Below are positions 1-40,000 of a DNA stretch of 40,000 bases, one piece after another. Below the pieces are notes generated by a model. It had not been told where the DNA came from and did no database searches. It was given only the letters and a program-made list of their open reading frames with translations. The stretch is from Peptostreptococcus sp. D1. Its GTDB lineage: Bacteria; Bacillota; Clostridia; Peptostreptococcales; Peptostreptococcaceae. A program made the translations under genes and the position numbers. How positions within the stretch are numbered: the first letter of the stretch is position 1; each line of letters opens with the position of its first letter. The stretch covers positions 192,582 through 232,581 of the forward strand of contig NZ_FONP01000002.1 of the NCBI RefSeq assembly GCF_900112955.1, read 5' to 3'.

Positions 1-447
1 CCAAAGTGAGATAATTTCTTCTTTACAATTTTCCAGTTCTTCAACCAGTGCCTTTACTTCACCTATCCTATCAATATCTTTCTTTACTGTATCCAGTTTT
101 TCATTCATGGAAAGAATTTCTTTATACATGGCACTTAGTACATCTACTACCAACACTCTAAATTCTTTTTGCTTTTCTTCTTCCGTTTTTGATTCGTATT
201 CTAAATACTCATCTTCTAAACTATATATCTCTTCTTTTCTTTCATCATCATTTTCTGTATCAAATTCGTCTTTATCAAAAGACTCTTCTATCTCACCAAA
301 ATCAAAGTCAAAGTCATCTTCCTTAAAATCAGATAATTTTTTCGTTTTCTTTTTCAGTAGTACTGCTATCATCGTCCCGATAGAAAGAACTGAACCTACT
401 CCTATCAAAATTCCCGTTTTCTTATTCATTTTATTTATTTTCTTCAT
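1..447 (-). CDS. Membrane-anchored acidic coiled-coil protein of the transfer module (first 149 codons; the ORF runs off the window start)
   Basis: My own minus-strand translation. GGAGG (453-457) lies 5 nt before the ATG at 447. MKKINKMNKKTGILIGVGSVLSIGTMIAVLL gives one TM helix, followed by D/E-rich and heptad-like sequence. The frame is open down to nt 1. It is absent from the ORF track because no stop falls in the window. Confidence 0.6.
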   Translation of the reverse strand, partial: MKKINKMNKKTGILIGVGSVLSIGTMIAVLLKKKTKKLSDFKEDDFDFDFGEIEESFDKDEFDTENDDERKEEIYSLEDEYLEYESKTEEEKQKEFRVLVVDVLSAMYKEILSMNEKLDTVKKDIDRIGEVKALVEELENCKEEIISLW

Positions 448-496
448 ATTTACCTCCAATAATTGTATCCATCTTCTTTTTCCAATTTTCTAATCA

Positions 497-521
497 ACTT
501 TTGTTCAAAATGAGCAAAAGT
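497..521. repeat. 25-bp imperfect palindrome, copy 1 of 4 (consensus ACTTYTGYTCA-N3-TGARCARAAGT)
   Basis: acttttgttcaaaatgagcaaaagt, in the gap between the stop of 525..1388 and the next start at 447. Confidence 0.8.
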
Positions 522-524
522 CCT

Positions 525-1388
525 TTAATGGCTGTTTAAAATCGCCTTTGCGATACTTCCGGATTTCATCATCATGACTCCTAAAATCAATCCATATGCA
601 AGCACCTGTAAAATACTTGTATGAATATCCGTAAAATTTACAGTTTTGACCAAGACTGCATAAATTCCAAAAAATATCAGGATAAAAAGTCCCTGAAGTC
701 CCAGTGCAAACAAACTTTTTATATAGTTTGTTCCGATACTTCCCCATTCTTTATTTCCCATGGTAGAAAATGGAATTGCTGCAATCGAACAGTAAATATA
801 TATTTCAATCATTCTTCCATATAGGATTACAGTGATTAAGATGGATAGAATCGTTAAAGAAAATTTAACCAATCCCGTCTCAAGTGCAATCCCGATAAGT
901 GTTCCAAGTTCCTTTGTTTTAAGGGCTTCTACCATAGCATCAAAATTACCGGCAGTTATATTTGCACTTGTCCCCACAACACCTGCCGCCTTTGATATCA
1001 TGAACTGTGCAACATCAAAGACCGCCATTGAAAAATCAAAAGCATGAGACACAAGCCATACGGCAATCCACATTTTGATGATGTATTTAAAAAATTCAAA
1101 GGTATCCGTGTCTTGCATGGAATTTTTCCTCATCACCACTTGAATCAGCTCTACGCAAAGTATTGCGGTTAAAATTATTGCTGCTATGGGCAAAACAACA
1201 TTGGTATTGATTGATTTGATAAAGGCAAAGACCTCCGAGTTCCAAGAACTCGGAGTCTTTCCCACTTCTCCTGCAACGGTTCCCACTTTATCGTTAATAT
1301 CTACAAGCATTGCAGAAAGATTATCTTTAATAATATCAATCATAATCTCCTTGAAAAACTCATTTATCTTTCCAAATAAATCAAACAT
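525..1388 (-). CDS. VirB6/TrbL-like polytopic membrane protein (conjugal transfer)
   Basis: 287-aa ORF with about six hydrophobic helices (e.g. VVLPIAAIILTAILCVELIQVV, LGLQGLFILIFFGIYAVLV). It lies directly downstream of Maff2, as in Firmicutes ICE T4SS modules. The family name is from memory, not searched. Confidence 0.7.
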   Translation of the reverse strand: MFDLFGKINEFFKEIMIDIIKDNLSAMLVDINDKVGTVAGEVGKTPSSWNSEVFAFIKSINTNVVLPIAAIILTAILCVELIQVVMRKNSMQDTDTFEFFKYIIKMWIAVWLVSHAFDFSMAVFDVAQFMISKAAGVVGTSANITAGNFDAMVEALKTKELGTLIGIALETGLVKFSLTILSILITVILYGRMIEIYIYCSIAAIPFSTMGNKEWGSIGTNYIKSLFALGLQGLFILIFFGIYAVLVKTVNFTDIHTSILQVLAYGLILGVMMMKSGSIAKAILNSH

Positions 1389-1389
1389 C

Positions 1390-1605
1390 TTACTTTAATA
1401 CATTCGCAAGTAGCGGAATCAGTTTTAGCCCTATCAAAACAATTCCTCCACCGCTCATGAGTTGTTTTATGCCTTGTGATTTGGCTCCGGGATTATCTGA
1501 TCCATATCCTTCAAGCAAGTTGATAACTCCCCATGCACCAAGTCCCGCACCGATTGCCATAACTAAAATTTTAAGCACATTTACTGCTTGTACAAAAAAA
1601 TCCAT
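1390..1605 (-). CDS. Maff2-family small membrane protein
   Basis: 71 aa. AIGAGLGAWGVINLLEGYGSDNPGAKSQGIKQLMSGGGIVLIG matches the Maff2 pattern I recall. GGAGGA lies 7 nt upstream of the ATG. Confidence 0.85.
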   Translation of the reverse strand: MDFFVQAVNVLKILVMAIGAGLGAWGVINLLEGYGSDNPGAKSQGIKQLMSGGGIVLIGLKLIPLLANVLK

Positions 1606-1608
1606 AAT

Positions 1609-1950
1609 TTATTCCTCCTCATTTTCCTGTTCTTTTTTATTGTTTGTTTCTTTATCAATTTTATTGACATGCTTTACAATAAAGTTTCTGTAGGTTTTAT
1701 CCCCTTTTTCTACTTCCTTGTAGTATCCAAATACATGAATAAAATCTCCCTTTTCAAAATCTTTTACAAGTTCAGTCTTTTCACCGTAGACATTACAATT
1801 TATATACTCTTTCTTTTTTTCTCCCGTCTTTCCCATTTTTCTAAAGAGTGTAAAATTCGCTACTGTAACTTCTCCCTCTTTTCCCTGAATGGTTTTTATT
1901 TCTACATTACCTATTAAGTTTCCGTTGATATTTAGCATTTCTTTTTGCAT
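1609..1950 (-). CDS. ssb: Single-stranded DNA-binding (OB-fold) protein, ICE type
   Basis: SSB-like OB-fold sequence (NLIGNVEIK..VANFTL..YINCNVYGEKTELV..KGDFIHVFGYY) with an acidic tail ENEEE. GGAGG lies 6 nt before the ATG at 1950; the track ORF starts two codons earlier at 1956. Confidence 0.75.
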   Translation of the reverse strand: MQKEMLNINGNLIGNVEIKTIQGKEGEVTVANFTLFRKMGKTGEKKKEYINCNVYGEKTELVKDFEKGDFIHVFGYYKEVEKGDKTYRNFIVKHVNKIDKETNNKKEQENEEE

Positions 1951-2066
1951 ATACATCCTCCATTTTCATTTCTTTTGATTGAATCAAAAAAAGACCACAA
2001 CTTTTCTATTTTGTCATGGTCTTATCTATATTTTTTCATATTAAATTTTATCTTTTGTTTATTCTA

Positions 2067-2091
2067 ACTTCTGTTCATTTTGAGCAGAAGT
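2067..2091. repeat. 25-bp imperfect palindrome, copy 2 of 4 (arms extend to 2062..2096)
   Basis: acttctgttcattttgagcagaagt. It lies inside the last 11 codons of the MTase (LTSAQNEQKLE). Confidence 0.8.
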
Positions 2092-2324
2092 TAGAAATTC
2101 ATCTTTTATTCCTGCCATAATATACTCCACGCAGGGCAGTGCTATCGCATTTCCAAGTGCTTTATATCTTGCACTGTCAAGTATGATATTTCCATCTACC
2201 CCATACTTTGTATAGTTATCAGGTAGTCCCATCAGTCTTTCACATTCTATCGGCGTTAAATATCTAATAAATCCCTCCTCTTCTTTTCCGTCCTCCCAAT
2301 ACGCAAACATTGTAGGATTTGATG

Positions 2325-2825
2325 CTAATAGGGCCTAAAAAGGCTCATTTGGCTTTCCGAAGCTGTTTCTAAAAAGAGTTTTATTTCTTCTTTTTGCTCC
2401 TCCTCGCATTTTTCTATCTTGAAAGGGTCTGATGTTTGGTATTTTCCTCCCTGCTTTATCAGAATGCCTTCGATTGGACTTGGTATCCTTATCTTCGATG
2501 CTTCTGATAATCTCAGTATTTTCGAGCAGGTTTTCGGGCTTATATAATATTTTGTGGGAACGAAATCCTCCAAAATCGCAGACAATAAATATTCTCTTTC
2601 TTCTTTGTAAGAGCTTAGGCTCTCCGAAATATTGGGCGTCCAAGACTCTCCAAGAAAACTCAAATTCTCTCCCTCGCACCACTCCTGCATTTGCCCATTT
2701 AGACTCAGGCATTGGAAGGCAGGTGCTACTGAAGGATTCGAGGACGGTTCTAAAATCCAACCTATCTCCCGATACAAAAGCTCCCATGACGTTCTCCCAA
2801 ATAGCGAAAGTTGGATACTCCCCAT
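2325..2825 (-). CDS. 166-codon ORF overlapping the MTase in a different frame on the same strand (possible overlapping gene; uncertain)
   Basis: Open for 501 nt in AT-rich DNA. GAGGTG (2834-2839) lies 8 nt upstream of its ATG. The product contains LGESWTPNISES...LLSAILEDFVPTKYYISPKTCSKILRLSEASKIRIPSPIEGIL. Confidence 0.3.
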   Translation of the reverse strand: MGSIQLSLFGRTSWELLYREIGWILEPSSNPSVAPAFQCLSLNGQMQEWCEGENLSFLGESWTPNISESLSSYKEEREYLLSAILEDFVPTKYYISPKTCSKILRLSEASKIRIPSPIEGILIKQGGKYQTSDPFKIEKCEEEQKEEIKLFLETASESQMSLFRPY

Positions 2826-3206
2826 TTGTTACACACCTCATTTCTTTAATCAATCGTATCGCTTGATAAAAAAGAGATGATTTTTCTCCACGAAGTCCTG
2901 TTAAATCTCCCGCTTTTGAAAAATTTTGACAAGGAGAACCGAATGTGATGATATCCACCGGTTTTATATCTTTTGCCTTTAATTCGGTTATGTCTCCTAA
3001 ATGCTCTACATCAGGAAAATGTCTTTTGGATATAGATATTGCATTTTTATCAATTTCGCTTGCCCATACCGTTTTTATCCCTACTTTTCTTGCCGCTAAA
3101 GGAAATACTCCTATTCCATCAAATAAACTTCCAAGTGTTATTTCTTTTAACTTACATCACCTCTTTTCTATTTTCATAATATCCTTATATATGCTCCCTT
3201 TTTCTA

Positions 3207-3231
3207 ACTTCTGCTCATTATGAGCAAAAGT
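3207..3231. repeat. 25-bp imperfect palindrome, copy 3 of 4
   Basis: acttctgctcattatgagcaaaagt, upstream of the MTase. Its left flank ttctaa is identical to that of copy 2. Confidence 0.8.
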
Positions 3232-3317
3232 CGGAGGACTTCTTCCTTTTGCCTTCATTTCATCATTCCTCCCTTGCTCTTAGCATAAAAAACAAGATTT
3301 GTATTTATCTTAGGTCC

Positions 3318-3467
3318 TTACTTTTGACCGATATACATTTTGCGAATTTCTTCCTTCTTTTTTAGATGTTTTAACTTTTGATTTAACAACCTAATCCTAT
3401 TTTTTATCTGTTGCAATTTCTTTTGTTCTTTTTCAATTCGTATTTCTGTTCTTTCAAGCTCAGTCAT
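3318..3467 (-). CDS. Small 49-aa coiled-coil protein (hypothetical)
   Basis: My own translation: MTELERTEIRIEKEQKKLQQIKNRIRLLNQKLKHLKKKEEIRKMYIGQK, with a weak AAGGAA upstream. It fills the TraG-MTase gap and is below the length cutoff of the ORF track. Confidence 0.4.
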   Translation of the reverse strand: MTELERTEIRIEKEQKKLQQIKNRIRLLNQKLKHLKKKEEIRKMYIGQK

Positions 3468-3504
3468 TCTTAAATATTCCTTTCCAAAATTTAATCCAAT
3501 AGAT

Positions 3505-3529
3505 ACTTCTGCTCATTTTGAACAAAAGT
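3505..3529. repeat. 25-bp imperfect palindrome, copy 4 of 4
   Basis: acttctgctcattttgaacaaaagt, abutting the TraG stop codon (3529-3531). Confidence 0.8.
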
Positions 3530-5343
3530 TATCCCTCATCATAAATTTCCACTAAAGTTACTTGCATATTTTCTTTTAGATTAACTTTGTCTTTTCTCTT
3601 TAAATATTTTTCTATATCAAAGGTATTTTTCTTATTGTAATCGGAAAGCTGTTTGTAGTTCTTATGCTTGGTTATATCAAACTTATCACTGAAAAAAGGT
3701 CTTGCTCCTCTTATTTCCAAGATACACTTTCCTCCGTCCATCACTTTCAGTTCATCTCTGCTCATCAGTTCCTTTCCAAGCTTTTGATAGTTTAGTCCAA
3801 ACGATTTTTGATTTGATCTTGTTTCCGATGTGTTGTAAAGGTCTATGGTTTCTTTTCCCAAGTTTTCGGACAGCTCCTTGATAGTCGTTCCTTCTTTTCC
3901 GCCTAAAAATAGCTCGCTATCACAATTGCCTAGAATCGTGTCGGCATGGTCTTTATAGATTGCTTTTAATTGACTTTTTGCTTGAAGGATAATACTTGCC
4001 GATATTTCTCTGGAACGAATGGTTGCAATGAGTTTTTCGAACTTCGGTATTTGTCCAATATTGCTAAATTCATCAAGTAGACATCTCACATGAACAGGTA
4101 ATCTTCCACCATATACATCATCTGCCTTATCACATAAGAGATTAAATAGCTGAGTATACATCATTGCCACTACAAAGTTAAAGGTGTCATCGGTATCGGA
4201 TATGATAATAAAGAGGGCTGTCTTTTTATCCCCTATGGTGTCAAGTCCCATTTCATCATATTCCATAAGGTTTCTAAGTTCCTCTATATCAAATGCCGCA
4301 AGTCTTGCCCCACATGATATAAGAATCGACTTGGCAGTTTTTCCGGCGGCCAATTTGTATTTTCTATATTGCTTGACAGCAAAATGATTCGGCTTTTCTT
4401 TTTCAAGTGCATCAAAGATATAATCTACTGCATTTTTAAAGTTTTCATCTTCTTCTCTCACTTCGCTGGCATCAATAAAGGCAAGTAGACTTTCAAAATT
4501 TTGTTCTTCCTCCGGTGCTTCATAGTATAGATAGCCTATTAAGGCTGTATAATACAAGCGTTCCGCTTTACACCAAAAATCTTCCGTAGATTTTTCTCCT
4601 TCGCCTTTTGTATTTGCCATAATCGTCTGTACAAGTTTTAGTATGTCCTTTTCACTCCTTAGATAGGCAAAGGGATTATAGTGCATGGATTTTTTGAAAT
4701 TTATGGTGTTTAGCACTTTAATATCATATCCGTTTTTCTCTAGCATCTTTCCGCACTCAACAAGAACGGTACCTTTAGGATCGGTTACAACATAGGATGA
4801 GTGCATTTGCATCAAATTGGGCTTTAAGAAAAATCGGGTCTTTCCACTCCCGGATCCTCCTACTACAAGCACATTTTTATTACGAGCAAATTTAGGATTT
4901 TTAGGTCTTGAGTTCATTGTAAGGCTTTCCGTATTAGTTAAAAGTATGTTGTTTTCAAATTTTTCATCCAAATATGGCTCAATGTCTTTAGAACTTCCCC
5001 ATCTTGCTGAGCCATATTCTACTCCTTGGCGAAATTTTTTTGCATTTTTCTTTTTTTGATAAACAATAAGCCAAATAACTGCTGAAAAACAAATACCTGC
5101 AAATAAGTCATCTATATGAAATGATGGCAGATAAGACAGTGTTCCTATATCAGATAAAGCTACTATCATCTTATCTACATAATCACCACCTACATAACTG
5201 TTTATATGCTTTGAAAATATATTCGCCAGATAAAAGAAAAAGAGATAAGGTAAGTTTTTAATTACAAACTTTTTCTTATCTCTTATGTGAAATATATTTT
5301 TTATATCTTTTAGTATTTCTTTTACAATCTTCGTCTTTACCAC
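3529..5343 (-). CDS. Type IV coupling protein (VirD4/TraG family)
   Basis: 604 aa with N-terminal hydrophobic helices, Walker A VVGGSGSGKT and LLDEFSNIG (Walker B region). The GTG start at 5343 is uncertain because the SD sits directly against it. Confidence 0.9.
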   Translation of the reverse strand: MVKTKIVKEILKDIKNIFHIRDKKKFVIKNLPYLFFFYLANIFSKHINSYVGGDYVDKMIVALSDIGTLSYLPSFHIDDLFAGICFSAVIWLIVYQKKKNAKKFRQGVEYGSARWGSSKDIEPYLDEKFENNILLTNTESLTMNSRPKNPKFARNKNVLVVGGSGSGKTRFFLKPNLMQMHSSYVVTDPKGTVLVECGKMLEKNGYDIKVLNTINFKKSMHYNPFAYLRSEKDILKLVQTIMANTKGEGEKSTEDFWCKAERLYYTALIGYLYYEAPEEEQNFESLLAFIDASEVREEDENFKNAVDYIFDALEKEKPNHFAVKQYRKYKLAAGKTAKSILISCGARLAAFDIEELRNLMEYDEMGLDTIGDKKTALFIIISDTDDTFNFVVAMMYTQLFNLLCDKADDVYGGRLPVHVRCLLDEFSNIGQIPKFEKLIATIRSREISASIILQAKSQLKAIYKDHADTILGNCDSELFLGGKEGTTIKELSENLGKETIDLYNTSETRSNQKSFGLNYQKLGKELMSRDELKVMDGGKCILEIRGARPFFSDKFDITKHKNYKQLSDYNKKNTFDIEKYLKRKDKVNLKENMQVTLVEIYDEG

Positions 5344-5349
5344 TCCTTC

Positions 5350-5835
5350 CTACAAACTCTGCTCCTTATGTTTTTCTTTGATTTTATCTTTTTGATGTGT
5401 ATTTTTAACTTTTTCTCTAAAATGATTTAACTTATCTATTACAGATTCTTTCTTTTTATCTTTCCCTGCAAATTTTGCAACCGCTTCTTTAAATGCCTGT
5501 TCCATTACCTTTTCATCTTTTGCCTGAAAGAAAATTATATTGTTTCCCGTAGTGAGATCTTTTTTGATACTGAATTTCACGCCATTTTTATTTAGTTCTC
5601 TTTTTAGGTTTTTTAAGTCCACATCATTTAATTCTAAGGTTTCCACTTTGCCTTTTTTTACTAAATCTTTTACTGTAGTAGGCTTTTGTTTGCCGATGAA
5701 ATCCTTTAATCCGTTTTTCTCTTTTTCTGCCTTGTTAAGTATCATTTTCATCAGTTTTACAACTTCTCTTGCCGTTAGATGAATTGCCCTTTTTTTTACC
5801 GCAATCACTTGTCTTGTTACTTCTTCATTGATCAA
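5350..5835 (-). CDS. PcfB/DUF3801-like conjugation protein
   Basis: 161 aa, lysine-rich. It lies immediately upstream of the coupling protein, as PcfB does in Firmicutes ICEs. TTG start after GGTGAT. The family call is from memory. Confidence 0.6.
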   Translation of the reverse strand: MINEEVTRQVIAVKKRAIHLTAREVVKLMKMILNKAEKEKNGLKDFIGKQKPTTVKDLVKKGKVETLELNDVDLKNLKRELNKNGVKFSIKKDLTTGNNIIFFQAKDEKVMEQAFKEAVAKFAGKDKKKESVIDKLNHFREKVKNTHQKDKIKEKHKEQSL

Positions 5836-5839
5836 TATA

Positions 5840-6694
5840 TCACCTACTTTCCATCAAAATTAAATTAGCTGTCATTGCCTTTTCCCTCATGGTTTTTATT
5901 CTATGATTTTCCCCATTGAAGATAATAGGTGTTGCCATTTCGAGAAGTCTGGAATAGATTCTCTTTTCTTTTAAATCTGTTGTGTTCATCAGATGAGAGA
6001 TTGATAAATTTGTTGTAACAATAATAGGCTTATTTGCCCTATATCTGCTGTCTATGATGTTAAAGATATGTTCTAGGGCAAAAGATGTATCTCTTTGTAT
6101 TCCAAAATCATCTATAATCAAAAGTCTATTACTGTTTAGATTTTTGATATACATATTTTTATCTATCTGTAGATTCATCATATCGTTTAATATCACTCCG
6201 AAGTTTGTCATTCTAACAGAGATTCCTTTTTCTATCAGGGCATTTGCAATAGAGGATGCCAAATATGTTTTTCCGGTTCCTACCGCCCCTGTCAATATAA
6301 GTCCTATATTTTCTTTTTCCATATCCTCAAAATGCTTTACATAATTTAAGCCTGCCTGTTTATGCTCCAAACTTCCATCTTCTTGTTCAAAAGTTTGTTT
6401 ATACATAAGATCATCATCAAATGCCATACTTTTGAGTCTATTTATACGCATACTATGTTCAAATTCTTCCATTTCTTTTCGTTCTTTTTCCATCTCTTTG
6501 CTTCTACAATCACAATTTTTAGGTATTTTTCTTAAGACACCACCGACATTTGCCATCTGTTGCTTGGCTGTATGGCATTTTCCACAATAGACAAGTCCAT
6601 CTTCACTATTTACATAATCTCCATTTTCCTCATTTAGCATATTCTTTTCCATATTTTCAAATACCTTATCGAAAAGTTCTCTTGTAGTTTCCAT
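5840..6694 (-). CDS. DnaC/IstB-like AAA+ ATPase with an N-terminal Cys4 ribbon
   Basis: Walker A GAVGTGKT, Walker B LLIIDDFG, and CGKCH..CDC near the N-terminus. GAGAGGA SD. Confidence 0.85.
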   Translation of the reverse strand: METTRELFDKVFENMEKNMLNEENGDYVNSEDGLVYCGKCHTAKQQMANVGGVLRKIPKNCDCRSKEMEKERKEMEEFEHSMRINRLKSMAFDDDLMYKQTFEQEDGSLEHKQAGLNYVKHFEDMEKENIGLILTGAVGTGKTYLASSIANALIEKGISVRMTNFGVILNDMMNLQIDKNMYIKNLNSNRLLIIDDFGIQRDTSFALEHIFNIIDSRYRANKPIIVTTNLSISHLMNTTDLKEKRIYSRLLEMATPIIFNGENHRIKTMREKAMTANLILMESR

Positions 6695-6739
6695 TCTCGA
6701 TCCTCTCTTTCACTAAATTTTATTTTTTAAGCCTTTCAA

Positions 6740-7750
6740 TCATTTTCCCTTTAAAAAATCTTGCCATATTCTTTCATCATCAGCATAATTCTCCAGATTT
6801 CCTGTGTTTGTTGACTGTTTATTGTAATAAATAATGTTTATAGGAGCATTGTAGATAATAGATAGTAGATATGCTCTAAAATGTGTAATCTTAGATGTAT
6901 TTTCTTTTAGAACTAACAATATATACTCTATATGCTCTTTTTTGATTTCTAATAACCTTCCCCTAATTTTTTCATAACTTATCCAAGTCTGATTTATTTT
7001 CAAATCTCTTTTACCTTCAACTGCATCCACCATAATTTCTACGACAAAATCTATATTTTCTTTTGTAGGGCTATCTCTATCCATAAAATCTAAATATGAA
7101 ATATTTTGCTTGATTATTTTTTCTACTTGACCTCCTTCCTCTTTTTTCAATTTTCTCTTACATCCTGTTTTATCTATGGAGGTGGTCTTACTAATATCAG
7201 GTTCACTCTTTTTAGTTTTATTTATATTAGTCTTATTACAGTTTGTTTTTGAAACTTCTTGAGGTTTGTTTTCTAAATTTCTTGAAGTTTGTTTTTCAAA
7301 CTTCTGTAAGTTTACTTTTGAAACTTCTTGAAATTTAACATTTAAACTTCTATCTTCACTAGTTTCTTCTTCTGCTGTCCTATTTTCTTCTTTTGTTTCT
7401 ACAAGAAAACTTTTGACATAGATTATGTTCGGTTTTCCAAGCCCTCTTCTTTTCTTTTCTATCAGTCCGAAATCTTGTATTTCTTTCATAATATTGATTG
7501 CCTTGTTTCTGCCTATATTCATAGTTTCTTCTATTTCATCTATGGTAAATATGATGAATACTTTATTTTCTTCATCTAACCACCCATTTTTCATAGATAA
7601 GCTCATTCTATCGAGCAAAATAGCATACAAAACTTTTGCATCGCTACTTAATGTTTTAAAAATGCTGTCTGTATATAAAATTTTAGGTATTTTAAAGAAG
7701 GAGTATTGATCTGCTTCTTTTCCGTAATAATAGCTAAATTTAATATTCAT
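6740..7750 (-). CDS. Replication initiator (RepA_N-type N-terminal domain)
   Basis: 336 aa. YSFFKIPKILYTD...LSSDAKVLYAILLDRMSLS...GWLDEENKVFIIFTIDEI matches the RepA_N pattern of Firmicutes plasmids/ICEs. GGAGGA SD. Confidence 0.75.
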   Translation of the reverse strand: MNIKFSYYYGKEADQYSFFKIPKILYTDSIFKTLSSDAKVLYAILLDRMSLSMKNGWLDEENKVFIIFTIDEIEETMNIGRNKAINIMKEIQDFGLIEKKRRGLGKPNIIYVKSFLVETKEENRTAEEETSEDRSLNVKFQEVSKVNLQKFEKQTSRNLENKPQEVSKTNCNKTNINKTKKSEPDISKTTSIDKTGCKRKLKKEEGGQVEKIIKQNISYLDFMDRDSPTKENIDFVVEIMVDAVEGKRDLKINQTWISYEKIRGRLLEIKKEHIEYILLVLKENTSKITHFRAYLLSIIYNAPINIIYYNKQSTNTGNLENYADDERIWQDFLKGK

Positions 7751-7785
7751 AACTTCCTCCTTCCTGTATTTTTATTTGTTTTAGC

Positions 7786-7820
7786 AACAAAAAAAGAGAT
7801 AACTTCTTTGCTATCTCTTT
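7786..7820 (-). terminator. Rho-independent terminator after the Bro/DinD-like gene
   Basis: 9-bp stem AAAGAGATA/TATCTCTTT (7793-7801 / 7812-7820) with a 10-nt loop, followed by a U-run on the minus strand. Confidence 0.7.
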
Positions 7821-7848
7821 GAAAATATCTTAATTTTAGTTGTTATCT

Positions 7849-8718
7849 TTACTCTGTTTTATCTTCAGAATTTGTATTTTCTATTATAGGGTCTTTTACA
7901 ACATCTTCTATAAGTTTTGACATATCTACTGCATTTTTAGAAGTGATAACTGGTTTTCCGGTTTCTTTCTCAATTTCCTTTCTTGCATTGCCCGCTATAC
8001 TGCCTCCTCTTTTTGCAACTTTTCTATTTTCTTCTAATCCTTTAGGATTGGTCGTTTTGGTAAGTTCTGTTGTCGTGGCTTCTGCAAGCATATTGAGAAC
8101 TACTTCAAGAGTAGTCATATTATCCCTTAAATTCTCCTTTTTCAGTCCTTTTAGATTTTTGTATCCTCTTGTTGTCATTCCGGACCATGCTTTAGTGATT
8201 TCATCGGTAAGGATTGCATATTCAATTCCTTTTTCAATCCCATGATCCTCCCAAGCATCCGTAAGTTCCTTTCTTACTTGAATAGCTTGTAATCTTTGAT
8301 TTATCCACTCTCTTGAATAGCCCTTCTTCAAATATGTTTCTAAGGCTCTGTCAATAGTAAGTTCCGGATCAACAATTTCATCAATTCGCTCTTTTCCTAC
8401 TTCCGCAAGCCATAATTTGAAAGGCTCTGCCTTTGGGGATGGAATGGACTGAATAATACGGAAAATATCTTTCATATTTCCCGCCAATATTTTTCTTTTT
8501 TTGCCACTTGATGATTTCATTTCTACCTGGGGACAATTTGTCCCTATGTAGAAAGCTAACTGTTCATCACGTTTTCTCATCTTCTTGAGATAATCTGTTG
8601 GATTTTTACTTTCTGACAAGACTCCAACTACATCGACTACTGAAAAATACCATTCTTCTTTTTCTTCATCCCAAAAAGAGCGTATTTCTTTATTTTCATA
8701 TAGTTTTATTTCATCCAT
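7849..8718 (-). CDS. Bro-N / DNA-damage-inducible protein D (DinD)-like protein
   Basis: 289 aa. N-terminal IRSFWDEEKEEWYFSVVDVVGVL is Bro-N-like, and the central PKAEPFKLWLAEVGKERI...RKELTDAW is DinD-like (from memory). Confidence 0.6.
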   Translation of the reverse strand: MDEIKLYENKEIRSFWDEEKEEWYFSVVDVVGVLSESKNPTDYLKKMRKRDEQLAFYIGTNCPQVEMKSSSGKKRKILAGNMKDIFRIIQSIPSPKAEPFKLWLAEVGKERIDEIVDPELTIDRALETYLKKGYSREWINQRLQAIQVRKELTDAWEDHGIEKGIEYAILTDEITKAWSGMTTRGYKNLKGLKKENLRDNMTTLEVVLNMLAEATTTELTKTTNPKGLEENRKVAKRGGSIAGNARKEIEKETGKPVITSKNAVDMSKLIEDVVKDPIIENTNSEDKTE

Positions 8719-8817
8719 TACATCTACCTCTTTTATATATTATCCTGTTAAATAAGCTCTTTTTTTACCTCTTTAGCACCTTATATTATACCCTAAATTT
8801 GTAATCTTGTCTTTCTG

Positions 8818-9783
8818 CTAACGGAGATACTCTTTAAAGTAAATTTCCAGTGCTTTTTCTATAATCCCTTCTGCTTCTTCTTTCGCTTTATCTTGAAAGA
8901 ATTTTTGATAAATACTCTGAGATAACTTGATATTCTGATACTCTTTCATCTTCGGTTTTTTCAAGTTCAGCAAGTATGTTGTAATCATCTCCTTATTCAG
9001 TTCTTCTTGTCTGTTCATCAAATGAGGTGCTTTAGTATCGCTTGATTTTAAGGTTAATTCCAATTCTTCATACTGCTGATACAGATAATCCTGTATCTCT
9101 TTTGGAAGATAGGATAAATCTACTGCCATTGTCAGTCCTATTTTTTCGTTATCAACATCTTGTTTCCAAGAATCAGACAATTCATTTAATCTTAAATATC
9201 TTGCAATAGATGCCCCCGAAAGATGATATTCTTTTCCGAGTGATTTTCTGCTGTCTGTTTTATCTTCCGCTTTGCTTTCCTTTTCTATAATACCCCTATC
9301 TAAATTGTTTATCTCTTTTTGTAAATCGTTCCTCTTGCCCTGACTTGCTATTTTTTCATATCGCACTTTAAGGACAAGAGCTTTTTCGGTTGGTAGCAGG
9401 TCGGAAAAGGATCGTTGCATCAGATTGGTTTCTATCACATAGGTATAGGCTTCTTCTTCGGAAAGATGTTCTTTGACGATACAGGGAACGGTTTTTAGAT
9501 TGGCAAGTCTGGCTGCATTCACTCTGTTATGTCCGGAGAGTATTTCATAAGCTCCATCTTCTTTTTTGAGTACGATAATTGGATTAAGTATTCCGTTTTC
9601 TCTTATACTATCTACCATATCCTCCAGTCTCTTGCCGGTGTATAGGGTAAATGGATGGTCGTGGTAAGCTTCCAACAAGTCAATTTCTATATCCTGTATA
9701 TCCCCCTGTTCCAAGACACCTACATCATCCAGTAAAATATCGACCGCATCGGTTATTTCTCTTTTCACAAGTTTTTTACTCAT
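8818..9783 (-). CDS. parB: ParB-like partition / nuclease-domain protein
   Basis: ParB N-terminal domain: NPIIVLKKEDGAYEILSGHNRVNAARLA. AAGGAG lies 7 nt before the ATG at 9783, which overlaps the parA stop. The track ORF starts further upstream at 9816. Confidence 0.85.
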   Translation of the reverse strand: MSKKLVKREITDAVDILLDDVGVLEQGDIQDIEIDLLEAYHDHPFTLYTGKRLEDMVDSIRENGILNPIIVLKKEDGAYEILSGHNRVNAARLANLKTVPCIVKEHLSEEEAYTYVIETNLMQRSFSDLLPTEKALVLKVRYEKIASQGKRNDLQKEINNLDRGIIEKESKAEDKTDSRKSLGKEYHLSGASIARYLRLNELSDSWKQDVDNEKIGLTMAVDLSYLPKEIQDYLYQQYEELELTLKSSDTKAPHLMNRQEELNKEMITTYLLNLKKPKMKEYQNIKLSQSIYQKFFQDKAKEEAEGIIEKALEIYFKEYLR

Positions 9784-10552
9784 AGCAGATCTCCTTTGCC
9801 AAATTGTCATATGCAATATCTACGCTGCTGCCTTTTGCATATTTTTTTATACTTTGACCGCTGTATATGGATTCACCCACTTTGACTGTTTTGGGGATTT
9901 TGGTTTGAAATACCTCTACCTTTCCCTGATACATTTCTTCCACCTGCTGAGTAAGGAGTTTTGAAAGATTTGTCCTGTTATCGCACATGGTAAGCAAGAT
10001 GCCTTTTACCTTTAGACTTGCGTTGACCCTCTTTTTAATTTTTTGAATGGTTTTTAAAAGTTCACTGATTCCGACGATTGCAAACAACTGTGTATCTGCT
10101 GTAATAAGCACACTATCCGATGCACAAAGTGCATTGATGGTCAAGATATTCAGCGATGGAGAAGTGTCTATCAGGATGTAGTCATACTGCTCTCGTATAG
10201 GTTCAAGGATGCTTGATAGGATTCGTTCACTTCCGGTTTCTGCTTTCATCTGCGTTTCTGTAACGGATAGATAAATGCTTGATGGAATAAAGTCTATGCC
10301 ATCATAGGATAGGATATATCCCTTCGCCAAGTAGTTTTCTTCCTCTAATTCTGCCATTAACAGATGTCCTATGGTTTCTGTAAGTTCATTGGCATTTTCT
10401 ATGCCAAAGCATCTTGTGAGATTAGCTTGCGGATCAAGGTCAATGACGAATACTTTTTTGCCGAGTTCTTTTAATGAATACGCAAGATTTAATGTTGTCG
10501 TTGTTTTTCCAACTCCACCTTTTCGATTGGCAACGGTGATAATTTCTGCCAT
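9776..10552 (-). CDS. parA: ParA/Soj-family partition ATPase
   Basis: Deviant Walker A NRKGGVGKTTT, then VIDLDPQANLT. Confidence 0.92.
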   Translation of the reverse strand: MAEIITVANRKGGVGKTTTTLNLAYSLKELGKKVFVIDLDPQANLTRCFGIENANELTETIGHLLMAELEEENYLAKGYILSYDGIDFIPSSIYLSVTETQMKAETGSERILSSILEPIREQYDYILIDTSPSLNILTINALCASDSVLITADTQLFAIVGISELLKTIQKIKKRVNASLKVKGILLTMCDNRTNLSKLLTQQVEEMYQGKVEVFQTKIPKTVKVGESIYSGQSIKKYAKGSSVDIAYDNLAKEICYE

Positions 10553-10697
10553 AGTATGCCCCCTTCTTCTCTATACAGAGATTTCATTTTATGCTATACT
10601 TTTATACAAATTTTGAGTATAAAAAATGATGACAGTCTATCCATCATCAAAGTTTAAAAGTTTTGTGGAAGCCTTTAACCCTTGATTTTTCTTGGAT

Positions 10698-10877
10698 TTA
10701 TTGTACTGTCATCATTATAGCATTATCCCCACACCCACTTTCGCCACAAAGTACTACACATTGACCTTTTGATATAGTTCCTTTTACATTATCTAATGTC
10801 TTTTCTTTTTTTCCTTCATAAGCAAAGTCTATTTTAAAATCCAAAATATCTTCACTTCTATCAGTTATACGACTCAT
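10698..10877 (-). pseudogene. N-terminal stub of an ABC-transporter ATP-binding protein, cut inside Walker A
   Basis: My own translation: MSRITDRSEDILDFKIDFAYEGKKEKTLDNVKGTISKGQCVVLCGESGCG, then unrelated DNAIMMTVQ and a stop. It begins 11 nt after the TetR stop. Confidence 0.6.
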
Positions 10878-10888
10878 AAATTCAACCC

Positions 10889-11509
10889 TTATTTTATAAA
10901 TTCATTAAAAATCTTTTTCCAACCTGCTCCAATAAATTCCCCCAGCATTTTTACATATTCAATAGTTTCATCCTTGCTATATCCTTTTTTGATAATTAAG
11001 GCATAGATATTGAATTGTTGACTCATTAAAAGTTCCACTAAATCCAATTTCATCTCACTTATATCTGAGTCAATGTTTTCCTTTATAAATGTCTTTGTTT
11101 GAAATATTTTATTTTTCATCATTTCATCAAACATAGCCTCAACGGAGCTTCCTTTGCTGCAACATAGCAAAAGTTTACATTCCTCATAATATTCAAACAG
11201 AAGATCTATATACCTTGCAGTTTCTTTCTCTATATTCTTCAAAAAATCTTCAAAATTTTTATCTGTGCGATAATTCATATATGATGCTCTATTATCTTTC
11301 ACCTCTCTATTCAAAGCTTCTAAAAAATCTTCAATCAGACTATAAAAAAGTTCATCCTTTCCTTTGTATCTCGTATATATAGCCCCGGTTGTAACTCCTG
11401 CTTTTTTAGCAATATTACTTATTGCGGTAGCTTGAAATCCATTTTTCAAAAATTCTATTTTAGCAGCTTCTATAATTGGTTTATCCAGTTCATGATTTTT
11501 ATTAGCCAT
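10889..11509 (-). CDS. TetR/AcrR-family transcriptional regulator
   Basis: HTH: FQATAISNIAKKAGVTTGAIYTRYKGKDELF. GAGGAGG lies 7 nt before the ATG at 11509. The longer track ORF reaching 11611 runs through the operator. Confidence 0.88.
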   Translation of the reverse strand: MANKNHELDKPIIEAAKIEFLKNGFQATAISNIAKKAGVTTGAIYTRYKGKDELFYSLIEDFLEALNREVKDNRASYMNYRTDKNFEDFLKNIEKETARYIDLLFEYYEECKLLLCCSKGSSVEAMFDEMMKNKIFQTKTFIKENIDSDISEMKLDLVELLMSQQFNIYALIIKKGYSKDETIEYVKMLGEFIGAGWKKIFNEFIK

Positions 11510-11544
11510 GTTCATTCCTCCTCGTGTTAAAAATACCATGTTTT

Positions 11545-11588
11545 TATAATCAATAATATCATAATCGATAATTATATTATTGATTATA
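11545..11588. promoter_or_regulatory. Perfect 15-bp inverted repeat upstream of the TetR gene (candidate operator)
   Basis: TATAATCAATAATAT (11545-11559) and ATATTATTGATTATA (11574-11588) with a 14-bp spacer, 36 nt upstream of the TetR start. Confidence 0.6.
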
Positions 11589-11821
11589 CAGCAGTTAGTG
11601 TAATCTAACAAGTCCTGAGTAAAGGTTTCGTATATTTTTCACGCTAACTTCACTGGTATTCCCTCTCTTTTTAAAACCTTTAATTTTTCCTGTTTTTCTA
11701 TTCTCTCATTTGTAAACTTCTTCACTGACAGGTATAGCTTTCCCTTTGACATAGATGTAATATTCTTTTTTATCCATTGTGCGTTCCTCCTTTTTCTGCT
11801 CTCTGATTTTGGTTTTTGAGA

Positions 11822-11864
11822 ATAAAAAAGGAGGACTTCTACACTTTGGCGTAAAAAGTCCTCC
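11822..11864 (-). terminator. Rho-independent terminator after the adhesin gene
   Basis: 9-bp stem GGAGGACTT/AAGTCCTCC (11830-11838 / 11856-11864), followed by U6 on the minus strand. Confidence 0.7.
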
Positions 11865-11982
11865 GATTACAACAAGGAAATTGTCCTTTGTTGTATGGTC
11901 TTTATTCAGTTTTCGGTCTTGATTACTTAAAAATCTTTGTTATTGTTTTCACTTCTTTGTCTCCATTCCCATAATACAAATT

Positions 11983-14900
11983 TTACTTTGCGTGTTTTCT
12001 TTTTCTAATACCTAACAGAATAAGTAAACTTCCTGAAGCGAACATCAACCAAGCATATAGGGATAGGTTTGCTCCATCTCCTGTTTTAGGTAAGCTATTG
12101 TTTGTACTTGTGTTTGGTACTTTCGGTTTTTCAGTATTTGGTGGTGTTGGTGGAGTTTCTTTCTCATTAGTGATAGTAAGCCCATCTTTCATGCTTCCTC
12201 CATAGACTACCTTATACTGCTTGCCATCAAATTTAATGGCATTACCATCTTCTCCTACTTCTTTAACTGTGTATTTGTAGTAGTCTGTACTTCCAAGTCC
12301 ATTTGCCACTGCAAGATTTTTGAATACTCCGCTCCAGTTATTACCTGCATTTAATTCAAGTGTTTTTCCTGTAGGATTACCATCTTTATATAGTTCTACG
12401 GTAATTTTTTCCGTTGGAGCTGTAATGGTGTTTCCTTTATGGTCTTTCCACAGCTTTGTTACCTTGACTTCCCTAATTGGAGGTTCCATAGGTGTCCATG
12501 GTTTTTCCTTTTGATTAGTGATGGTAAAGCCGTCTTTCATGCTTCCGCTATAACTTACCTTAAACCACTTACCATCAAGTTTAATGGAACCTGTTGTTTC
12601 TCCGATTTCCTTTACTGTATATTGGTAATAATTGGTGCTTCCAAGTCCATCTGCTACTTCAAGGTTCTTAAACTCTCCTGTCCAGTTATTATCCTTTGTT
12701 AGTTCAAGTTTCTTTCCTGTGGCTACTCCATCTTTGTATAGTTCTACTTCAACTTTTTCAACAGGAGCAGTTAAAACATTTCCATTATCATTTTTCCATT
12801 CCTTAGTAACCTTGATAGTTCTTGTTGGTGGCTCCATTGGTGTCCATGGCGTCTTTTCTTTGTTGGTAATGGTAAAACCATCTGCCATAGTTCCGTCATA
12901 ACTTACTCCGAACCACTTACCATCAAACTGAATAGCAGAACCAATTTCCCCTACTTCTTTGACAGTATATTTATAGTAGTTGGTACTTCCAAGTCCGTCT
13001 GCCACTTCAAGGTTCTTAAACTCTCCTGTCCAGTTATTATCTTTTGTCAGTTCAAGTTTCTTGCCTGTAGCGTCTCCGTCCTTATATAGTTCTACTTCTA
13101 TCTTTGTATCAGGTATATTGTTTCCTGCAAGAAGGTCCCATGCCTTTGTTACCTTGATAGTTCTTGTTGGTGGTATCATCGGTGTCCATGGCGTCTTTTC
13201 TTTGTTGGTAATGGTAAAACCATCTGCCATAGTTCCGTCATAGCTTACTCCGAACCATTTATCATTGAATTGAATAGCTGATCCAACTTCCCCTACTTCT
13301 TTAACGGTATACTTATGAATGGTAGGATTTTCTATTGACTCATAGACTTTCAGTTTTTCAAAAGTTACCGTCCAGTTATTATCCTTTGTAAGCTCTTTTA
13401 TATCTCCTGTGGCAATTCCGTCTTTATATAGTTCTACTTTAATCTTATCAACAGGAGCTTCATTCAAATTACTTCCTGAAATGTCTTTCCACTCTTTAGT
13501 TACCTTAATATCTCTTGTAGGTGGTATCATCGGTGTCCAAGGGGAAAGTTTTTTGTTGGTAACTGTTAGTCCATCTTGTGTGTTGCCTCCGTAGCTAACC
13601 TTATACCAATCTCCATTAAGCTGAATGGAATTAGCTGTTTCTCCTACTTCTTTTACTGTGTAGTTATATTCATTTCCTTGTGCATCTGTTTTATCAAGGT
13701 CGGTCCAAGTATATGTGGTTGTTCCGTTTGTTAATTCAATCGGACTCCCCTCATTTTGTCCGTTCTTTAGAAGCTGTAATTTGATTGTCGGATGATTTCC
13801 TGTTACACCTTCCCATTCTTTGGTTACTTTTACCTCTGTTTTATCTTGTGTATTCTTAATAATCCATAAGTTGTCAGATTCCTGTTCATAGGTAGCTGCA
13901 TAACCTTGCGGAACATTCTTCTCTACCACCTTATATTTAATAAGCGTACCGTCCGCTGTATACTTATCAAGTCCCGTAAAGGTGTGCTTCCAACCTTCAC
14001 TTTTCTTGAGTTCATATTCTTTTATTACATCGTTGCTACCTTCAGCTCTAAGCTCTACAAGTACAGAATCTCTTTCTGCTCCTATCCATTTCTTTTTTAC
14101 AGAAACTTCTGTTTTTTCAACATTGGTATTGGTGATAACCCACTTGCCTGTTGGATCTTTTTCGTAAGAAACTTTATATCCATTTGGAACATTTTTCTCT
14201 ACTACCTTGTATTTAATAAGCGTGCCGTCCGGTGCGTATTTATCAAGTCCTGTAAAGATATGTTCCCAATTTTCATTTGCCTTAAGCTCATATTCTGCTA
14301 CTACATCATTACTACCTTCGGCTTTAACCTGTACGACTACAGAATCACCTGCTGGTCCTACCCATTTCTTTTCTACAGGAATATCTACCTTTTCATTATT
14401 GGTATTTGTTATGATAAAGCCATCTCCTATTGAACCTGAAATAGATGGAGTATACCCCTGCAAGACATCTTTTTCCTCTGCAATGTATTTAATTTCTTCA
14501 CCTGTTTTAGCATTGTATTTTCTAAGGTTTGTAAAAGTATATTCCCAATCAGGAGCAGACAGTTTATGTTCAGCAACCGGTACTCCATCTGCTTTCAAAA
14601 CAACTGTAACTTCAGAACCTACCGGTCCTATCCATTTCTTTTGGACTTTAATGTCTATTTTCTCCGGTTCGTTTGTGATTGTTTTTATCTCAAGATTATC
14701 AGATGTAACGACCACTGTATATTTCGTGTTGTCAACCAAATAATGATCCGGTGCGGCTATTTCTTCTATTTCATACTCTCCCGGAATCAATTGCATAGTA
14801 ACAGCTTCTCCATTTGAATCGGTTATGACCTCAAATGTTGCTCCTGAGGCTTTTCTTGTGATTTTAAATTTAGCATTTTTTAATTTAATTTCTTCATTAT

Positions 14901-15945
14901 CTTCAGCAACTTTAACGATTTTAATCTTGCTCGTTAAATTTCCTTGTCCGCCACCGCCACTTTCTGCATCTTGAAACTGACTTTGTACAATTTTCCCTGT
15001 TTCTGTGCTTGTAAGTTCAGCTGTATTTTTTAATTTAAGTCCTTGTCTATATGTTGAACGATAATGCAGCATATAGGCTTTCCCATCAAGATTTCCCATG
15101 CTATAAGTGAAACTTCTTTTATCTGAAGATAATGTGACTTGATTACTTACATTTACAGGATTTTTTTCAACAGGTTTACCATCTTCAAAGACTATTTCAT
15201 ATAAAACAAACTCACCTGCCACATACTCAATGCCTTCTGGACTTCCCGGATCTTCCACTTCCAATGTATCTTTGATAATAACATTGTTCAAATCACCTTG
15301 CTTTGCGTTTATTCGGATTCTCCATCTGACCAGACTGTCACTTGTTAATGTTTGCCCTGAAACTTTATAAAGAATCTCATTTCCATATTGTGGTGGCACA
15401 TATGGTTTTAATGTAATATGCGGATTAAAAGAACCGACAGCAATTTCGTATTCACCCTCCTGCTCGACAGGATATGATGTTGTATTCCATCTTGCTGTTA
15501 AGTGCATATCTCCAGTTATATTGAACTTATCATTGACATAGCTTGTAAAGGTTACTTTAATTTTACCGCCACCGGGTTCTTGCGGTGTAATAACAGCCCT
15601 TGCCATCAACTCCCCTGAAGGAGCATTTATATCAAAATTACAGTATGATGACTCTGGTGGAAATTTAAACTGATCCGGTAAGTCTATTTCAAAGTAATCT
15701 CCTTCGTGTAGTTCATTTCCATGACTTGAAGCATCCCACTTATAGTTCAACTTAAATAATGAGTTGGAAAAATACCCATCAGGTGGTACAACACCTTCTG
15801 AATTTGTGATACTAAAATCTGTAATGTTAACTTGAACTTCCTTGTTCTCCGCAAATACAGTTTCAATTGGTATAAACATACCTAAAAGCATAACAAAAAC
15901 TAAGAAGAATGAAGTTAGCTTTTGTATGTTACCTCTTTTTTTCAT
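11983..15945 (-). CDS. LPXTG-anchored surface adhesin with multiple Cna-B-type repeats
   Basis: 1320 aa. Signal peptide LTSFFLVFVMLLGMFIPIETVFA. Three about 90-aa and five about 110-aa Cna-B-like repeats (KVTKEW...VELYKDG...YTVKEVGE). C-terminal LPKTG, then a hydrophobic stretch and RKRKHAK. Confidence 0.93.
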   Translation of the reverse strand: MKKRGNIQKLTSFFLVFVMLLGMFIPIETVFAENKEVQVNITDFSITNSEGVVPPDGYFSNSLFKLNYKWDASSHGNELHEGDYFEIDLPDQFKFPPESSYCNFDINAPSGELMARAVITPQEPGGGKIKVTFTSYVNDKFNITGDMHLTARWNTTSYPVEQEGEYEIAVGSFNPHITLKPYVPPQYGNEILYKVSGQTLTSDSLVRWRIRINAKQGDLNNVIIKDTLEVEDPGSPEGIEYVAGEFVLYEIVFEDGKPVEKNPVNVSNQVTLSSDKRSFTYSMGNLDGKAYMLHYRSTYRQGLKLKNTAELTSTETGKIVQSQFQDAESGGGGQGNLTSKIKIVKVAEDNEEIKLKNAKFKITRKASGATFEVITDSNGEAVTMQLIPGEYEIEEIAAPDHYLVDNTKYTVVVTSDNLEIKTITNEPEKIDIKVQKKWIGPVGSEVTVVLKADGVPVAEHKLSAPDWEYTFTNLRKYNAKTGEEIKYIAEEKDVLQGYTPSISGSIGDGFIITNTNNEKVDIPVEKKWVGPAGDSVVVQVKAEGSNDVVAEYELKANENWEHIFTGLDKYAPDGTLIKYKVVEKNVPNGYKVSYEKDPTGKWVITNTNVEKTEVSVKKKWIGAERDSVLVELRAEGSNDVIKEYELKKSEGWKHTFTGLDKYTADGTLIKYKVVEKNVPQGYAATYEQESDNLWIIKNTQDKTEVKVTKEWEGVTGNHPTIKLQLLKNGQNEGSPIELTNGTTTYTWTDLDKTDAQGNEYNYTVKEVGETANSIQLNGDWYKVSYGGNTQDGLTVTNKKLSPWTPMIPPTRDIKVTKEWKDISGSNLNEAPVDKIKVELYKDGIATGDIKELTKDNNWTVTFEKLKVYESIENPTIHKYTVKEVGEVGSAIQFNDKWFGVSYDGTMADGFTITNKEKTPWTPMIPPTRTIKVTKAWDLLAGNNIPDTKIEVELYKDGDATGKKLELTKDNNWTGEFKNLEVADGLGSTNYYKYTVKEVGEIGSAIQFDGKWFGVSYDGTMADGFTITNKEKTPWTPMEPPTRTIKVTKEWKNDNGNVLTAPVEKVEVELYKDGVATGKKLELTKDNNWTGEFKNLEVADGLGSTNYYQYTVKEIGETTGSIKLDGKWFKVSYSGSMKDGFTITNQKEKPWTPMEPPIREVKVTKLWKDHKGNTITAPTEKITVELYKDGNPTGKTLELNAGNNWSGVFKNLAVANGLGSTDYYKYTVKEVGEDGNAIKFDGKQYKVVYGGSMKDGLTITNEKETPPTPPNTEKPKVPNTSTNNSLPKTGDGANLSLYAWLMFASGSLLILLGIRKRKHAK
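12150..13545 (-). repeat. Four tandem units of about 348 bp (about 116 aa) inside the adhesin gene
   Basis: The TPWTPM(I/E)PPTR boundary recurs at about 12490, 12840, 13185 and 13532. The antisense ORFs at 12632 and 12980 begin with identical 27-aa strings, showing near-identity at the DNA level. Confidence 0.85.
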
Positions 15946-16220
15946 CTGTTTTCTATCTCCTTCCTTTGTTTATTGCTTCAATCTCTGGAAATAAACTTAG
16001 ACTTTAAATGTCAATAATGTTAGACTTTGCGTGCCATTTTCTGGTATAATGATTAAAATAGGTTTGTTGTGTGATTCACTATGGATTTGACGACTTTTGG
16101 TAGATGTTAGGCAGCACTTAATTTATAGGTTTTTGTCTGTAAATTAAAGTCTACTTTTTTTGACGATTTACTACAATTATATTTTGATTACGACTTTTGA
16201 ACCTTATCACAGGTTCTTTT

Positions 16221-16826
16221 TCATTTTTCTCTTGTATATCCTCTTTCCTTCAGCCAGTTGGAAAAGGTAGTATGGCTTACACCAAGTTCTTTGGCTCCGG
16301 CTCTTAAGCCTATTTCTTTTTTGCTCCATTTATTAGCCATATTCTCAAATTCTTTAGGAATATCTTTTTTACTTCTGCCGAATTTTACTCCTCTTTTCTT
16401 GGCTTCTCTTATCCCTTCCATCTGTCTTTGATGGGTATTTTCTCTTTCTATCTGAGCTACATAGGATAATATCTGTAAGACAATATCGGCTATAAACTTT
16501 CCGGTTATATCACTTACCTTTGTTCTTGTATCAAGAAGAGGAAAATCAAGTACGATGATTTCAGCATTTTTCTCTTTGGTAATTAGATTCCATTCCTTAA
16601 TAATTTCATCATAGTTTCTTCCCAGTCTGTCTATGGATTTAATATATAGCTCATCTCCCGATTTTAGTTTTCTGATGAGCTTTTTATATTTCCTGCGGTT
16701 AAAGTCTTTCCCGCTTGCCTTGTCGATATAAATTTTATTCATTTCTACTCCCTCTTTCAAAATAGCAGTTAATTGCCTGTCTATATTTTGTTCCTTTGTC
16801 GATACTCTAATATATCCGTATTTCAT
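16221..16826 (-). CDS. Small serine recombinase (resolvase/invertase family)
   Basis: MKYGYIRVSTKEQNIDRQ, SIDRLGRN and a C-terminal HTH GAKELGVSHTTFSNWL. GGAGG SD. Confidence 0.9.
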   Translation of the reverse strand: MKYGYIRVSTKEQNIDRQLTAILKEGVEMNKIYIDKASGKDFNRRKYKKLIRKLKSGDELYIKSIDRLGRNYDEIIKEWNLITKEKNAEIIVLDFPLLDTRTKVSDITGKFIADIVLQILSYVAQIERENTHQRQMEGIREAKKRGVKFGRSKKDIPKEFENMANKWSKKEIGLRAGAKELGVSHTTFSNWLKERGYTREK

Positions 16827-17008
16827 ATATATCCCTCCGTTTCTTTATTCATAAATTAGATATTATACGGATACCTTAAGAAAGACCTTTTTATTTTTGA
16901 AAAAGAAAAAGAAGCCTTTTGGATTTTGTTATCCATTGAGCTTCTTTGATTCTTACTCTGTAAGTTTATGAGGGTTATTCTGCTTTAACAATCTTAATTT
17001 TTACTTCC

Positions 17009-17266
17009 TTGACAACAGTTCTATAGTCACACACCCTAAAAACACCTTAAAAACAATAGTCCTGTTGTTACACCAAGCAAAAAAAGTAGTTCTATTGCTA
17101 CGACCTCTGATTTCCCAGTGGTCAGAACTATTGTCAAACGCTCTAAAATCATAGTATAAACTCGTTGTCCAAACTTCTGTATTTTTCTCTAAACCTTTTG
17201 ATTTCAAGGCTTTTCTATGCTTTTTTTCCTTACTTTCTTGACAGAAGAACTATAGTCTCCACATGA
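17009..17266. repeat. About 258-bp direct repeat, copy A (roughly 85-90% identical to copy B by eye)
   Basis: Alignable base by base with 19177..19434. It contains several GAC-N12-GTC / TTGACA-N-AGWWCTAT motifs. It lies upstream of the resolvase gene. Confidence 0.85.
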
Positions 17267-17506
17267 GATTATTAGGCTATTTTGGAAAATTAAATATCTC
17301 TGCAAAACCCATTGATTTTATCATAACTATAACATTTCTATTGTTTCAATCATATAATTTTTGATTAGGCTATTTTACATAATATAGAAATTATTAATCT
17401 TTTTCAGAGATTTATCGCTCGAAATATCTACCCAGCATCAACTGACATTTTTTAATTTGCATATAGTCGCAACTTTAAAATAATAATATACTTATTTTCA
17501 CTAAAC

Positions 17507-18127
17507 CTATTTTAATTTATCTGCAGCCGGATCCACTTCATACCAATGTTCTGAATTTCTTTTACACTGTAATGCAGCCACTCTTTTTGTAACTTCACGC
17601 TTTATTTTTCCATCTGAATTTAATACATCTATCCACTCTACTGGTTTATTGAAGTATTTCATTTTTCCACCACATATAGGACATTTTTCAATATGAATTT
17701 TTTCTATTGTAATCTTCCTTCCAAGTCCACTTATCGCATAATTAAAGAATAAGGGGTGTCTAGTTTCTTTTTTTGTGATACTCCTTAACCAGAATATCAG
17801 CACCAAAACTAGCATTGTTACAGCAAAAATTACGGCATATATATTATTGTTTGTGTTAACTTGATTACTCTTGTTGGTCAATAAATTAATTACAGGTTCA
17901 AATGTTTTATACATTGGAAAAACCCCTATCAATGAAATGAAAAATCCCATCCATGAAAGTAATGCCATTGTTATAGGACTTCTCCAAACAGGATCTGGTG
18001 TATATTTCGCAATCCTATCTTCTTCATGTTCACTAAATTTGTTATTTCCTGTCACGATATTAGTAGGTCCATTAAAAACATTTCCTGAAAAATTATTAAT
18101 ATTTGACTTAGAATATTTATCTCCCAT
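17507..18127 (-). CDS. Membrane protein with an N/G-rich N-terminus, two TM helices and a C-terminal zinc-ribbon-like domain (hypothetical)
   Basis: AGGAGG (18133-18138) lies 5 nt before the ATG at 18127. NINNFSGNVFNGPTNIVTGNN. TM helices ITMALLSWMGFFISLIGVF and IYAVIFAVTMLVLVLIFWL. CPICGG...CKRNSEHW. Confidence 0.75.
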   Translation of the reverse strand: MGDKYSKSNINNFSGNVFNGPTNIVTGNNKFSEHEEDRIAKYTPDPVWRSPITMALLSWMGFFISLIGVFPMYKTFEPVINLLTNKSNQVNTNNNIYAVIFAVTMLVLVLIFWLRSITKKETRHPLFFNYAISGLGRKITIEKIHIEKCPICGGKMKYFNKPVEWIDVLNSDGKIKREVTKRVAALQCKRNSEHWYEVDPAADKLK

Positions 18128-18140
18128 ATGTATCCTCCTA

Positions 18141-19103
18141 TTATTTTCCTCTCTTCGAGCTATATTTTTTATTCTTTCTACGCACTGTTCCATCTTCTAA
18201 AACTTCCACATTGCTGCGGGACTCCATCTCAAGTTGAACTGCTTCAAATTGCTCTTTTGATATTATTCCCTCATGGTGTTCCTTATTCAAATACTGATTC
18301 TCGGAGCCGCCGGAATCAGCAATTGCCACATCTCCTGTATACTTCTGCCTTGTTAATGTGGATTCAATTCCTTTTTTGCTCCAGCGTTCTTTTCCTTTTG
18401 GCGATTTAATACCGTTTGTTTCCAATCTCTTTATAATTCCACCTATGCTACACCCCTCCAGATACCAATTAAAAATATCTCTGACGACTTTAGCTTGTTC
18501 GTCATCAATAACTAGCATTCCATATTTATCTTTTTTGTATCCATAGCAAGGACGATTATATAATCCTGATGTACCGTTCTCTGCTTTCCTCTTCAGCCCC
18601 CAACGTATATTTTCACTTCTCCATTCATTCTCAGACTGTTCACAAGCTTCAATCACACTTATAAGCAATTCATCGCCTATTGCTTCTGTGTCAATCTTAT
18701 CTCGTTCAAAAATAATTCTTTTGCCCGCTGCACGAATCTTTCGTATGGCTTCCAGACATTCCTGTGTGTCACGTCCAAAACGACTAATACTTTTTGTAAG
18801 TATAATATCGATATTTCCTTTTTCACATTCACTTATCATTCTATTGAATTCTATTCTTGATGTTCCTGTTTTAGCAGAAGCAACATCTAAAAAAATATCT
18901 GCTACAAACCAAGTCCTATGAGCTACCGCCAATCTAGTGAGTCCTGATACTTGTGTAGACAAACTTTCCATTTGTTCCTTACGGTTTGTACTCACACGAG
19001 CGTAGATACCAACAGCATAATCCTTAATCACTCTACGAGGTTGTATCACTGTTATATTTTCATGAATTCTATTTAGTTCATCCACACTCGAGTCCCCTTT
19101 CAA
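18141..19103 (-). CDS. Serine recombinase with a resolvase catalytic domain plus recombinase domain (short form, about 320 aa)
   Basis: GIYARVSTNRKEQ, SISRFGRD, then CYGYKKD...VVRDIFNWYLEG. No long zinc-ribbon/coiled-coil tail. The start is uncertain (TTG 19103, or GVG 19085 after AAGGGG). Confidence 0.85.
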   Translation of the reverse strand: MKGDSSVDELNRIHENITVIQPRRVIKDYAVGIYARVSTNRKEQMESLSTQVSGLTRLAVAHRTWFVADIFLDVASAKTGTSRIEFNRMISECEKGNIDIILTKSISRFGRDTQECLEAIRKIRAAGKRIIFERDKIDTEAIGDELLISVIEACEQSENEWRSENIRWGLKRKAENGTSGLYNRPCYGYKKDKYGMLVIDDEQAKVVRDIFNWYLEGCSIGGIIKRLETNGIKSPKGKERWSKKGIESTLTRQKYTGDVAIADSGGSENQYLNKEHHEGIISKEQFEAVQLEMESRSNVEVLEDGTVRRKNKKYSSKRGK

Positions 19104-19176
19104 ATTTAGTATAATTAAATTGCTAATTTAGCATAATGATTATTAGTCTATTATCGTAATTCTTAATCAAAAAAAT

Positions 19177-19434
19177 TTGACAACAGTTCTATAGTCACAC
19201 ACCCTAAAAACACCTCAAAAACAATAGTACCGTTGTTACACCAAGCAAAAAAAGCAGTTCTGTTGCCACACCCCTCTATTTTCCAGTGGTCAGAACTATT
19301 GTCAAATGCTCTAAAATCACAATGTAACCCCTCTGTCCAAACCTCTGCATTTTTCTCTAAACCTTTTGATTTCAAGGCTTTTATACAACTTTTCTTCTTA
19401 CTTCCTTGACAGAAGAACTATGGTCTCCACATGA
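19177..19434. repeat. About 258-bp direct repeat, copy B
   Basis: See copy A. Its right 36 nt overlap the 3' end of the XkdQ-like gene. It lies 74 nt upstream of the recombinase start. Confidence 0.85.
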
Positions 19435-20390
19435 ACACTATATTTACCACCTGACCATGTATGTTTATCTTTATCAATATAGAACTCTCCAACTAATCCT
19501 GTAAAGCTATCCTTAACCTGTACCTTGTAGCCACATTTACAATCTATATTGCCAAATCCTGAAATACTACAAGTTTTTTCAGGACCCTTTAATTCATTTT
19601 TAATTTCATCATCAGATAAAGCCTTATCCTTTCCTTGTTCAATAACCTTAGTTATATAATGATATAATTTTTTTAGCTGTGGATCGATTTTTTCTTTTAC
19701 CTTGTTTCCTTTTTCATCAACAACCAATACCCTACTTACCATATCATTCATCGATATTTTATAGCTAGCTGATTCTATATTGCTTGACTCCTCAAACATA
19801 AGCTTCAATTTAACTATACCTTTTTCAACGACGTTAAACTTATCCAAATCAACTTCAATCATGTATTTTTTATGAGCTTTATCTTTCTTAGAATGCTCTG
19901 TATACGCACTCATTATAACATCATATCTAGTAGCACCAATAAACAGCTTTGTAATTTTAGTTTCAGCAGGTGCAAGCTTACCATAAGCTAAAGCATGTTG
20001 ACCGTCTTTTCCCTTAAACACCGCTTTTGCAATATCACAAGCTGTTGTGTTTACAAAATTATAACTTACTTGATCCTTACTCAATAAGAAGCCTATATCA
20101 AAAGCCGTCATAGATAGACGATTATCTGTATTTGATTTATCAATATCTATTATAGTTCCTCTGAATATCTCTTTTCCACCTACATAAAAACAACAAGTAG
20201 AGCCTTCTACTATACCTATTTGTTGTATTTTTGAGTCATTTACTGCTTGGATAAATGAAAACTCCAAACACCTAGATGGGGATTTAATATCCCCACTCCA
20301 GGTAACAGATGATAGTACGCTAGATAGTTTATAAAATTTACCTTGTCTAATGTGAACTATTAGTTCTATGTCTTCATTTTTATACTTCAT
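19398..20390 (-). CDS. XkdQ/YqbQ-like tail/baseplate hub protein
   Basis: 330 aa, positioned directly after the LysM protein as in PBSX (xkdO-xkdP-xkdQ). The ATG at 20390 overlaps the upstream stop (TAATG). Confidence 0.7.
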   Translation of the reverse strand: MKYKNEDIELIVHIRQGKFYKLSSVLSSVTWSGDIKSPSRCLEFSFIQAVNDSKIQQIGIVEGSTCCFYVGGKEIFRGTIIDIDKSNTDNRLSMTAFDIGFLLSKDQVSYNFVNTTACDIAKAVFKGKDGQHALAYGKLAPAETKITKLFIGATRYDVIMSAYTEHSKKDKAHKKYMIEVDLDKFNVVEKGIVKLKLMFEESSNIESASYKISMNDMVSRVLVVDEKGNKVKEKIDPQLKKLYHYITKVIEQGKDKALSDDEIKNELKGPEKTCSISGFGNIDCKCGYKVQVKDSFTGLVGEFYIDKDKHTWSGGKYSVHVETIVLLSRK

Positions 20391-21070
20391 TAAGGTATCA
20401 CCAACTTCCAACCACTATATATTACATTAGATTTTTTTAATTGTGGGTACTTCTTTAAATTCTCTGCATTTGATGTTATCTTTTTATATTTAGAGCCATT
20501 ACCGTAATATTTCTGTGCAATCATAAATAGATATTCACCATGCTTTACAGTATGTATTTTAGAGCTTTTACTTAACTCATTTTTTTCTAGGTTTCTCGAA
20601 TACACTTTATTTGGAACTGTATTTGATGGATTTGAACTCTTTGAGGTGTTCGGAGGTGTCCATTCTGGAATAATGATATCTTCATCTTCCTTTAACTCTA
20701 ATGTGAAATATACATCCCCACTTCCATCTTTTTCAAGAAACTCAAAATGGCTTATTCTTACAGGTATGTTAATAGGTGTCGATGTCACAATATATCTAAG
20801 TCTTTCCCCATCTCTACACCATTTTTCTAGCTTATTAACGTAACTATATGGGTCTGTTGTAGGTCCATCTATAAATTGATAATTAGCACCCTCATGTGGG
20901 AAAAAACTGGATAAACTAATCGAGGAAGGCTCATATCCATTAAAGATATTTACCTTCCCTTTTTTTACTATATTTTCCCCTGAGATATCAGCATTGATAT
21001 TTTTCCCTATCTCTGACGGTATAACCGGAAATCTTAAATTTTCAGTATTTGAATTTAGATATACTTCCAA
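20390..21070 (-). CDS. XkdP-like tail protein with a C-terminal LysM domain
   Basis: C-terminal LysM: HTVKHGEYLFMIAQKYYGNGSKYKKI...VIYSGWKLVIP. TTG start after GGGGGTG. Confidence 0.8.
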   Translation of the reverse strand: MEVYLNSNTENLRFPVIPSEIGKNINADISGENIVKKGKVNIFNGYEPSSISLSSFFPHEGANYQFIDGPTTDPYSYVNKLEKWCRDGERLRYIVTSTPINIPVRISHFEFLEKDGSGDVYFTLELKEDEDIIIPEWTPPNTSKSSNPSNTVPNKVYSRNLEKNELSKSSKIHTVKHGEYLFMIAQKYYGNGSKYKKITSNAENLKKYPQLKKSNVIYSGWKLVIP

Positions 21071-21073
21071 GTT

Positions 21074-23023
21074 TTATACACCCCCTGCTTTAGCCAATTT
21101 CATTCTTTTTACAAGTCTACTAACTAATAAATCAATATCGGCTTCTTCTCTTACTGTAATATCATTTATATTTATCACAATACGTTCTTGATCTCTATTT
21201 TCATACTCATTTGCCTCTCGTTTTGTCAGTAATTTTTCCCCTTGATGAGCTCTAATTGGGTAGTTGTCATAGGGTATTCTTGACTGTCCCATAGCTCTTC
21301 TCGCATATGAGGGTACTCCACTGTTGTCTACACCTATGCCACCGCTACTACTGCCTGTTTGGAAACCATCTAAGCCATTAAGCCCCTCAAAGTTGGTATT
21401 TCTCATATGATTGATAGTTTTATCCCACCATTGCATAACATCTTTTAATGCGCCAACGATACCGCTGATAGCATTATTAATCCCAGTTAATAGTGGTAAT
21501 ATTACTTTATCAGCAAGTTTAAGTTTCACCTGCATTAATTGCCATTTTTTCTCCCAATCAGATGCCAATAATTTTATTGCATTTTTTATAAAATCAGGAT
21601 TTTCTTTCAAAAATTTAAACACATCTTCAGCTACACCTTTGAAAAATTGGAATACATCCCCCATTCCTTCAAATGCACCATTTACCTGTTGACCAAACAT
21701 ATTTATGGCTTCTTGTGCTTCCGGAGAATTAGTAATAATATGATTATAAACATCATCCAGCATATCCGTTATTGGCTTCGCTGCCGTTTTTAGCTTACTA
21801 AAATCGATACCCCCAAAATTAGTAATATCTAATAACTTCCATAGTCCGTCAATAGCTTTTTCTGCATCTGTAAACAAACCGCTAAAGAAATCCTTAACTA
21901 TTTGACTGTCGAAAATCTTTTGCATTCTTTCATACATAGGTGTATATACTTTTGATTCTAGTAAGTTATTTGCTATTACCCAAGCATCTTTGAAGTTCAT
22001 AGGTATATTTTGGAATTCTTTATTTACCTGTTCTGAATTTTTAAGAATTGCACGTTTAACTAAATCAGCAGTAAGAAGACCCTCTTTCCCGGCTTCCTTA
22101 ATGCCCATTCCAACTTCTTTTTCAATCATTTTCGCCATTAGTGGAGCTGACTCCCTTATCGTTCTAAGTTCATCACCTTGGAGTGTACCACTTGCCAAAC
22201 CTTGATTTAACTGATACATTGCTGAACTTGCTTCTTCTCCTGATGAACCACCTTTTCTAAATGATTGCATAGCAGTTTGGTAGAATTTAGCAGCTTCTTG
22301 AGGTTTACCGCCAAACACATCAGGTGACATCTGCATAAGCTTAGTCATACCATTTCTAACATCAGATAAATTTGATCGTGAATTTCTAGCTACACCCTGG
22401 ACTAGACTATCATATCCACCAATACTCATACCACCTCTATCAAGTGAACTTGCCCTAGCTTTGTAATCCGAATAATTATTATATCCGTCAATTGTAACTT
22501 TTATGACCTTATCTTTAAGGCTATTAAGACCTTGCTGAATCTTCTGTATTCCCCATTGGGTCATATCGTTTAATTTCACTTTAATATCGTTATATGCACT
22601 TTTAGCAAGTTTCCCAATCCCAAGGCTTATCAATCCTATTCCAGCCAACACGGGATGTTTTCCTAAAAGTTTAAGTGGGATACTTCCAAGTGGTCCTAGC
22701 TTATTAAGCTTACCACCGATGGCATCCAACCCTTTAGATGCTAAATCTTTTACTTCAATAGGTATCTTATTCGATTTTTTTATCATATCACCAAAAGATT
22801 TGTACTTCTTTGATACTTCATCAACTTGTTTTTTAGCATCCTTACCATCCACTTTTAATTTTTTATTACCTTTCAAGCTCTTATCAAATTCCTTATTGGC
22901 TTTTTCAATTTCTTTCGTTTCCTTTTTAAATTTTCTAAGCTCCGCTTGCATCCGCTTTAATTCTTTAGTCATTAAATCTTCAGCTTTAAACCTAGCTTTC
23001 AATTCTGTTGTATTTGTTGCCAT
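21074..23023 (-). CDS. Tail tape measure protein
   Basis: 649 aa, helical and Gly/Ala/Lys-rich, positioned between the chaperone pair and the LysM protein. GGGGGT SD. Confidence 0.88.
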   Translation of the reverse strand: MATNTTELKARFKAEDLMTKELKRMQAELRKFKKETKEIEKANKEFDKSLKGNKKLKVDGKDAKKQVDEVSKKYKSFGDMIKKSNKIPIEVKDLASKGLDAIGGKLNKLGPLGSIPLKLLGKHPVLAGIGLISLGIGKLAKSAYNDIKVKLNDMTQWGIQKIQQGLNSLKDKVIKVTIDGYNNYSDYKARASSLDRGGMSIGGYDSLVQGVARNSRSNLSDVRNGMTKLMQMSPDVFGGKPQEAAKFYQTAMQSFRKGGSSGEEASSAMYQLNQGLASGTLQGDELRTIRESAPLMAKMIEKEVGMGIKEAGKEGLLTADLVKRAILKNSEQVNKEFQNIPMNFKDAWVIANNLLESKVYTPMYERMQKIFDSQIVKDFFSGLFTDAEKAIDGLWKLLDITNFGGIDFSKLKTAAKPITDMLDDVYNHIITNSPEAQEAINMFGQQVNGAFEGMGDVFQFFKGVAEDVFKFLKENPDFIKNAIKLLASDWEKKWQLMQVKLKLADKVILPLLTGINNAISGIVGALKDVMQWWDKTINHMRNTNFEGLNGLDGFQTGSSSGGIGVDNSGVPSYARRAMGQSRIPYDNYPIRAHQGEKLLTKREANEYENRDQERIVININDITVREEADIDLLVSRLVKRMKLAKAGGV

Positions 23024-23026
23024 CTA

Positions 23027-23221
23027 CTACCCCCTTTCTCCCACCATAAAAGGGCAAAGTTGATATTTTTTCTCGTCTAATCTATCTTCTATTTCTTTGA
23101 ATAGAAATGCCTTCATCATTCTATATTCACCAATATCTGATTTCTTTTTTTTATATAATTCAGATGGAGTCAGTCTTGCGTACTTCCAGAAATAGTAAAA
23201 AGTACGCAATTCATCATCCAC
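23027..23221 (-). CDS. Tail assembly chaperone, -1 frame extension (probably expressed as a fusion by frameshifting)
   Basis: It is in the -1 frame relative to 23227..23664 and has no independent SD. The frame is open back to the slippery site. Confidence 0.6.
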   Translation of the reverse strand: MDDELRTFYYFWKYARLTPSELYKKKKSDIGEYRMMKAFLFKEIEDRLDEKKYQLCPFMVGERG

Positions 23222-23226
23222 CTCAA

Positions 23227-23664
23227 TTAGTTTTTTATTTCATCTTCCTTTGGTATATTATTAATTAAATTATCATATGCAGCATATAATAAATCTATTT
23301 CGTCTGGGGTAAGCAAAACTAATACGAGATCAGTTGGTGTCCCTACCTTAAACTTGCTTATAAGTTCTTTATTTTTAAATAGTGCTTCACCATTATAGAA
23401 TACAGAATAAACTAAAGTCAGCAACTTTCTCATCCTATTATTTTCAGCCATTTCTAGCTTCCCTTTGTCTGCCATCTTAAGCTTGTAACCATACTCTTCA
23501 AGCTCTGCTTCTTGCTCCAAACTCATCCTACGCATTTCAATGATAAAAGGTTGATTAAACATTCTAGACAAGCTATCTATTTCTATTTCCTCTTTTTTAA
23601 CTAAAAAATCATCTCTATCTTTACTAAGCAATAAATCAATCAAATTAACATTTTTTTCACTCAT
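23227..23664 (-). CDS. XkdN-like tail assembly chaperone
   Basis: 145 aa, acidic, immediately between the tube and tape-measure genes. Confidence 0.75.
   Translation of the reverse strand: MSEKNVNLIDLLLSKDRDDFLVKKEEIEIDSLSRMFNQPFIIEMRRMSLEQEAELEEYGYKLKMADKGKLEMAENNRMRKLLTLVYSVFYNGEALFKNKELISKFKVGTPTDLVLVLLTPDEIDLLYAAYDNLINNIPKEDEIKN
23230..23236 (-). promoter_or_regulatory. Candidate -1 programmed frameshift heptamer A_AAA_AAC
   Basis: The minus strand reads ATA AAA AAC TAA, at the last codons of the XkdN-like chaperone gene. Confidence 0.55.
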
Positions 23665-23675
23665 TTTTTATCTCC

Positions 23676-24122
23676 TTATATCAAATCTATTGGGTCAAAA
23701 TCATCAAATGTAAATGGGGCTTCTATTTTTCCAACCTCTCCATTTTTAAAGTCAGCAAGGGTTAAGTCATCAAATTGCACTCCCATATATCTAATTCTTT
23801 CAGCTCCCACATTATCAGGGTCATCAAGCTTAGATATAATTTCAAAACTAATTGTTTTTTGCTCTTTCATTCTAACACCAATCAACTTTGTCATTCTTGA
23901 TGAAACCTTAGTCATAGTGCAAGACCCTTTACCCTCTGCTCCTGTTGTTTTATGGGCGTCTATCATTTGTCTTGGTCTTGGTATTGCCGTCTTTTTAAAA
24001 TCTATTTTAGCTTGAAACCCTTCAAGTTCTGCAACATATTCCCCATCTAACCACAGCTCACCGAAAGTACCACTTATACCATCAGTACCTAGTATCTGTT
24101 TTACTTGTTCTTTATCTGCCAT
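23676..24122 (-). CDS. Tail tube protein (XkdM-like)
   Basis: 148 aa from the ATG at 24122 (AGGAGGTG 7 nt upstream). It follows the sheath gene. Confidence 0.8.
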   Translation of the reverse strand: MADKEQVKQILGTDGISGTFGELWLDGEYVAELEGFQAKIDFKKTAIPRPRQMIDAHKTTGAEGKGSCTMTKVSSRMTKLIGVRMKEQKTISFEIISKLDDPDNVGAERIRYMGVQFDDLTLADFKNGEVGKIEAPFTFDDFDPIDLI

Positions 24123-24135
24123 ATTTAAGCACCTC

Positions 24136-25236
24136 CTAAACATTTATATTTATATAAAAATCTTCCATAGCATCCACGCCCTTAAGCGTTATCACTATAA
24201 AAACTTTTGAACCAGTATTAAATTCTTTAAGCTCCTGTTCACTCAAAGATTTTACATCAACACCCTTTTCAATCAAATATTTTTTTTGTGCTTCCATATC
24301 AATATTTACAGAAAATCCATTTGCTATCATTTCACTTCTGTTCAAATCCTCTAAAAATCCTTTTATTTCAGATATCAGCAAACATTTATTATCATAGCTA
24401 TTAGATACCTTACCTACATAAAAATCGGTAATGGACTTTTTAACAGCGTTATTAATCATCTTATACGTTCGTACTAGCTTTATTTTCTTGAAAGTTTCTC
24501 CTTCATTTCCATCAACGCCAGTTAGAGATGTAACACCTCTGGCTATTCTTACTTTACCGCCTTTTTTTACGAGTACCAACTTACCAGCATTTATTAAAGA
24601 GTTCAATTCTTCATTAGTTTTTTTAGGTATATTAGTGATGAACGGCACATTGCAATATGTTATGGATTGTGTAAAAGGTGTACCTGCACACGCACCAACG
24701 ATAAAAGGCAATAGTTTATTGGCAGTGTAGGTAACTGAACCTTCCTTTATATTATCTGTCGCAAACTCAATCACACTACTTGAATTACTTGGATTATTTG
24801 TTGCTATTACAACATCCGCCCAATGTCCTATTTCCTTAAGTTTGTTAATGAATGCTATTAGCTTTGGATTTTCAACCTCGTCTGTAGCATCAGGCATACA
24901 CATATAATTGAATTCAACATTTTCTAATACCTCAAGTGCGTTATCTAATGTATCATCACTACCTATTGAATATACAATAACCTTTGATGGTGTGTACGCT
25001 CTTTCCTCAAGCACCCCACCTACTCTCACATCCTGAATATTACCTTTGAATGCGTGCTCTATATACATAAGATTATCAGATTTATACTTTTCAGTTACTT
25101 GATCAAATGACACGTATTCTTTCAAACCCTTAACAGTTGAGTCCTTTAATATCAAAAGAGCCACACTAGTACTAGCACCTTCTAATGCTCTTCTTTTTTC
25201 TTCTTTGAAACTAATTTTTAACTCAGTTAGCCCCAT
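24136..25236 (-). CDS. Contractile tail sheath protein (XkdK-like)
   Basis: 366 aa. Position and size match the PBSX-type sheath. GAGGT SD. Confidence 0.85.
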   Translation of the reverse strand: MGLTELKISFKEEKRRALEGASTSVALLILKDSTVKGLKEYVSFDQVTEKYKSDNLMYIEHAFKGNIQDVRVGGVLEERAYTPSKVIVYSIGSDDTLDNALEVLENVEFNYMCMPDATDEVENPKLIAFINKLKEIGHWADVVIATNNPSNSSSVIEFATDNIKEGSVTYTANKLLPFIVGACAGTPFTQSITYCNVPFITNIPKKTNEELNSLINAGKLVLVKKGGKVRIARGVTSLTGVDGNEGETFKKIKLVRTYKMINNAVKKSITDFYVGKVSNSYDNKCLLISEIKGFLEDLNRSEMIANGFSVNIDMEAQKKYLIEKGVDVKSLSEQELKEFNTGSKVFIVITLKGVDAMEDFYININV

Positions 25237-25726
25237 TTTTTACCTCACTTTCTATTTTTAATACGTCACTACTACGCATTCTTATAACTTCAATCACATT
25301 ACTATCATTTTTATCAAAATATACCTGTTCATGATAACTTGTTTTAATGCTAAAATTCAAAGTATACCCCACTTCATCTTTTAGTATCAAAGTGTCAATA
25401 TCGGATATATGAATATATCTTCTACCAACCTTTATACTTCTTACAAATTGAGTTTCTAACAATTCTTTGATTTCATTTAAATCGGATTTTTTAACTCTAC
25501 CGTGTGGGAAGTATCGTATGTCAATTACAAGTGATTTTTTATTAAAGTGTAAATTTACTGATTTTGAATTTTCTATATGAACATCAATAAAAAAACAGCT
25601 ACCTTTATTTAAATATAATTGTAATTGGTCGTCATCATCTGTTATTTTACATTTATAGTCAGTATCCTTTATGGTCTCATAAATCATAGATGATACTGAT
25701 TTAATCAATTCATTTATCTTAATCAT
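25223..25726 (-). CDS. Hypothetical phage protein (tail-completion position)
   Basis: 167-aa ORF, translationally coupled at both ends (TAATG at 25726). Confidence 0.7.
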   Translation of the reverse strand: MIKINELIKSVSSMIYETIKDTDYKCKITDDDDQLQLYLNKGSCFFIDVHIENSKSVNLHFNKKSLVIDIRYFPHGRVKKSDLNEIKELLETQFVRSIKVGRRYIHISDIDTLILKDEVGYTLNFSIKTSYHEQVYFDKNDSNVIEVIRMRSSDVLKIESEVKNGAN

Positions 25727-26187
25727 TATTTACCACCCGTAATCTCATCCAATATTCTTTTACCTTCTTTTTCTAATGTTTCTTTTCCTACCTTCATAGC
25801 ATTTCTAAGCATAAATTTACCTGGAACAAATAGTATTTTTCCATCATCACCAACTACACTCTTACGTCTACGCTTAGATGGTTTAAGTCCCATACCTGCC
25901 CTAGTCCTATGACCGTATTCAACATCCCAAGCATAGTATTCCCCCTTAGACTGTACATCGTTATATATTTCAACCGAATCTCCTAAATCTCTTATTTTCC
26001 ATCCACGTCTTAGATTTCCTGCCGTTTTAGCTTTAGGATTTTTATTCACCGGAGTATTTTCAACCACGTCTTCAAGTATTTCAGTAGCAACAGTCATTTT
26101 TAATTTATCAAATTCTTCAGGTATTTTCTTTTCAATATTTTCAAGTCGTTTTATTAACTCATCCATTCCCTCAAATTCAAAACTCAT
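25726..26187 (-). CDS. HK97 gp10-like head-tail component
   Basis: VENTPVNKNP...GNLRRGWKI pattern. The ATG at 26187 overlaps the upstream TAA, with AAGGAGAG upstream. Confidence 0.7.
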   Translation of the reverse strand: MSFEFEGMDELIKRLENIEKKIPEEFDKLKMTVATEILEDVVENTPVNKNPKAKTAGNLRRGWKIRDLGDSVEIYNDVQSKGEYYAWDVEYGHRTRAGMGLKPSKRRRKSVVGDDGKILFVPGKFMLRNAMKVGKETLEKEGKRILDEITGGK

Positions 26188-26519
26188 TATACTCTCTCCT
26201 TCAGCGTTACCGGAATCTCTAAATGTGACGCCCACTTAAAAGGTATACCTGCCACACAATCATATACACGACCTAAATGAGTTATAACAAGTTTATCACC
26301 CTCTATAACATCTTCTTCAGGTCGTGTATACACTGTATAATCAATAACTATTTCATTATCGTGATATCCTGTGGTCGCCTTATCTAGTTCACAAAGCACA
26401 TTAGATTTAATAGTTTGTGGCTTCATTGTAGTTAAGTGTGAATCATCTTCTATTTCCATGTGTCTAATTATATCCATTCTATCATGGTAGGTACTTGCCA
26501 ATATGTCTGATTCTCTCAC
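26187..26519 (-). CDS. Head closure / head-tail adaptor protein
   Basis: 110 aa, GTG start 6 nt after GGAGGT, positioned between the connector and the gp10-like gene. Confidence 0.65.
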   Translation of the reverse strand: MRESDILASTYHDRMDIIRHMEIEDDSHLTTMKPQTIKSNVLCELDKATTGYHDNEIVIDYTVYTRPEEDVIEGDKLVITHLGRVYDCVAGIPFKWASHLEIPVTLKERV

Positions 26520-26891
26520 TTAGTTACCTCCATTCATTCTGATAGTTCCGACTTTCTTAAACCTTATTAAATGCGTTTTATATTTACTTATCAAATCATC
26601 CACACTTGTTATTTTAGTGTTAGTACTAACATTATATTCTATTTTCGTATTCCCTCTAGTTATGGATTTAATCCCACCTGTATTTTGAGTATCTTGACCA
26701 CTAGAAGATAGTGATTTATTATACTCAGCCAGCATCTCCACAATAACAAGTTCTAATTCGGTTGGTATATCTTCCCTATTACAATAGTTTTTTATCTTTT
26801 GAATTAGGATATCGAGAACGAGAGATATAGTTATCTCGTTCTCGATAGTTCCTACTAATATCTTGAGTTTTTCAATTATTCTCTCGTTCAT
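26520..26891 (-). CDS. gp6-like head-tail connector protein
   Basis: 123 aa. N-terminal IEKLKILVGTIENE...LDILIQKIKNYCN pattern, located right after the capsid gene. Confidence 0.65.
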   Translation of the reverse strand: MNERIIEKLKILVGTIENEITISLVLDILIQKIKNYCNREDIPTELELVIVEMLAEYNKSLSSSGQDTQNTGGIKSITRGNTKIEYNVSTNTKITSVDDLISKYKTHLIRFKKVGTIRMNGGN

Positions 26892-26902
26892 CTAAATCAC
26901 CC

Positions 26903-27748
26903 CTAAACAGCTTTTATCTGACAAGTAAAATTAACCAATGCCTTTGGTTCAATAACTTTTGTACCATAAACAAATAACCCTTTTACCGCATCAGCAAAAG
27001 TTTTTTCTGGTCTGTATGGCTCTATCTTTGTTATCTGACCTGCATAGCTAATTGCTTGGTCTGTTCCAGCCATTATTGAATACTTCTTAGTTGATACAGG
27101 CACGTTATTAGACATTCTAAGGTTAAACCCTGCTACATCAGCACCATCCACTACACCATTTTCTAGCACTTTGAAATCCTTAGTGAATCTTGGGTCTTTT
27201 GATAACATCCCTAAATACCAAGCTGGTATAATGGCAAATCTGCCGGCTCTTGTTACATTATTTTCATCTAGTTTAACAGCCAAATCAACTAACTGATCAT
27301 AAGCGTTCGCTACTTCAATATCAACAGGTGCTGACGAAGTACCAACTTTTATTCCTGCATCTTTTACAAAACTCGCTATATGTTGATCTATTACATCACC
27401 AATCGCATATGATGCTCTATCCATAGCTTTATCAACTAACTTAATATTCGCTTGAGCTGCGTCGATATCGTCAACTTTAAAGTTAAAATATTTCGCTTGG
27501 TCTATAACTAGTTCCTGTTGAGTTGAAGTTATTTCTTCTGGGTCTGCAAGCTTCTTTGCTGCACCATCACCAGTTAAATAATCTTTTATTGAGATAGGTC
27601 CAATCTGATTAATTTTAACCTTATCACCCAAATTTTTGATTTCCCCTTCGTAGTCATGATTTACCACATTAGCATACACTAATTTTTTATCTAAGTTTGC
27701 AAGTAGCCTAGCACTCCACAGTGTAGGTATAAAATTCTTTACTGTCAT
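26903..27748 (-). CDS. Major capsid protein
   Basis: 281 aa. FIPTLWSARLLANLDKKLVYANVVNHDYEGEIKNLGDKVKI matches the coat-protein N-terminus I recall. It follows the scaffold gene. Confidence 0.8.
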   Translation of the reverse strand: MTVKNFIPTLWSARLLANLDKKLVYANVVNHDYEGEIKNLGDKVKINQIGPISIKDYLTGDGAAKKLADPEEITSTQQELVIDQAKYFNFKVDDIDAAQANIKLVDKAMDRASYAIGDVIDQHIASFVKDAGIKVGTSSAPVDIEVANAYDQLVDLAVKLDENNVTRAGRFAIIPAWYLGMLSKDPRFTKDFKVLENGVVDGADVAGFNLRMSNNVPVSTKKYSIMAGTDQAISYAGQITKIEPYRPEKTFADAVKGLFVYGTKVIEPKALVNFTCQIKAV

Positions 27749-27769
27749 ATTAATTCACCATTACCTTTC

Positions 27770-28399
27770 TTATAACTTCATGCCTTTGATTGAATCCCAA
27801 TTTGCATTGATTTCATCAATAGACATACCCTTTAGCTTATCCACAGATATCGTAGTATTCTTGTCAGTAGTCTTGGGTGTTTTTCCTTTTAACCTCTCAG
27901 TAACAGCCTTTTCTACTGCACTATCAAACTTTTCTTTAAACAGCTTGATATTTTCATTTGTAGATTCAGCATTTTCACCCATTAAAAAAGAACTAAATTC
28001 AACATCAAGCCCTTGTTTACCAAGTTCTTTTACTGTCTCTAGTTCCAATTGGTCTCTCTGAAATTTTGCCCTCTCTGATTCAAACTTTTCCTTTTCTTTC
28101 TCAAACTGTGCCTTTGCTCTTTCATCTGCTGTCATCTTAGCAAGCTTCTCAGCTTCTGACTTTTCCTTTTCTAGTTTCTCCTGGTACTCTTTTTCCCATT
28201 TAGCTCTAGACGATTCCATCGCCTGTGTAACCCTTTTATCAGATTCAGATTGAATTAATTTCTGTAGTTCCTCATCTGTGTAAGTTTTACTCTCTGGCTT
28301 GTTTTCTTCTGGTGGATTCTCACCACCATTACCAGCTCCTGTATCTTCTGCCAGTAGCTGTAAATTCATTCTTAATAGTCCCTGTAAGTTATTTTTCAT
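27770..28399 (-). CDS. Capsid scaffolding protein
   Basis: 209 aa with an MNLQLLAE motif near the N-terminus, E/K-rich and coiled-coil. The start may instead be the internal ATG at 28369. Confidence 0.75.
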   Translation of the reverse strand: MKNNLQGLLRMNLQLLAEDTGAGNGGENPPEENKPESKTYTDEELQKLIQSESDKRVTQAMESSRAKWEKEYQEKLEKEKSEAEKLAKMTADERAKAQFEKEKEKFESERAKFQRDQLELETVKELGKQGLDVEFSSFLMGENAESTNENIKLFKEKFDSAVEKAVTERLKGKTPKTTDKNTTISVDKLKGMSIDEINANWDSIKGMKL

Positions 28400-28465
28400 C
28401 CCTTATAGTTACTCCTTTCATTGTAATAAAATAAGACCTTTTAACGTCGTGTCTAGGACGATTGT

Positions 28466-28504
28466 ATTAAAAAAAGCACCTCAACATTTACTGTTAAAGT
28501 GCTT
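28466..28504 (-). terminator. Strong Rho-independent terminator inside the head module
   Basis: 13-bp stem including two G-U pairs (28474-28504), loop GUAAA, then a U-run on the minus strand. It overlaps the YjcQ-like stop. Confidence 0.7.
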
Positions 28505-28814
28505 ATATAAATGGTGTGATGTCTTTAACATCTTTCAAACCATTCTTAATCTTTTGCATTGTAGAATTTTCTTGTAAAAACTCCATACCCTTGATTGTTA
28601 ATCTAGGCTCTATTGCTTTAAATCCATATCCACCGCAATAATTAACTCTTGCAAAGCCATCAATTAAATCATCATCAATCATTGACTGAAGTATTTTATT
28701 GCGTCTTTCTTCGCTTATTTTTAATGCTTCTAGAAATGTTCCATCAAATATATTGCTATCCATAGATTCTTCAATTCCTACAAGAATTTTATAAACTATT
28801 TTGAGATTGTCCAC
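28503..28814 (-). CDS. YjcQ-family protein
   Basis: 103 aa. KIVYKILVGIEESMD...ILQSMIDDDLIDGF matches the YjcQ pattern from memory. GTG start after GAGGTG. Confidence 0.65.
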   Translation of the reverse strand: MDNLKIVYKILVGIEESMDSNIFDGTFLEALKISEERRNKILQSMIDDDLIDGFARVNYCGGYGFKAIEPRLTIKGMEFLQENSTMQKIKNGLKDVKDITPFI

Positions 28815-28978
28815 TATATCACCTCTTCAATATCATCTAGTTTTACATCTATATCTTCCCAAGTATATTCATCATTACCAACAGTAACTAAAAAGACTTC
28901 ATAATCTCCATATATCTCCATTACGTCACCTTCTCTACCGTCTTTTAATCTAACTCTATCATACTGTTTTATTTTCAT
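28814..28978 (-). CDS. Small 54-aa protein (DUF4926-like), candidate partner of the MuF C-terminal domain
   Basis: My own translation: MKIKQYDRVRLKDGREGDVMEIYGDYEVFLVTVGNDEYTWEDIDVKLDDIEEVI. GAGGTGA lies 6 nt upstream of the ATG at 28978. Confidence 0.6.
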   Translation of the reverse strand: MKIKQYDRVRLKDGREGDVMEIYGDYEVFLVTVGNDEYTWEDIDVKLDDIEEVI

Positions 28979-28979
28979 A

Positions 28980-30542
28980 TTACTTCACCTCTTCAATTAT
29001 CACAGTAGTTAAGTGTGTTTTATCCTTATCTACACCCCAACCTACTTTTACATTAGTTGGTATCCCGTCTTTATTGTACATGATAATTTTTTGTTCATAC
29101 CTAGTTACATGACCATTGCTACCTTTATTTACAACTGGATTTTCTTTAGCCTTTTTAAGTATATCTTTTTCGAACTCTTTATAATTATCTATGTTGTAGC
29201 CCAGCCTTTTTTCAATTAACTTTCCTTTATTCAAGCCACTTACGTTGTTGCCACCAAATAGATATTTTTCAAATTTATTTTTGTCAATTGTTGCGGTGTC
29301 AACGTTAGGCAACTTCAGTTCAGGATTATTTTTAAGCTTCATTCTCCTAGTGTAATCAACACTTCTTAACCTTCTATCTCTTTCACTTTCATTATACTTT
29401 AAATCTTGGTAATTATCAAAACTTTTAGGAACTTGTACGCCTACATTTTTATACATTTCAAACTGTTTTTTATCACTATGTCTGTTCTTCCACTTCTTTT
29501 CTTCAATCAAATATTCAGGATTACTTTCAACATACTTCTTATACCACTCTTTATAATTTAAAGACTTATCTACCTTTACCTCATTACCATCTTTATCCCT
29601 TGCTGTTCTAGTTCCTTCTAACTTTCCTGTATATGGTGCTGTTGCACTTCGGCATCTGGGGTGCATTGGTGGATAGTTAACACCTGCTTGAGCTTCAGAT
29701 ACTAGATATATTTCGTGGTCTAATTCCCTACAAGTATCAGATGTTCTAAAGTCAAGAGTAGCTATATAAATGTATTTTTGAACATTCATAGCTTCGTATG
29801 CTTTTTTAGTTCCGAGTCCACTGAAATATGCTTGTTCAGTGTGAATTAGTGTGGCTGCTGCTTTTTTACTAACATCTATTTTTTTAGTGATCTTATCTAT
29901 TGCATCCTCAGTGTCTACACCTTGAATAGCTGACTGTATTATTATTTCCTCCAAAGTATCCTTTAACAAAGTTCTGTTTTTCCATATCCTCTCACTAAAA
30001 TTTTTGCCACTCCAGGGTTTAGCAAACTCTTTTAATATTTCAGCTTTAGATAATACATTTAGATTTTTAACAGTCACTTCACTGGCCACACTAACATCAA
30101 ATAAAGTTTTAAAATAATTTGATTTAGTAGATTCATATAATAATCCCTCTACTTTTTCATCAGTAAATTTAAAAACACCATCTATATGCTTTTGTATCTC
30201 AAAGAATGATTGTTCAAGTCGTGAAATTCGGCTTCTAGCTGACAGCGTATTGAGTTCTAACAGAATATTAGGGTTATCTATCATTTCCATATATTCAGCA
30301 AGCTCTCGTTTGAATTTAGTGTATTCTTTACCAGTTAAAAGTTTTATAGCTAAATCATAATCTATCTCATTATTTTCAGAAAACCTATAAAATATCATTG
30401 CTATTTCTTTTTCTATCTTTTTCAAACAATTCTCAAATTGCTCATTAACCAACCTAATTACTTCATCAGAATCCCTCAAATCTTCGAGTTGCCTTTCTTT
30501 AGCTCTTTTAATCCAGTAGTCCGATATTTTAACTTTCGGCAT
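28980..30542 (-). CDS. MuF/SPP1-gp7-like head morphogenesis protein with a C-terminal extension of about 120 aa
   Basis: 520 aa. MuF hallmark YPPMHPRCRSAT. Extra C-terminal domain KFEKYLFGGNNVSGLNKGKLIEKRLGY...TRYEQKIIMYNKDGIPTNVKVGW. Confidence 0.85.
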   Translation of the reverse strand: MPKVKISDYWIKRAKERQLEDLRDSDEVIRLVNEQFENCLKKIEKEIAMIFYRFSENNEIDYDLAIKLLTGKEYTKFKRELAEYMEMIDNPNILLELNTLSARSRISRLEQSFFEIQKHIDGVFKFTDEKVEGLLYESTKSNYFKTLFDVSVASEVTVKNLNVLSKAEILKEFAKPWSGKNFSERIWKNRTLLKDTLEEIIIQSAIQGVDTEDAIDKITKKIDVSKKAAATLIHTEQAYFSGLGTKKAYEAMNVQKYIYIATLDFRTSDTCRELDHEIYLVSEAQAGVNYPPMHPRCRSATAPYTGKLEGTRTARDKDGNEVKVDKSLNYKEWYKKYVESNPEYLIEEKKWKNRHSDKKQFEMYKNVGVQVPKSFDNYQDLKYNESERDRRLRSVDYTRRMKLKNNPELKLPNVDTATIDKNKFEKYLFGGNNVSGLNKGKLIEKRLGYNIDNYKEFEKDILKKAKENPVVNKGSNGHVTRYEQKIIMYNKDGIPTNVKVGWGVDKDKTHLTTVIIEEVK

Positions 30543-31836
30543 TTACATCAACCCCTATATTGTAAGGTTCTTCAACTGTCAAATCCTCTTCCTTTTTCTT
30601 TTTCTCAATCTCTTCAACGGCATTTTCAACAAATGGCAACTGATTAATTAATGTCTCATTGCTGAGATAAGGAGATAAATTTTTGATTGTTTGAGACAGT
30701 TCATATACATTTTGTGGCAGCGTATTTGAAAACTTAATCTGAATATCAGTGAATAAATCTATATCTTTTTCAAGGCTAAGGGTATTACAAATAAGCTCTA
30801 TTCGTCTTTGTAGACCTTTTTTAAACTTACGTTCTTTATTCGACCTTATCTGTTCCATTGCAAGGATTTTATATCTTATAGATACACCACTAAGATTATT
30901 ACCAAAGCTTTCATCTTGCATATCTGGAGTGTATGAAAATTTATGTATGTCTCGCCTTAATCTATCCTTGTAGTTCTCAACCCAGCTATCATTTACATCT
31001 TTAATTAGCCATTTAGCATCTCCCTCACTATCAAGTAATAAAACCCTTTCTTTTCTTAATTCATCAATATCATCTGAATTTGTACCATTCATATTTACCA
31101 AAACTAAAAACGCATCGGTAAACTGATCCATATCGTTTAATGTGTTTGACTGTGATTTATTATATGCATCTATCAAGTGTATCGCCTGTTCAAAATCTCC
31201 CTGCTCTTCTTTGTTGTTAACATACTCTACAACTGGAACATCATTAAATGTATGCTCAGCTACATCTTCAAGTTTTAAATCGGTATCTTTCCCTTTATAA
31301 ATCCAACAGGCATCTTTATCATAAACTTCAACGAATGTGACTTTATCATTACCATCACCCACATCATAATACCTAATTGCAAATTTAATACTTGGGGATA
31401 TTGTCATATCATATATTACAAACATATTTGATGGGTCAATCTCATTAAATCTTATCTTGGCATTTTCATCACGATATAATAATTCATATGCTTTTCCTTT
31501 GATGCTACAAATTTTGGCAAGCTCTAAATTTTCTTCCTGTTCATCTGAATAATCAAATATACCCTGTAATTCATCAATTAACTTATTATTTCCTTTGCTT
31601 GAATAACTTATCGGTTGGCCTACAAAATAACCTACAAGCATATCAGTAATGTACTTAGGATATGGATTAACTATCTTATTATTAGGCAAACCATCATCAC
31701 GTTTGACATTTAAAATATCGTGCTTACCCTCGTAATAATTTTGTAGCTTGAGATATCTAGCACATTCAACTTTATGCTTTTTAATAAACTTTTGTATATC
31801 GTCTATACTCAATTCGTCTTTATCTGTTCTAAACAA
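30529..31836 (-). CDS. Portal protein (SPP1 gp6-like)
   Basis: 435 aa, directly downstream of terL. TTG start 5 nt after GGAGGTG. Confidence 0.85.
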   Translation of the reverse strand: MFRTDKDELSIDDIQKFIKKHKVECARYLKLQNYYEGKHDILNVKRDDGLPNNKIVNPYPKYITDMLVGYFVGQPISYSSKGNNKLIDELQGIFDYSDEQEENLELAKICSIKGKAYELLYRDENAKIRFNEIDPSNMFVIYDMTISPSIKFAIRYYDVGDGNDKVTFVEVYDKDACWIYKGKDTDLKLEDVAEHTFNDVPVVEYVNNKEEQGDFEQAIHLIDAYNKSQSNTLNDMDQFTDAFLVLVNMNGTNSDDIDELRKERVLLLDSEGDAKWLIKDVNDSWVENYKDRLRRDIHKFSYTPDMQDESFGNNLSGVSIRYKILAMEQIRSNKERKFKKGLQRRIELICNTLSLEKDIDLFTDIQIKFSNTLPQNVYELSQTIKNLSPYLSNETLINQLPFVENAVEEIEKKKKEEDLTVEEPYNIGVDVNAES

Positions 31837-31848
31837 TGTAACACCTCC

Positions 31849-33264
31849 TTACAATCCTAACTTAGATTTATTCATAGTCTTGAACTTCTTATTATTTTTA
31901 ACTATTGATTCTGCAATACCTGTTAGGCAGTCTGCACAGTCATCGTGTTTATTCTTTCCTTCTCGCTGATATTTAATTACATCTTTTGCAAACTCAGGCC
32001 ATTTATTCCTCCAAGTAGATGGAACGTAAATATGTTGATTTACCCATGAACTGTTTGACAATATCCTAGCTTTCTTATTTTCTGATTGATGAAACCACTT
32101 AACAACTGTTTTATTAGTTGCTAGTTTATCTCTCATGATTCTTTCAACATTTCTTGCGTAACTTCTACCACCATTATTCGATTCAATAAAAGATACATTA
32201 ATATTATCTCTTGCCATCATTTCAGCTTGTTTCACTTCTGTAGTTTCCATTGACTCTTTTGTGTATAAAACATCTATAATATATGCTTCATCATCAAAAG
32301 TTATTCCAAAATCAATGCTACATAAATAATCATCTCCAGTGTCAGCTGTATCCGTATAATTACATCGATATTTAAACTCTGGCAATTTGTCATATGTCTT
32401 GAGATTGTATAATTGACCTTTTAAATCTATTGGCTCCTGCTGGTAGTTTGCACTAGCTATATCTTCCCCCATTGCCTTAGTTTTTAGTTCATAGGTTTTT
32501 TTTGAAAGTATTTCATTACAAAGCATTGTTCCATCATCCTGCATGGCTTTCATGTTAATGTGTTTTATATTAAACCCTAAATCAGGCAGTTCAGCTAATG
32601 CCTTACCTGCTAAATCATCACTAGCCCATCTTGTCATTATAATTATGATTTTTCCATTTTCCTCAAGCCTAGATAACATCGTATTGGTAAACCAATCCCA
32701 ATGTTTTTCTTTTACAGACTCATTATAGGCTTCCTCAGCGTTTTTAATGAGGTCATCAATAATTAATATGCTTGCACCAAACCCAGTGGCTGTACCGGTT
32801 GGTGATGTTGCCAGATAATTATTATATCCACCTTCAAGCGACCACAAATTCATGGATCCATCGCCCTTTTTTATTCGTCTATCCGGAAATATATCTGAAT
32901 ACACAACTTTAGTACTATCAGCCTTTTCTTCCTGTATTGAATTTCTGACATTCTTAGAAAATACAGTAGACAATGTTTCGTTGTATGACCCTGTCATTAT
33001 TTTCTCCTCTGGGTGCTCCCCAAGTATCCACTCGACAAAACAGCCAGCTGTTCTAGACTTACCATGTCTAGGCGGCTCATTGATTATCAAAACATCATAA
33101 TCATTTTGCTCATAAAAGTCTTGTAGTTCATTGCAGAGGTCAACTAGGAATTTTCTATTCGGTTTATAGAAATCCGGAGCTTTAAGATTACAATAAAAAA
33201 AGAACTCACGTCTTGCAAGTTCTATCTTTGCCCTTTGTCTTATTAAGTGCTTATCCATCATCAA
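31849..33264 (-). CDS. terL: Terminase large subunit
   Basis: 471 aa. Walker-A-like NEPPRHGKS, then IIDDL. It overlaps the terS stop. Confidence 0.9.
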   Translation of the reverse strand: MMMDKHLIRQRAKIELARREFFFYCNLKAPDFYKPNRKFLVDLCNELQDFYEQNDYDVLIINEPPRHGKSRTAGCFVEWILGEHPEEKIMTGSYNETLSTVFSKNVRNSIQEEKADSTKVVYSDIFPDRRIKKGDGSMNLWSLEGGYNNYLATSPTGTATGFGASILIIDDLIKNAEEAYNESVKEKHWDWFTNTMLSRLEENGKIIIIMTRWASDDLAGKALAELPDLGFNIKHINMKAMQDDGTMLCNEILSKKTYELKTKAMGEDIASANYQQEPIDLKGQLYNLKTYDKLPEFKYRCNYTDTADTGDDYLCSIDFGITFDDEAYIIDVLYTKESMETTEVKQAEMMARDNINVSFIESNNGGRSYARNVERIMRDKLATNKTVVKWFHQSENKKARILSNSSWVNQHIYVPSTWRNKWPEFAKDVIKYQREGKNKHDDCADCLTGIAESIVKNNKKFKTMNKSKLGL

Positions 33265-33721
33265 TACCAGCTATTTTTAATAGCTCTTCCTTAGTCATTT
33301 CTTTGAATTGGTCATTTTGATTCATATCCACTTTAGCCTCTAAGTCTTTTCTATCTCTCCAAATATCAGGTCTTCTATTCTTCAACCAGAAAATCTGAGC
33401 TGTAGTATCTGGCTGCACCTCTTTCACAACTTCTTTAGTAATAACCATCTTTGTTCCAACTAGTTCTCTTGTTGTTTCAGTATAACTATATCCTAATGCC
33501 CTTTTTAGTAAAGCATTCTCAACTTGCCTATCAACAACTTCTTTTCCCTTTTTTAGGGCCTCCGAAATCTCCGAATACTTCTTTTTCCAGTCATAAAGAG
33601 TAGATGTTCTAACCCCCATATTCTTTGCAATTTGTTCGTCTGTTAGACCATCTCTTGCCCAACCTTCAAGCTTTAGCAAGCCTTCAGGCTCTAGCCATTC
33701 TTGATATTTACCTTTAGCCAT
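33251..33721 (-). CDS. terS: Terminase small subunit (HTH type)
   Basis: HTH: LTDEQIAKNMGVRTSTLYDWKKKY. AAGGTGGTGA lies upstream of the ATG at 33721. It overlaps terL. Confidence 0.8.
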   Translation of the reverse strand: MAKGKYQEWLEPEGLLKLEGWARDGLTDEQIAKNMGVRTSTLYDWKKKYSEISEALKKGKEVVDRQVENALLKRALGYSYTETTRELVGTKMVITKEVVKEVQPDTTAQIFWLKNRRPDIWRDRKDLEAKVDMNQNDQFKEMTKEELLKIAGIDDG

Positions 33722-33778
33722 CAGACTCACCACCTTTCTCAACTTTTGCACGTTTTAATCAATCTTTTTATTTGCACG

Positions 33779-33807
33779 AAAAAAGGACCTCTCTGGGTCC
33801 TTTTTTT
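33779..33807 (-). terminator. Hairpin terminator closing the two-gene moron (A/T runs on both sides, so bidirectional)
   Basis: AAAAAGGACC-tctct-GGGTCCTTTTTTT, 31 nt after the stop of 33838..34347. Confidence 0.75.
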
Positions 33808-33837
33808 CTTATAAGTTATTAGTCATCATTACTATAT

Positions 33838-34347
33838 CTAATGTAATTTTTCTATATCATCCTTCATATTTTCCAACTCGTCTTTAGTGAACGGACACCT
33901 ATCATCATACACAATCTTTATTATACTCTTTATTTTACTTGATGACTTAATAAATAGGCTGACTCCTACTATGGTTAATACTATAAGTACATAGGTCGCA
34001 ATTTTAAAAATCACAATATTTTTTAGAATGCCTAAAATCAATATCAAATATAGCGCCGAGGAAAGAGAGATTGATACTACTGAAAATTTAAAGTTAATAG
34101 ATACTAACCTTTCTCTTTCGGCAATTATTCCGCTCCCTCTTAATTCTTGAATTATACTTTCAGATGTAACACTCAGTATTTTACTTTCATTATTCGTACT
34201 AAACCCACATAATATTGAATTGATAGTTATAAAAAAAAGAAATATATTACCAAAATCATTAATCCTCACTATTGTATTTTTAATGAAAAGAAAGCACATA
34301 CATACCAACACAATTAGCACAATTAGATACTTAAATATTTTTTTCAT
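33838..34347 (-). CDS. Four-TM membrane protein (hypothetical; candidate effector of the moron pair)
   Basis: GGGGGGAGGG lies 6 nt before the ATG at 34347. Hydrophobic helices: IFKYLIVLIVLVCMCFLFI, FGNIFLFFITINSILCGF, VVSISLSSALYLILILGIL, IATYVLIVLTIVGVSLFI. Confidence 0.8.
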   Translation of the reverse strand: MKKIFKYLIVLIVLVCMCFLFIKNTIVRINDFGNIFLFFITINSILCGFSTNNESKILSVTSESIIQELRGSGIIAERERLVSINFKFSVVSISLSSALYLILILGILKNIVIFKIATYVLIVLTIVGVSLFIKSSSKIKSIIKIVYDDRCPFTKDELENMKDDIEKLH

Positions 34348-34376
34348 TTTCAGCCCTCCCCCCATCAAAGAGAATA

Positions 34377-35327
34377 CTATTTTTTCATTTTACTAAATAT
34401 TTCCTTCTTTTCATTGTATGCTGTTTTCAAAGCTGATAGATATTCTGTTTTTAATTCTTCCAAATCATGAGAATGTTTCCTTCCATTCTCATATCTGTAT
34501 AGTTTTACATCAATCGTGTATTTATAATACAAGGACATTAAATCATATTCTTGTTTCTTTTCATTTTTAGTGCTACCTTTTATTTTAGCTTTGTTTAGTT
34601 TTTTGGCTTTTACACCTTCCTTAAGAGAATCTATTGCATTCCTTACAACATCTTTATTATCTAATATAAATTTATCTCTATCAGCTTTTAAATATATACC
34701 CACCTTATTTTTATTCTCTTGCATTTGAAGTAGCGTCTTATCATCTAAATTTAATATATGCTTCAAGAAAGAGCTATCTATATCAGCAGATTCAAACTCT
34801 ATAGATTTTATTTTTGAATAGTCATTTTTATAAAACGCATTTAACCCATATTCATTAGGTATTGGAAATGAAGATACTACTCCTTCACCCTCAAAAATAT
34901 TCACTATATCATTAAAACTAAAATGTTTCGCCCCTCCTTTAGTATTCGTAATGCATAAAATGTTACTTGAATACACAAAATAAAAATAATTAACTAACTG
35001 AATTCCTCTCTTTATCTCCTCTTCTGCCGTCAAAACATCCTCAAGTGAACCACTTTCATAATCTCTTTTACCTATTGTTCCAGCTTTGCTCGGTCTGCCT
35101 AACCTTCCAAAGAAAAAAGTTTTATTGTGTTCCAAAACATCAAGAACAATTCTTTTTTCATCATCTTCTTCGTTCTTATCGTACAAGTTTATGCTGATAT
35201 ACTCACTCTTTGATTTACCATGTTTCTTTCCATGTTTCTCTATAATGTTTTTATGTTTTAAATAAAGACTTTCTTTTTCATTTTCTCTAATTTTAACATC
35301 ATAAAAATACACCGTCTTAACCGCCAT
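34377..35327 (-). CDS. 316-aa soluble lysine-rich protein of unknown function (candidate sensor of the moron pair)
   Basis: Clean ORF with an AGGGGGA SD. No Walker, nuclease, TIR, SIR2 or HTH motif is recognisable by eye. Confidence 0.8.
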   Translation of the reverse strand: MAVKTVYFYDVKIRENEKESLYLKHKNIIEKHGKKHGKSKSEYISINLYDKNEEDDEKRIVLDVLEHNKTFFFGRLGRPSKAGTIGKRDYESGSLEDVLTAEEEIKRGIQLVNYFYFVYSSNILCITNTKGGAKHFSFNDIVNIFEGEGVVSSFPIPNEYGLNAFYKNDYSKIKSIEFESADIDSSFLKHILNLDDKTLLQMQENKNKVGIYLKADRDKFILDNKDVVRNAIDSLKEGVKAKKLNKAKIKGSTKNEKKQEYDLMSLYYKYTIDVKLYRYENGRKHSHDLEELKTEYLSALKTAYNEKKEIFSKMKK

Positions 35328-35364
35328 TAACTATTTTCCCCCTAATATAATCATTCTTACCCTA

Positions 35365-35407
35365 ACTATACCAGAGGAAAATATTTTCCACAATATATTA
35401 TTGTCAA
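35365..35407 (-). promoter_or_regulatory. Candidate sigma-A promoter for the moron pair
   Basis: On the minus strand: TTGTGG (35393-35388), 17 nt ending in TGG, then TATAGT (35370-35365), i.e. an extended -10. An additional TTGACA sits at 35407-35402. Confidence 0.5.
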
Positions 35408-35428
35408 ATTTTCTAGAAAAATTCAACG

Positions 35429-35456
35429 AAAAAAGAACATCCTGCCCAAGATGTCC
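35429..35456 (-). terminator. Terminator after the late-regulator gene
   Basis: Minus-strand RNA: GGACAUC-8 nt-GAUGUUC, followed by U6. Confidence 0.5.
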
Positions 35457-35586
35457 TTTTTTTGAATAAATTATTTTAGGGAGGTCATGAAGCCCGTCTA
35501 CTTAAGTCAAAGAAGGTGGTAATTAGTGATTCACAATGACTACCACCCTCAACTTCCACAATACCATAATATCACATTTCTATGGC

Positions 35587-36006
35587 TCATTGTGGCTCAT
35601 CTTTTAATAATTCACCAAATTTTTGTAATGCCCTCCCATGAAATCTTTTCACTTGCGCATATGAATACCCCATCTCATAAGCTATTTTAATCAAATTATA
35701 CCCCTTAAGATATTTTCTGTCTAAAATTTCTATGTATCTATCATCCATCATCAAATCTAGTTTAGATACAATATTTCTCTTAATATCAATCTGCTTATCA
35801 ATCAAAATATCCAACTCTTTCTCATAATCATAGATTTTTGCAATAATGCTAGATAAACTATCTCCACATATTGATGTCTGAACTCTTTCAGATAAGACAG
35901 CACTACACTTTTCAGCCTTAGAACGTTCCTCAATAATTTGGTCAATTTTTAATTTTATCTTATACTCGTAAGCTTGAACTTGCATCAAATATTGTTTAGC
36001 TGTCAT
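35587..36006 (-). CDS. Sigma-70 region-4-like phage late transcriptional activator (DUF1492/RinA-ArpU-like)
   Basis: 139 aa. C-terminal IEILDRKYLKGYNLIKIAYEMGYSYAQVKRFHGRALQKF is a region-4-type HTH. It sits upstream of the packaging genes. Confidence 0.65.
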   Translation of the reverse strand: MTAKQYLMQVQAYEYKIKLKIDQIIEERSKAEKCSAVLSERVQTSICGDSLSSIIAKIYDYEKELDILIDKQIDIKRNIVSKLDLMMDDRYIEILDRKYLKGYNLIKIAYEMGYSYAQVKRFHGRALQKFGELLKDEPQ

Positions 36007-36232
36007 ATTCTACCTCTCCAAAATTGATTATTCTCACATGCTCATTATCTAAATTATGATCATAATGATGCAGTATTATTGGCTTTAAAAAACTCAATTC
36101 AGAATCAACATAAATAACAACTTCTGTCTTACAAAATCGTTTCATATGAAATGTTATCGCCACACCTTTTTTTGCTAGGTAACAGCTATCAATCATTTTT
36201 ATCAATTTTTCTTTTTCGTTCAACCAAATCAC
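35996..36232 (-). CDS. Hypothetical phage protein
   Basis: 78-aa ORF coupled to RusA (the GTG overlaps the TGA). The start could instead be the TTG at 36223. Confidence 0.55.
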   Translation of the reverse strand: MIWLNEKEKLIKMIDSCYLAKKGVAITFHMKRFCKTEVVIYVDSELSFLKPIILHHYDHNLDNEHVRIINFGEVEYDS

Positions 36233-36633
36233 CTTCCTATTTTTTCAACTCTAATATAAATACCTGGAATATCAGCCCAAAACTTTTCGCATATTAAACT
36301 TGCAATTTGAGCATCATCGCACCAAAAACCAACGCTTGTCATACAATCCTGCAATAACTTCTGTGCGTTATCTAGATCAGGCTTAGTGTCTTTGTACTGA
36401 CCATCTACCTTACTATTTCTCATAGGGTAACACCATTTTACATATAGCCTTAACGATCCTCTAAGCTTTCTAGACGGTTTAAATTTACCTAAGTGACCAA
36501 TCAGCTTATTTCTTGCCTGCTTAAGTTCAGGCGGCTCGTAGAAGGTTTTATTTTTAAAATTAACTTGCTTTTCTTGATGAGTAACTGTTGGTGGATTCAT
36601 TGACATAAAAAACTCTATCATAACATTCTCCAT
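36229..36633 (-). CDS. rusA: RusA-family Holliday junction resolvase
   Basis: KPDLDNAQKLLQDCM...WCDDAQI matches the RusA catalytic Asp pattern. The likely start is the ATG at 36621 (GGAGA 5 nt upstream). Confidence 0.8.
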   Translation of the reverse strand: MENVMIEFFMSMNPPTVTHQEKQVNFKNKTFYEPPELKQARNKLIGHLGKFKPSRKLRGSLRLYVKWCYPMRNSKVDGQYKDTKPDLDNAQKLLQDCMTSVGFWCDDAQIASLICEKFWADIPGIYIRVEKIGR

Positions 36634-36730
36634 TCTTTTCTACCATCCTTTTATAAATGATATTGATTATCTATTAATATTTTTCATAACGGCATTTTTG
36701 CTTTAGTCATTAGGCGACCGTGAATAGTTA

Positions 36731-36950
36731 TGTTGGGCGAATGCTTACGCCCAACTAATCTTTCACAGTCTATGACATTTTGTGTCACGCGACAGAAAAA
36801 TATATATATTATATATATGTTTTTGCCGTCGCACTGCGACAATAACTGAAAATCAGTTTTTGTCACGGGTTTTTGACGCACTGCGACAATAACTGAAATT
36901 TATGTTTTTGACGCACTGCGACACGCATGACAAAATCAGTTTTTGTCGCA
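36731..36950. other. Putative phage replication origin: hairpin, AT-rich tract and three iterons
   Basis: GTTGGGCG/CGCCCAAC hairpin (36732-36755). An (AT)n-rich tract at 36796-36820. Iterons TGTTTTTG(A/C)CG..GCACTGCGACA at 36818, 36869 and 36903. The palindrome GTCGCACTGCGAC. Confidence 0.55.
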
Positions 36951-39200
36951 CGTAGTATCTTCTGATTTTCTATGAAGTATACTATGTTTACCTGGACCTT
37001 TTTCCTCAGAATCAAATCCACCATGTTCTTTTATTCTTCTCCAAGCAGTTCGCTCTGATACTCCCATTTCTTTAGCTAAATCCTGAATAGTTATATCTTT
37101 TCCATCCATCTCCAAGCTTGCGAATGCGATTTCTAATGTATTTTGCCTTTCTTCCTTCTTCTTCTCCTTAGGTTTTCTAGATTCTATTCCTTTCTGCCAT
37201 GGAGCTTTTTCCGATTCAGGCATCACATCTTTCAAAACACCAGATTCATCAATCTTATGGATTGGATAGTCAAACCATACATTTACAGGATCAAATCCGG
37301 CAAACTCTCTAAGTGTACCTTCAATTCTCCATGCAGTCTTTTGCGCTGCCAATCTCATAACACCATCCAATCTTCCCTCTAATTCTATAAACTTACTTTG
37401 AGATAATGATTTTCTAGCATGGGATAACATTTGTGCCTTGCTTAAGGTATCATCAATACCAACATTTTCCTCAAAATAATCCTCATTTAGATTTTGAATA
37501 GCCAAAGCTAAATAATTTGCTGCAGCCTTTTCCTTTTCATGTTTAATAAGCTCATCAGATAAAGATAGTTCTGTTAAATCTATAAGGGCGTCTGGATCCC
37601 TAGCAAATACACCCGATCCGCTAGCTCTGTCCATAGAACGCTTACCACCTTGATATCCTTTTGAATGATGATGGCAGTATATAACAGCACTCCCTAAATC
37701 TGTACAAACCTTATCGAATTGATTACAAAAATGAGCCATTTGATCAGCACTATTTTCATCCCCAGTAATAACCTTATATATAGGATCTATTATTATAGCT
37801 ATATAATCCTTTTTCTGTGCCCTTCTTATTAACTTTGGAGCCAACTTATCCATTGGCACAGACTTACCTCTTAGATTCCAAATATCGATGTTTTTAAGAT
37901 TGTTTGGCATGATCTCCATTGCATTATACACATCTTTAAATCTATGAAAGCAACTTGCCCTATCAAGCTCCAAATTCACGTACATCACTTTCCCCTTAGC
38001 ACACTGCCATCCTAGCCACTTATTGCCTTCTGCTATAGCAATACATAGTTCAATTAATGCATAACTTTTACCAGCTTTTGACGGTCCTGCCATAAGCATT
38101 TTATGTCCCTGTCGAAGAACTCCATTGATCAAAGGTGGAGCCAAATCAGGTAAATCATTAAAGAATGCATCTAAGCTTTCAGGGTCTGGCAAATCATCAT
38201 TAACACCCTCTATCCACTCGAACCATTCATTCCAATCCTTTTTTCCAATATTGGTATCAATTAAGAATTGTTTTTTACCATTTCTAATAACTCCAGGCAT
38301 TCTACTTAATCTTGAAGGGTTTTTATTTTGAATATCTATTTCTAACCCATTTTTCTTACAAACATTATATAGATATTCAACTCTTTTTCTATACTCGTCA
38401 TAACTTCCAGCATCTACTTTTACTATTGCATGAATTGATTTTTTCCCAGAGTGCACTAAACAAGCAACTGGCAATTCTAGCTCTCTAATGATTGCATTTT
38501 GTTTTTCTAGTTCCATTGAATCAGATTCAACAAGTGCATACCTAAAATCAATAACATTATCATTTTTACATCCCTTGCCATCTAGTGGATTAAACCTAAT
38601 CCATGCACCCACCTCTGGCTTGTAGTCGCCTAATACTGCGCCTATATCATCATTACAGTTGCTAAGCTCTTGAATTAATTGCCCTGCTGTTCTATCCCAA
38701 TGCCCCTTTTGTGGAATACTTTTGCCTTCAATTTCCCACACAGAAGTTACATATCCTACGTTTTCGTTTGCTTCAAATAATATTTCTAAATACTTTATCA
38801 ACTCTTTTGAAGGGCTCCAGTTTTGAGGCTCCTCAATATCTTTCCCTTCAATCCAAGTTTTGTCTATTATAACAAGATCATCTTTTATTTCATCATCCCA
38901 ATCAAGTGAATGACCTTCCCTTTTTAAAACTGGTGTATAACCATTCTCTACAGCCATCTGGTAGATAGTTCCACCCGTTACAGGATTATTACTACCATGA
39001 AATCCCATCCATTTAGTAAAGCATTCGCCACTACGGTATCTTTTGCTATCTTTTTGACTCCATCTATCCCAATCCGCAGCAGTGAAACCTTCATGTTTTA
39101 ATCCCATCCCTACGTTAATCCAATCTTGATAAGATAAACTCGATGGATCAATATATTCAATTAACTCTAATAAATTAGAATGGTAATTCGACATAAGCAT
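36936..39200 (-). CDS. Bifunctional primase / RecA-like (AAA_25, RepA-type) helicase with a C-terminal HTH
   Basis: 754 aa. An N-terminal primase-type region, Walker A AGPSKAGKSY with ...VNLELD, and a C-terminal HTH LAKEMGVSERTAWRRI. The preferred start is the ATG at 39194 (AGGAG 6 nt upstream). Confidence 0.85.
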   Translation of the reverse strand: MLMSNYHSNLLELIEYIDPSSLSYQDWINVGMGLKHEGFTAADWDRWSQKDSKRYRSGECFTKWMGFHGSNNPVTGGTIYQMAVENGYTPVLKREGHSLDWDDEIKDDLVIIDKTWIEGKDIEEPQNWSPSKELIKYLEILFEANENVGYVTSVWEIEGKSIPQKGHWDRTAGQLIQELSNCNDDIGAVLGDYKPEVGAWIRFNPLDGKGCKNDNVIDFRYALVESDSMELEKQNAIIRELELPVACLVHSGKKSIHAIVKVDAGSYDEYRKRVEYLYNVCKKNGLEIDIQNKNPSRLSRMPGVIRNGKKQFLIDTNIGKKDWNEWFEWIEGVNDDLPDPESLDAFFNDLPDLAPPLINGVLRQGHKMLMAGPSKAGKSYALIELCIAIAEGNKWLGWQCAKGKVMYVNLELDRASCFHRFKDVYNAMEIMPNNLKNIDIWNLRGKSVPMDKLAPKLIRRAQKKDYIAIIIDPIYKVITGDENSADQMAHFCNQFDKVCTDLGSAVIYCHHHSKGYQGGKRSMDRASGSGVFARDPDALIDLTELSLSDELIKHEKEKAAANYLALAIQNLNEDYFEENVGIDDTLSKAQMLSHARKSLSQSKFIELEGRLDGVMRLAAQKTAWRIEGTLREFAGFDPVNVWFDYPIHKIDESGVLKDVMPESEKAPWQKGIESRKPKEKKKEERQNTLEIAFASLEMDGKDITIQDLAKEMGVSERTAWRRIKEHGGFDSEEKGPGKHSILHRKSEDTTCDKN

Positions 39201-40000
39201 CTCCTATACTAGCAGATGGTTTATAATTCTTTGGATTAATATCCTTTGGAATTTTCCAGCCATTGCCTGCTATTCTATCTATTAATTTTCTTGCTGAATT
39301 AAATTCCCATGTTCCAACATTCTTAAATCCTCTTTGCTCTAAAAACCTTATTTGTTTTGGAGTTGTAAGCCCTTCATTTCGTCTTACCTCTAATCTATCA
39401 AGCAACAATTTTGCTTTTCCAGCGTTCTCTACTTCATCTGGGAATATTCCCATTTTTTCAAGTGTCTTAATCTGTTTTTCAGAAGGAGGGCTCATTTCCC
39501 AACCGAATGAAGGAACATAATTCGCTAAATCTTCCGCCTGTATACTCATTTCAAATTGAAGTGGATCAACAAGCTTTCTTTTTCGTTTTCTCATTTCTTC
39601 AAGCTTGGCAGCTAAAGCTTCTTCTCTTTGTAAGATAACTTCTTCTTCAGCTATCTTTTCAATTATTTCTAAATCTTCAGGACAACCTGATTCCGTTATT
39701 TTATCAGTCATAATTTTGGCAACTTCTTCATTTTGAGCTATTAAATGTGCTGGATGGCAAAGCTCATGTTTTTCTGTATGCCATAAAAAATCTAACACTA
39801 ATAAATCTTCTTTACCTGAATGAAGTCTTGTACCGCGACCAACCATCTGAGAATATAAAGATCTTACCTTTGTTGGTCTTAAGACTATTACACAATCCAC
39901 AGATGGACAGTCCCAACCCTCTGTAAGGAGCATGGAATTACAAAGCACATTATATTTATTGCTATCAAAATCTTCTAGCACTTGTGCTCTATTATCTGAA
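39175..40000 (-). CDS. Superfamily-2 (DEAD/SNF2-like) helicase, C-terminal part (the ORF enters from beyond the window end)
   Basis: The frame is open up to nt 40000. Helicase motifs V/VI: LLTEGWDCP and QMVGRGTR. Confidence 0.8.
   Translation of the reverse strand, partial: SDNRAQVLEDFDSNKYNVLCNSMLLTEGWDCPSVDCVIVLRPTKVRSLYSQMVGRGTRLHSGKEDLLVLDFLWHTEKHELCHPAHLIAQNEEVAKIMTDKITESGCPEDLEIIEKIAEEEVILQREEALAAKLEEMRKRKRKLVDPLQFEMSIQAEDLANYVPSFGWEMSPPSEKQIKTLEKMGIFPDEVENAGKAKLLLDRLEVRRNEGLTTPKQIRFLEQRGFKNVGTWEFNSARKLIDRIAGNGWKIPKDINPKNYKPSASIGDAYVELPF

Follow-up and report, generated by a model that had tools for sequence, protein, structure and literature searches.

Judged from its sequence, one stretch of conjugative-element DNA within the window (the 40,000 nucleotides of Peptostreptococcus sp. 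D1 analysed here) encodes two proteins, and the methyltransferase frame is damaged in this copy. The first frame (frame A) corresponds to a C5 cytosine methyltransferase; the second (frame B) is shifted by +1 relative to frame A and lies wholly inside it (3156..2059). A genuine overlapping (dual-coding) gene was among the explanations offered by an initial sequence-only reading of this DNA, and this option is now strongly supported for frame B by an open +1 frame in 76 of 76 homologues, suppression of synonymous variation, a fixed ATG and ribosome-binding box, and the codon changes that separate the window from a close relative (G009). Our preferred interpretation, to which we assign a probability of about 0.75, is that frame B represents a genuine nested protein-coding gene, the product of which most likely acts as a second chain together with the frame-A protein.

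Organization of the two frames in the window

The sequence-only reading had placed all C5-methyltransferase motifs in a single frame and in the correct order, which was borne out by profile searches: positions 3150..2338 of frame A matched PF00145 (E 3.8e-35) and TIGR00675 (E 1.2e-30), and positions 2310..2062 matched PF00145 (E 2.5e-8). Motif IX is present in frame A (..YLTPIECERLMG..). The individual features it had listed, i.e. the GAGGTG boxes, the TTA, TGA and TAG codons, and the 33-codon and 166-codon ORFs, had likewise all been located correctly on the minus strand (Table 1).

Table 1. Coordinates of the features of the methyltransferase locus in the window
Feature	Position	Strand	Basis or remark
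Frame A, C5 cytosine methyltransferase (PF00145)	3156..2059	minus	motifs I, IV (PCQ), VI (ENV), VIII (Q.R.R), IX and X in order
Frame A, first piece (motifs I-VIII and short variable region)	2338..3156	minus	PF00145, TIGR00675
Frame A, second piece (motifs IX-X)	2059..2334	minus	PF00145
In-frame ATG (3177..3175) and five codons (MKIEKR in all), then TGA (3159..3157)	3157..3177	minus	sequence
In-frame TAG splitting variable region from motifs IX-X	2335..2337	minus	private to this genome
Frame B, nested +1-frame gene, 166 codons	2325..2825	minus	ATG 2825..2823, stop TAG 2327..2325
GAGGTG ribosome-binding box of frame B, 8 nt upstream of ATG	2834..2839	minus	sequence
Conserved C-terminal domain of B, about residues 75-125, LSAILEDFVPTKYYIS onward	2451..2603	minus	codon changes, family identity, hhalign
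Palindromic element of ~33 nt (16-bp arms, 3-nt loop)	2059..2097		3' end of methyltransferase gene
Further palindrome copies	3199-3231 and 3497-3531		three matches in all, none in shuffles

An uninterrupted ORF with a usable start, as expected for a functional one-chain enzyme, was not found in frame A, owing to the TGA, TTA and TAG codons. The TTA (3150..3148) is located 7 nt past a GAGGTG box (3163..3158), at the position that is homologous to the ATG start of relatives; in one of these (L131), the codon corresponding to the TTA is an ATG start. Further upstream, frame A is closed by the TGA (3159..3157), six codons past an in-frame ATG, and the 33-codon ORF at 3258..3157 was shown to occupy this same frame. 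Since a 92%-identical relative (P0001) carries W at the position of the TGA, the simplest history is a nonsense mutation, from TGG to TGA, in a gene that had an N-terminal extension. At the TAG (2337..2335), four consecutive bases differ from those of G009, which reads P-T at this point. The second piece of frame A contains an 83-codon ORF with an ATG start (2310..2059) and motifs IX-X, for which no obvious ribosome-binding box was observed upstream. Because of the TGA at codon 7 and the TAG ahead of motifs IX-X, a one-chain enzyme could not be made without read-through. A genome-wide change of code, by which TGA would specify an amino acid, was considered unlikely, as translation with table 11 leaves the long ORFs nearby uninterrupted.

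G009, which belongs to another species of the same genus, harbours an ungapped copy of the locus with 93.7% DNA identity. It shares the TGA and the TTA, does not contain the TAG, and is open for 365 codons in frame A and 170 codons in frame B. Assembly errors, also proposed in the sequence-only reading, are unlikely for the TGA and TTA, as both are shared by this independently assembled genome of another species, and are possible for the TAG, which is found in this genome only. The short-form subgroup is represented by three DNA sequences; in one of them (G231, locus L017) the gene possesses an ordinary ATG from which frame A is intact for 354 codons, with a frame B of 173 codons.

Comparison of the window with G009 in the regions flanking the B ORF revealed 29 synonymous and 8 nonsynonymous changes when read in frame A (p 5e-12), versus 2 and 34, respectively, when read in frame B. 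Over the B ORF itself, the synonymous to nonsynonymous counts were 16:10 for frame B (p 4.5e-5) and 7:18 for frame A (p 0.39, as for neutral sequence), and within the conserved domain of B (2603..2440) they were 9:2 for frame B and 4:7 for frame A. The second piece of frame A (2059..2334) displayed 15 synonymous changes and a single nonsynonymous one. These codon changes indicate that B is better constrained than A in the overlap, with A still being constrained outside of it.

The flanks of frame A are still under purifying selection despite the early TGA and the presence of TTA in place of the ancestral ATG, which suggests that the TGA either is recent or does not abolish expression (e.g. through leaky read-through). 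The earlier suggestion of a decaying methyltransferase holds in part, in that frame A does contain two nonsense codons; the purifying selection on its flanks relative to G009 (29:8) is at odds with it. The TAG may either have inactivated the enzyme or have turned it into pieces resembling those of the three-piece relatives described below.

The start region of frame B is embedded in coding sequence of frame A, with the box and ATG overlying the KEMRC..NG stretch directly ahead of motif VI, and the bases of GAGGTG (2839..2834) encoding part of KEMRC. At the other end, the bases encoding the C-terminal domain of B specify the tail of motif VIII in frame A; B itself does not contain motif IX. When synonymous codons were permuted with the frame-A protein and codon usage kept (20,000 trials), the chance of a +1 frame being open over the 166 codons in the window was 1/20,000 (5e-5). 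The local increase in GC content (0.41-0.44 at 2400-2850 versus ~0.3 nearby) and the two antisense ORFs on the plus strand (2432..2866, 144 codons; 2632..2880, 82 codons), previously raised as a caution, are present as described; these ORFs cover the dual-coded stretch and are open in G009 too. They appear to be incidental and not to represent a third gene, as antisense frames exhibit a median of 53-59 open codons across the 76 long-form homologues.

Constraint on the nested frame among homologues

To compare the locus across genomes, 80 loci (48-100% identity) were retrieved from one-genome-per-species contigs with an intact 615-residue methyltransferase homologue as the sole query. These loci were derived mostly from Clostridia, and also from Bacilli, Negativicutes and some other bins, and 76 of them possess recognisable motifs VI-VIII. 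In each of these 76 intact genes, the corresponding region contained an open +1 frame of 129-181 codons. The ATG of B was located 26 nt ahead of the W of WENV in 74 of the 76, and B ended 139-166 nt past motif VIII. The window fits this layout, with the ATG (2825..2823) 26 nt ahead of the W codon (2799..2797) and a GAGG box upstream. Across the same span, the four other alternative frames exhibited median open runs of 42-59 codons, with at most one of 76 reaching 120 codons, and distant one-chain methyltransferases of related genomes displayed 2-28 open codons there. Whole-gene synonymous permutation of long-form genes gave a median per-gene chance of openness of 0.06; as this chance is not tiny for a single long-form gene, the argument from openness rests on its occurrence in 76 of 76 genes, which are related to one another.

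Synonymous variation was analysed among 27 sequences sharing <80% identity, using codons for the same residue and an expectation specific to each pair and residue. Outside B, the ratio of observed to expected variation in frame A was 0.99-1.19 in every 15-codon window. Across A residues 105-240, the successive ratios were 0.56, 0.99, 0.65, 0.72, 1.02, 0.49, 0.37, 0.24 and 0.29, i.e. seven of the nine windows of the B span were reduced to 0.24-0.72 of expectation and two were at ~1.0, and the ratio returned to 1.12 at the stop of B. The sequence-only reading had proposed examining whether the shifted frame is systematically open in homologues and whether synonymous sites are unusually conserved; both were observed, the former in 76 of 76 genes and the latter down to a ratio of 0.24.

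At the GAGG box, the Arg codon was AGG in all 27 non-redundant homologues, compared with 13% elsewhere in the same genes, and the Asn/Asp codon that provides the AT of the ATG of B ended in T in 27 of 27, compared with 62% elsewhere. From these codon frequencies, the box and ATG of B are fixed by synonymous codon choice in frame A. At the level of amino acids, conservation of B was found in its C-terminal part: the mean pairwise identity over A residues 215-240, which correspond to the last 25 codons of B, was 0.71 for frame B as opposed to 0.36 for frame A and 0.36 for the +2 frame, and over A residues 195-215 it was 0.76 for frame A and 0.79 for frame B. The amino acid sequence of the N-terminal half of B was no better conserved than that of the +2 frame.

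Possible role of the nested product

B can be divided into an N-terminal part of ~75 residues, which overlaps motifs VI-VIII, is only kept open and is predicted to be disordered, and a C-terminal part of ~50 residues, which forms a small, strongly conserved, basic and helical domain. Consistent with this division, an AlphaFold model of B exhibited pLDDT values <50 for residues 1-80 and of 73-84 for residues 90-130, the latter consisting of helices. The C-terminal pattern of the family (..LS.IL...VP.KYYLS.K.C..IL..) is represented in the window by LSAILEDFVPTKYYISPKTCSKIL, and the basic part GILRRA..RGK.LP has diverged in the short-form subgroup to which the gene of the window belongs.

Searches of Pfam and NCBIfam with B gave no match, nor did a sequence search of the PDB with B or a search of the PDB with a profile of B only, and searches of plasmid and phage DNA identified no close relative. 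A phmmer search of 1.84 billion cluster representatives with the 166-residue B returned 261 matches at E<=1e-3, of which 84 were at E<=1e-10. Some of these represent B-like proteins of ~130-250 residues, and others are proteins of 300-490 residues in which a B-like N-terminus is followed by in-frame target-recognition modules and motifs IX-X. A motif that the sequence-only reading had linked to hypothetical proteins on conjugative elements proved to be real, the proteins concerned being the nested ORF or its fusions. In public records, B alone is labelled 'hypothetical protein' in close relatives in which the main frame is broken, and a protein atlas contains unnamed B clusters from Bacillota and tailed phages. 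Comparison by hand showed the motifs of B to be +1 readings of frame-A motifs (LFGKT over IWENV, and SWTPNIGE over LDAQYWG), and similarity alone therefore proves nothing.

In one-chain C5 methyltransferases, an L.DIL..V..KYYLS segment is located 25-40 residues past motif VIII (loci L009-L014). Frame A of the present family does not contain an L.DIL..KYYLS segment, and B contains ..LSQIL...VPEKYYLS... As B resembles the post-motif-VIII segment that frame A lacks, it is probably a second subunit of the enzyme. An hhalign comparison of B with six one-chain enzymes produced one match, in which B residues 72-101 aligned with the post-motif-VIII segment (P 7e-4, probability 26%). A profile that included the fusion proteins matched methyltransferases in the PDB through motifs IX-X only, along with a weak 5-bit match to the post-motif-VIII segment of Dcm. 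The AlphaFold model of one fusion protein (P0072, arranged as B-TRD-IX-X) was confident only for the C-terminal helices of B and for motifs IX-X. VIA-align fold searches with the B and P0072 models returned nothing above Z 4, and the sole methyltransferase row (3qv2, Z 3.0) was level with noise.

According to the mechanism we propose, B would be translated from its own box and ATG inside frame A, just ahead of motif VI. Its N-terminal ~75 residues would merely be open, with the C-terminal ~50 forming a helical domain that matches L.DIL..V..KYYLS, and B would be a second chain bound to the frame-A protein, like the nested beta chain of M.EcoHK31I. In the window, B is intact and frame A is interrupted by the TGA, which is common to G009, and by the TAG, which is specific to this genome.

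B may instead be a real nested protein, overprinted on the methyltransferase gene, that serves the conjugative element independently of methyl transfer, whether as a small regulator that binds DNA or as a factor for establishment or anti-restriction; we regard this as possible though unlikely. Purifying selection acts on B in both this genome and G009 despite a frame-A nonsense codon at position 7, and because B is under selection in a lineage with so early a TGA, it may function apart from the enzyme, provided that the TGA is not leaky. In addition, P0001 does not contain motif IV and retains the C-terminal part of B in frame, the conserved domain of B is basic and helical, and the annotation of close relatives lists B alone, as a hypothetical protein. 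These points have to be set against the occurrence of B only inside this methyltransferase clade, its repeated in-frame fusion to TRD and motifs IX-X, the alignment of its motif with a one-chain structural segment that frame A lacks, and the selection still acting on the frame-A flanks in the same lineage.

It is considerably less probable that translation does not begin at the start of B in unsplit genes, and that the frame is kept by toggling between one-chain and split forms or by ribosome shifts from A to B. Such a scenario has to contend with an ATG and GAGG box that are held constant by synonymous choice in all 27 sequences, with a frame that runs open from precisely this ATG in 74 of 76 genes, and with three-piece forms in which B remains an independent ORF closed by its own stop; moreover, selection for future toggling would be an implausible force. 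In its favour, one-chain and split forms both occur, even at 90% identity (P0158 compared with the window), and the N-terminal half of B is not conserved in amino acid sequence. The most improbable of the alternatives is that the methyltransferase is simply decaying, with the alternative frame open by chance and the stops or TTA being assembly errors. Two nonsense codons in frame A, the lack of an ATG at the homologous start, the restriction of the TAG to this genome and the higher G+C content of the stretch compared with its surroundings are what would be expected in that case. A fortuitously open frame, as once suggested for the window, is nevertheless rejected by the permutation result (5e-5) and by 76 of 76 homologues being open in the +1 frame and in no other, to which may be added the suppressed synonymous variation over the B span, the TGA and TTA in common with G009, and the 29 synonymous versus 8 nonsynonymous changes in the frame-A flanks.

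By analogy, the closest precedent for the nested B is M.EcoHK31I. In this alpha/beta C5 methyltransferase (Lee, Kam & Shaw 1995, as described in PMC2836561 and PMC3404938), the beta chain is read entirely from a second frame of the alpha gene and contributes motif IX; PMC3404938 in addition reports M.AquI to be a two-chain C5 methyltransferase. What M.EcoHK31I and the present locus have in common is a second polypeptide whose coding sequence falls entirely within the methyltransferase gene, in another frame of the same strand. In contrast to M.EcoHK31I, where motif IX is absent from alpha and supplied by beta, frame A retains motifs IX and X here. The nested product furthermore differs in possessing an L.DIL..KYYLS-like segment and in overlapping motifs VI-VIII, and the present family is found on conjugative elements and phages rather than in a type II restriction-modification pair. 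M.AquI is resembled by those relatives (L112, L114, L121, L130 and L179) that are split into an alpha part with motifs I-VIII and a beta part with the variable region and motifs IX-X, although ~125 codons of the beta ORF overlap alpha in the +1 frame, and most members of the family are unsplit, with only the nested piece kept. With enzymes of the Dcm, M.HaeIII and M.HhaI types (L009-L014), frame A shares motifs I, IV, VI, VIII, IX and X in the usual order, whereas these enzymes carry L.DIL..V..KYYLS in cis and have no long +1 ORF (2-28 codons). In the literature searched, with most subscription journals and REBASE outside its scope, no description of this nested ORF was found.

Gene arrangements and genomic setting

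A metagenome scan identified 45 unsplit genes with a nested B, and at least six split genes in which alpha consists of motifs I-VIII (~235 residues), starts at its own ATG and ends just past the overlap. In the split genes, beta comprises B, TRD and motifs IX-X in a single ORF. Three-piece forms were also observed (L122, L125, L160 and L170); in these, B has a stop of its own and motifs IX-X are encoded by a further ORF. Fusion proteins of the B-TRD-IX-X type occur in many distinct versions, and in P0158, a member of the window's own cluster at 90% identity, B is fused to the IX-X part. From the one-, two- and three-piece forms and P0158, B behaves as a module of the enzyme that is either free or joined to the target-recognition half. 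Two other fusions were encountered: in L024 (G041), A residues 1-165 are joined in frame to B residues 50-134, and in P0001 the motif I region is fused in frame to B residues 37-166, with motif IV being lost. These fusions could represent broken genes or alternative products.

On a wider scale, we consider the odds to be about even that C5 methyltransferases of a large clade, found on conjugative elements and phages, are multi-chain enzymes, with the L.DIL..KYYLS segment (normally in cis past motif VIII) being supplied by a gene of ~130 codons overprinted in the +1 frame on motifs VI-VIII, and with lineages switching between one-, two- and three-chain forms through frameshifts. If so, B would rank among the longest and best conserved of the bacterial genes known to overlap another on the same strand; to our knowledge, long same-strand overlaps with solid comparative support are very rare in bacteria. 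Annotation pipelines forbid long same-strand overlaps, and the nested gene is called only when the methyltransferase frame is broken, upon which it is named 'hypothetical protein'. The nested B may also account for the commonness of 'frameshifted' methyltransferase genes on such elements. If B is a subunit, one component has been missing from the expression and interpretation of an abundant methyltransferase family of mobile elements, in which many members contain long arrays of target-recognition modules. The hundreds of diverged copies would furthermore provide a clean natural system in which to study how constraint is shared between two frames.

The gene in the window is part of a conjugative element, and its neighbours encode a T4SS coupling protein, DUF3801, an IstB-like ATPase, RepA_N, SSB, Maff2 and TrbL_2. 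At two loci (L005 and L006), the long-form methyltransferase is preceded and slightly overlapped by a gene of 411-425 residues, the product of which we take to resemble a fusion of a ParB-like domain with an N6/N4 DNA methylase; the short form in the window does not have this neighbour. Methyltransferases of the family presumably often adjoin such a ParB-type N6 methylase. The same genome was shown to harbour a second, intact long-form gene (L189; G000:C21, ~70.6-72.1 kb) of 496 residues, which is located ~120 kb from the window gene and carries its own nested B of 131 codons. Another intact member of the family is the gene of Asaccharospora irregularis DSM 2635 (L049).

The copies of the palindromic element bracket a small ORF (3467..3318) together with the methyltransferase gene, and copies are present in G009 too. 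This element supplies the ..NEQKLE endings of both frame A and the upstream 33-codon ORF, and it could function as a terminator, a processing site or a cassette boundary.

Follow-up and report, generated by a model that had tools for sequence, protein, structure and literature searches.

The rumA gene, which encodes an rRNA methyltransferase, is an established hotspot for ICEs that carry resistance genes. rumA-targeting ICEs and vanG/ICE-r elements are known from streptococci, enterococci, and clostridia (Srinivasan 2014, PMC4120198; Ambroset 2016, PMC4701971). They target a GA dinucleotide in the 11th codon counted back from the 3' end of rumA and can insert in tandem, and their ends imitate the C terminus of RumA (PMC4120198). 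The elements use rumA-specific serine integrases, and insertion at secondary sites is documented, e.g., for CTn5 (PMC4701971).

Here, we describe a locus in a 40,000-nt stretch of DNA from Peptostreptococcus sp. D1 (hereafter the window) that is probably a tandem pair of rumA-targeting integrative elements lodged at a secondary site, within a prophage tail gene. Unit 1 would run from 19427 down to about 17260 (2,168 bp) and comprise a module, a 314-aa recombinase, one cargo gene, and the right end AAATAGCCTAATAATCT; unit 2 would open with its own module (copy A) and continue as a conjugative element beyond the window. The cassette family of unit 1 resembles the rumA ICEs in several features: (i) a GA target in a Glu codon some 11 codons ahead of the rumA stop; (ii) left ends that mimic the RumA C terminus; (iii) tandem arrays with short direct repeats; and (iv) secondary-site insertion in protein-coding genes, as for CTn5. 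Unlike those ICEs, unit 1 is small (2.2 kb) and free of genes for conjugation or mobilisation, and its 314-aa recombinase, devoid of a zinc ribbon, is encoded at the left end, after the 258-bp module, rather than at the right end spanning attR; the large serine integrase (Resolvase, Recombinase, and Zn ribbon domains) that covers attR in the ICEs is absent from unit 1. Carrying only this recombinase and a 206-aa ORF that matched no family, and no relaxase, unit 1 also seems to fall outside the definition of an IME (own relaxase and/or oriT). While rumA-targeting elements as such are already described (streptococcal ICEs, vanG elements), less familiar are tiny, relaxase-less cassettes that combine a zinc-ribbon-less recombinase with a conserved, repeat-rich 220-bp module and, often, defence-like cargo (Kiwa, Gabija-like pairs).

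The two segments at 17009-17266 (copy A) and 19177-19434 (copy B) form a 258-nt direct repeat with a start-to-start distance of 2,168 bp. As stated in the original prediction, they align end to end, and the alignment is gap-free (32 mismatches, zero indels, 87.6% identity), with an abrupt loss of similarity at both edges. The related sites predicted at all copy ends were recovered as well, in that TTGACANNAGWWCTNTNGTC matched at the four repeat ends only (6 matches on both strands versus 0.09 expected), and none of 100 shuffles gave 6 matches. Likewise, the supposition of several related sub-sites per module found support: eight of the nine occurrences of ACWAYAGDWCT in the 40 kb (0.56 expected) lie within the two copies, and the inverted internal site (17118-17137 and 19286-19305) is present in both. 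The GC profile is flat, at about 33% throughout. Module B (19177..19434, minus strand) is the left end of the cassette and consists of a core, a conserved CTTGAAATCAA block, four repeated motifs (minus strand; among them m1 at 19292-19302 and m4 at 19180-19195), and a terminal palindrome, GACTATAGAACTGTTGTC; it accompanies the recombinase across different contexts. Module A (17009..17266, minus strand), 88% identical to module B, is the left end of the conjugative element and has its repeated motifs at 17246-17256, 17124-17134, 17058-17068, and 17012-17027 on the minus strand. Core 1 (19399..19434, minus strand) reads CATGTG-GA-GACCATAGTTCTTCTGTCAAGGAAGTAA, mimics the rumA 3' end, and forms the junction with xkdQ; core 2 (17231..17266, minus strand) reads CATGTG-GA-GACTATAGTTCTTCTGTCAAGAAAGTAA, with the GA at 17258-17259.

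Both copies encode HVETIVLLSRK plus a stop on the minus strand, and copy B does so in frame with an xkdQ-like ORF. These residues had been taken for the last 11 codons of the tail gene; their presence in both copies and the frame stand, but the codons come from rumA. HVETIVLLSRK* is the C terminus of RumA/RlmD, not of XkdQ, i.e., a rumA 3' end has been grafted onto a truncated tail gene. In other samples, two different rumA genes end at the same spacing, 314 nt, ahead of an identical recombinase-cargo pair, and the gene upstream of this identical cassette exceeds the TIGR00479 cut-off for rumA/RlmD. The core 1 sequence is found, identical, after two different rumA genes and after the 3' end of a large-serine-recombinase (LSR) gene (loci L001, L002, and L004 of our survey). 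The RumA-like codons contributed by the left end read (HV)ETIVLLSRK* here, compared with ETVVLMSR... and ESVVLMSKA... elsewhere; the published counterpart is ECVALLQRSKG (PMC4120198). The notion of mobile DNA that brings a replacement gene end is upheld, the repeats being recombination-related end modules, but the replaced end is that of rumA, whereas xkdQ itself is cut mid-gene.

The truncated xkdQ/yqbQ-like gene (19398..20411, minus strand; Pfam YQBQ and PHROG tail protein) retains its own sequence up to ...GGKYSVHVE, and its last 9-11 codons derive from the inserted element. Its closest XkdQ homologues are about 570 aa long and end in an NlpC/P60 domain; the alignment stops at HVE, which corresponds to a loss of about 240 aa. 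The gene belongs to a PBSX-like myovirus prophage (20390..40000, minus strand), which is interrupted after xkdQ and whose annotated tail genes include LysM/XkdP, tape measure, XkdN-like, tube, and sheath genes (ORFs further upstream were left unannotated). Downstream of xkdQ, the window holds conjugation genes only and no baseplate genes. The left flank in the window is xkdQ instead of rumA, so the insertion into the rumA GA codon is not seen here; it is seen for the same cassette in L001 and L002 and for relatives in at least 25 GTDB loci. Because the same cassette and its relatives sit at rumA elsewhere, we infer that the window copy is a secondary-site insertion of a member of the rumA-targeting family. 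The native xkdQ sequence was not found by homologue search, protein look-up, or a metagenome scan for the xkdQ junction flank; going by the protein alignment alone, its pseudo-core would be CATGTGGA.

An intrachromosomal inversion or deletion between the end of a rumA-resident element and the xkdQ pseudo-core would leave the identical junction, with its reciprocal product outside the window, and rumA is a hotspot at which prophages and ICEs form composites (PMC7168690). We consider this route rather unlikely: nothing in the window contradicts it, but it is less parsimonious than secondary-site insertion, which is documented for the element class (PMC4701971). Far less probable still is a chimeric assembly at the phage-element join. 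Despite the tendency of contigs from related loci to end at the repeat, the two sides share about 9 nt, far below assembler k-mer sizes, and they are fused in frame exactly at a known recombination core.

Together with the recombinase (93-100% aa), the module follows five left contexts: the 3' end of an LSR gene, xkdQ, and three alleles of rumA. All of these break at CATGTG, and each context breakpoint coincides with the conserved GA of CAYGTN-GA-G, the dinucleotide already published as the target of rumA elements (PMC4120198). The bracketed recombinase-plus-cargo unit is accordingly mobile as a unit, as had been proposed, with a near-identical recombinase and upstream module in all five contexts. 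Copy A of the window and the second copy in L001 are 71% identical, whereas the recombinase-proximal copies are near-identical. Since it is the upstream module, and not the downstream copy, that moves with the recombinase, the crossover is placed at the left (core) edge; within the 9-bp core CAYGTN-GA-G, where it probably falls, the GA is the likeliest point, which in core 1 would be the dinucleotide at 19426-19427.

The original prediction had assigned the core to an imperfect GAC-N12-GTC palindrome, and the two copies could in principle be res-type sites, at which the recombinase would bind several sub-sites per copy and a resolvase-like synapse would delete the intervening DNA by crossover at one such palindrome. 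As in the Tn3/gamma-delta and Sin/beta res-resolvase systems, a region with multiple sub-sites adjoins a serine recombinase gene, direct repeats would lead to deletion, and autoregulation could plausibly act through sites at the promoter of the recombinase gene itself; each copy has several related palindromic motifs spaced by 30-41 bp, all motifs are kept in downstream copies, and three repeated motifs peculiar to a distant subfamily, GTTGAGTTGACAGRAT, occupy the equivalent place there. The position of the crossover speaks against such sites. The central dinucleotides of the palindrome differ between partner copies, namely TA/TC/TT (L022), TA/TT (L025), and TT/GT (L001), and the context breakpoints lie at CAYGTNGAG, off the palindrome centre. 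In many loci, moreover, the downstream copy is a core of only 21-60 bp, so long accessory regions may not be needed on both partners. Further differences from the res-resolvase systems are integration in a chromosomal gene and a recombinase with an LSR-type Recombinase domain in place of a small resolvase (185 aa, or ~185-200 aa with a C-terminal HTH). We regard res-type sites as a rather unlikely account, and the four phased ACWAYAGNNCT motifs as candidate protein-binding sites, accessory or regulatory for the recombinase, rather than crossover sites. These motifs agree with the core arm at 16 of 20 positions in the window, a likeness also present in the L094 type (GTTGAG); the idea that they are copies of the core arm is weakened by L037 and L039, in which core variant and motif type are uncoupled.

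The end sites of each copy are mutually inverted in gene orientation, with centres TT versus AA, and a gene of DNA-invertase type lies nearby, features that would suit an invertible switch in which a DNA invertase flips the ~220 bp upstream of the recombinase. We rejected this very remote alternative on the orientation of the module: all of the more than 60 copies retrieved by profile search share a single orientation relative to the neighbouring core or recombinase, unlike DNA-invertase switches (Hin/Gin/Cin, shufflons), whose segment occurs both ways round between inverted crossover sites, and the left "site" is the rumA-codon mimic, which varies along with the rumA codons.

Between the copies lie one serine recombinase gene and one 206-aa ORF and nothing more, in agreement with the predicted two-gene content. 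The recombinase, rec314 (18141..19085, minus strand), probably starts at a GTG, giving 314 aa (the same form is P0001 in the protein collection), and has Resolvase and Recombinase domains (Pfam) but no zinc ribbon or coiled coil. Its 1,368 homologues are mostly 306-323 aa long with a conserved C-terminal KYSSK, and its PDB matches are 3G13 and SprA residues 56-298. It falls below the NCBIfam cut-offs for XisF and for CcrA/B/C (67, 53, and 47 bits against cut-offs of 900, 700, and 900, respectively). Its competence for integration is putative, as it is devoid of the zinc-ribbon and coiled-coil parts on which att recognition and directionality depend in known large serine integrases; attribution of the xkdQ junction to a particular recombinase is likewise indirect. 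The interval upstream of the gene (19086..19176, minus strand) may serve as a promoter/operator region and contains AATAGACTAATAATC at 19138-19152, a copy of the cassette right-end motif; in most related loci, TAGNCTAA precedes the recombinase start, often as a 50-bp palindrome. A comparable arrangement of serine recombinase genes, co-oriented with and immediately upstream of defence-like cargo, occurs in RADS, a study of small serine recombinases as markers of defence genes, for which the bait was the Gin-like small recombinase EF_B0058, the mechanism was left open, and neither att sites nor rumA targeting were described (Andersen 2026, PMC13552941); rec314 differs in its extra Recombinase domain.

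Searches of Pfam, PHROG, PADLOC, and NCBIfam gave no match for the cargo ORF (17507..18127, minus strand), whose 206-aa product has a pair of hydrophobic helices and a zinc-ribbon-like motif, CxxC...C...H, at its C-terminal end. L001, L027 (Gemella), and L028 (P. stomatis) each have an equally long ORF behind the recombinase; in at least three genera, ORFs matching the cargo in size and position trail related recombinases. The cassette right end (17266..17288, minus strand) reads TTTCCAAAATAGCCTAATAATCT and abuts core 2, consistent with the consensus AAATAGCCTAAnnAnnn|CAYGTNGAG of 34 related loci, and the junction of cassette and module A recurs at 100% identity in an independent sample, L003. 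Exact-protein look-ups of the tail tube protein, the invertase, and a 320-aa recombinase ORF returned no record.

Next to module A lies a spacer (16827..17008, minus strand) in which we read a terminator-like hairpin, AGAAGC...GCTTCT, with a T run and a TATAAT box before the gene of a small serine recombinase of DNA-invertase type (16221..16826, minus strand; 201 aa; Pfam Resolvase, PHROG DNA invertase; a sub-threshold match to the Mpi family). Copy A had been placed upstream of this small resolvase; the position holds, but the hairpin and the invertase's own -10 box intervene. Hairpin and box were read directly from the sequence, a promoter and terminator scan having left them unscored. The partial conjugative element (1..15945, minus strand) runs off the window and encodes a Cna-B/collagen-binding adhesin, TetR, ParA, ParB, Bro-N, RepA_N, and DnaC-like proteins, DUF3801, VirD4/TraG, a C5-methylase fragment, SSB, and TrbL/VirB6; its far end and the 3' part of xkdQ lie outside the window.

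The preferred reading, a tandem pair of rumA-targeting elements, would entail the following steps. Each module would begin with a mimic of the last rumA codons, leaving RumA intact after insertion at the normal target. The native xkdQ sequence encoding ...SVHVE... would supply the pseudo-core; recombination there would graft ETIVLLSRK* onto XkdQ at residue ~322, remove its NlpC/P60 domain, and part xkdQ from the baseplate genes. Recombination between the direct cores would release unit 1 in the form of a circle of 2,168 bp, with the predicted junction ...AATAATCTCATGTG-GA-GACCATAG... and join xkdQ' to module A. No circular junction, empty site, or cassette-free allele was observed in the present analysis. 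The remaining ~220 bp of the module, with its four phased motifs, would be horizontally spread, element-borne DNA.

The module might instead be a structured ncRNA or a conserved rumA 3' UTR, duplicated when the native flank was copied, for it directly follows the rumA stop codons in many genomes, is itself followed by terminators, and in one subgroup contains a hairpin after the stop whose sequence differs while pairing is preserved. We consider this improbable: no Rfam 15 match was found at gathering score or E<=1, so that the known ncRNA named as a potential refutation did not materialise, and the RNAalifold consensus of -4.8 kcal/mol reflects the m1/m3 inverted repeat only. Furthermore, modules are 70-90% identical between taxa in which the RumA proteins are 38-48% identical, an excess that indicates horizontal spread of the module and led us to reject a native, vertically inherited rumA flank. 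A coding role of the 51-70 aa ORFs inside the copies was rejected too, because they are broken by 1-nt indels among close relatives. The predicted association of the module with a recombinase gene proved not to be obligatory, since the module is also present with neither rec314 nor any other recombinase nearby, and its Gardnerella-type equivalent is likewise present without rec314 nearby; the module's function is therefore not purely recombinase regulation.

We also searched for relatives (288 found) and examined 80 GTDB loci, using a strict regex for the core. The upstream core was present in 40 of the 80 loci (25 of the 40 with a rumA-type flank, ...MFPxTxH), and the downstream core in 37, preceded in 33 of these by AAATAGCCTAA; unit sizes ranged from 1.56 to 5.5 kb. 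About 60 related loci share the order rumA | CAYGTN-GA-G … recombinase (~310 aa) … cargo … AAATAGCCTAA-N6 | CAYGTN-GA-G. Tandem arrays with short direct-repeat cores, as in the window, were found in L016, L020, L022, L025, L033, and L036; recombinase-less units with both end motifs in L022, L040, and L131; and LSR genes that, as in the published rumA elements, read into the rumA 3' codons in L004 and L028. Cargo in related units includes a complete Kiwa system, a Gabija-like pair (OLD-family ATPase/TOPRIM plus UvrD helicase), SMODS plus SLATT, and Mrr. Neither blastn searches with the repeat in collections of phages and plasmids nor exact-motif scans of viral contigs gave any match, and among 2.9 million viral contigs only 17 recombinase relatives turned up, for the most part where a contig ends. 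When the downstream contexts of one RumA allele were compared, every contig ended at the repeat.

Two array-forming systems invite comparison. SCC elements of staphylococci (CcrAB/CcrC) are likewise serine-recombinase cassettes at the 3' end of an rRNA methyltransferase gene (rlmH/orfX) with the frame preserved, and form tandem composite islands bounded by direct repeats with resistance or defence cargo (PMC11470126). They differ in target gene (rlmH versus rumA here), the units here are much smaller, and rec314 scores far below the Ccr cut-offs. SCC elements are not known to have anything comparable to the long, repeat-rich module. Integron cassette arrays similarly stack units of one to few genes at one chromosomal site, some recombinase-less units here also keeping both end motifs, but differ in chemistry (tyrosine, versus serine here) and in their attI/attC hairpin logic, which is absent here, where many units carry their own recombinase.

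A broader proposal, which we put forward tentatively and as a whole, is that the ~310-aa zinc-ribbon-less recombinases constitute a widespread cassette system, undescribed in the literature searchable here. Units of 1.6-5.5 kb would stack at the rumA 3' end and at any copy of its 9-bp core, ICE ends and, here, a phage gene included; at the start of each would stand a module of about 220-350 bp, rich in repeats and spread horizontally, and at its end AAATAGCCTAA; recombinase-less units keeping both ends would move in trans; and the cargo would be enriched in phage-defence genes. If true, the system would be a serine-recombinase analogue of integron and SCC arrays, with the module as an architectural part of the recombination site.

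For this organism, the proposed insertion explains a disabled prophage, with a severed tail hub gene and with baseplate genes pushed away by at least 19 kb of conjugative DNA, and it corrects an annotation, the encoded product being an XkdQ-RumA hybrid protein. For the family, tiny recombinase-plus-cargo cassettes stacked at rumA occur in many Bacillota and Gardnerella and carry Kiwa, Gabija-like, SMODS/SLATT, Mrr, and many unknown genes; the 206-aa cargo protein is itself an uncharacterised candidate. Together, the module, the right end AAATAGCCTAA, and the core CAYGTNGAG offer a sequence-defined handle for mining defence genes, and the cassettes provide a route to asking how a zinc-ribbon-less serine recombinase selects its sites.

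The segments at 17009-17266 (copy A) and 19177-19434 (copy B) align end to end without gaps at 87.6% identity; the original prediction of 258-bp direct repeats with about 30 differences was thus accurate (32 mismatches), and the repeat finding is real. Their starts lie 2,168 bp apart, and similarity stops sharply at both repeat edges. Matches to TTGACANNAGWWCTNTNGTC fall at the four end sites and nowhere else in the 40 kb (6 hits versus 0.09 expected), and eight of the nine occurrences of ACWAYAGDWCT in the window (0.56 expected) lie within the copies. As had been proposed, only two genes are found between the copies: a 314-aa serine recombinase gene (rec314; 18141-19085, with a GTG start preceded by AAAGGGGA) and a cargo ORF of 206 aa (17507-18127). 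The cargo protein has a CPICGG...C...H motif at its C-terminus and two hydrophobic helices; searches of Pfam, PHROGs, PADLOC and NCBIfam gave no match. In both Peptostreptococcus stomatis and Gemella haemolysans, a recombinase related to rec314 (78-79% aa identity) is likewise followed by an ORF of 206 aa, the likeness being one of size and position.

From 19398 to 40000 every gene lies on the minus strand, among them a PBSX-like tail module (sheath, tube, XkdN-like, tape measure, LysM/XkdP, and XkdQ), with no baseplate or fibre genes after XkdQ in the window annotation. Downstream of XkdQ come, in turn, the recombinase with its cargo gene and copy A, then genes for a 201-aa invertase-type recombinase and a Cna-B/collagen-binding adhesin of 1,320 aa, followed by TetR, ParA, ParB, Bro-N, RepA_N, a DnaC-like loader, DUF3801, VirD4/TraG, and TrbL/VirB6; the DNA downstream of copy A is a conjugative element that extends beyond the window. 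Within this element, the adhesin adjoining the invertase-type recombinase (11983-15945) contains internal 276-bp tandem repeats (e.g., 14005-14136 and 14281-14412), and a C-5 cytosine methylase gene at 2325-2958 is probably broken, as the fragment matches profile positions 62-208 of 324 only and comprises overlapping ORFs in two frames.

Both copies encode HVETIVLLSRK plus a stop on the minus strand, copy B's version closing the xkdQ-like ORF. The exact rec314 protein (record P0001), together with the 206-aa ORF, is present in other samples directly 3' of a tRNA/rRNA uracil-5-methyltransferase gene, with a stop-to-recombinase-start distance of 314 nt, versus 313 nt from xkdQ in the window. This gene scores 249 bits with the curated rumA/RlmD model TIGR00479, above its cut-off of 183.55. 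More specifically, the upstream rumA alleles differ in two related loci, L001 and L002, both of which are identical to the window from CATGTGGAGACC on, and in Streptococcus dysgalactiae the same module (the 258-bp repeat and its relatives) with a 98% identical recombinase follows the 3' end of a large serine recombinase (LSR) gene of an ICE. Because the module and recombinase follow differing rumA alleles as well as an LSR gene end, the shared codons represent an element-borne RumA C-terminus. Copy A therefore does not duplicate the last 11 codons of the tail gene, as had been supposed, since different rumA alleles precede the identical sequence; the link of the repeats to recombination stands, whereas the assignment of the codons does not.

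Exchange probably does not take place at the GAC-N12-GTC palindrome, originally described as the core of the sites. The centre of this palindrome varies among partner copies within one locus (TA/TC/TT in L022, TA/TT in L025, and TT/GT in L001), and a serine recombinase cannot tolerate differing central bases between partners at the crossover. Instead, every context breakpoint falls at CAYGTNGAG, a core at the left edge of the module in which GA is invariant, bar one degenerate terminal copy. The recombinase-proximal module is near-identical across five left contexts, whereas the distal copy differs (71% identity between copy A and the second copy of L001), which indicates that the module is part of the right-hand unit and that exchange occurs at the module's left edge. 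The published target position of rumA elements coincides with the core GA (PMC4120198).

The window would accordingly hold two tandem units, a 2.2-kb cassette followed by the conjugative element, which has a module of its own (copy A). The composite may have integrated as a single piece, or the conjugative element may have arrived first and the cassette later, into the hybrid site; both routes yield the observed unit order. A possible but less likely route, in which an end resident at rumA and a pseudo-core in xkdQ underwent site-specific inversion or deletion, would give the same junction. With two tandem units, exchange between the two cores would free a circle of 2,168 bp, so that the circle originally predicted is reasonable, but with the crossover at the core rather than at the palindromes. 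Neither a circle, an empty site nor an alternative orientation was seen in any dataset; the integrated cassette-to-copy-A junction recurs at 100% identity in L003, a locus from another sample.

We identified 1,368 relatives of rec314 at E<=1e-20. Among the matches listed, most are 306-323 aa long, contain only Resolvase and Recombinase domains, and share a conserved RKxKKYSSK C-terminus, so that the ~314-aa length is a natural short form rather than the product of a damaged gene. Among solved structures, the closest are 3G13 (the catalytic domain of a C. difficile conjugative-transposon recombinase) and SprA residues 56-298, and scores against XisF and CcrA/B/C models were far under the cut-offs. 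A scan of one genome per species gave 288 relatives, and 80 loci were fetched and searched with a strict core regex. The core was found upstream of the recombinase in 40 loci, where flanks included 25 rumA-type ends (...MFPxTxH), 4 ends of other cassettes and 2 LSR gene ends, and downstream of it in 37, with AAATAGCCTAAnnAnnn just before the core in 33 of these. Core-to-core unit sizes were 1.56-5.5 kb, the 2,168-bp window unit being comparable to those of P. stomatis (2,128 bp), Gemella (2,178 bp) and Gardnerella (2,161 bp).

An alignment of 18 sequences revealed the anatomy of the module: first the core and the mimic of rumA; next a CTTGAAATCAA(G) block that is conserved; a hairpin then a T run, confined to one subgroup, with differing sequences and preserved pairing; a near-invariant block, TGACAATAGTTCTGACCACTGG (m1); and three further ACAAYAGRWCT motifs (m2-m4) at 36, 30 and 41 bp, the last two inside tandem ~40-bp units. 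Past the module, the cassette right-end motif recurs as AATAGACTAATAATC. In other subfamilies, a 50-bp palindrome, TTTAGACTAATCA-N25-TGATTAGTCTAAA, stands immediately before the ribosome-binding site of the recombinase gene and has this motif as an arm; the palindrome is near-perfect in seven loci (L054, L065, L067, L077, L080, L081, and L084), ~40-90 bp upstream of the recombinase start, and both arms match the right-end motif. A subfamily with recombinases only 50-55% identical carries a different triple repeat, GTTGAGTTGACAGRAT, at the same place, and the Gardnerella-type module has yet another sequence. A structured RNA was rejected, as the module has no match in Rfam and RNAalifold gives only the m1/m3 inverted repeat (-4.8 kcal/mol), as was a conserved ORF, given one-nucleotide indels among close copies; from these results we read the remaining ~220 bp as probable protein-binding DNA (accessory or regulatory sites).

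Presence of the module does not depend on the recombinase gene. Long downstream module copies occur in about 25 loci, and many other loci repeat only 21-60 bp. RumA C-termini of Gardnerella fall into two classes, native-looking (HHTESVAILCKS) and element-type (HHVESVVLMSKA(D)); the recombinase is missing from loci with the native end, which nonetheless carry the Gardnerella-type module and recombinase-less units. In a Gardnerella locus without the recombinase (L103:7790-8062), a short frame downstream of the module ends in ...VWLSMVDHLTVHQDGKVEFTFLDGSKTELKR* and may be a C-terminal remnant of an LSR, which it resembles. Eight of eight contigs with one Gardnerella RumA allele (L121-L123 and five similar ones) end within ~120 bp past rumA, as would be expected if assemblies break off at this repeated module. 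A 22-mer metagenome scan returned 18 contigs, none of which (0/18) encodes a rec314 homologue; their modules follow rumA or LSR-type gene ends and are succeeded by varied accessory genes, and at least one recombinase-less unit terminates in AAATAGCTTAA. Modules keep 70-90% identity where the RumA proteins share only 38-48%, which argues for horizontal spread and against an inherited native rumA flank. Moreover, the first, recombinase-proximal copy of L001 (L001:9652-9908) is a mosaic, its first ~145 nt matching copy B and the next ~75 nt copy A, indicative of homologous exchange among modules. In our reading, every hotspot unit (cassettes with or without recombinase, and conjugative elements) starts with such a module, and a resident copy marks either the left end of a neighbouring unit or the scar of one that was lost.

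Cargo varies from unit to unit. A single rumA-adjacent unit of Eubacterium plexicaudatum ASF492 (L094:6644-10925) carries KwaA and KwaB, a complete Kiwa system, behind a 309-aa recombinase; its 206-bp downstream module copy is 92% identical to the upstream one and directly abuts a GntR regulator and ilvD. Cassette arrays at rumA loci of Gardnerella spp. (L012-L015, L029-L034, and L102-L103) contain NUDIX and, in neighbouring array positions outside the recombinase-bracketing repeats, an OLD-family ATPase/TOPRIM and UvrD helicase pair (Gabija-like), SMODS with SLATT, and Schlafen/Fic-like proteins. Other cargo includes Fic, Mrr, a PDC-S60 candidate, a serpin, DUF6037 and several unknown proteins. 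Serine-recombinase insertion into the rumA 3' end, element ends mimicking the RumA C-terminus, tandem accretion, and secondary-site insertion into protein-coding genes have been described (PMC4120198, PMC4701971, PMC5357655, PMC7168690), as has rumA as a nested recombinase hotspot (PMC11578063). In the searchable literature, we did not find the mini-cassette family with its zinc-ribbon-less ~310-aa recombinase, its conserved right end, its repeat-rich module, or the combination of established and candidate phage-defence genes within and next to these arrays. In the RADS study, Gin-like small serine recombinases are linked with defence genes, but neither sites nor a mechanism are given.

For the tail gene, the nearest XkdQ homologues are those of Clostridioides difficile phages (<=50% identity, ~570 aa), in which an NlpC/P60 domain comes after the YqbQ domain. 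Alignments reach ...GGKYSVHVE in the window, opposite ...G(N/D)YEID(L/M)(D/E), and end there, the homologues extending ~250 residues further. As the Y-x-(V/I)-x-(V/L/M)-(E/D) pattern is conserved between them, native xkdQ plausibly reads SVHVE, supplying CATGTGGA. Judged from sequence, XkdQ is truncated, not completed, by the element, with the Glu codon as the fusion point. The product annotated as XkdQ (19398-20411) is a hybrid of the phage YqbQ domain and 9-11 RumA C-terminal residues, without the NlpC/P60 domain of its closest homologues. Baseplate assembly by this prophage is probably impossible unless the insert excises.

Follow-up and report, generated by a model that had tools for sequence, protein, structure and literature searches.

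The two-gene cassette of about 1.64 kb located between the late regulator and the small terminase gene (terS) in the window, i.e., the whole stretch of 40,000 nt that was analysed, is probably a mobile moron of a Peptostreptococcus canis prophage, encoding a highly divergent Rex-type two-component exclusion (abortive-infection) system. It most likely constitutes an unannotated Gram-positive branch of Rex, and not a wholly new defence family. The defence function of the two genes, here called A and B, is suggested by analogy with known systems. The prophage context is shown by the genome of P. canis DSM 27025 and by a viral region in IMG/VR.

All features of the cassette and its flanks given below with coordinates are on the minus strand, and the unit is bounded by two hairpin terminators. 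Gene A (34377..35327) is an open reading frame of 316 aa with an ATG start and the Shine–Dalgarno sequence AGGGGGA 9 nt upstream; gene B (33838..34347) encodes 169 aa, starting with the ATG at 34347, 29 nt past the stop codon of A, and has the Shine–Dalgarno sequence GGGGGGAGGG 6 nt upstream. The intrinsic terminator of the late-regulator gene (35429..35462), identified by scanning as a 15-pair hairpin with a T-run (dG –15.2 kcal/mol, z = –3.9), precedes the cassette, and its T-run forms the left junction of the mobile unit, similarity among the copies starting there. The intrinsic terminator closing the cassette downstream (33779..33806; dG –13.6 kcal/mol, z = –3.5) is kept in other copies with compensating differences in the stem; none of 200 shuffled sequences folds equally well, and the block that the empty-site allele lacks has its right end at this hairpin. 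An earlier interpretation made from the letters of the DNA (below, the sequence-only reading) had described this layout with the strong Shine–Dalgarno sequence of gene B, the terminators and the promoter-like elements, and a check against the sequence found each element exactly where it had been placed or a few bases off.

The promoter-like region (35365..35407), read from the sequence and by scanning, contains the elements TTGACA (35402–35407) and TTGTGG–17 nt–TGgTATAGT (35365–35393). The hexamers are conserved in phages L001, L003, L005 and L006, while the TG of the extended –10 element is not, and the region falls within the 1,642-bp block missing from phage L040. As consensus matches are common in this AT-rich DNA, with 24 found compared to 14.7 expected, the activity of the cassette promoter is treated here as presumptive. 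The cassette is indeed more A+T-rich than its surroundings, as had been judged by eye: its GC content is 0.284, compared to the window mean of 0.336 (sd 0.022), and just 0.26% of segments of equal length are as low, the cassette being the block of lowest GC in the window.

The flanking genes are those proposed previously. The late regulator (35587..36006) is sigma-like, with a match to phrog_36 (4e-17) and a weak match to Sigma70_r4, and terS matches phrog_309 (1e-68). A pattern search of viral contigs recovered no relatives of this regulator. The terS leader with its ribosome-binding site (GAAAGGTGGTGAG; 33713..33778), delimited by the alignment of junctions, is conserved jointly with the cassette as far as the ATG, beyond which different phages carry three unrelated terS genes. 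Since the conserved ribosome-binding site and the homology breakpoint are located there, the true start of terS is probably the ATG at 33722, not the GTG at 33751. The repeated AAAAGTTGAG in the terS leader was considered as a late promoter or regulator site and rejected, as it was present in two of 78 related leaders and showed no enrichment in the window.

Comparison of related phages allowed us to delimit the mobile unit. The near-isogenic phage L040 lacks exactly the cassette, 1,642 bp of L001 corresponding to 6 nt (window coordinates approximately 33777–35417), so that L001 and L040 constitute a natural pair of occupied and empty alleles. At 96–98% identity, the cassette is present in at least three phage backbones, followed there by three unrelated terS genes, and its junctions are sharp, with blastn breakpoints at 33713–33727. 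Neither A nor B was found in any of 80 phages with related terS, and the pair, missing from these phages and from L040, is thus not an invariant core component. Because of the empty-site allele, the sharp junctions, the three unrelated terS genes, the low GC content and the absence from these 80 phages, sequence comparison identifies the cassette as a horizontally exchanged moron, and the self-contained unit postulated in the sequence-only reading stands. Of the features expected of a moron, we observe presence and absence between near-identical phages, significant terminators and deviant composition, with the promoter activity being presumptive.

The slot between the regulator and terS varies among 19 relatives, the distance between the two genes ranging from 70 to 2,252 nt and not exceeding 177 nt in 11 of the 19. 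Either the regulator abuts terS directly, leaving the slot empty, or other cargo stands between the two, such as PD-T7-4 (2.6e-79), PDC-M14B (7.9e-12) or a NucC/PD-(D/E)xK-like nuclease. In this phage lineage, the region separating the late regulator from terS is a hotspot for defence cargo.

The expected co-occurrence of the two genes, in variable genomic positions, is also observed. A homolog of B directly follows A in all eight sampled clades, with gaps from –17 to +51 nt and always in the same order, the soluble gene first and the membrane gene downstream; the B profile also recovers partners left out of its building (E 5.9e-13 and 6.9e-27). Most sampled cassettes are located immediately upstream of terS in the late-gene orientation; one locus is at the prophage end, behind holin and endolysin genes; in the Acetoanaerobium phage ANDSL2_ph1 the pair is on the repressor/integrase strand; and one distant locus is immediately 3′ of a cI-like repressor gene diverging from a cro-like gene, the same placement as in cI-rexA-rexB of lambda. 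The terminases downstream of the pair belong to at least four unrelated types (HTH_Tnp_1-type, Terminase_2 and Terminase_5 among them). From the moron status, the strict pairing and the slot shared with defence genes, it therefore follows that a role in prophage exclusion or abortive infection, as envisaged previously, would be the best reading of the cassette.

These positions also bear on two other explanations. An accessory role in packaging or late-gene function, tied to the small terminase, would fit the location directly upstream of terS, where the pair is found in most sampled loci, and the joint travel of the cassette with the terS leader and ribosome-binding site. This explanation is largely refuted, and we give it next to no credence: the pair also occupies the prophage end and lysogeny modules distant from terS, is followed by terminases of at least four unrelated types and is absent from the 80 phages with related terS and from one near-isogenic phage, while PHROGs and fold searches gave no virion or packaging match. 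It is also quite unlikely that the cassette mainly serves the life cycle of its own phage and not defence, with A, a non-specific DNA binder similar to RexA, biasing the lysis–lysogeny switch or the timing of late genes, and B modulating A or stabilising phage proteins. RexA does stabilise the lytic state of the lambda switch without RexB, and anti-proteolysis roles have been described for RexB (PMC11077077); in the window, the late regulator precedes the cassette and the late operon follows it; and distant family members adjoin repressors. Still, near-isogenic phages and 80 phages with related terS manage without the cassette, the same slot in relatives holds bona fide defence genes, and the cassette moves among unrelated backbones with differing regulators and terminases, such free transfer being unexpected for a function tied to the regulatory circuit of one phage.

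The A family comprises approximately 108 cluster representatives, all annotated as hypothetical or without annotation. The protein has no hydrophobic segment (maximum 19-residue hydropathy 1.1), a pI of 9.0 and 15% lysine. No meaningful annotation of A, B or their families was obtained with the Pfam, PADLOC, NCBIfam and PHROGs HMMs, and the failure of the sequence-only reading to recognise a known family is reproduced by Pfam, PADLOC and NCBIfam, with DUF4868 and DUF4747 included. Among 50,697 phage records, tblastn with A found no match, hmmsearch with the A profile found nothing among PDB sequences, and none of eight B members matched Pfam or PADLOC.

Profile–profile comparison yields a relationship of A to RexA. 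Aligned by hhalign with a 22-sequence RexA profile, the A family obtains a probability of 91.7% (E 7.8e-7, score 52.8, 228 colinear columns), the alignment extending over nearly the full length, at about 12% identity within the aligned region. In control comparisons, the score is 13 for reversed profiles and 15–17 ± 3, with a maximum of 31, for 120 shuffled ones. Independent halves of the A family align with the RexA profile at 85% and 88%, and its most distant third at 95%, with the register unchanged in all cases; the signal is gone when the clade of the window alone is used, and only the RexA family profile, not the single lambda RexA sequence, gives a signal with the A family. The DNA-binding residues R219 and K221 of RexA align to a basic motif of the A family (K246–K250 in A). 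The RexA HMMs (Pfam PF15969, PADLOC PDLC02339), which recover lambda RexA at 1e-97 and 9e-110 as a positive control, do not match A of the window and have no convincing match in 77 A members; the sole Pfam RexA match (one member of 77, E 0.0043) is approximately at the chance level and was taken as a lead, not as evidence. The link, obtained with one profile–profile method only, indicates that the A family is a very distant homolog of RexA.

DUF4747 (PF15931), described for Sbash gp30, CarolAnn gp44 and RexA, was matched by none of the 77 A members at E ≤ 0.01. A 297-aa protein of the neighbouring L098-type family aligns with the A family at 79% and has a weak DUF4747 match (E 1.6e-4, below the cut-off); the RexA profile gives no signal with this DUF4747-like protein.

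The AlphaFold model of A (pLDDT 91, pTM 0.86; an attempt with a three-sequence alignment, pLDDT 47, was discarded) was compared with known structures. Foldseek ranks RdgC first in PDB (2owl and 2owy, probability 0.99), followed by Iml3/Chl4 and CENP-L/N, and several structural matches in BFVD are RdgC or proteins annotated as recombination-associated. TM-scores with RdgC are only 0.35–0.39, which is consistent with different domain orientations or with real divergence. RdgC and Iml3/Chl4 are also the reported structural relatives of RexA (PMC11077077), and the order of elements in the A model agrees with the published domain plan of RexA, which has an RdgC-like fold with a split globular domain, into which a dimerisation domain made of four strands and four helices is inserted. 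The model thus suggests that A has an RdgC-type two-domain fold, the fold class of RexA. We consider it very unlikely that A is a phage RdgC-type recombination modulator, acting in RecA function or replication restart, with B an unrelated gene adjacent by chance. Such a role would agree with the top PDB and several BFVD matches being RdgC or recombination-associated proteins and with the abundance of rdgC in phages (387 records found), but the hhalign probability with an eight-sequence RdgC profile is 0.7%, compared to that of 91.7% with RexA, no Pfam RdgC match is present in the 77 members, the strict operonic pairing with B in eight of eight clades is atypical of rdgC, and the cassette is located outside recombination modules, with its own terminators and predicted promoter.

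B has four hydrophobic segments predicted by hydropathy (approximately 5–22, 32–50, 87–107 and 110–133), followed by a charged C-terminal tail, and its family retains a motif in TM2 and the central loop, T-x-x-S-x-x-x-G-F ... L-[RK]-G, with T41, S44, G48 and F49 as motif residues of B and the loop at residues of approximately 51–85. B was also considered as a detectable homolog of RexB (PF15968, PDLC02340), and this was rejected: the hhalign score with a four-sequence RexB profile is 15.5, compared to 12 ± 2 for shuffles (maximum 16.6), both alignments being shallow, and no relation of B to RexB was detected by single-sequence comparison. We regard B as a putative membrane effector, analogous to RexB, and A as a putative cytoplasmic sensor and DNA-binding component.

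For the preferred Rex-type system, the following scheme may be proposed, in which expression in the lysogen, the interaction of A and B, the trigger, depolarisation and the exclusion phenotype are drawn by analogy from the literature on Rex, Sbash and CarolAnn. Transcription of the cassette would start at a sigma-A-type promoter of its own, without dependence on the flanking late operon, and would probably take place in the lysogen. Protein A would be a cytoplasmic dimer, a RexA homolog with the RdgC-like fold of a split globular and a dimerisation domain, that binds DNA or a phage-made trigger, and, once triggered, acts on B via the conserved cytoplasmic central loop of the latter. B, a four-helix inner-membrane protein, would then dissipate the membrane potential, and this loss would halt macromolecular synthesis and abort the superinfecting phage.

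An alternative, which we hold to be unlikely, is a Kiwa-like arrangement with the roles swapped, where B senses the membrane perturbation at phage DNA entry, and A is the effector, which clamps incoming phage DNA and stops it from being replicated and from late transcription, while the cell survives. RdgC, which binds DNA and forms rings, and DNA-binding kinetochore proteins match A best in structure, and A is basic (pI 9.0), with a conserved basic motif where RexA has its DNA-binding residues. KwaB, likewise dimeric and of about 315 aa, has a positively charged channel for DNA and is tethered to a 4-TM protein (PMC11785009). Moreover, DNA binding by RexA is reported to be uncorrelated with exclusion (PMC11077077), which leaves the canonical Rex model on uncertain ground. 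On the other side, the DUF4868 and Kiwa PADLOC models match none of the 77 A members (E ≤ 0.01) and none of the eight B members, without any KwaA match; the order of A and B is opposite to kwaA-kwaB; KwaB consists of a Rossmann-like N-terminal domain and DUF4868 (PMC11785009) and has no entry among the top 50 Foldseek PDB matches of the A model; and the sequence homology of A points to RexA. The sequence-only reading had noted both the reversed gene order and the lack of sequence resemblance to Kiwa, correctly, and had nevertheless named Kiwa as the nearest architecture and suggested a separate, undescribed family. Of its overall interpretation, we retain the autonomous, exchanged moron and, as the best reading, the exclusion role; the two latter proposals are not upheld, as Kiwa is disfavoured by the data above, while the profile homology to RexA and the predicted RdgC/Iml3/Chl4-type fold place A near Rex.

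It is conceivable, though doubtful, that the pair is an evolutionary bridge, the Rex sensors being RdgC-derived DNA clamps whose partner has been swapped or has diverged, with Kiwa-like capture of DNA at the membrane. By predicted structure, A stands nearer to RdgC than published RexA does, and by sequence it stands nearer to RexA; its partner comes from a membrane protein family without detected relation to RexB. If so, in the lineage of B the membrane partner would have been replaced or have diverged beyond recognition, and the pair could use this mode of DNA capture instead of ion-channel suicide. Rex, DUF4747 and Kiwa-type systems would then belong together mechanistically, as defences based on DNA clamps tethered to the membrane.

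Among the phage-exclusion systems known, Rex is the oldest, and its mechanism is still not fully settled in the literature. To our knowledge, its relatives were known only in enterobacterial lambdoid phages and a few actinophages. The cassette would define a branch in Clostridia/Peptostreptococcaceae with the approximately 108 cluster representatives mentioned above, and counts of Rex-type immunity are probably too low for Gram-positive anaerobes in the microbiomes of gut and mouth, because the Pfam and PADLOC models tried miss the A/B branch. As far as the structural model of A can be relied upon, the A family strengthens the tie between RexA and the DNA-binding fold of RdgC. The B family, a second, unrelated-looking family of membrane partners with a conserved cytoplasmic loop, provides comparative material on the communication between sensor and membrane component.

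Among the systems compared, the likeness of RdgC (PF04381) is limited to A: this recombination-associated DNA-binding ring protein is of similar length (303 aa), and both are probably dimeric DNA binders, but RdgC is encoded by a stand-alone gene without a membrane partner, whereas A is paired with B. Kiwa shares with A/B the two-gene composition, a 4-TM membrane protein with a dimeric DNA binder of about 315 aa, and the logic of membrane-associated anti-phage action, although its membrane gene comes first. The nearest known system is RexA/RexB of lambda (PF15969, PF15968; PDB 8TWQ for RexA) with its actinophage relatives, Sbash gp30/gp31 and CarolAnn gp44/gp43, all of which have the same order as A/B, a soluble protein of about 300 aa followed by a 4-TM protein of about 150–180 aa. 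The lambda operon is likewise prophage-borne and consists of two genes, and in both systems a soluble basic protein of about 280–320 aa precedes a 4-TM protein of about 145–170 aa. At the same time, A is about 40 aa longer than lambda RexA, the central loop of B is longer than that of RexB and conserved, and the C-terminal tail of B is charged; A/B resides in a Gram-positive anaerobe; and rexAB of lambda is located in the immunity region, while the window cassette is between the late regulator and terS, with its own predicted promoter.

The systems of Sbash and CarolAnn are validated Rex-like defences with 4-TM partners of 165–178 aa (PMC6426596, PMC6426606). Compared by description only, they resemble A/B in having a soluble protein with only weak domain matches and a 4-TM partner directly downstream. 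Their sensors are larger (337–372 aa) and have weak DUF4747 matches, of which the A family has none, and they come from a different phylum; for these actinobacteriophages, as well as for Butters, prophage expression and heterotypic defence have been demonstrated experimentally, whereas the function of A/B is predicted. Genes 30 and 31 of Sbash have their own lysogenic promoter and are located outside the immunity region, adjoining virion genes (PMC6426596, PMC6426606), and this layout is the closest precedent for the window cassette.

Genes A and B are both located on the minus strand, A at 34377..35327 (316 aa, ATG start, SD AGGGGGA) and B at 33838..34347 (169 aa, ATG at 34347, SD GGGGGGAGGG), 29 nt past the stop codon of A. 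Upstream of the cassette lies the late-regulator gene (35587..36006; phrog_36 at 4e-17, weak Sigma70_r4), ending in a terminator at 35429-35462 (a 15-pair hairpin with a T-run); a second hairpin with a T-run (33779-33806) separates the cassette from terS (phrog_309, 1e-68), terL and the portal gene. The two hairpins are much more stable than those of shuffled sequences (z = –3.9 and –3.5, respectively). This arrangement of ORFs, SDs and terminators agrees with the sequence-only reading, and the promoter-like elements were also located where it had placed them; as the AT-rich sequence contains many matches of this kind (24 vs. 14.7 expected), we regard these elements as a putative promoter. The two flanking terminators are alike (AAAAAAGGAC...TCCTTTTTTCGT), and as in both an A-run precedes the stem and a T-run follows it, they could act in both directions; their similar T-run ends might provide short homologies for cassette exchange.

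Protein A has no hydrophobic segment, contains 15% lysine and has pI 9.0, while hydropathy of B reveals four hydrophobic segments (about 5-22, 32-50, 87-107, and 110-133); a loop of ~35 residues joins segments 2 and 3, and the C-terminal tail is charged. The mechanical terS ORF begins with GTG at 33751; the true start is probably ATG 33722, as judged from the conserved RBS (GAAAGGTGGTGAG), from the point where homology between copies of the cassette breaks off, and from 156-aa gene calls in relatives.

The AT-richness noticed by eye is confirmed: in AT content, the cassette ranks first among stretches of its length across the window (GC 0.284 vs. 0.336 ± 0.022), only 0.26% of equal-sized windows being as low. 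The second-lowest GC region (6300-8000, about 0.287-0.289), overlapped by minus-strand ORFs 5840..6694 (284 aa), 6740..7750 (336 aa) and 7849..8718 (289 aa), may be another acquired accessory block. The window matches Peptostreptococcus canis DSM 27025 Scaffold1 with 100% identity, and on this scaffold IMG/VR delineates a 39-kb viral region; the cassette is therefore carried by a prophage of a Gram-positive anaerobe.

A protein 98% identical to A of the window is present on contigs of at least three phage backbones: an ERF/SSB type that has the terS of the window, a PolA/VapE/SNF2 type with Terminase_2 terS and an HNH gene, and one with Terminase_2 and Terminase_3. By blastn, two viral contigs (L005 and L006) share with the window phage only the region 35436..33713, while L001 shares the cassette and the right flank, and L003, the cassette and the left flank. 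In the junction alignment, the cassette is sharply bounded: on the left by the T-run of the upstream terminator that belongs to the phage in question, and on the right by the ATG of terS, beyond which three unrelated terS genes are found. Moreover, contig L040, near-isogenic to L001 (identity of 96-98% for the early region and 94% over terS and terL), has 6 nt in place of L001 9913-11554 (1,642 bp comprising the promoter, A, B, and the terminator). This indel corresponds to about 33777-35417 of the window, that is, essentially the unit that had been delimited as a moron from the sequence, and such an empty-site allele is the strongest evidence that the cassette is discrete, mobile and dispensable. 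In one more contig (L039 631-1121; terS 88% identical), the right-hand terminator and the terS leader of the cassette are present, preceded by ~400 nt of different sequence instead of A and B; this may represent a third slot allele, or the trace left when cargo was replaced.

Among 80 viral contigs with related terS (52-88% identical to that of the window), none has A or B family members. In 19 loci with a detectable regulator homolog, the late-regulator stop and the terS start are 70 to 2,252 nt apart, with no more than 177 nt in 11 of them. Recognized or candidate defense genes occupy this slot in L105:4248-4937, L113:4081-4902 and L115:2928-4913, the cargo being PD-T7-4 (PADLOC 2.6e-79), PDC-M14B (7.9e-12), and DUF6602, a NucC/PD-(D/E)xK-like nuclease (8e-18), followed by an unannotated 313-aa protein. 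This absence from related contigs and the varied slot contents refute A and B as core genes of the phage; the gap behaves as a defense-cargo hotspot, and the location supports a candidate anti-phage cargo role for A and B.

Word-indexed search of 5.8 billion protein clusters yielded only two relatives each for A and B, while exhaustive HMMER search yielded 108 representatives of A (65 at E < 1e-10), nearly all of 300-330 aa and matched end to end; in public sources the family is named only as hypothetical protein. In all eight clades with sampled contexts, down to ~20% identity, the gene downstream of A encodes a membrane protein of 153-206 aa, the gap between the two being –17 to +51 nt. All these proteins are B homologs, having in common the conserved central loop and, where TM2 ends, the invariant T-x-x-S-x-x-x-G-F motif, and two of them, kept out of profile building, match the B profile at 5.9e-13 and 6.9e-27. 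The pair thus co-occurs in every clade sampled, and its positions differ among phages: upstream of several unrelated terS types; at the prophage end, past holin and endolysin and adjoining host genes; in ANDSL2_ph1, a cultured temperate phage of Acetoanaerobium, on the strand of the repressor and integrase (among 50,697 phage records, no other has an A-family member); and directly downstream of a cI-like repressor diverging from a cro-like gene, the same arrangement as in lambda cI-rexA-rexB. In ANDSL2_ph1 (PP197248.1 17858-24259) the pair belongs to the last part of a long repressor-strand run: repressor, ImmA-like metalloprotease, HSDR_N endonuclease-like protein, Zip-family membrane protein, two unknown genes, A, B, and serine integrase. 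Several genes of this run could be further lysogen-expressed accessory or defense genes.

The recommended check against Pfam and PADLOC, as well as NCBIfam models, yielded no match for A or any of 77 family members, except one chance-level RexA match (E 0.0043), taken as a lead only; control searches demonstrate that the Pfam/PADLOC libraries contain working RexA and RexB models. AlphaFold with the 77-sequence alignment produced a confident model of A (pLDDT 91, pTM 0.86), for which the first Foldseek matches in PDB are E. coli RdgC (2owl, 2owy; probability 0.99, E 5.5e-4), followed by CENP-L, Iml3-Chl4 and CENP-N/Chl4, and the BFVD matches are uncharacterized phage proteins, then phage RdgC proteins. 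Exactly RdgC (2OWL), IML3 and CHL4 are the reported structural relatives of RexA, which has a globular beta-sheet domain split by an inserted dimerization domain (four strands, four helices) and a long helix at the end (PMC11077077); the element order in the A model agrees with this plan.

By hhalign, the A family and a profile of 22 RexA proteins align over 228 colinear columns (A 5-267 vs. RexA 2-238), at probability 91.7% and E 7.8e-7. The score of 52.8 compares with about 13 for reversed profiles and 15-17 ± 3 (maximum 31) for 120 column- or block-shuffled ones; independent halves of the family gave 85% and 88% with unchanged register, and in the alignment a basic A-family motif corresponds to R219 and K221, by which RexA binds DNA. 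The clade of the window alone gives no signal against RexA, and the probability climbs with the distance from the window protein (closest third 4.6%, middle 37.5%, most distant 95.2%, register constant); the family therefore forms a continuum, with the window clade at the end furthest from RexA. Assignment of A to the RdgC family by sequence was rejected (0.7% against the RdgC profile; RexA vs. RdgC, 0.1%). Given the fold matches and the profile-profile evidence, A is predicted to be remotely homologous to RexA and to have a fold of the RdgC class.

B is a small membrane protein with four helices; going by the positive-inside rule, its two termini (the C-terminal one with the tail) and its conserved central loop probably face the cytoplasm. 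B and RexB (144 aa, four TM helices) are alike in size, topology and gene position, with no detectable sequence relation even in profile-profile comparison with controls. The main alternative to a Rex-like exclusion system is a Kiwa-like logic using the same parts; Kiwa itself, the nearest architecture named in the sequence-only reading, was rejected as the identity of the pair, as every testable feature failed (DUF4868 and PADLOC matches, gene order, top Foldseek matches), and B has no KwaA or other PADLOC match.

A second, more distant Rex-like pair is found in the same slot of a phage with related terS (L098:2794-4237), where a 297-aa protein overlaps the start of a 192-aa 4-TM protein. Neither is detected by the A or B HMMs; the former has a weak DUF4747 match (E 1.6e-4) and aligns to the A family by hhalign (79% over 224 columns), which hints at a wider Rex/DUF4747 superfamily of sensor and 4-TM pairs in these phages.

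The interpretation of the cassette as a defense moron is well supported by the comparative evidence, while its proposed status as an undescribed separate family is not retained: we consider it rather probable that the cassette represents a divergent version, from a Gram-positive host, of the two-component exclusion system of Rex type rather than a categorically new family. The mechanism and phenotype of A and B would then be those inferred by analogy with homologs. Among known systems, lambda RexAB comes closest, together with two validated pairs of actinophages, Sbash gp30/31 and CarolAnn gp44/43, where a weakly annotated sensor is followed by a four-TM protein of 165-178 aa; Sbash 30/31, which lies outside the immunity region, has a promoter of its own that drives its expression in the lysogen (PMC6426596, PMC6426606).
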